From: Armatimonadota bacterium
Lineage (GTDB): Bacteria > Vulcanimicrobiota > JACPDS01 > JBDRKI01
DNA length: 44,018 nt
Assembly: GCA_043814095.1 (NCBI GenBank)
Contig: JBDRKI010000041.1
Span: 1-44,018 of the forward strand
Direction of reading: 5' to 3'
Shown: positions 1-44,018 of the stretch, piece after piece
How positions within the stretch are numbered: the stretch's first letter is position 1
Layout: each line of letters begins with the position of its first letter
The notes under the pieces: model-generated
Told to the model about the DNA's origin: nothing
Database searches by the model: none
Seen by the model: the letters and a program-made list of their open reading frames with translations, nothing else
Made by a program: the position numbers and the translations under genes

Positions 1-34
1 ATAGATATGGTGGCCGAGCCTGTTTGTATTTCAT
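1..34 (-). CDS. Possible 5' end of a leaderless gene running off the left edge (MKYKQARPPYL...)
   Basis: The minus strand reads TGaTATAAT-gtcaac-ATG (extended -10, ATG 6 nt downstream). Only 11 codons are visible. Confidence 0.3.
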   Translation of the reverse strand, partial: MKYKQARPPYL

Positions 35-94
35 GTTGACATTATATCATATAGCAACGAATTAATCTATCGAATAGAAAAACAAGGGAGCCAT

Positions 95-580
95 TCATCC
101 CCTGTTTAAAAACAGAAGCTTTCTGGCTAGTATTTTGTAAACGGTATAAGCTAAAATATAGCCGTCATCCAGGCTGGTATAAAAGAAGTTTGAAAACATC
201 AGGGTGGGCTTTGCTTTTGGAACTTTTGAAAGAAAGTCGGGAGTGAGCTGTTTTAAGTCGGACGGGTAATGGCGGTACTCTTCATTATATTTTTCAAGCG
301 CGCTTATCACAATGTCCGCTCTTTTTGCCGCTATTTTATGGCTTGCCTGTATGCATAGTATTACGGCTATAGCCACTATCCCGTATATAACTATGTTTTC
401 CGTGTTCTTTATAAATTTTTCCCTGTCTTTTAAAACAAAGAAGGTTCTGGGGACAAAATAAAATATAACAGTGAGGGCTGTTATTACGGCTATAATTCCC
501 TGCTGGAAGATAAGCGCGTCAAGAAAAAACAAAAGAAAGGGGAACCAGAACCTTTTTAATATAATCTTTAATTTGCTCAT
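95..580 (-). CDS. Hypothetical membrane protein
   Basis: 161 aa: three hydrophobic segments, then a soluble part (ALEKY..YP..L..L.P.FL..VP). Confidence 0.7.
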   Translation of the reverse strand: MSKLKIILKRFWFPFLLFFLDALIFQQGIIAVITALTVIFYFVPRTFFVLKDREKFIKNTENIVIYGIVAIAVILCIQASHKIAAKRADIVISALEKYNEEYRHYPSDLKQLTPDFLSKVPKAKPTLMFSNFFYTSLDDGYILAYTVYKILARKLLFLNRG

Positions 581-589
581 AATAAAAAA

Positions 590-784
590 TTAATACCTGT
601 TATTTACTTTTTGATTAAACTGACGGTTTATCTCTGTTTTCTTTTTCTGGAGTCTTGCTTTATGAGCGTCAACGGCTTTTTTTACGGAAGAGAAAACATC
701 AAGCTTTAGAAAAAGATAAAAAAATAAGATGATTAATAAAAAACCTATTAAATAGCGCCAGATATTATTTTTGTTTTCTTTCAT
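590..784 (-). CDS. Small single-TM hypothetical protein
   Basis: 64 aa, one hydrophobic helix and a basic tail; ends 9 bp before the next co-directional gene. Confidence 0.55.
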   Translation of the reverse strand: MKENKNNIWRYLIGFLLIILFFYLFLKLDVFSSVKKAVDAHKARLQKKKTEINRQFNQKVNNRY

Positions 785-926
785 AACAGTAATTTATTTC
801 AATTTTTATATATTTTATCCTTTATAAGGCAAAACAGTTTCTTTATAATATAGAGGATATATATATGCGTGTAAGGAATAATAATTCAGATAAAATTATG
901 CTTTATTCTATTATGGAGGTTTAAAA

Positions 927-1997
927 ATGAAAAAAAATATTATAATTCTTCTTCTGGCTGTATTTATGGCAGTAAGCTTAACAGCCGGTTTTACCCAGGA
1001 TTACGGCAAAAAGATATGGCAGTTCCAGCATACGGGCATAAAAGAAAATCTTAATGCGGTTTATGCCTTAGATGAGAATACCGTATGGGCGGCAGGGGAT
1101 AACGGCAGAATAATAAATTCCGTTGACGGCGGTCAAACATGGACAGTGCAGGAGAGTACAACTGACGAGCATCTTGCGGATATTTATTTTCTTGATAACA
1201 TGAACGGCTACGCTGCGGGGGAGAATTCCGTTTTCTTAAAAACAACCGACTCCGGCAAAACATGGACAAATTACCCGCTGCACTACCTTATAAATTATAA
1301 AGTTTTAAACCTGCATTTTATGAACAAAAACGAAGGATGCGTGACGGGAACTCTTTTCGGGATGATGAGCGCGCGTCCCACCGGATTCATAGGGCGCACA
1401 TCTAACGGCGGTGAGAATTTCAAGATAACAAATATATTTGACATGAATACCATAAACGCGCTTTTCTTTCTTGATGATAAAAACGGATGGGCAAGCGGGA
1501 CACTTGCGAAAGTTGCTTCCATAAAGGCCGGTAATAAAATGTACACCACAACCGACGGCGGACAGAACTGGAACGGCAATTATTTTATGAAAGGCGGCAC
1601 TTTTGTTATCCCGGTTGTGTATGACATATTCTTCATTGACGATAAAAACGGGTGGGCCGCGGGCTCGCTTGACGGGGACTTCGGTTCAACTTATGCCAGG
1701 ATTCATTATACAAAAGACGGCGGGGATACCTGGAAACTTCAAACTTTAGATCAGTATAACGGTTATTTAAGAAAGATACAGTTTTTTGATAAACAGAACG
1801 GCGTAGCCGTAGGCGGTTCGCCTAATATTAATAATCCCACAGACCCCCTTATTATTTATACAACCGACGGAGGGGCTATATGGAAAAAAGCGGAATTTTA
1901 TGACGGGGTTGTTCCTTTCGGGGCCTGCTTTGTAAATTCAAAATGCGGCTGGCTTGTAGGGGAAGGCGGCGCCGTATATAAGTATTACAATAAGTAA
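927..1997 (+). CDS. Secreted YCF48/BNR (Asp-box) repeat beta-propeller protein
   Basis: Signal peptide; repeated T.DGG.TW and F.D...GWA.G motifs; GGAGG RBS. Confidence 0.85.
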   Translation: MKKNIIILLLAVFMAVSLTAGFTQDYGKKIWQFQHTGIKENLNAVYALDENTVWAAGDNGRIINSVDGGQTWTVQESTTDEHLADIYFLDNMNGYAAGENSVFLKTTDSGKTWTNYPLHYLINYKVLNLHFMNKNEGCVTGTLFGMMSARPTGFIGRTSNGGENFKITNIFDMNTINALFFLDDKNGWASGTLAKVASIKAGNKMYTTTDGGQNWNGNYFMKGGTFVIPVVYDIFFIDDKNGWAAGSLDGDFGSTYARIHYTKDGGDTWKLQTLDQYNGYLRKIQFFDKQNGVAVGGSPNINNPTDPLIIYTTDGGAIWKKAEFYDGVVPFGACFVNSKCGWLVGEGGAVYKYYNK

Positions 1998-2034
1998 TTA
2001 ATTAATCACATAAATGAAGTTTTAAAAAATTTAT

Positions 2035-2970
2035 TTAATACGGGGTATCGCTTCCGATATGGCATCTTATATTTAATGCCTCAAACGTTCTTTTTATTGA
2101 ATTAAAGGTGTTTTTCATTGCCGGTGTGTCAGTATATTTATATTTCATTCCCAGCTGGCGGTATTTTGATCCGCCGAGATTATGAAACGGCAGGATATTT
2201 ATTTCGTCAATTTTCATTCTTTTAAGAAAACCGGCAGTATCTTTTATGTTTTTTCTATCATCATTAAAGCCGGGTATAACGGGCATGCGTATTTTTAATA
2301 CGCCTTTCCATCCATGTTGTTTTAATACCTCTATATTATTTAAAACCTGTTCATTCCGCTCCCCGGTTCCGTCTTTATGTTTGCCGGAATCCATATGTTT
2401 TATGTCTATAAATGCCCAGTCAATAAATCTGAAAAGATCCAGCACCTTATCCTGCGGGGCGCAGACCGAAGTTTCAATTGCCGTATGAATACCGAGTTTT
2501 TTACATTCTTTTGCAATTGTTTTTGTAAATTCGGCCTGGGAAAGCGGATCCCCGCCTCCGAAAGTTACCCCGCCTGCTTCGCCCCAGAAAAGGGAGTCTC
2601 TTTTTATTGTTTTTATTAACTCTTTAGCCGTATAAAATTTTCCGCACACTCTTAACGCTTGATGATAACAGCTTTGCGCGCACTCAAAAGTTTTGCAGGT
2701 TTTACAGAGCTTTCTGTTGATTTTAATTTTGTTTTTTAAAAAGCTTATGGCTTTACGGGGGCATTTTTTTATACAGTTGCGGTCAGAACACAGGCATTTT
2801 GACTCTAAATATATCAAATTTTGTTTTAAAGATATACCTTCAGGGTTTGAGCACCAGCCGCATTTAAGCGGGCACCCGCTTAAGAAAATAAGGGTTCTGC
2901 AACCGGGGCCGTCGTGCACGGAAAAACCCTGAATATCAAATATCAACCCTTTTGTTTTACCCAAATCCAT
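2035..2970 (-). CDS. hpdA: 4-hydroxyphenylacetate decarboxylase activating enzyme (glycyl-radical activase, radical SAM)
   Basis: HDGPGCRT..FL.GCPLKCGWCSNPEG (CX3CX2C) plus a Cys-rich ferredoxin-like insert; directly downstream of hpdBC. Confidence 0.9.
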   Translation of the reverse strand: MDLGKTKGLIFDIQGFSVHDGPGCRTLIFLSGCPLKCGWCSNPEGISLKQNLIYLESKCLCSDRNCIKKCPRKAISFLKNKIKINRKLCKTCKTFECAQSCYHQALRVCGKFYTAKELIKTIKRDSLFWGEAGGVTFGGGDPLSQAEFTKTIAKECKKLGIHTAIETSVCAPQDKVLDLFRFIDWAFIDIKHMDSGKHKDGTGERNEQVLNNIEVLKQHGWKGVLKIRMPVIPGFNDDRKNIKDTAGFLKRMKIDEINILPFHNLGGSKYRQLGMKYKYTDTPAMKNTFNSIKRTFEALNIRCHIGSDTPY

Positions 2971-2982
2971 AATTTTACTTAC

Positions 2983-3246
2983 CTATTCATAATGCCCGCA
3001 TGTAACAGCAGCCATATCTGCATATGCAAAAAAATCATTTTTTGATTTTTTACAGATACCTAAATTTGTTTCTTTTGAAGCAGGCGTAAAATTTTTGCAG
3101 TATCCGCATTTTTGTGTTTTTACAAAATTCTTACACGAGTTTCCGTCCGAGCTTATTGTCTTTTTTGTTTTATGGCATATTCCTTTTATAACATCAACAG
3201 GGGCAAAATTTATGCAGTTAATGTGGCGGAAATTATTTTGCGTCAT
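2983..3246 (-). CDS. hpdC: 4-hydroxyphenylacetate decarboxylase small Fe-S subunit
   Basis: 87 aa with H..C.NF..VD..KGIC and KC..CKNF...GIC...TC, the duplicated His/Cys pattern of HpdC; lies between the GRE and activase genes. Confidence 0.9.
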   Translation of the reverse strand: MTQNNFRHINCINFAPVDVIKGICHKTKKTISSDGNSCKNFVKTQKCGYCKNFTPASKETNLGICKKSKNDFFAYADMAAVTCGHYE

Positions 3247-3247
3247 T

Positions 3248-5941
3248 TCATACCTCCCCGTATTCGGTGCGCGCTATTATTTCATCCTGTATGGCTTTTC
3301 CTATCTCAACCCAGTACTGCGTAAATCCGGCAACACGCACCAAAAGGTCCCTGTATTTTTCAGGAGAAGCCTGCGCGTCTTTTAAGGTTTTAGAATCAAT
3401 AATATTATATTGAATATGAAACCCGCCCCGTTTAAGATAGCCTGTTGTAAGCTCTAAAAGCTTCTTTGCGCCGGTTTGTCCGCTTACGACACTGGGATGA
3501 ATTTTTAGATTAAGCTGGGAGTTTTGACTCAGTGAATGATCCCAGACTGTTGCGGATGAAAACAAAGCATAAGGCCCGCTTCTGTCCGTTCCCGGAGATG
3601 CCGACATTGAAGCATCCGCAAAAGTTGTGCCGCAAAGCCGTCCGTCAGCCGATGCAATCGCCGCAGCGCCCATAGGCCCGTGTGTTGAAACCGATATCTG
3701 GCAGGCATAAAGAGGATGTCCGTAAAGCGATTCGTAGTTATGACAAACCGAAGTAAAGTAATCTTCCCATTGTTTTAGAATGGCATCCGCATAAGGATCA
3801 TCGTTTCCGTATTTTGGAGCGGTTAAGCAAAAGAGGTGAACCTTATCGTATTTGCTTTTACCTGTAATTTTTTTCTGATCGGCAACGGAAAAGGAATTGA
3901 CCTCCTGTGCGGTTTTAAATCCAAAGTTATTTATAATAGCTTGTTTTATCTCGGAGAGTGTCGCTTTTTTTTCATCGTAAACGAGTTTTTTTATTGATGC
4001 CAGGCTGTTTATAAGATTTATTGTACCGGTTGTTTCAACATTAAATGTCGCATTATACCTGTATCCTTTTTCGTTTATAAGATGCCCGGTTTGGAGGCAA
4101 TCCGGCTTTAAAAAGGAATTTATCACCGCCATATTGTTTTTGCGCCAGATATCATGCTGGATATTATTGCATTTCGCAAGCACATCAACCGCTTTTGAAA
4201 AATAATTTTTAACTTCATTCCATAATTCTTTATAATTTACAAGTTTTTTGCCGTGCGCGGGGAAAACCCTTATCCCCGTTCTTTGATCAATACCGTCAAA
4301 TAAGGCCAGCTCTAAAATTTTAGGCAGGGATATAAAATGCACCCCGACACTTGTCGGCTGGCCCGATCCGCCGGGTATCTGGTAGGTTTTACCGTTTAGC
4401 TTAAGCGGCATCCATGAACAGGGGGAAGTTTCAAGGCATCCGCCTATTGCCCAGGCCCGGGCTTCTTCTTCCGTCATGCCTTCGGGTCCGTAATTATTAA
4501 GAAGAAACTTCATAGCCACACGGTTATTCATAAAAGCAGGGTATCCCGTACCGGTTTTTATGGATTCCATGGCTTTCAGCAGAAAATCCTGAGGCAGTTT
4601 TTCATCATAAAGAACAGAAAGAGTGGGCTGGGTGCTCTGACAGGTTATTCCCGCTTCAAGAATAAGCATCTCAAGTTCGTTTACGGCGGAAGTAAGATCT
4701 TTTTTAAGCCCGCCTAAACTTAAATTATTAAATGTGTTTCCGGACAAAACTCCGCCTACAACCCCTGTTGAAGCGAAGCAGTCTATGCAGGTAAATTTTA
4801 CCCTCTGGCACTCAAGAATCTCCAGAACCCGGGCTTTTGTTATTTTTCCGGATTTTATATCCTGCTTGTAATAGGGGTATAGAACCTGCCCCAGCCTTCC
4901 GGGTGAAAGCCCCGAGATAGCGTCTTCATTTAATACCGCTATATGCAGTGTCCAGCATAACTGAACCGCATCGCGAAAATCCCTTGGGGGTTTGTGCGCA
5001 AGGTGTTCAAGCCGGCCGGCTATATCCAGATATTCTTTTTTTTGTTTTTTGTCTTTTTCAATTTTATAAAGCCGCCGGGCTTCTTTAGCGTAATTTAAAA
5101 TCCACGACTGGATGCCTTCTATGGAATTAATGATCGCGGTATAATTATAAAGCCTGTTCATTCCCAAGATGCCGTCACCGTCCGCTTTGCCCGCTGTTTC
5201 TTTTATTTTTTCTTCCGCGATTTTAATTATGCCGTCAAAGCCGTACTGCAGGGGGTAATAATAGTTCATAACCTCTCTTCCCTGAGGCAGGGTATAACCC
5301 GAATCAAACATGCAGACAAGATTTTTCATTATTTTTTCTTTTATATCGTATCCGGGAACCATTTTTTCATATTTATTTGAAATATCTTCAACCGACTTTT
5401 CACCCCATGCGCGCGCAAGCTTTAAAAGAGCAGGAACCTCTTCTGTGCGCATCCCGAATTTACCGGCTATTGATACTACTTTACCGAAGCTTTTTGTGAC
5501 ATTCCCGCCGCCCGAGCCGAATTTTGAATGTTCATCCGCGCTCGCAGAGCCGCGTTTTAATGCGTCTTTATAAAATTCGTCTTCTTTAGCCATGTAGTAA
5601 CTTTCGGAAAGATACGGCATCGGAAACGAACCGCGGTAATAAGCGCACTTTTGCATTACGATTAGTTCCCCGGGATATATAACGGGTGTCAGATGAGAAA
5701 ATGCTTCTTTTAAGGCCAGAGATCTTCTTACGACAGGTACTTCATTGTCAAGTTCAAAATATCTTCTTGTGTACCAGTACGGAAATTCATTATCTGCGGA
5801 GCTTAGCGCATTGAAATATATGTCGCGCAGTTTTTTCGCCCTTTCGCAGGGTTCTTTACGGGATTTGGTTTTTACTGACATAACTGCCCCCCGGGTAATT
5901 TGTAATTCTAATGAATGCAGGAGTTCTTCAAAACGACTCAA
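3248..5941 (-). CDS. hpdB: 4-hydroxyphenylacetate decarboxylase catalytic subunit (glycyl-radical enzyme)
   Basis: 897 aa; GGCLE Cys loop, RVAGF Gly loop and HPAD-type active-site segments QGRE, ISG, NTF, VHF, NVE, QISVS. TTG start with AGAAAGG RBS; alternative ATG at 5881. Confidence 0.9.
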
Positions 5942-6034
5942 AAGACCTTTCTTGTTGTTTTTTCTTTTTTACTAGGAATAATCTAACTGTATATGGAATA
6001 AATAATTCATATTTACATATTTAAAGAGGCATTT

Positions 6035-7951
6035 ATGAATAATAAATTTTTAGACATCCTGCAGAGAATAGGCAAAGCCCTGCTTGTACCTATCGCCGTT
6101 ATGCCTACTGCGGCTATCTTACTGCGTCTCGGCGCGCCTGATGTCGTGGCGGCGCTTCATATTAAGTCAAAGTGGCTGCTTGTATTTTTCTCCGCCATGA
6201 ATAAGGCGGGCGGCGCCATATTTGACAACCTTCCTCTTTTATTCGCGGTGGGTATCGCCATAGGGCTTACAGAAAGCGCCGGCGTGGCGGCTCTTGCCTC
6301 GGTTGTAGGTTATCTTGTTCTTACGGCAGTTTTAAACAGCATGACCCCGTTTTTAATAAATATTCACCTGCTTGACGCGGGCACAAAAATTGATATGGGT
6401 GTTTTTGCCGGCATACTTGTGGGCGTTGTTGTTGCGGTGCTTTACCAGAAGTATAAAAATATTAAGCTCCCGGATTACCTTCAGTTTTTCGGTGGCAGAA
6501 GGTTTGTGCCTATTATAAGCGCGGTTGCGGTTCTTTTTATGGGTATCGCGCTCGGCTTTATATGGCCTCCCGTACAGAAGGTTATTGCCGCTGGCGGGGA
6601 CTGGATGGTAAAAAGCGGAGGACTGGGCGTATTTATTTACGGGTTTTTAAACCGGCTTCTTCTTCCTTTCGGGCTTCACCATATTTTAAACAGCCTGGTA
6701 TGGTTTGTCATAGGCAGTTATAAAACGGCATCGGGTGTTATCGTGCACGGGGACCTTAACAGGTTCTTCGCCGGGGACAAAACCGCGGGCACTTTCATGG
6801 CGGGTTTTTATCCAGTTATGATGTTCGGGCTTCCCGCGGCGTGCCTTGCCATGATAAAGATGGCCCGTCCCGCGAGAAAGAAAATCATAGCGAGCCTCCT
6901 TTTAAGCGCCGCGTTAACATCATTTATAACGGGTGTTACTGAACCCATAGAATTTTCATTTATGTTTGTTGCGCCTTTGTTATACCTTGTTCACGCGGTT
7001 CTTACGGGGCTTTCCATGGTTATAACAGATCTTCTGGGAATAAAATACGGGTTCGGGTTTTCCGCCGGGCTCATAGACTATATATTAAGCTTCGGGATAG
7101 CGACAAAGCCACTGCTTCTTCTTGTGGTGGGTGTAGGTTACGGCATCCTTTATTATTTTGTTTTTATCTTTTTCATATCCGCTTTTAATTTAGCCACCCC
7201 GGGCAGGGAAAAAGACGACGCGGCCGCGGAAATTGAACAAGATGTGACTTTATCCGATAAAGCGCAGAACCTTTTAAACGCTCTGGGCGGGAAAGATAAT
7301 ATACAGGACTTAGATTCGTGTATCACGCGGCTCCGTCTTAAAGTAAAAGACGAATCAAAGGTTAATGATAAGGCTCTTAAAAACGAGGGAGCACTAGGGA
7401 TTGTAAAGCTCGGGGGAGGGGCGCTGCAGGTTGTTATGGGTACGCAAGCCGAACTTATATGCGAAGAGATGAAGAAAACAAAAAAAGTTCCTCCGGCAAT
7501 TAAAGTATATTCTCCTTTCACGGGTGAGGTAATTAATCTTGAAGACGTACCGGATGAAGTATTCTCCCAGAAAATGATGGGTGAAGGCGCGGCGGTTGAG
7601 CCTGAAGAAGGAAAAGCAATTGCGCCCGTAAGCGGACAGCTTATAGTAATGTTCCCAACAGGTCACGCTTTCGGCATAAGGACAAAAGAGGGGATAGAAG
7701 TGCTTATCCATATAGGGTTAAATACGGTAGAACTGCAGGGTGAAGGTTTTAAAGCTCTTAAGAAACAGGATGATACGGTATCTGCGGGAGAGGTAATAGT
7801 AGAGTTTGATATGGAGTTATGCAGGAAAAAAGATAAGAGTTTAATTTCTCCCGTAATTGTAACAAATATGGATAAGGTAAAAGCGGTTAAAAATACAGCC
7901 CAAGGCGCGGTTAAAGCGGGTAAAGATATATTATTTGAAGCTGAAGTATGA
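6035..7951 (+). CDS. nagE: PTS N-acetylglucosamine (glucose-family) EIICBA
   Basis: EIIC (GLHH, GDLNRFFAGD, GVTEPIEF), EIIB (DSCITRLR) and EIIA (DEVFSQKMMGEG, LIHIG). GDLNRFFAGD and FGFSAG favour the GlcNAc subfamily. Confidence 0.85.
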   Translation: MNNKFLDILQRIGKALLVPIAVMPTAAILLRLGAPDVVAALHIKSKWLLVFFSAMNKAGGAIFDNLPLLFAVGIAIGLTESAGVAALASVVGYLVLTAVLNSMTPFLINIHLLDAGTKIDMGVFAGILVGVVVAVLYQKYKNIKLPDYLQFFGGRRFVPIISAVAVLFMGIALGFIWPPVQKVIAAGGDWMVKSGGLGVFIYGFLNRLLLPFGLHHILNSLVWFVIGSYKTASGVIVHGDLNRFFAGDKTAGTFMAGFYPVMMFGLPAACLAMIKMARPARKKIIASLLLSAALTSFITGVTEPIEFSFMFVAPLLYLVHAVLTGLSMVITDLLGIKYGFGFSAGLIDYILSFGIATKPLLLLVVGVGYGILYYFVFIFFISAFNLATPGREKDDAAAEIEQDVTLSDKAQNLLNALGGKDNIQDLDSCITRLRLKVKDESKVNDKALKNEGALGIVKLGGGALQVVMGTQAELICEEMKKTKKVPPAIKVYSPFTGEVINLEDVPDEVFSQKMMGEGAAVEPEEGKAIAPVSGQLIVMFPTGHAFGIRTKEGIEVLIHIGLNTVELQGEGFKALKKQDDTVSAGEVIVEFDMELCRKKDKSLISPVIVTNMDKVKAVKNTAQGAVKAGKDILFEAEV

Positions 7952-7956
7952 CAATA

Positions 7957-7991
7957 AAAGAAGAGGGCGGATAAAAATCACCCTCTTTTTT
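7957..7991. terminator. Bidirectional intrinsic terminator
   Basis: AAAGAAGAGGGCGGAT-aaaa-ATCACCCTCTTTTTT between convergent genes. Confidence 0.7.
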
Positions 7992-8012
7992 AATTGATTT
8001 ACCTTATTTCTT

Positions 8013-8444
8013 TTAACTTACCTTGTAAATTTCGTTTGAATGATCCGGGTTCCAGCATTCAATTATCTCCGGCTTTATGTGTACTATAACATAATCCGGA
8101 TCTTCAGGGCCTGTGAAAAGTTTTCCTAGATAATCACTCCAGAATTCTTTTTTAATTGAAGGATCTTCAAGAATTTCGGCCTTTCCTTCTATCTGCAGGT
8201 ACGGATTTGTGAAGTCTGTAGGGCTTCCTCCCGCTGTTATATGGCAGTTGGGGTTCTGGTTAATCTGGGCTATCTTTCTTGATTTTTTTGATGTGGTGAA
8301 ATACATGTCAAGGTTGTCTTTGGTGTGGAGCATGACATATCTTACCCATGGCTTGCCGTCTTTTACAGTGGCGAAGCTTGTCATAGTCGGGTTCTGTAGG
8401 ACACTCAGTATTTTAGTTTTGAGTTCATCCTGCGTTTTCTGCAT
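8013..8444 (-). CDS. Pyridoxamine 5'-phosphate oxidase-like / general stress protein 26 family flavin-binding protein
   Basis: FATV.DGKPWVRY, YFTT...SRKI.QI..NP, F.GPEDPDY; GGAGG RBS. Confidence 0.85.
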   Translation of the reverse strand: MQKTQDELKTKILSVLQNPTMTSFATVKDGKPWVRYVMLHTKDNLDMYFTTSKKSRKIAQINQNPNCHITAGGSPTDFTNPYLQIEGKAEILEDPSIKKEFWSDYLGKLFTGPEDPDYVIVHIKPEIIECWNPDHSNEIYKVS

Positions 8445-8543
8445 AATAAATCCTCCTTATAAATTTTGCTTTATCCTGGCTAGTTCTGTATATTGTGGAA
8501 AATACCTGTAGGAAAAGTTATTTAAAAGTTGAATAAATAGGTA

Positions 8544-9656
8544 ATGAGAAAAAAAGCTTACATAATATTATACTTTGCAGTTTTTGTATTTCTTTTAATA
8601 GCAGCTTGCTCTGCCGATACATTTGAGCAAAAAGGACTCTTTACAAGCTGGTTTACATACGGGGATACAAAACAGTGCGGGTTTAAGTTTATACCGGAAG
8701 CAGTGCTTACGCATCCTCTTACAGAAAAAAGCAATCTGGATATTGATATAGCAATCAAGGCGGATTATAAATATGATCTTGAAAAGATAGAAACTTTTTC
8801 GGAAAGTTCTTATGCAAAACTTTACAGGGGATGGGCAAGATATTCAACAGACCAGTTAGAGTTAAGAGCAGGCCTGCAGAAAATAAATTTCGGGCCGGCC
8901 CAGCTTCTTAGATCCTTAAGATGGTTTGATCAGCTTGATCCGCGTGATCCGCTTCACCTTACCGACGGGGTAAACGCTGTTCTCGGGAGATATTACTTTA
9001 TCAACAACGCGAATATATGGCTCTGGGGCCTTTACGGGAATAAAGGCATTATGGGGCTTGAAGTTTTTGAGACAAATAAAAAATCCTTAGAGCCGGGCGG
9101 CAGGTGGCAGTTTCCGGTGCCTAAGGGCGAGATGGGTATAAGCTATAACCGCAGGTATATTGATCATACCGACTGGAATAAGAAAATGTCCGCGGTTATA
9201 ACCAACGGTCTTGAGAATAAGTACGGGCTTGACGGGTACTGGGATATAGGGATAGGGTGCTGGTTTGAAGCATGTGCCGCAAAGCAGGATATTAACCCTA
9301 ATCTTGCCGTATGGGACAGGTATCTTACCGTGGGCGCGGATTACACATTTGATATAGGGCCGGGGGTCCATATTTTAGCAGAGCATTTTACCAAATCAAC
9401 AGGATACGGTTTCTATGACCAGACCGATCAGCTGCAGTATTCTGCCGTTAAGGTGGATTTCAGCTTAAATATGCTGGATTCGGTTAATCTTATAACCTAC
9501 TATGATCATTTCTCTAAGACAGCTTACCCGTTTTTCGGGTTCCAGCGGCTGTATGACGACTGGCAGATAAATGTTAATGCGTTTAACAGTACTATTGGCG
9601 CTTCAAGCGGATATCTGGGCAAGGGAGTCCAGTTAATGGTTACATATAATTATTAA
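8544..9656 (+). CDS. Putative outer-membrane beta-barrel protein heading an ABC cluster
   Basis: Signal peptide, RAGLQKINFG...FDQLDPRDP...TDGV motif, alternating aromatic strands, C-terminal Y.Y. Confidence 0.7.
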   Translation: MRKKAYIILYFAVFVFLLIAACSADTFEQKGLFTSWFTYGDTKQCGFKFIPEAVLTHPLTEKSNLDIDIAIKADYKYDLEKIETFSESSYAKLYRGWARYSTDQLELRAGLQKINFGPAQLLRSLRWFDQLDPRDPLHLTDGVNAVLGRYYFINNANIWLWGLYGNKGIMGLEVFETNKKSLEPGGRWQFPVPKGEMGISYNRRYIDHTDWNKKMSAVITNGLENKYGLDGYWDIGIGCWFEACAAKQDINPNLAVWDRYLTVGADYTFDIGPGVHILAEHFTKSTGYGFYDQTDQLQYSAVKVDFSLNMLDSVNLITYYDHFSKTAYPFFGFQRLYDDWQINVNAFNSTIGASSGYLGKGVQLMVTYNY

Positions 9657-9669
9657 TTGAGGTGAGGGT

Positions 9670-10353
9670 ATGGCACTTGTTGAGATTAAAGATTTAATAA
9701 AACGCTATCCTATGGGTAGAACTGAATTTACAGCATTAAAAGATATTAATTTATCGTTTGAGAAAGGCGAATTTACGGGTGTCATAGGGCCCAGCGGATC
9801 GGGCAAGACAACTCTTTTGAATATAATAGGAGCACTGGATGTACCGTCTTCGGGGAATGTATCGGTTATGGGAAAAGATGTGGGAGCTCTTTCTCATAAT
9901 GAGGCATCAGAGCTTCGCAATGAACACCTTGGCTTTATATTCCAGACTTATAATCTTTTCCCGGTTTATAACGTTTATGAGAATATTGAATTTCCATTGC
10001 TTCTTCGTAAAGTAAGCCCTGACGAAAGAAAGAAGAAAATTATGAAGATACTTGATATATTGAATATGACTGATAAGGTTGCATCAAAACCGCCTCAATT
10101 ATCAGGCGGAGAGGCCCAGCGGGTCGCGATTGCGAGAGCCGTTGTAAAGGGGCCGGAAATAATACTGGCAGATGAGCCTACTGCGAATCTGGATGCGGAT
10201 AACTCTCATGCGATAATGAGAATGATGGTTGGGCTGAATAAGGAATTCGGCACAACATTTATTTTTTCAACCCATGACCAGAAAGTTATGGAATACTTAA
10301 ACAGGAAAATATCGCTGGTTGACGGCAGTGTCGCGAAGGATGAGGAGCGGTAA
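9670..10353 (+). CDS. ABC transporter ATP-binding protein (LolD/MacB-like)
   Basis: Walker A GPSGSGKT, GFIFQ, LSGGE, ILADEPT.NLD, THD. Confidence 0.95.
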   Translation: MALVEIKDLIKRYPMGRTEFTALKDINLSFEKGEFTGVIGPSGSGKTTLLNIIGALDVPSSGNVSVMGKDVGALSHNEASELRNEHLGFIFQTYNLFPVYNVYENIEFPLLLRKVSPDERKKKIMKILDILNMTDKVASKPPQLSGGEAQRVAIARAVVKGPEIILADEPTANLDADNSHAIMRMMVGLNKEFGTTFIFSTHDQKVMEYLNRKISLVDGSVAKDEER

Positions 10354-10354
10354 T

Positions 10355-11527
10355 ATGCTGGAATTAAAATTAGCTTATAGGAATTTAATCGGTGCGGGAC
10401 TCCGCACATGGCTTAATGTTATAGCTCTCTCTTTTGCCTATGTAATTATTATATGGCACCAGGGATTGTTTTTCGGCATGCTGGAACAGAGTACCCGCGA
10501 TATGGTTAATTACGAGATAGGTTCCGGACAGTACTGGCATAAAACATATGATCCTTATGACGCTATCTCTCTTGATGATGCCCACGGGGTTATTCCTTCC
10601 GGATTAAAAGATATGACGGCGGAAGGAAAAGCCGCGCCGGTATTAATAAGGCCGGCTTCCATATTCCCGCACGGCAGGCTGCAGTCTGTTTTATTAAAAG
10701 GCATAGACCCTGCCCAGCAGATTTTAAAAATTCCCACTTCTAATCTGACCAAGCAGGACGGGTATATCCCCGTCCTCATAGGTCAGCGGATGGCAAGAGC
10801 AAATGAATTTAAAGTGGATGACTATATTACAATAAGATTCAGGGATGCTAACGGTACATTTGATGCGGTTGACGGAAAAATAGTATGGATTATGGAGACT
10901 AATGTTCCCACTGTTGATAAGGGGCAGTTATGGATTCCACTGGAAGATTTGCAGAAGATCATGGTTATGCCGGATGAGGCAACCATTGTCGTTGCCGGAA
11001 AAGGCGCGCAGGATATGGGTTCTTTGTCTGACTGGGAGTTTAAATCCCAAAGCTTTCTGCTTAAAGATATAACCGAGATGATAAAAAGCAAGCGCATAAG
11101 CGCTTCTATTATGTACGTGATTTTATTATTCCTTGCAATGCTTGCCGTATTTGATACCCAGGTTCTCTCAATATTCAGAAGAAGAAAAGAGATAGGCACA
11201 ATGATGGCTTTAGGATTAACACGCGCCAGAGTCATATTGACCTTTACCCTTGAAGGCGTGATAAACGGCGTGCTTGCAATAGTTGTAGGCGCGGCTTACG
11301 GGATACCGCTACTATGGCTTACTGCAATTAAGGGGTTTAATGTTCCCCATGCTTCTGATGCTTACGGTTTTGCCATATCCCAGAGGCTTTTTCCCGTTTA
11401 TCCCATAGCGTTAATACTGGGTACCGTGATTATCGTTATGATAACGGTAACGATTGTAAGTTATCTACCGGCAAAGCAGATCTCAAAACTTAAGCCCACG
11501 GATGCTTTAAGAGGTAAAATATCATGA
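10355..11527 (+). CDS. ABC transporter permease, MacB/FtsX (LolC/E-like)
   Basis: LAYRNL, RRKEIGTMMALG, YLPA..IS.L.P.DALR. Start moved from 10319 to ATG 10355, which follows GAGGAG. Confidence 0.9.
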   Translation: MLELKLAYRNLIGAGLRTWLNVIALSFAYVIIIWHQGLFFGMLEQSTRDMVNYEIGSGQYWHKTYDPYDAISLDDAHGVIPSGLKDMTAEGKAAPVLIRPASIFPHGRLQSVLLKGIDPAQQILKIPTSNLTKQDGYIPVLIGQRMARANEFKVDDYITIRFRDANGTFDAVDGKIVWIMETNVPTVDKGQLWIPLEDLQKIMVMPDEATIVVAGKGAQDMGSLSDWEFKSQSFLLKDITEMIKSKRISASIMYVILLFLAMLAVFDTQVLSIFRRRKEIGTMMALGLTRARVILTFTLEGVINGVLAIVVGAAYGIPLLWLTAIKGFNVPHASDAYGFAISQRLFPVYPIALILGTVIIVMITVTIVSYLPAKQISKLKPTDALRGKIS

Positions 11528-12798
11528 TAGGATTTGTGGTAAAAGGATTATTAAGGGACCGTTCAAGGAGTCTGCTGCCCGTTCTTATGGTAAGTGCGGG
11601 GGTATTTTTAACCGTGTTTTTATACGGCTGGATGCAGGGCGTTATAAATGAGTTTGTGCTGACAAGCGCCCGGTTTGATACAGGTTTTGTAAAAGTTACG
11701 ACGCGCGCTTATGAAGAATTTGCGGATCAGATGCCCAATGACCTGGCATTAATGGATGCCGGCAGGATAATTGATGAAGTTAAACTTGAAGATCATGAAA
11801 TGATATGGACACCGCGCATAAAGTTCGGCGGACTTCTGGATATACCTGATGAAAAAGGACAGACCCGCGCCCAGGGACCCGTTATGGGTATGGGCGTGAA
11901 CCTTCTTGAGAGCGGTTCGCCTGATATAGAGATACTGAAATTAAAGGATGCTCTTGTAAAGGGAGATATTCCTTCTAAATCCGGACAGATTCTAGTAAGT
12001 GACGAGCTTGCCGGCAAGCTTAATTTAAATATAGGGGATACGGCAACTATTATAACGTCAACAATGTACGCCAGTATGGCAACCTATAATTTTACGGTTG
12101 CGGGTAGCGTTAATTTCGGGATAACCCCCATGGACAGGGGCACAATTATCGCTGATATTAAAGATGTGCAATCTGCTCTTGATATGAACGGGTGTACCAG
12201 CGAGATTCTGGGATACACAAAAGATATGGTTTACGATAATAAAAAAATGAAGAAACTAGCTATGCAGTTTAATGAAAAATATTCAAATAAGGATGATCAG
12301 TTCTCACCTGTTATGATTCCATTAAGAGACCAGGGCGGGCTTGCGGTGTATATGGATATGGGCAAGAAGTTTGGCAGTATAATCGTGGGGATATTTGTTC
12401 TGGCAATGTCTATAGTTCTGTGGAACGCGGGGCTTATGAACGGCCTTCGCCGCTACGGGGAGATAGGCGTGCGCCTTGCGATAGGCGAGTCTAAATCGGA
12501 TATATACAGGTGGATGATAGCCGAAGCGGTTGTGGTGGGGTTTATAGGGTCTGTTATAGGTACGGCGCTCGGTATTGCCGCTACATATTACCTGCAGGTT
12601 AAAGGTATTGACGCGACGGCTATGATGCAGAAATCAACCGTGTTTTTAGCCAACAGGATACGCGCTCAGGTTACCCCCGTAAGTTTTATTATAGGGTTTC
12701 TTCCCGGACTTATAGCGCCTGTTATAGGGGCTGTCTTTGCCGGGATAGGGATATATAAAAGGCAGACAGCGCAATTATTTAAGGAGTTGGAAGTATGA
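11524..12798 (+). CDS. ABC transporter permease, MacB/FtsX (LolC/E-like)
   Basis: GLLRDRSRS, RRYGEIGVRLAIG; ATGA overlap with the previous gene. Confidence 0.9.
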   Translation: MIGFVVKGLLRDRSRSLLPVLMVSAGVFLTVFLYGWMQGVINEFVLTSARFDTGFVKVTTRAYEEFADQMPNDLALMDAGRIIDEVKLEDHEMIWTPRIKFGGLLDIPDEKGQTRAQGPVMGMGVNLLESGSPDIEILKLKDALVKGDIPSKSGQILVSDELAGKLNLNIGDTATIITSTMYASMATYNFTVAGSVNFGITPMDRGTIIADIKDVQSALDMNGCTSEILGYTKDMVYDNKKMKKLAMQFNEKYSNKDDQFSPVMIPLRDQGGLAVYMDMGKKFGSIIVGIFVLAMSIVLWNAGLMNGLRRYGEIGVRLAIGESKSDIYRWMIAEAVVVGFIGSVIGTALGIAATYYLQVKGIDATAMMQKSTVFLANRIRAQVTPVSFIIGFLPGLIAPVIGAVFAGIGIYKRQTAQLFKELEV

Positions 12799-13538
12799 AG
12801 AAATTATTTTCCTTGCTATTGATAATTTTGTTTTTAACTACAGGTCTTGCCTATGCGGGATTAACAGGGGAAGATATACTTAAAAAAGTTGATGATAATT
12901 ATGTCGCGGATAACAGAAAGGCGTCCGCAACAATGATTATTAAGGGTGCAAGAGGAGTGCGTACCTTAAAATCTCTCGGATGGGTGCAGGGTACAAATAA
13001 ATCTTTTACGGAATTTATTTTTCCTGCCAGGGATAAAGGCACTAAGATGTTAAAGCTTTATGATAAGCTCTGGATTTATTCCCCATCCACAGACCGCATA
13101 ATTGAGATCGCGGGCCATATGTTAAGGCAGTCAATGATGGGGTCGGATGTATCATATGAAGATTATATGGAAGACCCGCGTCTTGTAAAAGTTTATAATG
13201 TTAAGCTTGCCGGAGAAGAGAAAGTAAATGACCGCCTATGTTATGTTCTTAAGCTTACAGCTAAAAAGGATGATGTTGCTTATCACTCGCGCAGGATGTG
13301 GGTGGATAAAGAAAGATTCCTGCCCTTAAAGGAAGAAAGGTATGCAAAAAGCGGGAAACTTTTAAAGAGAATGACCATAGAAGAAGTTTTTTACACCCAG
13401 AACAGATGGTATCCTAAAAAGATGGTATTTAAGGATATGATGCAGTCGGGTGACGGTACCACTCTTATAATTGATGATATAAAATTTAATGTAAATATAC
13501 CGGATTATATATTTTCCAAAGCAGCTCTTAAAAAATAG
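12795..13538 (+). CDS. Outer-membrane lipoprotein-sorting protein (LolA-like)
   Basis: Signal peptide; F..PA.DKGTKML, MMGSD.SYED, WVDKE, SGKLLK. Confidence 0.85.
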   Translation: MKKLFSLLLIILFLTTGLAYAGLTGEDILKKVDDNYVADNRKASATMIIKGARGVRTLKSLGWVQGTNKSFTEFIFPARDKGTKMLKLYDKLWIYSPSTDRIIEIAGHMLRQSMMGSDVSYEDYMEDPRLVKVYNVKLAGEEKVNDRLCYVLKLTAKKDDVAYHSRRMWVDKERFLPLKEERYAKSGKLLKRMTIEEVFYTQNRWYPKKMVFKDMMQSGDGTTLIIDDIKFNVNIPDYIFSKAALKK

Positions 13539-13602
13539 CAGGTAAAAACACCCCGAATGGATAATTATTCCGTATAAAATAATCATATTACATGGAGTAA
13601 TT

Positions 13603-14307
13603 ATGCTTAAAAATTTAAGGAAATATCTGCGCGAACTTCTACATACCAGAAAGTTCATGTTGCTTTTTATTTCAATGCTTCTCTGGCTAGCCATAGAGCC
13701 TTTTCTTTCCAAACATCAATTTCTTTACGATATTTTGATTTATATTTATATCCTGGTAACAATTGTAACCGTTTATGTGATAACTAAGAAAAAATGGATT
13801 TTTGTCGCGTACTCCCTTGTTTCCGTAGCGGCAATACTGCTTCCGCCGGTCAGCAATTTTGCACATTTTAAACTGGCCAATGCTTTAGGGCTGACAATGG
13901 AATTTGTGTTAAATATCTCGCTGACCCTCTTTATTATCTTATATACTTCGGCAAAAGAAAAGTATGATAAAGACGATATTTTTGCGGTTCTCTTGGGATT
14001 TCTTTTAATAGGCGCCTGTTTTGCCGATATATATTACAGCATGTATGCTTTGAATCCCGGAACGCTTCATTTTGATATATCAGTTGCTCACCCGTCCGCA
14101 ACCGCTTTCGGCGTAGGTGATTTTATATATTTCAGCTACATAACCCTTACAACAGTTGGATACGGCGATATATACCCGGTTTCAAATATTGCCAAAAGAT
14201 TATGTATGTTAGAGGCAAGCGTAGGCGTTTTATATGTTGCCGTATTTATAGGGCGGCTTATCGCCATTTATGAACAAACAAAGATAAGAAGCCGTAAACA
14301 GGATTAA
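13603..14307 (+). CDS. Potassium channel family protein (Ion_trans_2 pore)
   Basis: YFSYITLTTVGYGDIYP selectivity filter and several TM helices. Confidence 0.9.
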   Translation: MLKNLRKYLRELLHTRKFMLLFISMLLWLAIEPFLSKHQFLYDILIYIYILVTIVTVYVITKKKWIFVAYSLVSVAAILLPPVSNFAHFKLANALGLTMEFVLNISLTLFIILYTSAKEKYDKDDIFAVLLGFLLIGACFADIYYSMYALNPGTLHFDISVAHPSATAFGVGDFIYFSYITLTTVGYGDIYPVSNIAKRLCMLEASVGVLYVAVFIGRLIAIYEQTKIRSRKQD

Positions 14308-14328
14308 TTCTCAAAATAATTATACAGG

Positions 14329-14350
14329 TAAGGGGGCACAGCCCCCTTAT
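14329..14350 (+). terminator. Hairpin, probable terminator
   Basis: TAAGGGGGC-aca-GCCCCCTTA followed by T-rich sequence. Confidence 0.65.
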
Positions 14351-14353
14351 TTA

Positions 14354-14421
14354 TTTTAACTTGAAATGTTTTTTAACTTGAGGCATCTTTTAACTTGAGA
14401 TATTTTTTAACTTATAATGGA
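14354..14421 (+). repeat. Four 17-bp tandem direct repeats with core TTTTAACTT
   Basis: Core starts at 14354, 14371, 14388 and 14405, immediately before the RBS of the next gene. Confidence 0.85.
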
Positions 14422-14428
14422 GGAAGTA

Positions 14429-16660
14429 ATGATAAAAGCAAACAAAATTAAATTTATATTGATATTTCTTGCCTTAGCATGTTTTGCTTTTTCTTTTCAG
14501 GTAAGAGCCCAGGATCAATACTCAGATATTCCCGATAACCTGAAAAAAGAGATAATGAACCAGACAGAACTCGGCATGAAGATACAGCTTATAACAAAGC
14601 TTAATGATTACGCAGGCGCTACCGAGAAAACAACCATTATGATACATGCCGCCGAAGAGGGCGACAGCAAAAGGTTCTGGGATGCTTTTACCGAGCTGGC
14701 AGCCGATACAGCCTGTTCGCTTTACCTGCCGGCAGACCTTGCTAAAAAGATGGTTGAAGTAGAGCAGGTTTTGTTTAAATACTACGCGGGAGAATTCAGC
14801 GTTGCCCAGCTCCAGAAACTCTATGATAAAACCATAGAGCTATCAAGATCAGAACCGGCTCTTAAAAATTACCTTGAGAATAAAAACGCCCGGGCAATAG
14901 CAAATGAATATGCCGATATAATAATGGATTCGTCTTCCGGGACCGCGCAGATGCTAGGAACGTCCTACGGAAAGAAAATAAATGTTGCTGAACTTATGGT
15001 AAAAATTTACCGGGCTAAAAAATACGCTAAACTTGCCGAGATGAAGCAGCAGGCAAAATTGGAAGTTGAGATGGAGAAGCTCAGGGAGAAAAGAGCATAT
15101 GTTATTAAGTATAAAGAATTAAGGGATCAGATAAATACCGCTCTTTATTCCGATGATATTGAAAACCTTAAACAGCTTCTTGAGAAACTTAATGTTTACC
15201 AGAAGGACATGATAGGGTATATATGGTGGTACAACAGCCCGGTAAGGGAAAGACTCGTTGAGAAAACAGACGAATTAAAAGCTTCTCTTGAGGCAAAAAT
15301 CAAAGAACTTGAGAATAAGAAAAACAAGGCCGACCGTGAGAAAACCAAAGATGAGGAGCAGAAGAAAAAAGAAGAAGAATTGAAAAGGAAAGAGCAAGAG
15401 GCTCTTAAGAAACAGGAAGAAGAGCTGAAAAAACAACAGGACAGGGATGGAAAAAAAGATGAGGAACTAAAACAGCAGAAAACCGAAGATGAAAAAATAT
15501 CAGCGGAACGCAAAAAAAGAGAAGAGGAAATAACAAAGAAAATATTCGGTTTAAAAGATGAGATTGAAAAAAATGCCAAGATTGTAAAAAGCACGCCTGA
15601 TCTGGGATGTCTTAAGAAACTTAGGGGCAGTATAAATGCCCTTATAAATTATGTTAAGGGATTAAATGATATTACCGATGAAGAAAAGGAAGAATTTTTT
15701 GAAGCCATAAAAGAACTTACCGATGCCGGCGCCGAACTGGACACATTAATAACGGATATGGAAAAAGAGAAAAATGACAAGGAGGATATTGAAGGCAAAA
15801 AAGAAGAAGAAAAGCCCAAGTCCGCACCTTCCCCGAAACCATGGGGGTCGGGATATCATAATAAGTTTGTGCTCACACATGCCAATAACACCCTTTTTAT
15901 AAATGTTGTTAATAATCTGGGTAAATCCATAGGCGGGTTCACGATAGGGAATGTGTCGCCGGGACAGTACCTTATGCACGAGGGAGCAATTCACGGCGGA
16001 TATAATTCAGCGTTTCTGGTTACTTTAAACGGCCCTACACTTAATTATTATGTTCTTACACCGGATAAGATTATTTTTGCCGGAAATCTTGATATGAATG
16101 TAAAGAACATAAATGATGTGCAGTTTTCAAAGACCGGTGATTTTGGTATAAGTGTTAAATGGAAAAATTCTCAGGGTCAGATCTGGGGGGCTGATATTGA
16201 TCAGTGGAAAGGCCTCACGAATAAAGTTGCATTAGGCGGCGGCGGAGCGGATGTTAAGGTTGCTAAGGGTAATCATACCCATTATTATGCTTCAACCGAC
16301 GGCAGAAACCTTACGGTAACGGTTAAGGATTTCAGGGGAAATAATTTAAACCAGTATAATTTCGGACCTGTTATGCCTGGGAATGTCAGTATAGCCGCTT
16401 GCAGTTACTACGGCGGTTATAATACGGGGTTTTTAACCTATATTAAAGACGGGTATCTTAAATGGGCTGTTTTAACCCCCGATAAAATTACGTTCTCCGG
16501 TACTTTTGATACCGATGTGACTTCTTTCGCGGTAAATAAGGTTATGTTAACTCAGATTAAACAGTACGGCGTGGATTACAGCTGGGTGAATAATAAGGGC
16601 CAGAAATACGCGGGTCATATACAGCAATTTAAGGGTTTTGTATGGAAGAAGCCCAGATAA
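14429..16660 (+). CDS. Large secreted hypothetical protein: helical N-domain, E/K coiled coil and two tandem ~135-aa C-terminal domains
   Basis: Signal peptide ending VRA-Q, charged coiled coil, internal repeat with GGYN..F and VLTPDKI.F.G. ATG 14429 follows GGAGG (track start 14417). Confidence 0.8.
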   Translation: MIKANKIKFILIFLALACFAFSFQVRAQDQYSDIPDNLKKEIMNQTELGMKIQLITKLNDYAGATEKTTIMIHAAEEGDSKRFWDAFTELAADTACSLYLPADLAKKMVEVEQVLFKYYAGEFSVAQLQKLYDKTIELSRSEPALKNYLENKNARAIANEYADIIMDSSSGTAQMLGTSYGKKINVAELMVKIYRAKKYAKLAEMKQQAKLEVEMEKLREKRAYVIKYKELRDQINTALYSDDIENLKQLLEKLNVYQKDMIGYIWWYNSPVRERLVEKTDELKASLEAKIKELENKKNKADREKTKDEEQKKKEEELKRKEQEALKKQEEELKKQQDRDGKKDEELKQQKTEDEKISAERKKREEEITKKIFGLKDEIEKNAKIVKSTPDLGCLKKLRGSINALINYVKGLNDITDEEKEEFFEAIKELTDAGAELDTLITDMEKEKNDKEDIEGKKEEEKPKSAPSPKPWGSGYHNKFVLTHANNTLFINVVNNLGKSIGGFTIGNVSPGQYLMHEGAIHGGYNSAFLVTLNGPTLNYYVLTPDKIIFAGNLDMNVKNINDVQFSKTGDFGISVKWKNSQGQIWGADIDQWKGLTNKVALGGGGADVKVAKGNHTHYYASTDGRNLTVTVKDFRGNNLNQYNFGPVMPGNVSIAACSYYGGYNTGFLTYIKDGYLKWAVLTPDKITFSGTFDTDVTSFAVNKVMLTQIKQYGVDYSWVNNKGQKYAGHIQQFKGFVWKKPR

Positions 16661-16687
16661 AATTTATATAATCAAGAAAAAGGAGTA

Positions 16688-18652
16688 TTGTTGATGAGAA
16701 AAAGATTAACTCTGCTTGTAATAATCATGCTAATATTCAGCGTGTTTTTAACTGCATATGCCTGCGCGAAGCAGTATGAGGAGAAGAATTTAAAATCACC
16801 GAAACAGTTTTCACAGGTAAAAAATATGCCTTTACCTCTTAGAAGCCTTTTTCTTATGCTTACACCTGATTTTGTAACAAGGCGCGCGCCATCTTTTTTT
16901 CAGGCAAATAATATTTCTTTTAAAATGGCAGCTTACGCTCCGGATCCGAATAACAGCGTTACTGGTGAGCGTTATCTGGGATTAAAAAACATAAATCTCA
17001 AGTTTTACCCCCTTACAAAGATGACAGTCCGTTACCGGGCGCCTCATACCAAAGGATGGGATGAAGAATATCATTATCTAAAAATATATTACAGTTTTGT
17101 TAACGGTTTGGGCGAGATATCCGTTCCGGCGGTTGAAGTTGAGATAAAATACTGGCATACGGATATAAAAGATAAGAAGAGATTTGAAGAATTCAAGGCC
17201 TGGTATCTGAGAATGGCAAAAGAAAAAGGTACGGGCAGAATGATTGATAATGTGCCTGTTTATGCGCCGGAAGGTGAATTTCCGGTCATGGTCGGCCATA
17301 AACCAGCGGGAAAAGAGGATATATGGAAAAAATACAAAGTTACAGAGAAATACAGGTTTGTTCATGGCAGGTTTACCGTAGATGTATCAGGTATGGATCC
17401 TGTAGCAATTACTTCTTACGAATACTGGGATCATCCTGCATGGTTTAAAGAAGGATGGCCTGAAATATATCAAAATATTCTTACAGATGTAAACCACAGG
17501 AGAGTTACGGAATCTCTTGTCCAGAAAATCATAGGTTATCTTGAAAATGTAACTAAAGAAACGGCAGGTTCCAAAACCATAAGAAATCTTAAGCTTAATT
17601 TCTTTGTCTCCCAGACACTTGATAATCCTCCTAAGCTTATACATAAAAAACCCGCACTCTCGGCCGTGAAAGTTACATGGGACAATGTTGATATACCGGA
17701 GGTAGAGGCCTGGATAGTATGGAGGGTTAACGAGAAGGTTGTTAAAAAGCTCCCGTTTAAATTTAAACAGCATTATTCCCCATCAGAAATAGGAAATTAT
17801 AAAGATTACGCGGTTTATGCTTTTGAGCCCGATATTTATGACGCGGTGAAACAGAAGCATGAAGTTGCGGTAGCCGTAAAAGGCGCGAAAGATAAAAACG
17901 GCAAACAGCTTGTTTTAAGCGAATCTCAGACTTATGAGGTTGCATCACTGGGCAATCCGGTAATAAGCATCATGTTTGTTCCCCTTAAATACGGAAGCTG
18001 GGGTTCCAACCAGATTTATAACGATAACGGCGAGCGGCTGCAGATCAGAGATTTTAACAGAATAAGGACAAGCTGGCTTGATTATTTAAAAGGCATATAC
18101 CCCGTGGCGCCGGAATGCGTCAAAGATGTTACCAAAAGCAACCTTCTTATAGAGGTTAATCCCGGAATTATTGAAAAATGCGCTGAAGCAGGGAAGTATG
18201 GCGGACTTCTAAACAGGCTTGAGGAAATATATGAGCTTAACAGGACACAGAACCCGAAAGAACATCTTAATTATATAGTAGGCATAGTGCCCCAGGGTTA
18301 TCTAGGGGCTACAGGGCTTACCCATGAATATTTTCCTCATTCGGTACTTATAGAAGACAGCTCTACTGCCCCTATTCTTGCTCATGAGATAGGCCATCTT
18401 CTGAACATAATAAATAAACACAATCAGGATGAGTACGGGAAAGAGCTTTTGGCGTCTCCCGGATTCTGGGTTCAGAGCTTAACTCCGATTCAGTATATAC
18501 GCTATCTCCCGGTTGAACGCGGCGTGAAAACGGTGGATTTAATGGATATTGACCCGAAAGATTTAGGGAATACCTGGATAAATAAAGTTAACTATGAAAA
18601 ATTGATGAAAGTTATACAGGAAAGGTTCGGTTCAACTATAAAGGCATATTAA
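16688..18652 (+). CDS. Secreted hypothetical protein with a C-terminal HExxH zinc-metallopeptidase-like motif
   Basis: Signal peptide; ILAHEIGHLLNIINKH near the C-terminus; AAGGAG RBS (start 16688 or 16694). Confidence 0.7.
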   Translation: MLMRKRLTLLVIIMLIFSVFLTAYACAKQYEEKNLKSPKQFSQVKNMPLPLRSLFLMLTPDFVTRRAPSFFQANNISFKMAAYAPDPNNSVTGERYLGLKNINLKFYPLTKMTVRYRAPHTKGWDEEYHYLKIYYSFVNGLGEISVPAVEVEIKYWHTDIKDKKRFEEFKAWYLRMAKEKGTGRMIDNVPVYAPEGEFPVMVGHKPAGKEDIWKKYKVTEKYRFVHGRFTVDVSGMDPVAITSYEYWDHPAWFKEGWPEIYQNILTDVNHRRVTESLVQKIIGYLENVTKETAGSKTIRNLKLNFFVSQTLDNPPKLIHKKPALSAVKVTWDNVDIPEVEAWIVWRVNEKVVKKLPFKFKQHYSPSEIGNYKDYAVYAFEPDIYDAVKQKHEVAVAVKGAKDKNGKQLVLSESQTYEVASLGNPVISIMFVPLKYGSWGSNQIYNDNGERLQIRDFNRIRTSWLDYLKGIYPVAPECVKDVTKSNLLIEVNPGIIEKCAEAGKYGGLLNRLEEIYELNRTQNPKEHLNYIVGIVPQGYLGATGLTHEYFPHSVLIEDSSTAPILAHEIGHLLNIINKHNQDEYGKELLASPGFWVQSLTPIQYIRYLPVERGVKTVDLMDIDPKDLGNTWINKVNYEKLMKVIQERFGSTIKAY

Positions 18653-18764
18653 AGAAACACGATAAAAATTTTACTTAAAAATAAGAATTTTCATACAAAC
18701 AAAGGTAAAATTGGCAATTTGAAGAAATCCTAATATCTAAACAAATCTTTATAAGGAGGGAAAA

Positions 18765-19157
18765 ATGATCAGATTAATGGACGAGAGTACCGGCAACACG
18801 GTAGGTGTTGAAATTTACGGGGAGTACACAAAAGATGATGTACTGCAGCTGGAAAAAATCTTTAATGATTTAATGCAGGAAGGACATGAAAAAATAAATA
18901 TCCTGTTTAAAATTGACCAGCTGAATCTCGAAAAAATAACTCCGGAAGCCTTTATTGAAGATTCCCGTTATGCTCTTGAAAATCTTCCCCACCTGGGACA
19001 TATTGCTGTTGTAGGACACAGCAGCCTTGAAAAGATGCTTATAGGCATGGACAACATGATATTCGGCGATCCGAGCAAGGGACTTGAAGAAAAATATTTT
19101 GACATAGCCGATATGGATAAAGCATGGGAATTCGCAAGAGGCGCAAAAGTATCGTAA
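18765..19157 (+). CDS. STAS/SEC14 (SpoIIAA-like) domain protein
   Basis: V.I.G..T..D, IAVVG, YF...D.DKAWEF; AAGGAGG RBS. Confidence 0.85.
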   Translation: MIRLMDESTGNTVGVEIYGEYTKDDVLQLEKIFNDLMQEGHEKINILFKIDQLNLEKITPEAFIEDSRYALENLPHLGHIAVVGHSSLEKMLIGMDNMIFGDPSKGLEEKYFDIADMDKAWEFARGAKVS

Positions 19158-19181
19158 TCGGGCTTTATTGATAAAACTATT

Positions 19182-19213
19182 TTATAGGGACAGGTTGTTA
19201 TCTGTCCCTATAA
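19182..19213. repeat. Palindrome (REP-like or terminator) overlapping the argH stop codon
   Basis: TTATAGGGACAG-gttgttat-CTGTCCCTATAA; shares its TAGGGACAG arm with 35428..35458. Confidence 0.7.
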
Positions 19214-20455
19214 TTTTTTTATCTTATCAATTTCTGTTTTATAATCTTTAAATTTGAGAAATATTCTATCCTTATAAATATCATCGGGTATTTTGATTAA
19301 CTTTAAATTCTTAGCCGTTTTTTTATAGGCGTCGCGGAATGCATCGCCCTTTTTTACGAATTCATAAGCGCTGTCAGCCGCAAAAAGTTCCGGAGTCACG
19401 GCCTTTTCAACCCCGGATTTGTTTACCTTAAGATTTTTATAAACAAGATCCATAATCTTAAGGCAGTCTATAGTTGTGTTAAAAGCTTCAATTAGCGGTT
19501 TTTTTGCAAGCTGGAAGTCGCGGTTATATCCGCTTATCAATTTACAGTCAAGCATATCAACGGTATATAAAGAAGAATGAACGATTGCCGATTTCCCCCG
19601 CATAAGTTCCAAAACATCATAATTTTTTTTCTGGGGCATGATGCTTGAACCGGTACAAAAGGCAGAAGGCAGGGAGAAAAAATCAAACTCATTCGCAGTG
19701 AAAACAAGCAAATCCGACGCTATTTTATCTAAAGTTTTCATAATAGAACAAAGAGGCAGCAGCAGTGTGGAAATTAATTTAGGACGGTTCTGCGCGTAAA
19801 TGTAATTCTTGTTTTCTTTAAACCCGAGCAGTTTTGCGGTAAAGTTCCTGTCCAGATTAAGGGATGTCCCGTACCCTGCGGCGCTTCCTAAGGGATTGCT
19901 GTTATTTATGATAAAAGAAGTTTTCAGCAGCAATAAATCGTCAAACAGTGATTCTATGTAAGAGCCCAAAAGGAGCTGTAAGGAAGAAGGCATTGCTTTC
20001 TGCATATGGGTGTATCCCGGCATGATTAAGGGATTGGCTTTAGAGAATTTATTAAAAGTTGTGCACAAATTTACCGCCAGATCATGAACAGTACGGATTT
20101 TATCGCGACCCCATAACTGGATTGCGGCCATTATCTGGTCGTTTCTGGAGCGTCCGGCATGAATTTTTTTGCCCGTATTTCCAAGTCTTTTTACAAGACG
20201 GTTTTCTATCGCGGTGTGAAGGTCTTCATCTTCTTTTTTTATTTCGATACCGTTTTTCTTTATGTTTTCAAGCTCTTTTATTATTTTTGTTGATTCATTA
20301 GGCGTAAGGAATCCCGCTTTTTCAAGAGTTTTAGCGTGCGCTATTGAAGCGGCGCAGTCATAAGAGATAAACTCCCTGTCAATGATGTAATCGTCGCCTA
20401 CGGTAAAATCTTCTATGAGCTTATTTAGTTTTTTTCCTTTTTCCCAGAGTTTCAA
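19208..20455 (-). CDS. argH: Argininosuccinate lyase (short form)
   Basis: [35 protein letters not shown]; overlaps the end of argG by 35 bp. Confidence 0.95.
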
Positions 20456-21683
20456 CTTTTTTTCCTCTTTTCTTTGTGATCGCGTTATGAGCCATTAACC
20501 TTATCGCATTAATTTTAATAAATCCTTCGGAATCCTGCTGGTTAAAACCGCCTTCAATATCCATGCTGGAAAGGTCTTTATCATATAAAGAGCTGGGAGA
20601 TTTGCGCCCTGTTATAATTACATTTCCTTTGTAAAGCTTAAGCGAAACAACCCCGTCTATTATTTCCTGGCTTTTCTTTATTGCAGACATCAAAAAGTCC
20701 ATCTCCGGGCTGAACCAGAAGCCGTTATAGACAAGTTCGGCGAATTTAGGGCTTAACATATCACGCAGGCGCATAACTTCCCTGTCCATTGCTATGCCTT
20801 CAATATCCATATGAGCGGCGCGAAGGATAGTACCTCCCGGGGTTTCGTAAACACCGCGTGATTTTATGCCTACAAACCTGTTTTCCACGATATCTATGCG
20901 GCCTATCCCGTTTTCGGCTCCAAGCTTATTAAGGTAAGTAAAGAGCTCAAGAGGTTTTGTTTTTATAATTCCGGTGTTTTTATTTATAACTTTTACCGGT
21001 ATCCCGTCTTTGAAATGTATTTCTATATCTGTTTCCTTATCGGGCGCGTCTTTCGGGTTTACTGTAAATTTAAACATGTCTTTATCGGGTGAGCGTAAAG
21101 GGTCTTCAAGAATGCCCGACTCAAAACTTATATGAAGCAGGTTTTCGTCAACACTGTAAGGTTTTTTATGTGTTACGGAAAGTGGAATATTATTTTCTTT
21201 CGCGTAGTTTATAAGATCAGTTCTTCCTTTAAAGCGCGCCAGAAAATCCCTATCTTTCCACGGGGCTATGACTTTAATTTTAGGGTTTAAAGCGTAATAA
21301 CTCAGTTCAAATCTTGCCTGGTCGTTTCCCTTGCCGGTAGAGCCGTGCGATACATATCCGCACTTTTCTTTTTCCGCTATCTCAATCTGCCTTTTTGCTA
21401 TTACAGGCCTGGCGAGGGAAGTGCCGAGCAGGTATCTTCCTTCATAAACGGCGTTTGCCGAGAAAGCCGGGAATATAAAATCGGTAACGAATTCTTCCTT
21501 TAAATCCTCTATATAAACTTTTTTTGCCCCTATTTTCAGTGCTTTTTTTCTGGCTTGGTTAAAATCTTCGTTCTGGCCCACATCAGCAATATATGCTATG
21601 ACTTCAAAACCCTTGTCTATGAGCCATTTAAGTATGCAGGATGTATCAAGTCCGCCGCTGTAAGCAAGTACTACTTTTTTCAT
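20421..21683 (-). CDS. argG: Argininosuccinate synthase
   Basis: [43 protein letters not shown]. Confidence 0.97.
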
Positions 21684-21705
21684 AATATTGTCCTTTGATT
21701 ATATT

Positions 21706-21735
21706 TACAGGGGTTCAAATTACCGAACCCCTGTA
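21706..21735 (-). other. Hairpin at the predicted 5' end of the argGH mRNA
   Basis: TACAGGGGTTC-8 nt-GAACCCCTGTA directly downstream of the predicted promoter. Confidence 0.55.
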
Positions 21736-21742
21736 CCAGATA

Positions 21743-21771
21743 ATGCTACCATTTTTTAAAAAAAGGGTCAA
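21743..21771 (-). promoter_or_regulatory. Sigma70-type promoter for argGH
   Basis: Minus strand TTGACC-17 bp-TAGCAT with TG extension. Confidence 0.65.
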
Positions 21772-21955
21772 ATTAACGACCGGATAAATAATGTTGCAAA
21801 ATCTACATATATGCATTCAATGCAAAAACATCACTTTTTTGTCAAAAAAAAGTATGTTTTTGTCTCTTTTTCTAATTTATTTTAAAAATACTCCTTTTGA
21901 CGGATATTATTATATCCTCCCTTTCCTTATAATTAAGTTGAGGAAGGTGATATAT

Positions 21956-22594
21956 ATGAGTAACGGAAGTATAGGTCCCGTAAGAAGAATTGAAGTAAGT
22001 TACAGGACTTCATCCTCAAAAACAGATGGTAAAGTTGCCGAGAATATTTATAATACAGCTAAAGATAAAAACTCAGGCGGTATTAATAAGGCCGTCCAGA
22101 TGCTTTATGCTCTCCATAAAGACAGTATTGATGCCGGCGAAAATATCATTGACCAAATGAAAAAAGCCATAAAAGATGTTGATCAGGATATATTAATGAA
22201 ATTAAGAAAAGGTCTTAAATTGGTAAAAGCCAAAGGATTTCCCGCGGATAAAAGAACCTCAGAGATGGTTTCAAGGGGACTGGAATATCTTAAAAGACGC
22301 GGAGATAGCGATTATAATATACATTTATGCGTCCAGATAAGAGAAGATTGCCCGCCGGTAGGAGAAGTTGTAAAAGATCCCGCGATGATTATAGTTTATG
22401 AACCGAAATCCGGAGAAAAAGATAAAAGAATACTTTATCAGCTGGGGGGAAGCGATCCCGTGGATATATATGACGGCGAAAAAGATTTGCCCGTGTACCT
22501 TAAGCGCCTTTCTGACTATCTCGGCAAACAGAATTTTAAGATAAGGCCGCAGAATTATTATGAAGTTGATCCCGTTGGCATGAGGATAAAATAA
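21956..22594 (+). CDS. Hypothetical protein
   Basis: Open frame; likely start ATG 21956 (MSNGSIGP) after GGAAGGTGA. The upstream extension in the track looks non-coding. Confidence 0.7.
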   Translation: MSNGSIGPVRRIEVSYRTSSSKTDGKVAENIYNTAKDKNSGGINKAVQMLYALHKDSIDAGENIIDQMKKAIKDVDQDILMKLRKGLKLVKAKGFPADKRTSEMVSRGLEYLKRRGDSDYNIHLCVQIREDCPPVGEVVKDPAMIIVYEPKSGEKDKRILYQLGGSDPVDIYDGEKDLPVYLKRLSDYLGKQNFKIRPQNYYEVDPVGMRIK

Positions 22595-22643
22595 ATACAA
22601 AAATATTATAATTAAATATTTATAAGTATTTAAAATTCTTACA

Positions 22644-22682
22644 ATAAAAAAACACGTTTAATAAATTGAGCGTGTTTTTTAT
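22644..22682 (+). terminator. Intrinsic terminator
   Basis: ATAAAAAAACACGTTTAAT-aa-ATTGAGCGTGTTTTTTAT. Confidence 0.65.
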
Positions 22683-22747
22683 TATAAAAGAGGGAAAATA
22701 TACCAAAAAAGGAGAATTAATAAATAATATTACGGCAATATAGGAGT

Positions 22748-24001
22748 TTGATAATGTTGAAAAAAGTCAGAGTTAAGCCGAAATCATGGAAGCCATATGA
22801 AGGGGTTATAGGCAAAAACCAGATTGATAAGTTAAAACAGCTGGCTAAAAAACTTAAAAAAGCAAAAATACTCCATGTTAACGCGACATCTTACGGGGGA
22901 GGGGTGGCCGAAATCCTGCATAATATGGTTCCACTCATGAATGACCTGGGACTGGATGCCGAATGGCGGATAATAGAAGGAAATAATAAATTTTTTGACA
23001 TTACAAAACTTATGCATAACGGCCTTCAGGGCTGTGAAGTCCCCTGGACTCCTAAAATAAGGCAGATATACCTTAACCAGAACGAATATAATGCCAAACT
23101 GCTCAAGGATAAATATGATTTTGTGGTTATACATGATCCCCAGCCCGCGGCAATGCTTTATTTCATGAAAAAATTTAAAAACAAGTTAAAAGGAAAATTT
23201 GTATGGCGGTGCCATATTGATCTCAGCAATACGTTTATGCCCGTATGGGATTTTGTAAGAACTTATGTGGAAGAATACGACTGCGCTATTTTTACTTTAA
23301 AAGAATATTTGAAATCACAGCTTACGGTTAAGAGTATTAAATTTATTCCACCTTCAATAGACCCGTTAAGCGATAAGAATAAAAAACTTACAGAAGAGAT
23401 GCAGGAAAAATTGATAAGGAATAAATGCAGTATCAGGATGGAAGATCCTCTCTTAACACAGATCTCCCGTTTTGACCCGTGGAAAGACCCCATGGGCGTC
23501 ATGGACGCCTACAGAATTGTAAAGGAGAAAATACCGAAGCTCCAGCTTGTTATGCTTGCAACAATGGCAAGTGATGATCCGGAAGGGATGCACTATCTTA
23601 AAAAGGCGCAGAGACACAGAGGCAAAGATAAAGATATCCACCTTATAGCCGAGGAGCAGGGAGTTGATAATTCGCTTGATGTAAACGCGTTTCAGTCATA
23701 TTCCGATGTGATACTGCAAAAATCCATAAGAGAGGGTTTCGGCTTGACGGTAACTGAAGCCATGTGGAAAGGCACTCCTGTAGTCGCCGGGAACGTGGGC
23801 GGGATAAAGATACAGATTGCCAACGGCTTAAACGGGTTTTTGGTTGATTCCGTTGAGGAATGCGCCGAAAGAGTGAAATATCCTTTAAAACACCCGGAAG
23901 AAGCAAAGAAAATAGGGCAGAGGGGGAGAAGGTCGGTTAGAAATCATTACCTTATCCACCGGCATATAAAAGATTATCTGGAGATGTTTTTGTCTCTTTA
24001 A
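22748..24001 (+). CDS. treT: Trehalose synthase TreT-type GT4 glycosyltransferase
   Basis: HVNAT.YGGGVAEIL, IHDPQP, WRCHID, SRFDPWKDP, EGFGLTVTEAMWK. Start may be ATG 22754. Confidence 0.85.
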   Translation: MIMLKKVRVKPKSWKPYEGVIGKNQIDKLKQLAKKLKKAKILHVNATSYGGGVAEILHNMVPLMNDLGLDAEWRIIEGNNKFFDITKLMHNGLQGCEVPWTPKIRQIYLNQNEYNAKLLKDKYDFVVIHDPQPAAMLYFMKKFKNKLKGKFVWRCHIDLSNTFMPVWDFVRTYVEEYDCAIFTLKEYLKSQLTVKSIKFIPPSIDPLSDKNKKLTEEMQEKLIRNKCSIRMEDPLLTQISRFDPWKDPMGVMDAYRIVKEKIPKLQLVMLATMASDDPEGMHYLKKAQRHRGKDKDIHLIAEEQGVDNSLDVNAFQSYSDVILQKSIREGFGLTVTEAMWKGTPVVAGNVGGIKIQIANGLNGFLVDSVEECAERVKYPLKHPEEAKKIGQRGRRSVRNHYLIHRHIKDYLEMFLSL

Positions 24002-24034
24002 TTTGTTTTGAATCTTATTTTAACAGGAGGGCAA

Positions 24035-24772
24035 ATGTCAAAAAAAGCATTAAGCTTTGTGGTGTTTTTCCTTTCACTGGTATTTATCGCAGGCAGTTTC
24101 ACTTATCCTGTGTATTCCTGCGACAGCGCGAATACTCTTCCTAAAGGCAAGTCGTCCGTTGAGGTGGACTGGGAGAGAATAAGGTACAGGAACGGCGATC
24201 TGGATATTTACAACCACAACTATTTTTATTACGGGATTACTGATAATCTCCAACTTAAGCTGGTTCAGCCCTTTTTAAACCAGCAGAATGCTGCTACCGG
24301 CGCCATCTATAACGGCAGGGCGGATACTACTTTACAGTTTAATTACAGATTTCAAAATGAGACGAAAACCCGCCCGGGGCTTGCTGTTGAATTATATACG
24401 GACTTCAATAATGCAAGAGATCTTCCTTCGGCCGCCGGCCATGGCGATTACGGCATAACTTTTGTCATGTCAAAGAATTTCACCGATAAATTTGAAGGAG
24501 AGTTTAATTTATGCCATCAGATTAATACCCCCACTCACATCAACCAGATAAATTATGAAAGCGCCCTTCAGACCAAGATCACGGACAATATTCTTTTGCG
24601 GTGCGAGTATAGGGGAAAAGCTTTTATGAACAATACAAACTGGTCTGAGCTGTATTTGTTCCCGGGATTTCAATTTAATGAACATATTTATTTTGCGCCT
24701 AAATATGTTGTCGGGCTGAATGATGATTCTCCCAAAAATCATTATATATTAGACCTGGTAATTAATTTTTAA
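24035..24772 (+). CDS. Putative outer-membrane beta-barrel ('transporter'/MetA-pathway-like) protein
   Basis: Signal peptide, A.TLPKG, YGITDNLQL, G.AD..L..NYRF, C-terminal F; ATG after AGGAGG. Confidence 0.65.
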   Translation: MSKKALSFVVFFLSLVFIAGSFTYPVYSCDSANTLPKGKSSVEVDWERIRYRNGDLDIYNHNYFYYGITDNLQLKLVQPFLNQQNAATGAIYNGRADTTLQFNYRFQNETKTRPGLAVELYTDFNNARDLPSAAGHGDYGITFVMSKNFTDKFEGEFNLCHQINTPTHINQINYESALQTKITDNILLRCEYRGKAFMNNTNWSELYLFPGFQFNEHIYFAPKYVVGLNDDSPKNHYILDLVINF

Positions 24773-24810
24773 AAAAAACAATAAATGATATTAACAGCTT
24801 GGAGAATTAT

Positions 24811-25536
24811 ATGAAAAATATTTTTGCGTTTATAGGGAGCCCCCTTAAGGAAAAATCAAATACATTTACACTTACGAAAATGATGCTGGACCGTATTCTT
24901 GAGATTGATAACAATGTTAATATTGACGCGTATACCGCAGGCAGTTTAAAGCTTGAGTTCTGCAGGGGATGCTGGCAGTGTATGACAAGGGGGTTCTGCC
25001 CGCAGGACGCAAATGACAATATGGGGCCTCTGAAGGAAAAAATGCTTGAAGCCGATTTTATTATCCTCGGGTCTCCGGTATATACCGTTTCCGTATCGGG
25101 GCAGACAAAGACTTTTTTTGACCGCCTCTGTTCCTGGTATCACATGATAAGGCTGGCTGGCAAGCCCGGCATGAGCGTTGTTACAACGGCGCATGACGCG
25201 GCAGGTGAAGTGCATGAATTTATGACGATGCTTATGAGCGCCCTTGGCATCTATTCCGTTGCACGGCTTTCAGCTTTTGCTTATTTTCCAGGTGTTTATG
25301 CTGACCAGCAGAAAGCCAAAGATGATGCTGTAAAAACAGCTGAAATAATTTACCCTTATATTTCAGGAGAAAAGAAAGCTGAATCCAATCAGTATATGGA
25401 AGAGGCTTTTGCCGTTATGAAGAAAAAGGTTCTTTACGGCAAGAAATATCTCGGCGCGGATTATGAATATTGGGAAAAGAACGGCATGCTGGATATTAAC
25501 TCCTATGGCGAACTTCTTGAGAAAAAAAGAAAATAA
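24811..25536 (+). CDS. Flavodoxin-family iron-sulfur flavoprotein (NADPH-dependent FMN reductase fold)
   Basis: GSP....SNT, CRGCWQC.....C (CX2CX2CX5C), ADFIILGSPVY...VSGQ.K.FFDR, LAGKPG. Confidence 0.9.
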   Translation: MKNIFAFIGSPLKEKSNTFTLTKMMLDRILEIDNNVNIDAYTAGSLKLEFCRGCWQCMTRGFCPQDANDNMGPLKEKMLEADFIILGSPVYTVSVSGQTKTFFDRLCSWYHMIRLAGKPGMSVVTTAHDAAGEVHEFMTMLMSALGIYSVARLSAFAYFPGVYADQQKAKDDAVKTAEIIYPYISGEKKAESNQYMEEAFAVMKKKVLYGKKYLGADYEYWEKNGMLDINSYGELLEKKRK

Positions 25537-25539
25537 TTT

Positions 25540-27279
25540 TTAATTGTTATGTCCGGCAGGCGAGTCAAGAGCTTTTTTTAAGGAGAAATAAAACGTTGTG
25601 CCTTCTCCGGGCTTGCTTTTAAAAGTGATTTGAGATCCGTGTCCTTCAAGGAATTTTTTTACGATAAAAAGTCCGAGCCCTGTTTTCTGGAGTTTGTCTT
25701 TTCTGGACGAGAATTTTTTAAAAAGATTTGCCTGTCCGTCTTCCGGTATTCCCGTGCCGGTATCGGCCACTTCTATATTTATAAGTTCGCCAGCATCTTT
25801 TGCCGTTATCTTTATTTCTCCTTTTTCCGGAGTGTACCGTACGGCGTTGTTTATAAGATTATTAAATATTCTTTCTACTTTCAGGCAGTCGGCGTATACT
25901 CTTGTGTTTTCCGGAGCGTAAACTTCCAAAGAAATATTTTTTTTACTTACTATAGGCGTAAAGATATGTTTTAAATTGCTAAGCGCTTCATTTAGAGAAA
26001 AATTTTCAAAATCAAATTCCATATTATCAGATTCTATTTTTGAAGCTTCAACAATATTACGTATCATGTTAATAAGAATTCTGCCGGAATATTGTATATC
26101 TTCCACAAATTCTTTTTTTTCATCTGGCATCTCGCCCAGATCCGGGTCTGACAAGAGGTCGGCATAACCCATAATAGCGGCAAGGGGCGATTGAAGATCA
26201 TGAACAAGAATGGCTAAGAATTCTTCGCGCATTTTATTCAGTGATTCTTCGGCCTCCTTCCTCTTGGTGATATCAACCATTATCCCCCTTAACCCGGTTA
26301 TGTTTTGGTGGGCATATACGCGCTGGGAATATACGGACACCAAGAAGGTATTGCCGCTGCGTTTTAATGCAGTGTATTCTTCACCCGTGAAATGTCCGTC
26401 TTCCGGCAGTTTCTGCAGGGTTTCTTTGATTTTCAACCGTTCCCCGGGGGTAAAAAGCTCGGATATGGTAAGTCCGCTTTCAATATCTTTTTGCGTGTAT
26501 TCGAAAGCTTCCAGCGCTTTGGCATTAAGAAAAGTAATTGTTCCGCGCAGATCCGCTTCAAATACCGACTGGGGCAGGGAATTTATAATATCCCGCATTC
26601 TTTTTTCTTTTTCGGCAAGCATTGATTCAAACAGGTTTTTCATTTTTATTTCACGCAGAATGACTGTTATGGAAAAAATAATTACGGCAATAGCCAAAAG
26701 ATTTCCCAGTATGATGGCGGCAAGCGCGTACTTGCCGTTTATGGCAATGCAGATGTCTCTTTTTTCAATTTCCGCGGTTTCTTCTTTTTCAAACAGGGAT
26801 ATTTCAGTGTTTATTTGTTCCGTAAGAGCTTCGCCTCTGCCCGTAGCGATTATTTTTTCCGCTTCTTCTTCTCCAAGCAGCGTTCTTGTTTTAATAACTT
26901 TATCAAGATATTCAAGTCTTTGTTCAACGGCTTCCCCAATATCATTAATTTTATTTAGGCTTGTTTTGCGATTATACAGTTTAGCGATTTCTGATAATTT
27001 TTTTATATCGAAAAACACCCTGTCTTCCATTAAGCTGTATTTTTTAAGATAGGACTCATCGCCCGTGATTACATAACCTCTTGAAATAGCCTGTAGCCGG
27101 TTTGTATCGGCAAGCAGGGTTTTAAGGTTAATTATAATTCGGACGGATTGATACCGCTGTTTCGCGGAGTCAAGGGCATTGTAGATTGACAGAAAGGAAA
27201 AGGCGCTGATCAAGATAACAAAAAAAAGAACCAGCACAAAACCTGTTAGAACCCTTAAGGAAAGAATATCTTTTTTCAT
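25540..27279 (-). CDS. Sensor histidine kinase with CHASE3-like and PAS domains
   Basis: RGYVITGDESYL (CHASE3), PAS segment, VHDLQSPL H-box, NLINNAVRY, DTG.GI, GLGLFIV, G.GTTF. Confidence 0.92.
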   Translation of the reverse strand: MKKDILSLRVLTGFVLVLFFVILISAFSFLSIYNALDSAKQRYQSVRIIINLKTLLADTNRLQAISRGYVITGDESYLKKYSLMEDRVFFDIKKLSEIAKLYNRKTSLNKINDIGEAVEQRLEYLDKVIKTRTLLGEEEAEKIIATGRGEALTEQINTEISLFEKEETAEIEKRDICIAINGKYALAAIILGNLLAIAVIIFSITVILREIKMKNLFESMLAEKEKRMRDIINSLPQSVFEADLRGTITFLNAKALEAFEYTQKDIESGLTISELFTPGERLKIKETLQKLPEDGHFTGEEYTALKRSGNTFLVSVYSQRVYAHQNITGLRGIMVDITKRKEAEESLNKMREEFLAILVHDLQSPLAAIMGYADLLSDPDLGEMPDEKKEFVEDIQYSGRILINMIRNIVEASKIESDNMEFDFENFSLNEALSNLKHIFTPIVSKKNISLEVYAPENTRVYADCLKVERIFNNLINNAVRYTPEKGEIKITAKDAGELINIEVADTGTGIPEDGQANLFKKFSSRKDKLQKTGLGLFIVKKFLEGHGSQITFKSKPGEGTTFYFSLKKALDSPAGHNN

Positions 27280-27336
27280 ATTAAAACTAATAATTCGTTT
27301 TTGAATACAAAAATCCTGTAAAAGAGGATTATAAAA

Positions 27337-27384
27337 TTTAATATGTGTTTTTTTTCACAAAATCTTCAAAAAACACATATTAAA
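27337..27384. repeat. Perfect 17-bp inverted repeat upstream of the histidine kinase
   Basis: TTTAATATGTGTTTTTT-14 nt-AAAAAACACATATTAAA. Confidence 0.75.
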
Positions 27385-27690
27385 AACACAAAAAACCGTT
27401 ATAAATAAGAAAAAATTTCAAAAAGATGTTTTTTTGTTTTTTTTAAGCATGACCATCAATTTTTAATCCTGTTCAAAACGGTATATGTAAACAGTAAAAA
27501 ATCTTTAAAAATAAAGAAAATTACAAATGTGAAGAAGTTGTGAAGAATTAATAACTTTAAAAATGGCTTAAAATAAGAAAATATGGACACATAAAAAAAA
27601 ACGCAAATAAAGAAAAATTTACGTCTTTCCACTTTGTTTATAACTGTCTTCTCACCTATATTATAGCACAAAAAGGGTATATTTTTCAAG

Positions 27691-27719
27691 TAGACTTTTT
27701 GCCTTCCCGGTGCTATTAT
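27691..27719 (+). promoter_or_regulatory. Sigma70-type promoter driving the long leader and the alanine-free gene
   Basis: TAGACT-17 bp-TATTAT with TG extension. Confidence 0.7.
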
Positions 27720-27725
27720 ACAGTC

Positions 27726-28037
27726 AGAAGGAAGAGAGTCACCTGCCGCACCTTGAAAACAGAGACATGAAAAAGAGAATGAAGGGATATTGATTTTAGG
27801 TACCGAGCGCGAGGTATCCAAAATCAGCATCTAATCGGACTCTTAAAAATCTTCACGATCCTGCCTCTTGTATTAATCTTCTAAGTGTTTGCCGGTTTTA
27901 TTCTTGCTTGTTTTATGTTAAGCAGCAGCTGCTAATTATTATGGCCATAATAATAACATAGAAAAAGAAAGGGTAAGGCCTCGAACTAATACAGCCCAAA
28001 AAACTAAGGGTTAAAATTTTGAAAGGGGGAATCTATC
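27726..28037 (+). ncRNA. Candidate structured 5' leader / cis-regulatory RNA (unclassified)
   Basis: boxA-like GCACCTTGAAAAC at 27748, long hairpin 27786..27831, nested palindromes 27911..27963; no known riboswitch recognised. Confidence 0.45.
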
Positions 28038-28943
28038 ATGATTACCAAAACAATTAACAACCAAAAAACCAGTACCGTAAAAGGCGGTACAACAAATCAG
28101 GAAACTTTAACGAAGGTTTCAGTAAGAAAAGTAGTTGGATTTATCTGCACTCCCGAGGGAGAAAAAGGGTCTACTTATGAGCTTACCAGAAGTCTGGTTG
28201 AAAGACTGGTCAGCGAAAACAGCAACATGAGCGGCGAGCTCATAACAATAACCGAACCCATACTGCAGAACCGTCCGACCCAGGATGTTATGGAGAACTT
28301 ATCTTATAATTATTCAAAGGGTAACACCAATTATAAGGGAGTAAACGGCAGCATAAACACAATTAACACTCTGATAGAAAAAATGATAAATTCAGACGTG
28401 GTAATTTTCTCAACATCCGTAGACAGCACGCATATACCCAGCCAGGTTATGTTATTCTTCAAGGGCCTCGGCGAATGGCTCTACAGATTTCCGCTGGTAG
28501 GTAAAACCGGAATTATAATAGTCACATCACCCGAATCTGATGTGCAGAACACGGTTAAATACATTTCGGATTCAATGATGACAACCGGTATTAAATGTGT
28601 AGGAACTCTTATAAGCAAAACCGATTCAAACGGCAACCTTATAAGCTCCGAAAGCATGCAGCAGGGAATCAAAAATCTTTGCAGCGAAATTTCACCTTAC
28701 ATAACCGGTGAAAGAAAAATAGAATCAGACACAGGTCTTGAAAATATTTTTCACTCTGTAAAGAGGAGAGTTGTAACAAGCTACAACCTGTCTCCCGAGT
28801 ATAAATACTGGAGAGAAAGAGGTCTGCTTACGGTAGACTCTTTCAGCCAGCTGCTTGATACACTGCGCGAAGACAGCACCTATGAAAGCACAACCACTCC
28901 CCAGTCCGGCACAATAACAACCACTTCAGTTGTTCTGGTATAA
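28038..28943 (+). CDS. Alanine-free, degenerate flavodoxin-fold paralog of 24811..25536
   Basis: Aligns along its length with the paralog (EKM..SD.VI, LVGKTG, PYI.GE.K.ES, Y.YW...G.L...S...LL). Zero Ala in 301 aa; Fe-S Cys motif absent; AAAGGGGG RBS. Confidence 0.85.
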   Translation: MITKTINNQKTSTVKGGTTNQETLTKVSVRKVVGFICTPEGEKGSTYELTRSLVERLVSENSNMSGELITITEPILQNRPTQDVMENLSYNYSKGNTNYKGVNGSINTINTLIEKMINSDVVIFSTSVDSTHIPSQVMLFFKGLGEWLYRFPLVGKTGIIIVTSPESDVQNTVKYISDSMMTTGIKCVGTLISKTDSNGNLISSESMQQGIKNLCSEISPYITGERKIESDTGLENIFHSVKRRVVTSYNLSPEYKYWRERGLLTVDSFSQLLDTLREDSTYESTTTPQSGTITTTSVVLV

Positions 28944-28959
28944 CCAGGGCATCTTGTAA

Positions 28960-28996
28960 AAATAAAGGGCGTCCTGTAAAGGGGCGTCCTTTATTT
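28960..28996 (+). terminator. Intrinsic terminator
   Basis: AAATAAAGGGCGTCCT-gtaaa-GGGGCGTCCTTTATTT. Confidence 0.7.
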
Positions 28997-29093
28997 ATAT
29001 TTATGCAAAATTTATTTATGCGGGATGCTATGCAAAGGGAAAGAGATACATTTCAAGAATTTACTTAAGTATAAAAAAAGAGGGGTAAAGTTT

Positions 29094-29501
29094 ATGAGAT
29101 TAAATGTTGTTGATACCGAAATATGCGTGGGCTGCCAGCTCTGCATGTTTGCCTGTACGCGCAGGCAGAACAGGGCTGGAATTTCAAAATCCTGTATACA
29201 TGTAAGGTCTATAGGCGGCATGGAGAGAGGTTTTAAGATTATTGTCTGCAGGAAATGTTCCAATCCGCCGTGCGCAAGGAGCTGTCCGACGGAAGCGCTT
29301 ACTCTTAAGCCCGGCGGGGGAGTTAAATTTAATTCTGAAAAATGCGAAGGATGCGGCAACTGCCGTAATGCATGCGTGATCGGGGCTGTTTCATGGGATG
29401 AAGATATGAATAAACCCCTTATATGCCTGCACTGCGGGTACTGTACAAGGTACTGTCCCCACCGCGCCATAAGGATAGACAAGGAGGATAAAAATGTATA
29501 A
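29094..29501 (+). CDS. 4Fe-4S polyferredoxin partner of the aldehyde oxidoreductase
   Basis: CVGCQLCMFAC, CRKC..PPCARSCP, CEGCGNCRNAC, CLHCGYC..YCP; ATG 29094 after GAGGGG. Confidence 0.9.
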   Translation: MRLNVVDTEICVGCQLCMFACTRRQNRAGISKSCIHVRSIGGMERGFKIIVCRKCSNPPCARSCPTEALTLKPGGGVKFNSEKCEGCGNCRNACVIGAVSWDEDMNKPLICLHCGYCTRYCPHRAIRIDKEDKNV

Positions 29502-31254
29502 TAATGATCCTCTTAAAAATGTTCTTTACATAGATCTTTCAAAGAAAACATTCGAAGTCAAAGACAGACATGACCTTTTTGATAAATATATAGGCGGGGC
29601 GGGTGTCGCGTCAAAACTTCTTCTTGAAGAATGTCCCGAAGGGGCTGATCCTCTTTCGCATGAGAACCCTATTATATTCGCGGTAGGGCCTTTAACCGGG
29701 GTTTTCCCGCTCGCGTCAAAGACAATTGCCATGTTTAAATCTCCTCATACCGGCAATCTGGGAGAAAGCCATGCCGGAGGAAGAAGCGCTATTGCAATAC
29801 GTTTTGCCGGCTACGGTGCTATAGTGATAAAAGGTAAGAGTGATATTCCATGCTATATTTCTGTTAACGGCAGTAAAGTATATTTCAGGGATGCTTCAAC
29901 TCTCTGGGGCATGGAAAGCAGTTTTACATCGGGACGGATTATAAGGGAAAGGGAAGAAAATCCGGGCATGCGCACCATTATGAGAATAGGGCGCGGTGGC
30001 GAGAACCTTATTTCTTATGCATCAGTTACAACCGAGACTTACCGTCATTTCGGGCGGCTGGGCTTAGGGGCCGTTTTCGGGAGTAAAAAACTTAAAGCTG
30101 TTGTTATCGGTGGAAATTTATCTCATGATTTTAAGGATATGGGTTCATATAAAGTATTATACGATAAAATTTATTCTGATGCGGTAGAATCCAATCTTAT
30201 GAAAAAATATCACGATCTGGGCACATCTGAAAATGTTAATGTTTTAAATACTATATCGGCTCTTCCTACGCGCAATCTTAACCAAGCCGTGTTTGATAAA
30301 GTGGAAGGGATAACAGGCGAGGGTCTTGCCGAGCATTATCTCGGCAGGAGAATAGCCTGTTCGGGTTGTCCTGTAGGGTGTATTCATATAGCGGCCCTGC
30401 GCGAACCCTCAGAGACAGAACTCTATTTCTATAAAACATCGATGATATCATACGATTACGAACTTATTTACGCGCTTGGTTCCATGCTGGGCATAAGCGA
30501 CCCGGAGGGTCTTTTAAAGCTGATAGACAGGGTTGAGAAATACGGGCTTGATATTATGAGCACCGGGGTTGTTCTTTCATGGGCAACCGAAGCATTAAAG
30601 AAAAATCTTATTACGGAAAATGAAACTTCCGGCGTTAAGCTGGAATGGGGTGATTACAAGGCCTATATGGAAGCTGTTAATTTAATTATTGAGGGAGAAA
30701 CTGATTTCTATAAAACGCTGGGAAAAGGCGTTGATTATGCATCTTCAAAGTACGGAGGAGAAGATTTTGCTATGGCCTTCGGCAAAAATGAGATGCCCGG
30801 ATACCATACCGGCCCTGCCGCATATCTGGGATTTCTTATAGGGGCTCGTCACAGCCATCTTGATAACGCGGGCTACAGTATTGACGAAAAGACCATACCT
30901 AAGGTTACGCTTACCCCCGAAGAAACCGTAGATAAGCTTATGAAAGAAGAAAAGTGGAGATGTATTCTTTCAAGCATCGCGATATGCTTTTTTGCGCGCG
31001 GCATTTATACCCCGGATAAGGCCATGGAAGCGCTTAAAATAACGGGTTTTGATATCACAGAAGATGTTATGAATAAAATCGGAGAAGAAATATATAAATT
31101 AAAGTTTGAATTTAAATTCAGGGAAGGATTTTCTCTTGATAATATACGCATACCCAAAAGAATATTTGAAACTCCGTCACCTCTTTCCGGATGGGACGAG
31201 CAGTATATGCGTAAAGCTCTCTCTTACGCTAAAAAGAAAATAACGGCGGTATAG
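29494..31254 (+). CDS. aor: Aldehyde:ferredoxin oxidoreductase family protein (tungstopterin)
   Basis: VLYIDLS, KSPHTG..GESHAGG, GRLGLGAVFGSKKLKA, ACSGCPVGC, YGLDIMSTG. Confidence 0.9.
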   Translation: MYNNDPLKNVLYIDLSKKTFEVKDRHDLFDKYIGGAGVASKLLLEECPEGADPLSHENPIIFAVGPLTGVFPLASKTIAMFKSPHTGNLGESHAGGRSAIAIRFAGYGAIVIKGKSDIPCYISVNGSKVYFRDASTLWGMESSFTSGRIIREREENPGMRTIMRIGRGGENLISYASVTTETYRHFGRLGLGAVFGSKKLKAVVIGGNLSHDFKDMGSYKVLYDKIYSDAVESNLMKKYHDLGTSENVNVLNTISALPTRNLNQAVFDKVEGITGEGLAEHYLGRRIACSGCPVGCIHIAALREPSETELYFYKTSMISYDYELIYALGSMLGISDPEGLLKLIDRVEKYGLDIMSTGVVLSWATEALKKNLITENETSGVKLEWGDYKAYMEAVNLIIEGETDFYKTLGKGVDYASSKYGGEDFAMAFGKNEMPGYHTGPAAYLGFLIGARHSHLDNAGYSIDEKTIPKVTLTPEETVDKLMKEEKWRCILSSIAICFFARGIYTPDKAMEALKITGFDITEDVMNKIGEEIYKLKFEFKFREGFSLDNIRIPKRIFETPSPLSGWDEQYMRKALSYAKKKITAV

Positions 31255-31270
31255 CCGCTATTTTTTAATG

Positions 31271-31789
31271 TTATTTAAAAACAACACTGTTCAGAATATC
31301 ATTAAGAATGACAAGGTTAGTGTCAAAATCCTTTTTATATGTAAAAAATCCGAACAAAAACAAGTCTTTGTCTCGTTGAAATATAAGGAGCTGCATTTTT
31401 ACGATGTTTTCGTCGACAATTCCCTGGAATATCATTTTTCTTCCCGGGTATCCCTGGAAGAAATCTTTATCACCTGAGAGGAAGGTATAGCCGTCTTTTT
31501 CAAGATTTTTTGCTACCGCATCTTGAATTTTCAGCATTGCTTCATCGCCAAGAGGGTCTGTGCCTTCAATCATTTTCTCCATTTTTATAACACAGCTTTC
31601 ATCGCTATTGCTTAAAGTGATTGTACCGTACTGGGGATCAATTTCTTTCTCAAAATATGAAGGGTATTTTATAGAGAACCAGTCATTTGAAAAAGAGGCC
31701 TGTGCTTCCTCGGCAGCACAAGTGCACGTAAACAGGAATAAAAATAATATTATGACGGTAAGAAATTTTGTAAAATTAATTTTTTTCAA
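31271..31789 (-). CDS. Secreted hypothetical protein (possibly PsbP/Mog1-like fold)
   Basis: Signal peptide; FSIKYPS.F and C-terminal ILNSV.FK pattern; GGAGG before TTG. Confidence 0.7.
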   Translation of the reverse strand: MKKINFTKFLTVIILFLFLFTCTCAAEEAQASFSNDWFSIKYPSYFEKEIDPQYGTITLSNSDESCVIKMEKMIEGTDPLGDEAMLKIQDAVAKNLEKDGYTFLSGDKDFFQGYPGRKMIFQGIVDENIVKMQLLIFQRDKDLFLFGFFTYKKDFDTNLVILNDILNSVVFK

Positions 31790-31984
31790 TATATCCTCCC
31801 GAAAAGCTTATTTAGCTGCTGTTGTATTTCCATAAGAGAGAGGAATAGTCCTGTAATTTAAACATCCATATTTCTTATATCATTATTGAAAAGGATTATT
31901 CACAAATAACAAGTAATAATATTATTATAAATACACTGCTTTAAATATACACATATCCCAAACTTTATTAATGGAGGATAAGCC

Positions 31985-32746
31985 ATGAAAAAATTAATTT
32001 CCAGCAGAAAAACAACCCTTCTTATATTTTGTTTGCTGTTGACAGGTATATTATCTCTATTCTGTTATGTACCGTCTTTAGCTGACGAGCCGTCAACTGA
32101 TTTATCATTCGGGTGGTCATATACCGGCAGGATGAATTTAGGCGAGAGCCAGAGCTTTTCTCCCCAGCTTCAGAACAGGGGTCAGAATACCGCATCAAAT
32201 ATTAATGTTGTATTGTATGTAAACGATCAGGAAATGCATAGATGGAATGTACCGACCCTAGCCGCAGGCGCGAATACGGTTCTGCGTCCTTCATACAGCT
32301 TTGCTCCCCGGCAGGCAGGCAATTACAGAGTGAGAGTAACAATAGATCCTGATAACCGGATATCTGATACGGACAGAGCGAATAATACGCGTACCGCGGA
32401 GATAGCGGTAACAGAGCCGTCTAAACCGGATTTATCATTGGGATGGTCTTACAAGAAAACAATGAAAGCGGGTAAGAGCCAGAGTTTTACTCCCCAGCTC
32501 CAGAATAGGGGAGAGGGTGATGCTTCAAATATAGTTGTTGTATTATATGTGAATAACCGGGAATCGCACAGATGGAATGTGCCTTTATTAAAGGCCGGCA
32601 AGAGTAGCATACTTCAGCCGTCATACAGGTGGGTTCCTAGAAAAAAAGGAAGTTATATAATAAAGATTGAGGTTGATCCCAATAATTCAATTAGTGAAAC
32701 AAACGAGAAAAATAATGGAGTTAAGGGATTAATTAAAGTATTATAG
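31985..32746 (+). CDS. Secreted protein with two tandem CARDB (Ig-like) domains
   Basis: Signal peptide; two copies of DLS.GWSY...QLQNRG...L.AG...DP.N.IS.T...NN. Confidence 0.88.
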   Translation: MKKLISSRKTTLLIFCLLLTGILSLFCYVPSLADEPSTDLSFGWSYTGRMNLGESQSFSPQLQNRGQNTASNINVVLYVNDQEMHRWNVPTLAAGANTVLRPSYSFAPRQAGNYRVRVTIDPDNRISDTDRANNTRTAEIAVTEPSKPDLSLGWSYKKTMKAGKSQSFTPQLQNRGEGDASNIVVVLYVNNRESHRWNVPLLKAGKSSILQPSYRWVPRKKGSYIIKIEVDPNNSISETNEKNNGVKGLIKVL

Positions 32747-32778
32747 GGGTAATAATAAATTGCAGGATTAGATTATTT

Positions 32779-32815
32779 AAAAAAGAGCCGTCCATTTTTA
32801 TGGCGGCTCTTTTTT
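32779..32815 (+). terminator. Intrinsic terminator
   Basis: AAAAAAGAGCCGTCCAT-tttt-ATGGCGGCTCTTTTTT. Confidence 0.8.
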
Positions 32816-32885
32816 AGTGTGCATCTGGCAAGGTATTACGAATATTTGATAGAAATATCAATATATATTAAATATGAGGTGTAGT

Positions 32886-33338
32886 ATGTTTGAAATATGC
32901 GCTAGTGATCTAATCAGTTTATTGCAGGCAACAATTGCGCCTGTTGCGATGATATCGGGAGTCGGACTTATTCTTCTTTCCATGACTAACCGCTACGGCA
33001 GAGCCATAGACAGAATAAGACTGGAAGTAAAAGAGTTTGAAAACTGCAATGATGAACAGAAAAAAGAAGCAATTACCGAACAGCTGAAGATTCTTTATAA
33101 AAGGGCAGAGCTTTTAAGATGGGTTATTGTTTTCGCGTCATCAAGTGTCTTTTTAATAGCTTTAAGCATAGCTTCTATTTTTTCAATACAGTTTGCAAAA
33201 GTTCCCCTGGAAGAAGCGACAATCATAACTTTCGGGTTAAGTCTTTTATGCCTTATTGTTTCACTGGTTTTATTTATTGAAGATATAGCTGTTTCCCTTA
33301 AAGCGGTGAAAGTGGAATTAAGACGGTTTATTAAATAA
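32886..33338 (+). CDS. DUF2721 family membrane protein
   Basis: IAPV.MISGVGL.LL.MTNRY.R.IDR.R; ATG 32886 after GAGGTG. Confidence 0.85.
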   Translation: MFEICASDLISLLQATIAPVAMISGVGLILLSMTNRYGRAIDRIRLEVKEFENCNDEQKKEAITEQLKILYKRAELLRWVIVFASSSVFLIALSIASIFSIQFAKVPLEEATIITFGLSLLCLIVSLVLFIEDIAVSLKAVKVELRRFIK

Positions 33339-33364
33339 AGAAAAGAACTCCATAAGAACAAAAA

Positions 33365-33430
33365 GTTAACATTTTGTTAACAATCTGCTAACATTTTATT
33401 AACAATTATTCCTTATTTTTGTGTTATAAT
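33365..33430 (+). promoter_or_regulatory. Pho-box-like array (four T(T/C)AACA-type repeats, 11-bp period) plus extended -10
   Basis: GTTAACATTTT/GTTAACAATCT/GCTAACATTTT/ATTAACAATTA, then TGtTATAAT at 33422..33430. Confidence 0.75.
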
Positions 33431-33466
33431 TTAAATAAGTTCAAAATAGATAAGGGGGAAAGCGTT

Positions 33467-33988
33467 ATGTTTATCCCAAATATTAAGCCGAATATCGGCA
33501 GAAATGTGACCAAATTCCAGAAAGCTTCAAATGAGATTGTGGCAATATCGCCGTCAAGGGCGCGCGATAAAGCAAAAGACCTCTATGGACTTGCTTCGGA
33601 AATTATAGGGGATTTGAAAACATTAAAAAGGGCTGTAACGGCGTACGGGGAAGAGTCGGGTAAAAATGTATCAAGTATGCTCTCCAAAATTGACGATATG
33701 ATATCATCAATGCGCTCGGTAAGATCTAAAATAGAGAAGATTTACGACAAAACCGGCGGAGGATACGTTTCAGGTGATGATTCTGCCGGATGGGTGAACT
33801 CTGCTGATCGTGTGGATGTTAATTACAGAATAGACAATATCCGCAGTAAATTAGTGGATCTTGTTTATGGTTTAAAAGATTTTAGAGATTATGAAGGCTG
33901 TTCGGGACTGGCAGAGAAGGCAATAGATATAATCGGCGCAAGGTCATCCTACGGCATACGCGGCGATTTAAGAGATCTTAAATTGTAA
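33467..33988 (+). CDS. Hypothetical helical protein
   Basis: ATG 33467 after AAGGGGG; amphipathic helical pattern; no recognised motif. Confidence 0.75.
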   Translation: MFIPNIKPNIGRNVTKFQKASNEIVAISPSRARDKAKDLYGLASEIIGDLKTLKRAVTAYGEESGKNVSSMLSKIDDMISSMRSVRSKIEKIYDKTGGGYVSGDDSAGWVNSADRVDVNYRIDNIRSKLVDLVYGLKDFRDYEGCSGLAEKAIDIIGARSSYGIRGDLRDLKL

Positions 33989-34018
33989 TAAACCTGGAGA
34001 ATAAGAAAAGGTCGGATT

Positions 34019-34267
34019 TTATAATGCGGTCCTGTTTATCAGGGCCGTTTTTCTTTTTCTTGTTAAACCCTTAATATGCATCTCGCGGCTTGAAGCGGCA
34101 GATCTTGTCTTAAATTTTTCTTTGTAAACCAGTTTTACGGGTGTTCTGCTTCTGGTATATTTTCCGCCCAGTTTGTCATTATGCTCTTTTACGCGCCTTT
34201 TTATATCATTAGTTATCCCTGTATATAAAGTATTATCACAGCATCTTATTATATATACATACCACAT
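34019..34267 (-). CDS. GIY-YIG nuclease family protein (UPF0213)
   Basis: WYVYI.RC.D.TLYTGITND..RR...HN...G.KYTR.R.PV.LVY.E. Confidence 0.92.
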   Translation of the reverse strand: MWYVYIIRCCDNTLYTGITNDIKRRVKEHNDKLGGKYTRSRTPVKLVYKEKFKTRSAASSREMHIKGLTRKRKTALINRTAL

Positions 34268-34270
34268 TGA

Positions 34271-35407
34271 TTATTCCTTCGGTTTTTCACCGTAATATTG
34301 GTAGTAATTTACTTTTATTTTCCCGTTATATAATTTTCTTACCCTGTCTGGCTTTGAGCGCTTGAAATAGTTCGGGAACATTTCATCCGCAGTTAATATA
34401 TATACCGACCAGCCTTTTTTCTTTTTAAAGGTTTTGTGAAGAGAGATATTTATTTTATTGATTTCGGAATAATCCGATATCCTCTCCCCGTAAGGCGGGT
34501 TTGAGATGATTACCCCGTACTGTTTATCAATCCAGAGGTCTTTAATATCTTTTTGTGCAAAAACAATATCTTTTTCAACACCTGCCGAGAAAGCATTTGT
34601 TCTGCACCCTTTTATGTTCTCTTGATTGATATCATAACCGAATATCTGCAGTTTACCCGTAGGATCTATTGAATTTTTAGCGGATTCTCTTTCATTTTTC
34701 CATGTTTTTTTGTCAATTATATTCCAGCTTTCGGAAGCGAAGTTTCTTTTAAGACCGGGGGCAATATTTCTTGCGATCATGGCGGCTTCGATCGGGATTG
34801 TTCCCGAACCGCACATAGGGTCAATAAGCAGTCTGTCTTTATTCCAGAAACTTAAAAGAACAAGAGCTGCGGCAAGTGTTTCTTTTATCGGGGCTTCCAC
34901 TGTTTTTTTCCTGTAGCCCCTTTTATGGAGTGCATCCCCTGATGTGTCGATAGTCAGTATGGCTGTATCTTTAAGGAGGGATGCCTGAATTGTAAATTCC
35001 GCCCCTGTTTCTTTAAACCATTCAGTATTATATTTTTCTTTTAACCTTTCGACCACAGCTTTTTTTACTATGGACTGGCAGGCAGGTGTGCTTGAAAGAG
35101 CGGATTTTACCGATTTTGCCAGTACAGTGAATTTTCCGTCTTCCGGGATTAATTTTTCCCATGGAATCGCTTTTGTTCCTTCAAAAAGCTCATCAAACGT
35201 AGTTGATTTAAATTCTCCCATTTTAAGAAGCACTCTGTCAGCACACCGTAACCACAGGTTTGCTTTAGGGATATCACTAAAATCTGCTTCGAACTCAATC
35301 CTGCCGTCAAAAGTTTTAATATTTTCAAAACCTAAATTTGTAAGTTCCTGTTTTACCAGTGTTTCAAGACCGAAAGCCGCTGTTGCTATAAGTGTTAATT
35401 TATTCAT
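34271..35407 (-). CDS. THUMP-domain class I SAM-dependent RNA methyltransferase (RlmL-like)
   Basis: AFGLE, NLWLR.ADRV, LHKRGYR, DPMCGSGTI.IEAA, ISNPPYGER; likely start ATG 35407. Confidence 0.92.
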   Translation of the reverse strand: MNKLTLIATAAFGLETLVKQELTNLGFENIKTFDGRIEFEADFSDIPKANLWLRCADRVLLKMGEFKSTTFDELFEGTKAIPWEKLIPEDGKFTVLAKSVKSALSSTPACQSIVKKAVVERLKEKYNTEWFKETGAEFTIQASLLKDTAILTIDTSGDALHKRGYRKKTVEAPIKETLAAALVLLSFWNKDRLLIDPMCGSGTIPIEAAMIARNIAPGLKRNFASESWNIIDKKTWKNERESAKNSIDPTGKLQIFGYDINQENIKGCRTNAFSAGVEKDIVFAQKDIKDLWIDKQYGVIISNPPYGERISDYSEINKINISLHKTFKKKKGWSVYILTADEMFPNYFKRSKPDRVRKLYNGKIKVNYYQYYGEKPKE

Positions 35408-35427
35408 GTTTTTGTCCTTAGAAAAGC

Positions 35428-35458
35428 TGTAGGGACAGGGCACTGCCCTGTCCCTACA
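35428..35458. repeat. GTAG-type REP-like perfect palindrome
   Basis: TGTAGGGACAGGGCA-c-TGCCCTGTCCCTACA. Confidence 0.75.
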
Positions 35459-35477
35459 AAATTACATAACCTTATTA

Positions 35478-36908
35478 TTATTTATTAGTGATTCCCAGGT
35501 CTCTCAGTTTTTTGCCGGATTTAAGGTTGAATTCAAGTTCTTCAAGTGTAATACCTTTGGTCTCAGGCACGAACATTGCCACAAAAATGATTGCAAAGAT
35601 ACAGAATCCTCCGAACACAAAGAAAATAGAGGAGTTTCCGAATTTCTGCATGAAAGTAAGGGCGTTTGCCATAACAAGACCTGCGAATGTCCAGTTGACC
35701 ATTGTGGTTATTGTCATACCTACTTCGCGTCCCTCAAGCGGGAAGATTTCCGAACATACGAGCCATACCACAGGACCCCATGAAACAGCAAAACCGAAGA
35801 TATATACAATTACTGCTATTAGAAGAACCATTTTCGGCAAACTGGTTATTATTGAAGGGTCTGTTGTGCCGCCAATCATGTAAAACGCGATTCCCGAAGC
35901 CACCATTGTTATAAACATTGACGCGGCACCGACATATAGAAGTTTTTTACGCCCCCATTTTTCCACCAAGAATATCGCAGGGAAAGTAAATAACATATTA
36001 ACTGTGGGCACGGTCATCATGCCGATGATTCCCTTTATGCCTGCGTATCCGAAAATTGTAGGAGCGTAATAAATCATCATATTTATACCTACAAGCTGCT
36101 GGAACATCTGCAGAAGTACGCCCACTATAAGCACTTTAAAGAAATATCCTTTGAATATTATGCCTATGCCTGCTCCTTTAGGGCCGTGCAGGGCTTCTTC
36201 TATTTCTTTTATTTCAAGGTCTATTTCTTGCTGGGTGTTGAGAGTTTTCTTTAGCACTTTAAGGGTCTCGTCTTTTTTTCCTTTAAGCATTAACCATCTC
36301 GGGCTTTCGGGAATAAGGAACGTGCCGACAAACATAAATATAGCGAAAAGCGTAATGGTTAGAAACATTAAAGGGAGTGATGTTGCCGGGTTAAGAAAAA
36401 TCCGGACAATAAAGACGTTTGTTACAGATATTAAGAAAATGCCTATTGTAATCATAAGCTGGAAAAGTGTTCCCATTGAGCCGCGTATTTTTGCGGGCGC
36501 CGTTTCAGAAAGGTATAGCGGTACTATAAATGATGCTATGCCTACCGCGAAACCGAGAAAGAAGCGGCATGCGGATAATACGGCTATAGGAGGCAGAAGA
36601 GCTGAATAGGCGGAAGCTGTTACAAAAATGAACCCTGCCAGTATCAAGCTTTTTTTGCGTCCCAAGAATCTTGCAAAAATTCCCGAAAGAAGCGCTCCTA
36701 TAATACCCCCGACAGCCAGTATCGCGGAATAATTTTCGCCGGCTTTGATCCCGAACTGGTAATATTTTTCTATTGTTTCAAGAGAGTTTGCTATAAATCC
36801 CTGGTCCAAACCGAAGAGAAGTCCGCCGAGTGCTGCAACCATGCATATGAAATACACAATTGTTTTAAAGCTGCCCGGTGATGTTCCTGTGTTAATTTTT
36901 TCTTCCAT
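35478..36908 (-). CDS. Sugar porter family MFS transporter
   Basis: ALGGLLFGLD, GRKK, PLYLSE.AP..IRG, PESPRWL, FQQLVGIN...YY, WGPVVW...SEIFP, VPETKG; start ATG 36908 after GGAGG. Confidence 0.95.
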   Translation of the reverse strand: MEEKINTGTSPGSFKTIVYFICMVAALGGLLFGLDQGFIANSLETIEKYYQFGIKAGENYSAILAVGGIIGALLSGIFARFLGRKKSLILAGFIFVTASAYSALLPPIAVLSACRFFLGFAVGIASFIVPLYLSETAPAKIRGSMGTLFQLMITIGIFLISVTNVFIVRIFLNPATSLPLMFLTITLFAIFMFVGTFLIPESPRWLMLKGKKDETLKVLKKTLNTQQEIDLEIKEIEEALHGPKGAGIGIIFKGYFFKVLIVGVLLQMFQQLVGINMMIYYAPTIFGYAGIKGIIGMMTVPTVNMLFTFPAIFLVEKWGRKKLLYVGAASMFITMVASGIAFYMIGGTTDPSIITSLPKMVLLIAVIVYIFGFAVSWGPVVWLVCSEIFPLEGREVGMTITTMVNWTFAGLVMANALTFMQKFGNSSIFFVFGGFCIFAIIFVAMFVPETKGITLEELEFNLKSGKKLRDLGITNK

Positions 36909-36930
36909 GTTGCCTCCGTTAAATATATTT

Positions 36931-38289
36931 TTACGTCTTTGCTTTCTTTGAAGCGGCGATGGCCGCGATAATAGCCGCGCCTTTTCCGGAGCCGTCTTTT
37001 GCAAGGGCCAGTTTGATGCGGGAAGCCTTTTCTTTGAATAAGCTTTGGAATACCTCAATCATTATGTTGCTGAATCTCGGGTATTTTTCATAAAGGGTCC
37101 CGTCAACTCCTACCGTATGGCTATTCTTTAGTTTGGGATCAATCCAAGTTATTACCGCGGAGATAGCTCCTGCGGCAACTTTTGCGGCCCTTGTTGAAAC
37201 AAACTGGCATAGTTTTTTCATGGCCAGTTTATCATGAAGAGTAACTTCCGTTATTCCTTTAAGAGTTAGGAATTCTTCTATCGAAGAGTAATTGGCGGAT
37301 TCATCTGAAGCTATTAAAGACATATCTTCTGTCTGGAAGGAATCTTTTTTTATGAAAACTTTGCAGTCCGGATCATTGAATATTAAGCCCCTTTTTATAA
37401 GGTCGCATATTATTATGCGTGTTATCTCGCCCAGGTACATCCCGGAAACCATCTTTTCCAGATACTGACACCCCGTATTCAATGATTCATCATCAACTTC
37501 TTTATCGTAAGGGGTAAATCTTAATTTATTAAAGTTGCCCCACTCCATATTTATTACCATTGTTCCCTTAGGATCAACGCCGCGCCATTTTTTAATATTA
37601 GCAATTTTCTCGGGATAACACGCATTTGTGCCTGTCCCGAGTATAACGCCCATATCGCAGTTCGGATCATTATAGCTTTTAGCAGCTAAGGTTCCCACAG
37701 TGTCGTTTGCCAGAGCGGCAACCTGTATGCATTTAATGCCTTTGCGTTTAAGGGCTTCGTTTAAGAGTATAATAACATCTTTTCCTTCAACGCCTTTGGC
37801 GGTAAAACCCTTTGTCCATACTATAAGTTTGCCTGCGGCAATATTAGTCTGCTCCACGGGGAAAGAAAAGGTGAATGCCAGGTCGTATTTTTTAGTCTTA
37901 CTAATACCGTTTTCATCAAGAAATGCTTCAATGCATTCTGCTATAAAATCAAAAAGTTCTTCACCTTTTCCTGTCATGGCTTTTTTGGGAAGGATAAATT
38001 TGCTTACGGCTGATATATTTGAAGATCCTTTGCCGTCAAGCTCCACAGCCAGCACCCTTAAATTAGTGCCGCCCAGGTCAAGGGCAAGGAACTTTCCTTT
38101 TTCCGTGCCTTTGGGCTTATCTACAAAAGCCGGGATCATTTTTAAAGAACTTGCAAAACCTGAGAGTCCTTTCTGCATCTCAGAATGAAAACCCTGAATT
38201 ATTATTTTTATATCCCCTGTGGTAATTTTAAAGAGTTTTTCAAGATAAGCGGTAAATTCATCGTAGCCGATAGGAGCTATTGTCATCAT
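36931..38289 (-). CDS. Hexokinase, eukaryote-type family (Hexokinase_1/Hexokinase_2 domains)
   Basis: LALDLGGTNLRV, FTFSFPVEQ, WTKGF, NDTVGT, VILGTGTNACY, INMEWGNF, EKMVSGMYLGE, DGSGKGAA. Confidence 0.93.
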   Translation of the reverse strand: MMTIAPIGYDEFTAYLEKLFKITTGDIKIIIQGFHSEMQKGLSGFASSLKMIPAFVDKPKGTEKGKFLALDLGGTNLRVLAVELDGKGSSNISAVSKFILPKKAMTGKGEELFDFIAECIEAFLDENGISKTKKYDLAFTFSFPVEQTNIAAGKLIVWTKGFTAKGVEGKDVIILLNEALKRKGIKCIQVAALANDTVGTLAAKSYNDPNCDMGVILGTGTNACYPEKIANIKKWRGVDPKGTMVINMEWGNFNKLRFTPYDKEVDDESLNTGCQYLEKMVSGMYLGEITRIIICDLIKRGLIFNDPDCKVFIKKDSFQTEDMSLIASDESANYSSIEEFLTLKGITEVTLHDKLAMKKLCQFVSTRAAKVAAGAISAVITWIDPKLKNSHTVGVDGTLYEKYPRFSNIMIEVFQSLFKEKASRIKLALAKDGSGKGAAIIAAIAASKKAKT

Positions 38290-38381
38290 AAGCGCTTTCT
38301 CCCTACTATAGTTTTAATTAAATGCTTCTTTAAAAAATATTAAACATCCTGCTAAAAATGTATTAATTTGATAATATTTAA

Positions 38382-39557
38382 TCAATATTTGTTAAAGTAA
38401 TTAGCAATACGTTCAAGTGCTTCTTTTAAGACTGGAATGTCGGTATTTCCGAAAGAGATTCTTAGATGTCCCTCTCCAGCTTCACCGAAAGCTGATCCGT
38501 GAATGAGAGCAACTCCTGTTTTATCAAGAATATCAAGCGCTAAATCCAGGGAAGGAACATCTATTTTATATTTAGGAAAGGCGAAAAAGGCGCCTTCAAC
38601 GGGCCTTGTCTCAAAAACTTTAATTTTGGAAAGATATTCATTTGTGATGTTTTTTCTTTCTTCTATAGCTTTAAGGCGCTTGGCAAACCAGCTTTCTTTT
38701 TCTTTAAGGCAAATTAACGCGGCTTTCTGTGCTATATGGGGTGCGCATACAATCATAGCATCCTGAATTTTTATCAGTTCACCGTAAAGACTGGCAGGGG
38801 TTATTATGTAGCCAATCCTCATCCCTGCAAGGCCGGATGTTTTTGAAAGACTGCTTATTACTATGACATTTTCTTCCAGAGTTAATTTCCGTGCGGTAGA
38901 AGGCACATCGGGGGAAAATACAAATTTATCGTATGTTTCATCACTTATAAGGTAGAGATTGTTTTTCTCGATAATCTTATTCAGATCCATTAAATCTGTA
39001 AATTTTATTACAGCTCCTGTGGGGTTATTGGGTGTCACTATTACAACTGCTTTTGTTTTTGGAGTAATTTTTGATTCTATATCTTTAATATCGAGAGAGA
39101 AGCCGTAATTCCTTTCCCTCATGGGCGATATAACGGGCGTGCACCCCGATGCTTTTATTGCGAATTCATGGTCAAAATAATACGGCGAGCAGATTATGAT
39201 TTCATCGCCGGGATCTGATATTACAGCCAGTACTTCCATAAATGCCTGGTTTGCTCCCGCTGTAATTATGATTTCGTCTTCCGGAGACAGCTTTATAAAG
39301 AAATTGTCAAAATATTTAGAAGCTACTGCCTCGCGAAGCTCCATAAGCCCCGGATCGGGAGTATAGCTGTTTATAATCGTTTCACTTAATGATTCTTTTA
39401 ATTCCGGGATAAGTTTGGATGGCAGGGGAAGGTTGCATACAGCCTGTCCTAGATTTATAGCTTTCCGTCCCATATCCCGCATATCCATAACCTTTGTTGT
39501 TATAATATCTATCGGGGGAGCGGTTATGCTTTTAACTCTTTTTGAATAATCGGCCAT
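38382..39557 (-). CDS. PLP-dependent aminotransferase class I/II
   Basis: ITAGANQA, PNNPTG, ISDETY, SLSKTSGLAGMRIGY, GEGHLRISF. Start uncertain: ATG 39557 preferred over 39680. Confidence 0.9.
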   Translation of the reverse strand: MADYSKRVKSITAPPIDIITTKVMDMRDMGRKAINLGQAVCNLPLPSKLIPELKESLSETIINSYTPDPGLMELREAVASKYFDNFFIKLSPEDEIIITAGANQAFMEVLAVISDPGDEIIICSPYYFDHEFAIKASGCTPVISPMRERNYGFSLDIKDIESKITPKTKAVVIVTPNNPTGAVIKFTDLMDLNKIIEKNNLYLISDETYDKFVFSPDVPSTARKLTLEENVIVISSLSKTSGLAGMRIGYIITPASLYGELIKIQDAMIVCAPHIAQKAALICLKEKESWFAKRLKAIEERKNITNEYLSKIKVFETRPVEGAFFAFPKYKIDVPSLDLALDILDKTGVALIHGSAFGEAGEGHLRISFGNTDIPVLKEALERIANYFNKY

Positions 39558-39624
39558 ATTGTTAATATTAGAATTTTCTTTATTTTCTCCTTTTTCTATT
39601 TGTCCGGGCGGAAAGCAAAAAAGA

Positions 39625-39665
39625 GAGAAGGCTGAGACAGGGTCAATCCCCGTTTCAGCCTTCTT
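39625..39665. terminator. Long hairpin downstream of the radical SAM gene
   Basis: GAGAAGGCTGAGACAGGG-tcaat-CCCCGTTTCAGCCTTCTT; on the minus strand it is followed by CTTTTT. Confidence 0.65.
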
Positions 39666-39687
39666 ATCGGTAAGTGTCATATTTTAT

Positions 39688-41115
39688 TTAATTTTTTATT
39701 TTCTCAAGCTCCGCTCTTTTAGAAGCTATGTTCGCGGTGATAAAATCCACTTCGTCAAAAGCTTTTCCGTCTTTTTCCTTAATGGTTGCAAAGAGTTCAA
39801 GCGATTTAAGAACGGATTTGCGGAAATTATCGCATTCTTCCAGAAAATTTTCTTCAGTGATAGTTCCTCTTTTGACATGGGCATAGCATTTGGGACAGAG
39901 TTTTGCCGCCCAGCAGGAAGGACAGTGTTTTTTTGCTATCTCATAATATTTTACAACATAACTCTTTACCTTGTCTTCATTGACCGGATTTGAGTCAATA
40001 TGTCCTATGGGCGCATGTTCGGCACGTTCACAGGCATAACATGTGCCGTCGGCATCGACAAAAATACCGTTTAATCCCGGGTAACAGCAGGCGTTCATAG
40101 GCAGATACCCGTTGTTTCCCATGGGCCTTTTATTGAACTGGGCCATTATAGAAAGATAACAGCCGTTCTGAAAAGACGGATTATCTTTATAATTTTCGGA
40201 ATATTCTTTCCGCAGGTTATCAAAGTCTTTTTTAAGGGTTTCCTCGTTTTTTTCAAGTCCGTATTTTCTGCTGAAAGCGTTGCCCGGGTCGTAGTTGCGT
40301 ATAATATTAAGAGTCTTGCCCTTAAAAAGCGGATGGGTATTGAAAAATTCAACTGTTTCGGGCAGGTTAGTTGCCGGGGTTACGGTAACGTTAAATCCCA
40401 CGCTTTTTTCATAATATTCCGGATATTTTGAACTTATAGTTTCTATTACCGAGATAACATCATTATAGGTTCCTTTTCCTTTTTCGTTAACGCGCACTAT
40501 TTCCTGAACCGGTCCGTCAAAACTTATATTAATAATGAAATTATTGGTCACGACAAAATCCAGAATTTCCTTGTTTTTCAGCAAAACGGAATTGGTCGTT
40601 GCCGAAAAAAGTACTGTTTCGCCCCGCTTATTTAACCGTTCCACAACGTGTTTGATTACGGGGAAATTCATAAAAGGTTCCCCCCCGTAAAAGATAACGG
40701 ACTGGGGCTTGTTTTCCTTTTTACTTACGAAAAAAGCATCTATGATTTTATCGGCTGTTTCTACGGACATTTGTCTGTTTTCATGGGTGCGTTCTTTCCG
40801 GTAATTACCCGAATAGATACAGTATTTGCAGCGCAAGTTGCATGCGTGGGTGACCCCCAGGGTAAGTTTGGTGAATCCCATGTTCATTTTTTCCAGCTCT
40901 TTTTTGAAATCTTCCGGTGCTTCGAGCGGTAGAGGAGTGGTGTCTATTCCAGCTTCCTCGCAGGATTTTTTGATCTTTTCGTCTTTTATGCGGCTTATAT
41001 TACCGTCTGCCTCCCCAAGGCAATTGAAGACATTCTCATCTACATTGAACATTTCGTTTGTGTTTGAATCATACACATACGGGGTATTGCTGAAAGATCT
41101 TAATAAACGCAGCAT
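39688..41115 (-). CDS. Radical SAM/SPASM peptide maturase (CcpM/ranthipeptide-like)
   Basis: N-terminal RRE-like YVYD.NTN, CNLRCKYC.YSG.Y...RTH...MS, FYGGEP, SPASM C.PG...FVD.DG..Y.CE and C..CW..KLC..C; ATG 41115 after AAAGGAG. Confidence 0.85.
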   Translation of the reverse strand: MLRLLRSFSNTPYVYDSNTNEMFNVDENVFNCLGEADGNISRIKDEKIKKSCEEAGIDTTPLPLEAPEDFKKELEKMNMGFTKLTLGVTHACNLRCKYCIYSGNYRKERTHENRQMSVETADKIIDAFFVSKKENKPQSVIFYGGEPFMNFPVIKHVVERLNKRGETVLFSATTNSVLLKNKEILDFVVTNNFIINISFDGPVQEIVRVNEKGKGTYNDVISVIETISSKYPEYYEKSVGFNVTVTPATNLPETVEFFNTHPLFKGKTLNIIRNYDPGNAFSRKYGLEKNEETLKKDFDNLRKEYSENYKDNPSFQNGCYLSIMAQFNKRPMGNNGYLPMNACCYPGLNGIFVDADGTCYACERAEHAPIGHIDSNPVNEDKVKSYVVKYYEIAKKHCPSCWAAKLCPKCYAHVKRGTITEENFLEECDNFRKSVLKSLELFATIKEKDGKAFDEVDFITANIASKRAELEKIKN

Positions 41116-41173
41116 AATATTTTCTCCTTTCTTTTTGATGATTTTTAGGGGGTTCTCTTTCCCCCCCAAGTTT

Positions 41174-41229
41174 ATTATAGAAGCTTTTTATGAAGAAATT
41201 ATGAAGAACCCGCGAAGATTTTTAGAAAA
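41174..41229 (-). promoter_or_regulatory. 11-bp-period TTC-core array plus TATAAT for the radical SAM gene
   Basis: Plus-strand GAAGA at 41192, 41203, 41214 and GAAAA at 41225; minus-strand TATAAT at 41179..41174. Confidence 0.65.
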
Positions 41230-41252
41230 AAATATGCGCAAAATGATGTAAA

Positions 41253-41307
41253 TTTCACATATTTTTCACGAATTTTTCACGAATTTTTCACGAATATGCC
41301 GCATAAT
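41253..41307 (+). promoter_or_regulatory. Four 11-bp direct repeats (TTTCAC core) plus CATAAT for the chitinase
   Basis: TTTCAC at 41253, 41264, 41275 and 41286; CATAAT at 41302. Confidence 0.75.
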
Positions 41308-41394
41308 ACAGGTATAACCGAGACCGACCATAACGGAAGGAGGTGAGGTTCCGGCCGTAGATGATATATTTTTCAAAGAAAGGAGGTGAGATTA

Positions 41395-43581
41395 TTGAGG
41401 AAAAACAGTAGAAAGAAAACTAAAGGCAAGACTCTAAAAGGATATTCATCCGGAATTCGCAATGAAAGAAGCTCTTCAACGGCAAAAGGAATTAAAGAAG
41501 GATGGAAAACAAGGGACTACCACCTTATTAGGCTGCTGATAGCGGTTCCTGTTGTTTTATTGCTGTTCTCCCTTATAGTTTTCAACGCCGGCTGCGGCGG
41601 AGATACTTCATATTTTGACGTTAAATTTTCCGTTGACAGTGACTGGGGCAGCGGTTTTACGGGGAGTATAACCGTGACTAACCTCAGCGAATATCGGCTT
41701 GATAACTGGCAGCTGGAATTTGACTTTGACCGTGAAATTACCAGCATATGGAACAGCTCTATTGTAAGCCATGAAGGGGATCACTACACAATCAAGGGAG
41801 AATCCTGGAATTCCTGGATTGATCCCGGAGGAAGTGTTTCTTTCGGCTTTGTAGGTTCCCCGGGTAATGTTACCACAAACCCGAGCAACTACAATCTCAC
41901 AGCCGATGAACCGGCGTCTCCGGAAGAAGAAGAGGAAGGAGGCGGTTCTTCCCAGATTAGCGCTAAGTATACCACAACAAGCGACTGGGGGAGCGGCTTT
42001 GTGGGTAATGTAGTTCTTAAAAATGACGGCAGCTCAAATGTTTCCGAATGGACAGTAGAGTTTGATTTTGACCGAGAGATAAACTCTATCTGGAATGCCG
42101 TTATAGAATCCCGCAACGGGAATCACTACAGGATCCGCGCAGAGTCGTATAATAAAGCGATTCCGGCAGGGAGTGAAGTTTCCTTTGGATTTACAGGCTC
42201 ACCCGGAAACGTAACTAATAGCCCTGTAAATTATAACTTTATATTAAATGGTGAAGAACAACCTCAACCCACGCCCACGCCAACTCCAACACCAACTCCA
42301 ACACCCACACCTACTCCTACAGTCACACCAACACCTACTCCCAGTCCTACAATTACACCTATAGAACCCGGTCCGCCGAGTACCGGTAATAAGCGCGTTG
42401 TCGGGTATTTTGTAAACTGGGCTATATATGCGCGTGATTACACAGTAGCTGATATCCCGGCAAATAAACTTACCCATATAAACTACGCGTTCTTTGACAT
42501 AGATGCGACAAATAATACATGTAAGTCAATTGATACTTGGGCGGATTTCCAGAAAGTGTTTACAGGTGATCAAGATAAGGGATATCCCGATCAGACATGG
42601 GATCAGTCATCTGCCAACGAAGCCGGTAATATAGGGAGGCTGAAACAAATGAAGGCGCTTTATCCCCATACGCAAGTTCTTATGTCTATAGGGGGCTGGA
42701 CGCTGAGCCGGAATTTCCCGGCTGTTGCAGCTACACAGCAGTCCAGAGAGCAGTTTGCTACATCGGCTTTGCAGATGATGAAACGCTGCGGCTTTGACGG
42801 GATAGACATAGACTGGGAATACCCCGGACCTGCCGACAAGACCAATTGTACACTGTTTATGCAGGAGTTCCGCAGACAGCTGAATCTACAGGGACAGATA
42901 GACGGTAAGCATTACCTGCTCACAATGGCTACTCCTGCTGGACAGGATAAGCTGGTAAATATGGAGCTTGATAAAATAGCCGGATGCGTGGATTTTATGA
43001 ATATCATGACCTATGATTTTCATGGCGGATGGGAGAACAGTACAAATCATGTTTCCCCGCTTTATATGAATCCAAATGATCCGATGAACCCCATAGACCG
43101 TGAAATGTTAAACACCGACTGGGTTGTAAATTACTATATTAACGCGGGTGTGCCCGCCGAGAAGATAGTAATCGGAGTTCCGTTTTACGGACGCGCATGG
43201 GAACAGGTTCCTTCGGTTAGCAACGGCTTATTCCAGTCAGGTCCCAGCCTGCCGGCGACAAATATACCCGGCAACTGGGAGGCCGGCATGATTGATTACT
43301 GGAAGGTAAAGGAACTGCTTACAGATTCTCAGAACTACTCGCTCTTCAGGGATGATTTTGCCAAGGTTCCCTGGGTTTACGGAAAGAACTTAAGCACAGG
43401 AAAGACTGACGGCGGAATGTTTATAACCTTTGAAGACACAGAATCAGTTCAGAATAAAGTAAGGTATATAAAAGCGAACAATCTCAGCGGGATAATGTTC
43501 TGGGAACTCTCGGGAGATATAAGGGATACTCAATCGCCGGATTCACTTCTTAATGCTATTCACAGTGAGTTGAACCGGTAA
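41395..43581 (+). CDS. GH18 chitinase with two N-terminal CBM2 domains and a Pro/Thr linker; possible lipoprotein
   Basis: Two copies of SDWGSGF...W..EFDF...I.SIWN...SFGF.G; GYF.NW.IY, THINYAF, SIGGW, FDGIDIDWEYP, MTYDFHG, MFWELSGD. TTG 41395 follows AGGAGGTG (track start 41386); AGC after the hydrophobic helix. Confidence 0.95.
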   Translation: MRKNSRKKTKGKTLKGYSSGIRNERSSSTAKGIKEGWKTRDYHLIRLLIAVPVVLLLFSLIVFNAGCGGDTSYFDVKFSVDSDWGSGFTGSITVTNLSEYRLDNWQLEFDFDREITSIWNSSIVSHEGDHYTIKGESWNSWIDPGGSVSFGFVGSPGNVTTNPSNYNLTADEPASPEEEEEGGGSSQISAKYTTTSDWGSGFVGNVVLKNDGSSNVSEWTVEFDFDREINSIWNAVIESRNGNHYRIRAESYNKAIPAGSEVSFGFTGSPGNVTNSPVNYNFILNGEEQPQPTPTPTPTPTPTPTPTPTVTPTPTPSPTITPIEPGPPSTGNKRVVGYFVNWAIYARDYTVADIPANKLTHINYAFFDIDATNNTCKSIDTWADFQKVFTGDQDKGYPDQTWDQSSANEAGNIGRLKQMKALYPHTQVLMSIGGWTLSRNFPAVAATQQSREQFATSALQMMKRCGFDGIDIDWEYPGPADKTNCTLFMQEFRRQLNLQGQIDGKHYLLTMATPAGQDKLVNMELDKIAGCVDFMNIMTYDFHGGWENSTNHVSPLYMNPNDPMNPIDREMLNTDWVVNYYINAGVPAEKIVIGVPFYGRAWEQVPSVSNGLFQSGPSLPATNIPGNWEAGMIDYWKVKELLTDSQNYSLFRDDFAKVPWVYGKNLSTGKTDGGMFITFEDTESVQNKVRYIKANNLSGIMFWELSGDIRDTQSPDSLLNAIHSELNR
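42268..42360 (+). repeat. Pro-Thr linker coding repeat
   Basis: (CCN ACN)n encoding PTPTPT between the CBM2 and GH18 domains. Confidence 0.9.
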
Positions 43582-43599
43582 AAGCCGGAAGTGACGTGT

Positions 43600-43639
43600 T
43601 GTGTCCCCTGCGGGAAAAAAGCAGGGGACACATTTTTTT
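43600..43639 (+). terminator. Intrinsic terminator of the chitinase gene
   Basis: TGTGTCCCCTGC-9 nt-GCAGGGGACACA-TTTTTTT. Confidence 0.85.
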
Positions 43640-43691
43640 CACAATTGATTCGTTTCTTTTTCATAAGTTTTTCATACCAGCGCATTATAAT
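43636..43691 (+). promoter_or_regulatory. 11-bp-period TTC-core array plus TATAAT
   Basis: TTCAC 43638, TTCGT 43649, TTCAT 43660, TTCAT 43671; TATAAT 43686. Confidence 0.7.
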
Positions 43692-43773
43692 AAAATTAGA
43701 AAGAAAAAGAGTTCCGCGCGGCGCAAAATAAGCGTTGCCGGCGCGGACAGCCGAAAGAAAGGAGGGATGCGTC

Positions 43774-43878
43774 ATGTTAAGGAGAGTATTTGTAGGCGAA
43801 AGAAAATCCAATTATGTGGATGTTTCAGGGTGCAGTTTTGTTAAGCAGTGCTTAACAAGTACCGTACTGTATATCTCA
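43774..43878 (+). pseudogene. 5' fragment (35 codons) of a gene interrupted by the IS200/IS605 element
   Basis: AAAGGAGG-8 nt-ATG; MLRRVFVGERKSNYVDVSGCSFVKQCLTSTVLYIS runs into the IS end at 43879 and stops at an IS-derived TGA (43891..43893). Confidence 0.6.
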
Positions 43879-44018
43879 TTGACACTCTCCTGAATAAATT
43901 CAAGGAGATTCTCAGGCTACGCTTGCGGCAGTCCGCTGCGTTAGCGCCCGAAGGTTCTGCCCGAACCTAAGAATATTTATTGCGGCATTTAAGTCTCTGT
44001 CTAATTCTATTCCGCAGA
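43879..44018 (-). mobile_element. IS200/IS605-family element, right end (continues beyond the window)
   Basis: Minus strand: tnpB stop, then GAAT-CTCCTTGAATTTATTCAGGAG hairpin-AGTG-TCAA, the guide-tetranucleotide/hairpin/TCAA right-end layout. Confidence 0.88.
43912..44016 (-). CDS. tnpB: TnpB RNA-guided nuclease, C-terminal 34 aa (partial)
   Basis: Manual translation CGIELDRDLNAAINILRFGQNLRALTQRTAASVA*: end of the zinc ribbon plus RuvC-III DRDxNAAxNI. Not in the ORF track. Confidence 0.9.
   Translation of the reverse strand, partial: CGIELDRDLNAAINILRFGQNLRALTQRTAASVA

Follow-up and report, generated by a model that had tools for sequence, protein, structure and literature searches.

A candidate structured leader RNA outside known families precedes an alanine-free orphan gene in a deep, uncultured bacterial lineage

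Introduction

Does the intergenic DNA ahead of a highly unusual gene encode a regulatory RNA? The question is raised by a locus at which two divergently oriented genes, one for a CHASE3/PAS histidine kinase and the other for a protein without a single alanine, are separated by an AT-rich gap. The window, meaning the whole stretch of 44,018 nucleotides analysed here, is contig C41 of a 2.5-Mb genome that is assembled into 129 contigs and is 99% complete. The genome has four matches to sigma-70 family factors, and genes for Rho, NusB and RNase III are also encoded. We know of little work on regulatory RNA in such deep, uncultured lineages.

An initial annotation, made from the letters of the window, described a structured leader of ~310 nt with a boxA-like motif ahead of the alanine-free gene and proposed that it is an unclassified cis-regulatory RNA or a small RNA. 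On direct reading, each sequence string quoted there was found in its place. Here we examine the promoter, the predicted folds, the relatives and the rival explanations of this region. Our analysis lends moderately good support to a structured leader that lies outside the known RNA families and precedes an unusual orphan gene.

The alanine-free gene and its surroundings

The alanine-free gene is the only one of the 2107 ORFs in the genome with zero alanine. An alanine content below 2% is found in four of the 1533 ORFs of at least 200 aa, the alanine-free gene included, and the probability of zero alanine by chance is ~9e-10. Serine and threonine are doubled in the protein. GC dinucleotides are absent at codon positions 1-2 of the gene, as compared with 24 and 13 in the other two phases. 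Since GC is missing from codon positions 1-2 only, the bias does not reflect avoidance of a DNA word.

The alanine-free protein has an Isf/FMN_red-like paralogue, encoded at 24799-25536 (E 4e-28, 24% identity), from which it has diverged. It has lost the four cysteines of the family and acquired Thr-rich extensions at its two ends. Neither a search of 1.84 billion representatives nor a word-index search detected a relative with more than 35% identity. A scan of metagenomes with the protein returned three partial relatives among 130 candidate stretches, with 31-36% identity over 67-68 residues. A literature search on alanine-free proteins returned nothing relevant. In the gap itself, tblastx, blastn and blastx revealed no decayed gene, mobile element or repeat. 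The features of the locus are collected in Table 1.

Table 1 Features of the divergent gap, the putative leader and the flanking genes (positions in the window)
Feature	Position	Strand	Description
CHASE3/PAS histidine-kinase gene	25540-27279	minus	Left flank of the gap
Divergent intergenic gap	27280-28037		758 bp; AT-rich
Divergent partner promoter (candidate)	27660-27689	minus	TTGAAA-18-TGcTATAAT; 11/12 hexamer matches, TG-extended; towards the histidine-kinase gene
Candidate sigma-70 promoter of the alanine-free gene	27691-27719	plus	TAGACT-17-TGcTATTAT, extended -10; 9/12 matches plus TG
Putative 5' untranslated leader	27726-28037	plus	~311 nt, from the predicted start to the ATG
boxA-like motif	27748-27760	plus	GCACCTTGAAAAC; weak resemblance
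Hairpin 1 (predicted)	27786-27831	plus	46 nt, 17 pairs
Linker (predicted)	27832-27886	plus	Unstructured, pyrimidine-rich, G-poor; about 55-65 nt
Y-shaped three-way junction (predicted)	27887-27986	plus	100 nt; encloses both palindromes
P1 of junction	27887-27919 with 27955-27986	plus	29 pairs in four segments, 6 G-U
P2 of junction	27921-27933	plus	5-bp stem bearing the 10-nt palindrome
P3 of junction	27935-27954	plus	20-nt palindrome; 8 A-U pairs, GGCC loop
Shine-Dalgarno AGGGGGA	28023-28029	plus	8 nt upstream of ATG 28038; strong
Alanine-free gene	28038-28943	plus	301 aa; right flank of the gap
Intrinsic terminator	28960-28996	plus	16-pair stem, 6 G-C pairs, then T-run; strong

A mirrored promoter pair and the predicted transcript

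The promoter that the initial annotation placed ahead of the alanine-free gene was confirmed letter by letter, with TAGACT at 27691-27696, a 17-nt spacer, TG at 27711-12 and TATTAT at 27714-27719. The transcription start predicted from this sequence is A27726 or G27727. The promoter stands back-to-back with a stronger partner on the minus strand: a single nucleotide separates their -35 boxes, and the two extended -10 elements together form a 14-nt inverted repeat. A chance origin of this mirrored pair is unlikely. The same TGnTAtAAT style is common to the two rRNA promoters examined and to a promoter on contig C39.

Across the genome, intergenic sequence carries TG-extended promoter-like sites at 3.2 times the density of coding sequence (0.188 versus 0.058 per kb per strand). 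Measured from the -10 box, the sites lie a median of 59 nt from the start codon, and 14 of 73 lie more than 250 nt from it; both the density and the distance figures rest on crude ORF calls, and the 27691-27719 promoter, judging by its absence from the printed intergenic hits, was apparently tallied as coding on account of a 124-codon ORF. Because the gap is rich in promoter-like hits (10 observed versus 5.8 +/- 2.3 in shuffles), the promoter call is likely rather than certain. We regard the sequence at 27691-27719 as a credible promoter and as one half of the mirrored divergent pair.

A scan between this site and the ATG revealed no better or usable promoter nearer the start codon. Thus a leader of ~311 nt, counted from the predicted start, is the best reading, in agreement with the length first proposed. 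We infer the transcription start, and that leader RNA is made at all, from these sequence features. The alanine-free gene has its own Shine-Dalgarno sequence and its own terminator, and it is therefore monocistronic. In the predicted ensemble the Shine-Dalgarno is unpaired with a probability of 0.06-0.6. Its predicted partners are 27751-54 (0.24-0.28), 27864-69 (0.12-0.17) and 28045-46 (0.47), that is, several weak competitors and no single helix that sequesters it. The leader has no credible ORF. Its ORFs reach only 21-28 aa, apart from a minus-strand one of 124 aa judged spurious by eye, and all lack a Shine-Dalgarno-like sequence upstream. Control through GGA motifs by CsrA was dropped as a candidate because a CsrA gene was not found in the genome.

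In one metatranscriptome run, two contigs cover 28507-28787 inside the gene with zero differences, and none lies on the leader; such contigs from an RNA library may stem from DNA carry-over and, as contigs, are uninformative on the start site or on absence. Two DNA sequencing runs yielded fragments only.

A Y-shaped junction favoured on the sense strand

The leader contains one convincing predicted RNA fold, a Y-shaped three-way junction. The initial annotation had pointed to a second arm, formed by TTTTATGTTA (27912-21) and TAACATAGAA (27954-63), that encloses two perfect palindromes, AGCAGCTGCT (27924-33) and ATTATTATGGCCATAATAAT (27935-54). The arm and both palindromes were confirmed, and together they fold as the three-way junction. 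Folded as 27880-28000, the plus strand reaches a dG of -32.0 (z -2.7, 4 of 300 shuffles), compared with -20.1 (z +0.56) for the minus strand, and its pair probabilities are mostly 0.9-1.0. The specificity for the plus strand is due to the G-U pairs.

The background for these values was obtained by folding both strands of 3711 intergenic windows of 110 nt from the same genome. The window 27880-27989 entered the sample by its own phase and was thus not hand-picked. In GC-adjusted energy it falls at the 2.0th percentile. Its two strands differ by 17.2 kcal/mol, a difference that ranks ninth of 3711 and exceeds the 99th percentile (14.4). The 40 windows with the highest strand asymmetry include five from 16S and 23S rRNA, and the measure therefore picks real structured RNA. 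The strand favoured by the junction fold is the strand of the alanine-free gene. Among these predictions, the rank and the strand of the junction are the best non-comparative evidence for a kept sense-strand RNA structure.

Perfect 20-nt palindromes such as that in P3 number 40 in the genome, of which 22 are intergenic, and ~0.02 are expected per 312-nt leader. One in such a leader is unusual, though not unique in kind.

Hairpin 1, the linker and the leader as a whole

The long hairpin noted earlier at 27786-27831 is present. Its lower stem comprises 12 positions with one A-C mismatch and its upper stem 6 bp (GGTACC/GGTATC), the pair probabilities are 0.88-1.0, and the plus-strand energy of -15.8 kcal/mol (z -4.8) was reached by none of 300 dinucleotide shuffles. 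However, the fold is strand-symmetric (minus strand, dG -15.5, z -4.2), and in GC-adjusted energy the 110-nt window around it reaches only the 14.5th percentile of intergenic windows in the genome. By these predictions hairpin 1 is ordinary for intergenic DNA of this genome. The outer stem suggested around it fares less well: the strings GAGAGTC (27734-40) and GACTCTT (27838-44) are both there, but GAGAGUC/GACUCUU is a minor alternative with a pair probability of 0.19, versus 0.8 for AAGAG 27773-77 with CUCUU 27840-44.

The linker between hairpin 1 and the junction is predicted to lack structure (27832-27897, z +0.38). Over 27816-27893 the C/G ratio is 2.22, with 12% G and 60% pyrimidines, values matched by 4-6.5% of intergenic windows. 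Rho-dependent attenuation calls for at least 70 nt of unstructured, G-poor RNA with more C than G, ahead of pause structures. In base composition the linker mildly resembles a Rho-loading (rut) site.

A scan of the leader for intrinsic terminators revealed no G+C-rich hairpin followed by a U-tract and no terminator/antiterminator pair, and by direct reading no U-runs follow hairpin 1 or the junction. The lone terminator-like match in the leader is the weak 5-bp stem at 27921-27933, inside the junction, followed by AATTATTATG. No classical expression platform is visible in the leader. Taken as a whole (27726-28045), the leader is predicted to fold no better than shuffles (z -1.52; 9 of 100 shuffles as good).

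Searches for families, copies and homologues

Rfam 15 gave zero matches at the gathering score over the whole window. At E<=10 over 27200-28150 only noise was returned, with eukaryotic snoRNA and miRNA models as the best matches (E 1.3-8). No Rfam family matches the leader.

The leader has no second copy in its own genome at the DNA level. We built two single-sequence covariance models, one of the junction (R1) and one of the 5' part of the leader (R2). In the own genome each found itself and its own reverse strand only, and R1 had no match in 150 other genomes of the phylum. A DNA search of 40 relatives, of which one genome is from the same order and the rest are related at the phylum level only, returned no match to the leader or the gene; four of the 40 gave AT-rich matches of 34-41 nt only, located at 27344-27526, upstream of the promoter. 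Leader DNA had no match in phages and plasmids either.

For the histidine kinase, generic relatives of the catalytic domain only were found, in 21 of 200 other genomes of the phylum, and these 200 genomes contained no full-length orthologue; the hit table gave no sign of a common gene order. The comparison of orthologous upstream regions that the initial annotation had proposed yielded none to compare, as orthologues of the gene and of the leader were sought and none was found.

Discussion

We tentatively favour the reading that the flavoprotein-like alanine-free gene may be transcribed as a monocistronic mRNA of which this region is the ~311-nt untranslated leader, with the junction acting in cis; we consider it quite possible, though short of probable. 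Transcription would start at the extended -10 sigma-70 promoter at 27691-27719, back-to-back with the promoter of the histidine kinase. The leader would then consist of a 46-nt hairpin, a C-rich unstructured linker and a 100-nt junction that forms on the sense strand only. The junction would be a cis-acting RNA element that sets the amount of full-length, translatable mRNA. It may serve as a docking or cleavage site, its helix of 24-29 bp being of the type that RNase III takes. It may instead act as a pause and fold checkpoint after the Rho-loading stretch. Whether by premature Rho termination, by recognition or cleavage of the junction, or by both, such a mechanism is speculative. An unclassified cis-acting RNA is a plausible description of the leader.

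Long regulatory 5' leaders subject to attenuation by Rho or to processing by RNase III are known, for example those of mgtA, corA and rho, and those of pnp and rnc in enterobacteria. The leader described here is similar to them in having hundreds of untranslated nucleotides, an unstructured C-rich and G-poor stretch followed by stable helices, and a long, near-continuous duplex of RNase III size, in a genome that encodes Rho and RNase III. It differs from them in that it has no homology in sequence or structure, no Rfam match, and neither a leader peptide nor a ligand domain of known type; Rho dependence and cleavage are hypothetical here.

A junction that works as a cis-regulatory RNA would be a leader element of no known class, from a lineage that is deep and uncultured. 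If functional, the leader would gate a very odd gene, the only alanine-free ORF of 2107. The element is a singleton, and we present it as a lead for transcript mapping rather than as a discovery.

An unlikely but serious alternative is that the region has no dedicated function. The gap would be an AT-rich spacer, in which the hairpin, the junction and the palindromes are by-products that at most stabilise the mRNA, and the real transcription start would perhaps lie elsewhere. In its favour are the z of only -1.52 for the whole leader, the 14.5th percentile of the hairpin 1 window, and the presence of 40 perfect 20-nt palindromes genome-wide. Promoter-like sites are frequent in the gap, the leader element is a singleton for which no conservation was found, and the gene, an orphan specific to its lineage, may evolve fast. 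A mere spacer is harder to reconcile with the junction, which is ninth of 3711 in strand asymmetry and at the 2nd percentile of energy on the gene's own strand. The mirrored promoter pair, improbable by chance, and the absence of an alternative promoter close to the ATG also argue against it.

Distinctly less probable is a DNA operator, in which a dimeric transcription factor binds ATTATTATGGCCATAATAAT, perhaps together with AGCAGCTGCT, and either blocks elongation as a roadblock or acts on a promoter further downstream that escaped recognition. The perfect symmetry of both palindromes runs right through their centres (GGCC and GC), a continuity that an RNA hairpin does not need and that two-fold protein binding favours, and as noted the expectation per leader is only ~0.02 palindromes of this kind. 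As with the palindromic operators of dimeric repressors, a perfect 20-bp two-fold site lies between promoter and gene. Unlike such operators, the site is ~210 bp downstream of the best promoter, with no promoter-like site after the palindrome, and it is not repeated at other promoters: the genome has no intergenic copy within 3 mismatches, and the one similar site, at C55:15761, is inside an ORF (by crude gene calls). The 18-mer core of the palindrome occurs exactly in 27 of 185,579 species genomes, scattered over phyla of bacteria and archaea, with no flanks shared with the junction. A scan of 24 ORFs across the window revealed no gene for a transcription factor. The palindrome is moreover enclosed by the P1 helix, which relies on G-U pairs and is therefore an RNA feature.

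The boxA idea, the source of much of the appeal of this locus, is not upheld. It holds that GCACCUUGAAAAC recruits NusB/NusE, so that the polymerase resists Rho termination across the untranslated leader, or that the motif instead represses the gene in the mode of suhB; we consider this very unlikely. In PMC5725501, non-rRNA targets of boxA are documented and the boxA consensus is given as GYTCTTTAANA, to which the leader motif has 3 mismatches. The genome also provides its own standards, namely the boxA of the rRNA leader (GTTCATTGAAAACTAAATAG, 143 nt ahead of the 16S gene), that of the 16S-23S spacer (GATCTTTGAAAACTGCATA) and a non-rRNA copy directly after a promoter at C39:3757 (GTTGATTGAAAACTGAATAG). 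These three copies agree at 15 positions, of which the GCACCTTGAAAACAGAGACA of the leader keeps 9; relative to them it loses T3, T14, A17, T18 and A19, and it lacks the CU..AUA 3' flank. Ten of 13 positions are identical to the rRNA-leader boxA, but 1252 sites genome-wide, or ~0.08 expected per 312-nt strand, match that boxA equally well, within 3 mismatches. The TTGAAA inside the motif was also scored as a -35 hexamer (TTGAAA-16-GAGAAT). What speaks for boxA is the core YUUGAAAAC, common to the rRNA-leader boxA (as YTTGAAAAC, 116 genomic sites, ~0.007 expected per leader), together with the mildly rut-like stretch downstream of the motif and the presence of genes for NusB and Rho. The likeness to rRNA-leader antitermination by boxA and Nus factors and to suhB-type repression, as described in PMC5725501, extends to this core ~22 nt past the predicted start, to an untranslated leader and to an encoded NusB; the missing T3 and 3' flank set the motif apart from the three better copies. 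The site at C39:3757 is, in its own right, a much better candidate for a non-rRNA boxA than the leader motif.

An independent small RNA, transcribed from the 27691-27719 promoter and ending ahead of the gene, was also suggested by the initial annotation; it would fit a credible promoter followed by stable structures, but it is just as improbable as the boxA reading, because neither structure ends in an intrinsic terminator (no U-tract follows hairpin 1 or the junction, and the only terminator-like match is the 5-bp stem inside the junction) and because no homologues and no Rfam match were found.

The composition of the gene invites one further idea, that the leader senses alanine or tRNA-Ala, as a T-box-like element or a new riboswitch, and switches on a protein that can be made independently of alanine. 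Apart from the only ORF of 2107 with zero alanine downstream, what recommends it is P2, which reads GCA GCA GCU GCU in one frame. This run stands immediately after the TAA stop of that frame, and the four GCN codons are therefore not part of a leader peptide. The T-box model RF00230 had no match at the gathering score in the window, at E<=10 in 27200-28150 or at E<=1 in the whole genome. The tRNA-Ala genes end in ACCA, and by direct reading the leader 27726-28037 has no complementary TGGT (UGGU). When duplexes of the leader with 50 tRNAs were ranked, tRNA-Ala took unremarkable places (6, 14 and 16 of 50), in a comparison whose signal is swamped by long artificial duplexes. T-box riboswitches resemble this locus in being leaders of a few hundred nucleotides ahead of a gene oddly related to one amino acid, and the apical sequence UAGGUACCG of hairpin 1 is, as we take it, loosely like the T-box core. 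The locus is unlike them in having no covariance-model match, no UGGN bulge for tRNA-Ala and no terminator/antiterminator pair in the leader. Control by alanine or tRNA-Ala, which the initial annotation had raised, is therefore not borne out, and we rate an alanine sensor of this kind as the least probable of all the readings. Scarcely better are the chances of a more specific version, in which the junction is the sensor of a new class of leader RNA and releases an alanine-purged protein when alanyl-tRNA is scarce, through starvation or through an attack on tRNA-Ala or AlaRS; the sole support for the alanine link is the composition of the gene. Were it true, an alanyl-tRNA sensor of this type would form a circuit dedicated to a protein whose synthesis can still proceed when one amino acid is missing.

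A boxA candidate outside the rRNA operons

On contig C39 of the source genome, the sequence GTTGATTGAAAACTGAATAG directly follows a promoter of the form TTGCCC-17-TGcTATAAT. It is identical to the boxA of the genome's rRNA leader at 12 of 13 positions, and the flank also matches. Downstream of it, a leader of ~275 nt precedes a gene encoding an HD_4 domain, and the leader window at C39:3883 ranks in the top 40 of the genome's intergenic windows for fold strand asymmetry. A search against Rfam returned no match. GTTGATTGAAAACTGAATAG is a far better non-rRNA boxA candidate than the weak boxA-like motif in the putative leader of the alanine-free gene.

Features identified in the window and on other contigs of the source genome
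Feature	Position	Strand	Description
Direct repeat	Window 27528-27547		TGTGAAGAA gt TGTGAAGAA, perfect; between the histidine-kinase gene and the divergent promoters
Inverted repeat	Window 27337-27384		TTTAATATGTGTTTTTT / AAAAAACACATATTAAA, perfect, 17 nt; loop 14 nt
Two-domain hexokinase	Window 35481-38289	minus	Pfam Hexokinase_1 + Hexokinase_2
boxA candidate, leader and HD_4 gene	C39:3716-5201		Within extracted locus L032 (C39:3400-5300)
Putative 16S rRNA gene insert	C38:12783-13700		Extracted locus L007, 2933-3850
Palindrome family, (TA)ACAAAATGTTAACATTTTGT(TA)	C6:15065, C28:1176, C35:5066, C43:1224, C95:1597, C109:15376, C120:5188, C122:8705		Family sites
Same family	C55:15561-15640		Further location

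The alanine-free gene and its upstream gap

Among 2107 ORFs, the gene at 28038-28943 is the only one with zero alanine. It contains no GCN codons, yet GC dinucleotides are common in its other codon phases. Its product is rich in Ser (12%) and Thr (13%), compared with 6.2% and 4.9% in the proteome, and represents an Isf/FMN_red-like paralogue in which the four cysteines of the family have been lost. A search of 1.84 billion representatives gave no relatives above 35% identity.

In the gap upstream, the copies of TGTGAAGAA are spaced 11 bp apart, corresponding to one DNA turn, and the direct repeat looks like a response-regulator box. The inverted repeat lies within a very AT-rich, ~370-nt candidate leader of the histidine-kinase gene and is followed on the minus strand by a U-rich run.

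Other features of the genome

Palindromes of 18-24 nt, comprising (TA)ACAAAATGTTAACATTTTGT(TA) and close variants, recur in intergenic regions on at least eight contigs and resemble a regulon operator or a small repeat.

An insert of ~850 nt seems to interrupt the 16S rRNA gene close to the 3′ end of the gene; the true 3′ end, GAAGTCGTAACAAGGTA, is located at C38:13683. An ORF inside the insert looks LAGLIDADG-like by eye, and none of the intron families in Rfam matched the insert at threshold.

Hexokinases of the Hexokinase_1/Hexokinase_2 type are mainly eukaryotic, and the one in the window would be unusual in a bacterium. A Sugar_tr/MFS transporter adjoins it.

Follow-up and report, generated by a model that had tools for sequence, protein, structure and literature searches.

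A 301-residue protein without alanine, with a predicted flavodoxin-like fold, in an Armatimonadota genome

The open reading frame at 28038..28943 (+) encodes a protein of 301 amino acids without a single alanine, and it is a clear outlier inside its own genome. With a probability of roughly 0.5, we read the gene as the extreme tail of ordinary protein-to-protein variation in composition, with alanine as such under no selection. The window, that is, the whole stretch of DNA that was analysed, is 44,018 nucleotides long and comes from contig JBDRKI010000041.1. The host is an uncultured groundwater bacterium. The features referred to below are as follows.

24799..25536, + strand: paralog of the iron-sulfur flavoprotein (Isf) type, 245 aa with 21 Ala; intact C-x2-C-x2-C-x5-C motif; FMN_red score 66 bits
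25540..27279, - strand: CHASE3-PAS-HisKA-HATPase histidine kinase, divergently oriented next to the Ala-free gene
27280..28037, no strand: AT-rich spacer of ~758 bp, common to the Ala-free gene and the divergent histidine-kinase gene
28022..28029, + strand: Shine-Dalgarno-like AAAGGGGG, read from the sequence; ends 8 nt before the ATG
28038..28943, + strand: Ala-free ORF, 301 aa; intact frame; predicted diverged SP1951/Isf-like member of the flavodoxin fold
28038..28121, + strand: N-terminal extension of 28 residues rich in Thr, Ser, Asn and Lys; absent from 24 of 24 aligned relatives
28263..28346, + strand: loop (residues 76-103) that replaces the CxxCxxCx5-7C motif in the alignment; predicted to be disordered (pLDDT <50)
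28872..28940, + strand: C-terminal Ser/Thr-rich tail of 23 residues (279-301), past the family end; pLDDT <50 at 282-300
28960..28996, + strand: intrinsic-terminator-like hairpin, 16 pairs (6 G-C) and then a T run; 17 nt past the stop codon
29025..29501, + strand: 4Fe-4S ferredoxin gene, downstream, behind the terminator
29494..31254, + strand: aldehyde:ferredoxin oxidoreductase gene, downstream, behind the terminator

The absence of alanine, which a sequence-only reading had reported, was borne out by the translation. The same reading held that the avoidance concerns alanine or its in-frame GCN codons and not a DNA motif, and the counts agree with this: GCN triplets are missing from the reading frame (0), while there are 24 in frame +1 and 13 in frame +2, and GC dinucleotides occur 37 times in the ORF. 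G occupies codon position 1 in 77 codons and C occupies position 2 in 68, and the two never come together (Fisher p = 9e-11). A DNA motif or a mutational cause of the zero is out, as out-of-frame GC is plentiful, the GC content is not low (41% in the gene vs 39% in the genome) and the synonymous codon usage is native-like, the synonymous-codon likelihood of the gene being at the genome-wide 9th percentile. The native-like usage also rules out a foreign or low-GC mobile origin of the kind found with other Ala-poor ORFs. As 145 of the 301 codons sit one mutation away from GCN, alanine would be expected back readily unless a counter-pressure acts. Ser and Thr together make up 24.9% of the protein compared to 11.1% of the proteome.

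A census of alanine per protein showed that the ORF is the only Ala-free one among the 1763 ORFs of at least 150 aa in its own genome, in which alanine accounts for 6.7% of the residues; thus the possibility raised earlier that long Ala-free proteins are common in this proteome does not hold (1 of 1763). The second-longest Ala-free stretch in the host proteome is 188 aa, and the Ala counts in the 445 ORFs of 250-350 aa begin, in ascending order, with 0, 6, 7 and 7. The binomial estimate attached to the sequence-only reading (2e-7 to 3e-10) was correct as arithmetic but too small as a measure of significance, because it takes no account of how much proteins differ from one another or of how large the scan was. 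Fitting a beta-binomial distribution to the 1763 ORFs gave P = 1.6e-6 for 0 Ala in 301 aa and 0.0012 expected Ala-free ORFs of at least 250 aa per genome. By extrapolation of run lengths, 0.0022 Ala-free runs of at least 301 residues are expected per genome, and absences this extreme or more, taken over all 20 amino acids, are expected 0.0028 times in the host genome. At ~0.002 Ala-free ORFs per genome, a rough scaling leads us to expect a handful (by a rough estimate, ~10 such cases) from a scan of ~250,000 windows, provided that other genomes resemble the host genome.

The zero also stands out against the rest of the protein's own composition. When Ala is regressed on the other 19 residues over the 1763 ORFs, 8.9% Ala (~27 residues) is predicted, and the residual of this ORF is the most negative of all 1763 (z = -4.6). 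Among the homologs of at least 200 aa (n = 133), low Ala goes with AT-type residues (r = -0.71); this relation predicts 6.3% Ala for the protein and leaves it with the biggest negative residual (z = -4.0), which rules out AT-driven loss of alanine, the pattern of the low-Ala homologs. The ten next most Ala-poor ORFs of the genome share no functional theme: they comprise LAGLIDADG endonucleases, an AAA_14 ATPase, a nucleotidyltransferase, a phosphoribosyltransferase, MreD, a biotinyl domain and unknowns. Other long absences in the genome look class-typical by eye, namely ORFs free of D or E with hydrophobic, membrane-like N-termini (first 120 residues). The zero in ORF 28038..28943 has no such class-typical explanation. 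A literature search on Ala-free natural proteins returned nothing relevant.

We consider the ORF to be a real and intact gene that is probably transcribed. It had been described as an intact frame with its own promoter, ribosome-binding site and terminator; the frame, the ribosome-binding site (AAAGGGGG) and the terminator (28960-28996) stood, and no clear promoter was seen, only matches at 9 of 12 consensus positions, the nearest of which overlaps the start codon. In a groundwater RNA library of 16 million letters, two contigs matched the gene exactly (28507-28596 and 28567-28787, depth 8-10), while the spacer and the downstream gene were without cover in the same library. Sequencing runs X2 and X3 yielded short exact pieces only (27371-27584 and 28687-28837), their remaining pieces being unlike the window, and run X4 had no match to the window. 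The matching pieces of the runs contained no sequence variants of the gene, and stretches without cover carry no weight either way. Runs X1-X3, which contain exact fragments, are of groundwater and biofilm sample types. Two likenesses near the gene were rejected. A GCAGCAGCTGCT run at 27922-27933 could be taken for four Ala codons, but an in-frame TAA immediately precedes it and it therefore belongs to no ORF. A likeness to the Thr operon leader at 28888-28998 scored 23 bits, where the gathering score is 55 (E = 0.17), and has a mirror match on the opposite strand over the terminator, so we regard it as chance (Thr codons plus hairpin).

By its predicted fold the protein belongs to the SP1951/iron-sulfur-flavoprotein branch of the FMN-reductase fold, in which it is a singleton that evolves fast. 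The AF2 model (mean pLDDT 81.7, pTM 0.78, 176 residues with pLDDT of at least 90) gave 264 PDB matches at E <=0.001 in Foldseek, which points to a flavodoxin-like alpha/beta fold. The top matches among those listed were SP1951, AzoR, WrbA, NQO1/2 and MsuE, with 2OYS/1SQS the best (E = 3e-12), and the family profile matched 1sqs with E = 4.6e-45 over 235 profile positions. Pfam PF03358 (FMN_red) matched residues 31-175 with 22.9 bits (E = 6.9e-5), under the gathering cut-off of 24 bits. The homology is full-length and includes the C-terminal helical domain with its 'Y..G.K..S' and 'YW...G' blocks (HMMER matches span residues 30-280), and F238 and W258 are kept in the family alignment. No alternative in-frame start is present in the sequence before the first core strand.

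Several family motifs are lost. We take the name Isf and the CxxCxxCx5-7C motif, which is visible in the alignment, to mark the iron-sulfur flavoprotein type, as for the paralog. None of the four cluster Cys is kept in the Ala-free protein (0 of 4), the near-invariant Cys columns holding other residues or a gap, and further near-invariant residues have changed (the SPxY loop to STSVD, DR to KG and H to Y). The FMN_red loops GS...S/N-T (phosphate) and SPxY presumably form the flavin-contacting site; here GS has become CT and SPVY has become STSVD, while the first loop still ends in S-T.

In the tree the protein falls inside an Ala-rich clade of the family, where its closest relatives have 13-24 Ala, and it shares a 12-row clade with the paralog. 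Its terminal branch measures 1.87 changes/site compared to a median of 0.84 and is the third longest of the 62 rows. Among 24 aligned relatives, no column is more than 67% Ala, and it is mostly Ser that stands in its place; thus the fold has no obligatory alanine. The family column frequencies give an expectation of 13.7 Ala, with a (1-f) product of 9e-8. Ala is common in 16 columns of the family, and there the Ala-free protein has Ser five times, Gly three times and Thr once. The Ala content of 149 homologs ranges from 0.8 to 16.4%, several of them having only 2 Ala in 231-257 aa.

The paralog had been placed next to the Ala-free gene and called alanine-rich. The two genes are in fact 2.5 kb apart, the paralog being the upstream one, and the opposite-strand histidine-kinase gene and the ~758-bp spacer lie in between. 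Its 21 Ala in 245 aa were confirmed by count, but a content of 8.6% exceeds the proteome mean (6.7%) only slightly. The two proteins share 24% identity over residues 29-278 (BLASTP, E = 4e-28), and FMN_red scores the paralog at 66 bits and the Ala-free protein at 22.9 bits. All five quoted replacements of Ala (by Gly, Ser, Val, Ile and Ile) are present in the alignment, and positions in the core are without Ala as well (from paralog to Ala-free protein, IFAF>VVGF and LAGK>LVGK). Isf-type proteins such as the paralog thus resemble the Ala-free protein over the whole core, but the four-Cys motif is found in the paralog only. The closest structural relative, SP1951 of Streptococcus pneumoniae (PDB 1SQS; 2OYS with FMN), is a structural-genomics protein of the same FMN_red/flavodoxin-like fold (TM 0.76-0.77, target-normalised) that has the same C-terminal helical extension and, in the profile alignment, likewise lacks the Cys cluster motif. 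It differs in sequence (17% identity) and retains the SPVY loop and the DR/ER motif where the Ala-free protein has STSVD and KG; the Ala-free protein in turn adds two Ser/Thr-rich tails and the 28-residue loop, and has zero Ala.

No ortholog was found. The query was the sole result of a word-indexed search over 5.8 billion clusters, and HMMER over 1.84 billion representatives gave 167 matches with E <=0.001, the best non-self match being 35% identical over part of the length. Five of 41 related genomes, the host's own included, had matches, the best foreign ones at 27-28% identity and none orthologous. Metagenome contigs held two partial loci at 31-36% identity and no ortholog, and GTDB genome contigs contained no ortholog either. 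A single genome from the host's order, G001 (75% complete), encodes an aldehyde:ferredoxin oxidoreductase that is only 32% identical and has other neighbours, so this genome is uninformative on the synteny of the Ala-free gene.

Three described systems bear on how such a gene could be read. In Mycobacterium tuberculosis, MazF-mt9 cleaves tRNA-Lys-UUU and synthesis shifts to proteins with few or no AAA codons (PMC6620280). On this concept, transcripts without the affected in-frame codon stay translated, and total, frame-specific absence of a codon family is the signature one would expect, as in the Ala-free gene; MazF-mt9 concerns one synonymous Lys codon, however, and the Ala-free gene a whole amino acid. 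In contrast to the MazF-mt9 system, our scans of the window contained no toxin, and we found no tRNA-Ala target and no co-depleted gene set. Low cognate bias, as described by Fasani and Savageau 2014 (PMC4209129) for enzymes of amino-acid biosynthesis, shares the idea that proteins needed in amino-acid starvation hold little of that amino acid. The effects given there are shifts in counts (PMC4209129), whereas here the absence is complete, and none of our searches places the Ala-free protein in an alanine pathway. Finally, a preprint (Poulton et al. 2023, PMC10274678) describes how mycobacteria sense alanine starvation by attenuation at an Ala-rich whiB7 uORF, a bacterial alanine-starvation response that acts through translation of Ala codons. 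The mycobacterial sensor is a leader ORF with 25-40% Ala (PMC10274678), while the 758-bp region upstream of the Ala-free gene contains no such ORF and no attenuator-like fold.

Such parallels fit the idea of the sequence-only reading that GCN codons were excluded so that the protein, as a stress or rescue factor, is still made when charged tRNA-Ala is scarce. We consider this rather unlikely. The shortage might come from alanine limitation, from AlaRS inhibition or from a toxin acting on tRNA-Ala. Since any single codon may stall the ribosome, selection at the level of translation predicts a complete absence, and the avoidance is both complete and frame-specific (0 vs 24 and 13); base composition, residue composition and phylogenetic position all fail to explain the zero; the gene is monocistronic, with a strong ribosome-binding site and a hint of transcription; and MazF-mt9, cognate bias and the whiB7 uORF may, by analogy, serve as precedents. 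However, neither a sensor nor a trigger was found. There is no Ala-rich upstream ORF in 27280..28037 (14 of 15 listed small ORFs upstream of the start, with 0-2 Ala each), no T-box at E <=1 in 27200-29100, no Rfam family in the window that reaches its gathering score, and no significant structure in the fold of the leader and spacer (z = -1.3). Pfam detected no toxin-antitoxin or defence domains in the 35 window ORFs, and PADLOC, applied to 7 of these, had no match for the Ala-free protein or its neighbours. The genome has an ordinary set of one AlaRS gene and three tRNA-Ala genes. No second Ala-free ORF accompanies this one, the Ala-poor ORFs are without a theme, and the case is a singleton from one genome. 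As the family cofactor motifs are lost, there is no obvious rescue activity to name for the protein. Moreover, the median cognate bias of alanine pathway enzymes is positive, at +13.8 in the table of PMC4209129, so sparing of alanine is not a general trend. With no Ala-rich leader, T-box, nearby toxin or defence gene or themed set of Ala-poor genes, the alanine-sensing reading gains no support. We think it unlikely that the exclusion of Ala codons is adaptive, which would make this protein, produced without charged tRNA-Ala, the first 'starvation-proof' protein with respect to a whole amino acid and a marker of an undescribed alanine-linked stress response. Triggers in that case could be an attack by a toxin or competitor on tRNA-Ala or AlaRS, or an acute drain of alanine into cell-wall synthesis.

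It is quite improbable, in our estimation, that selection acted on the protein itself, disfavouring Ala with Ser and Thr as the preferred small residues, and that the last few Ala were then lost by chance. Conceivably the protein is densely phosphorylated or glycosylated, has a strongly hydrated surface, or resists a protease that cuts beside Ala. The high Ser and Thr content is consistent with such selection, as are the Ser/Thr/Asn-rich and predicted disordered termini and replaced cluster loop, and the Ser, Gly and Thr residues found at Ala-common family columns. Selection on protein chemistry predicts depletion, though, and not necessarily zero. Several findings speak against it: across the ORFs of the genome a higher Ser/Thr content goes with more Ala (correlation +0.12), the other 14 of the 15 ORFs richest in Ser and Thr have 5-17% Ala, buried core positions were replaced as well, and no partner that is a kinase, a glycosyltransferase or a protease is linked to the gene. 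Since the side chain of alanine is not reactive, we know of no chemistry that demands its total exclusion. That the gene is a decaying, non-functional copy whose odd composition means nothing is very improbable. Its long branch, the loss of near-invariant residues with the sub-threshold Pfam score, and the failure to find orthologs would fit decay, but the open frame runs over 301 codons with a ribosome-binding site and a terminator, the fold is predicted with confidence (core pLDDT >90), the conserved motifs of the C-terminal domain are kept, and RNA-library contigs match exactly inside the gene. Neutral decay would, moreover, be expected to lead to about 4-6% Ala and not to 0.

The reading that we prefer, an extreme of ordinary compositional variation, could have come about as follows. 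A lineage-restricted, fast-evolving paralog kept the fold and the C-terminal helical domain of the family, but the four-Cys [4Fe-4S] motif disappeared together with several near-invariant residues, and Ser/Thr-rich tails were gained; the Ala-free protein may thus be a non-redox or strongly re-purposed paralog. On the long branch, all of the ~13-24 Ala of its relatives were replaced, mostly by Ser, Gly, Thr, Val or Ile, with none regained. Change may have been rapid after the loss of the cofactor, the role of the small residue passing to Ser, Thr and Gly, and the case would have been noticed because millions of proteins were scanned. The zero, its uniqueness within the genome, the family membership by fold, the lost motifs, the long branch and the failure to find orthologs are established; we infer both that the redox function was lost and that alanine was not under selection. 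In favour of this reading count the tail estimates per genome, the lack of any obligatory Ala in the fold, the long branch, the lost motifs with the lower Pfam score, the failure of our searches to find any signal of a sensing or stress system, and the signs that the gene is real. Counted against this reading are the two residuals (z = -4.6 and -4.0), the GC content of 41%, the position in an Ala-rich clade and the column product of 9e-8. The 145 near-GCN codons, the purged core positions and the lack of a class-typical cause were counted likewise.

If the zero was selected, codon-dependent translational escape, which is known for tRNA-cleaving toxins, would reach beyond single codons to an entire abundant amino acid, and there would be a simple sequence signature for proteins needed when one tRNA species fails. 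If it was not selected, the gene is a calibration case. Scans as large as this one should yield one-in-a-million outliers of composition, and simple binomial P values are therefore not to be taken at face value; a soluble 301-residue protein of the flavodoxin fold would then be able to do without alanine.

The translation of ORF 28038..28943 (+), with 301 open codons, holds 0 Ala, as the sequence-only reading had claimed, and the other 19 residues are all represented. Threonine makes up 13.0% of the protein (versus 4.9% of the proteome) and serine 12.0% (versus 6.1%). Read in frame, the ORF has no GCN triplet (alanine codon); the other two frames have 24 and 13 of them, and the ORF contains 37 GC dinucleotides. 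G stands at position 1 in 77 of the 301 codons and C at position 2 in 68, while both occur together in 0 (Fisher p = 9e-11). Thus it is alanine, or the GCN codons for it, that is avoided, in agreement with the earlier proposal; 145/301 codons are one mutation from GCN. The paralog in the window contains 21 Ala among its 245 residues and aligns with the Ala-free protein at 24% identity (E = 4e-28), and every Ala replacement that had been listed for this pair is present in the alignment. The two genes were described as adjacent, but they are separated by a histidine-kinase gene and a spacer, in the following arrangement:

24799..25536 (+): paralog, 245 aa
between the paralog and the Ala-free gene, opposite strand: histidine-kinase gene, CHASE3-PAS
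27280-28037: very AT-rich spacer, 758 bp, between the divergent histidine-kinase gene and the Ala-free gene
ending 8 nt 5' of the ATG, + strand: strong Shine-Dalgarno-like AAAGGGGG, read from the sequence
28038..28943 (+): Ala-free ORF, 301 aa
beginning 17 nt past the stop codon of the Ala-free ORF: terminator hairpin, 16 pairs

The gene had been credited with its own promoter, RBS and terminator; the latter two are seen, whereas for the promoter consensus-level matches prove nothing. Several promoter-like matches lie in the spacer, on both strands, together with a short palindrome, AGCAGCAGCTGCT, at 27921-27933. Neither an Rfam family nor a convincing ORF was found in 27280-28037 (the 124-aa ORF 27456..27830 (-) is Phe-rich and of low complexity, with no PADLOC match). 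A weak Rfam Thr_leader match at 28888-28998 scored 23 bits, where the cut-off is 55, and was rejected as chance; a mirror match on the opposite strand lies over the hairpin. This region is the Thr-codon-rich 3' end of the Ala-free ORF plus its terminator. In a 16-million-letter groundwater metatranscriptome, 28507-28596 and 28567-28787 are each matched exactly by a contig, at a depth of 8-10, and the spacer and the downstream ferredoxin gene are uncovered; two DNA runs contain short exact pieces of the window. Because the metatranscriptome pieces are contigs and RNA libraries can carry DNA, they do no more than hint at transcription and check part of the sequence independently.

To gauge how unusual the missing alanine is, we turned to the genome that carries the window (2.50 Mb, 129 contigs, 39.3% GC) and used 1763 non-overlapping ORFs of at least 150 aa with a codon score >0.15, in which alanine accounts for 6.7% of residues. 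A genome-wide Ala census, which the sequence-only reading had suggested, found 28038..28943 to be the sole Ala-free ORF in this set; the runners-up have two alanines each, in 165 and 150 aa, and for the 445 ORFs with lengths of 250-350 aa the lowest counts are 0, 6, 7 and 7. The proteome contains 43,199 Ala-free runs, of which the second longest spans 188 aa. We obtained three tail estimates that take in real between-protein variation. A beta-binomial fit gave P(0 Ala/301 aa) = 1.6e-6, with 0.0012 Ala-free ORFs of at least 250 aa to be expected, absences this extreme or more over all 20 amino acids were expected 0.0028 times, and log-linear extrapolation of the run-length tail gave 0.0022 Ala-free runs of at least 301 per genome. 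The ORF is therefore a clear outlier in its own genome, at a significance of roughly 0.002-0.003, far weaker than the binomial 2e-7 to 3e-10 put forward before, and no other amino-acid absence in the genome is as extreme. Those that come next are a 378-aa ORF without Tyr (G000:C32:26879-28015) and a 278-aa hydrophobic, membrane-like ORF without Asp (G000:C36:24027-24863).

The scan that surfaced the gene covered ~250,000 windows, which would be several thousand genome equivalents if they resemble this one, and on this rough reckoning some ten ORFs of this kind would therefore be expected. Other comparisons indicate that the case is rarer than the generic tail suggests. Regression of Ala on the 19 remaining amino acids gives a prediction of 8.9% (~27 residues), and the residual (z = -4.6) is the most negative among the 1763. 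Across 133 homologs of at least 200 aa, low Ala tracks AT-type residues (r = -0.71), and by this relation the Ala-free protein's own AT-type value should go with 6.3% Ala (z = -4.0). From the column frequencies of the family, 13.7 Ala would be expected, with a joint probability of 9e-8, and the many codons one step from GCN point the same way.

We then asked whether anything else supports the proposed role in alanine sensing, which has precedents in concept. MazF-mt9 cleavage of tRNA-Lys skews synthesis to proteins in which AAA codons are few or absent (PMC6620280). Enzymes of amino-acid biosynthesis tend to contain little of the amino acid that they make, although the median bias listed for alanine is positive, at +13.8 (PMC4209129), and an Ala-rich uORF before whiB7 senses alanine starvation in mycobacteria (PMC10274678). 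The parts that define these systems are all missing at the Ala-free gene, and a literature search for naturally Ala-free proteins found no relevant report. No relative close enough to be an ortholog of the Ala-free protein was found in any collection searched, and the single same-order genome had neither a match nor synteny. All indirect tests of the idea were negative. The Rfam scan of the window gave no family, the search near the gene no T-box, and no Ala-rich small ORF lies upstream of it (of 15 rows listed, the 14 upstream of the start have at most 2 Ala each); the leader folds no better than shuffles (z = -1.3). PADLOC did not match the protein, and the genome carries one AlaRS gene and three tRNA-Ala genes (anticodons TGC, GGC, CGC). 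Among the 10 ORFs that follow as the poorest in Ala, no common function was found; two of the genome's most Ala-poor ORFs, G000:C38:16194-16691 and G000:C36:109102-109818, are LAGLIDADG homing-endonuclease genes.

Pfam found no toxin-antitoxin or defence domain in 35 window ORFs, which are of an ordinary kind and belong to metabolism, transport and signalling. An 897-aa glycyl-radical enzyme (PFL-like + Gly_radical) lies with a radical-SAM activase at 2035-5941 (-), and a second radical-SAM gene (39688..41169) adjoins a class I/II aminotransferase (38382..39680). Two large consecutive ORFs (747 and 654 aa) at 14417-18652 (+) had no Pfam match at E <=1e-5. At 35478-38289 (-), a two-domain hexokinase (Hexokinase_1 + Hexokinase_2) adjoins a Sugar_tr/MFS transporter, both of families commoner in eukaryotes than in bacteria; the ORFs as called overlap by 128 bases, probably due to a transporter TTG start placed too far upstream.

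A 62-row maximum-likelihood tree puts the Ala-free protein inside a well-supported 12-row clade (97/91), together with the window paralog and the members richest in Ala, which have 13-24 each. The alanines were therefore lost on the protein's own branch. Its closest neighbours are the homologs P0002, P0011 and P0020 rather than the window paralog, with a support of only 89/77, and this placement is unsure because of the long branch (1.87 changes per site versus a median of 0.84). At 16 Ala-frequent columns the protein has S (5), G (3), I (2), P (2), T, V, M and C (1 each), with 10/16 codons one step from GCN. Synonymous codon usage lies at the 9th percentile of the genome, and the gene is therefore native-like.

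We give a probability of about 0.5 to a history without selection on alanine as such, in which a fast-evolving, re-purposed paralog lies in the tail of compositional variation and was found because the scan is large. What speaks most strongly against this reading is that the loss is complete, that the ancestry is Ala-rich and that both z-scores corrected for composition lie near -4 to -4.6. Selection for translation during Ala-tRNA shortage would account for an avoidance of alanine codons and is unlikely, with every indirect test negative. A constraint at the protein level that disfavours alanine seems somewhat less probable still. That the gene is dying we consider very improbable, given an open frame and a confidently modelled fold.

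Pfam FMN_red gave 22.9 bits for the Ala-free protein, just below the cut-off of 24, versus 66 bits for the window paralog, and an NCBIfam search of the protein gave no match. A profile of the protein and 24 relatives matched SP1951, a structural-genomics protein (PDB 1SQS/2OYS), at E = 4.6e-45. The AlphaFold2 model built from the same alignment has a mean pLDDT of 81.7, with 176 residues at 90 or above and low confidence in residues 76-103 and 282-300, and its top Foldseek match is again 2OYS/1SQS (E = 3e-12), followed by azoreductases, WrbA and NQO1/2. The protein retains the family's core strands, its G-K motif and its C-terminal domain blocks, whereas all four cysteines of CxxCxxCx5-7C are missing, with a 28-residue loop instead, and in the alignment the GS, SPVY, DR and H of the family are replaced by CT, STSVD, KG and Y. 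Ser/Thr-rich tails (N-terminal 28 and C-terminal 23 residues) occur in 0/24 relatives. The Ala-free gene is a variant that has diverged very far within a known fold family; from the motif losses and the confident model we infer that its product would still fold but has probably lost iron-sulfur chemistry, and perhaps flavin chemistry as well.
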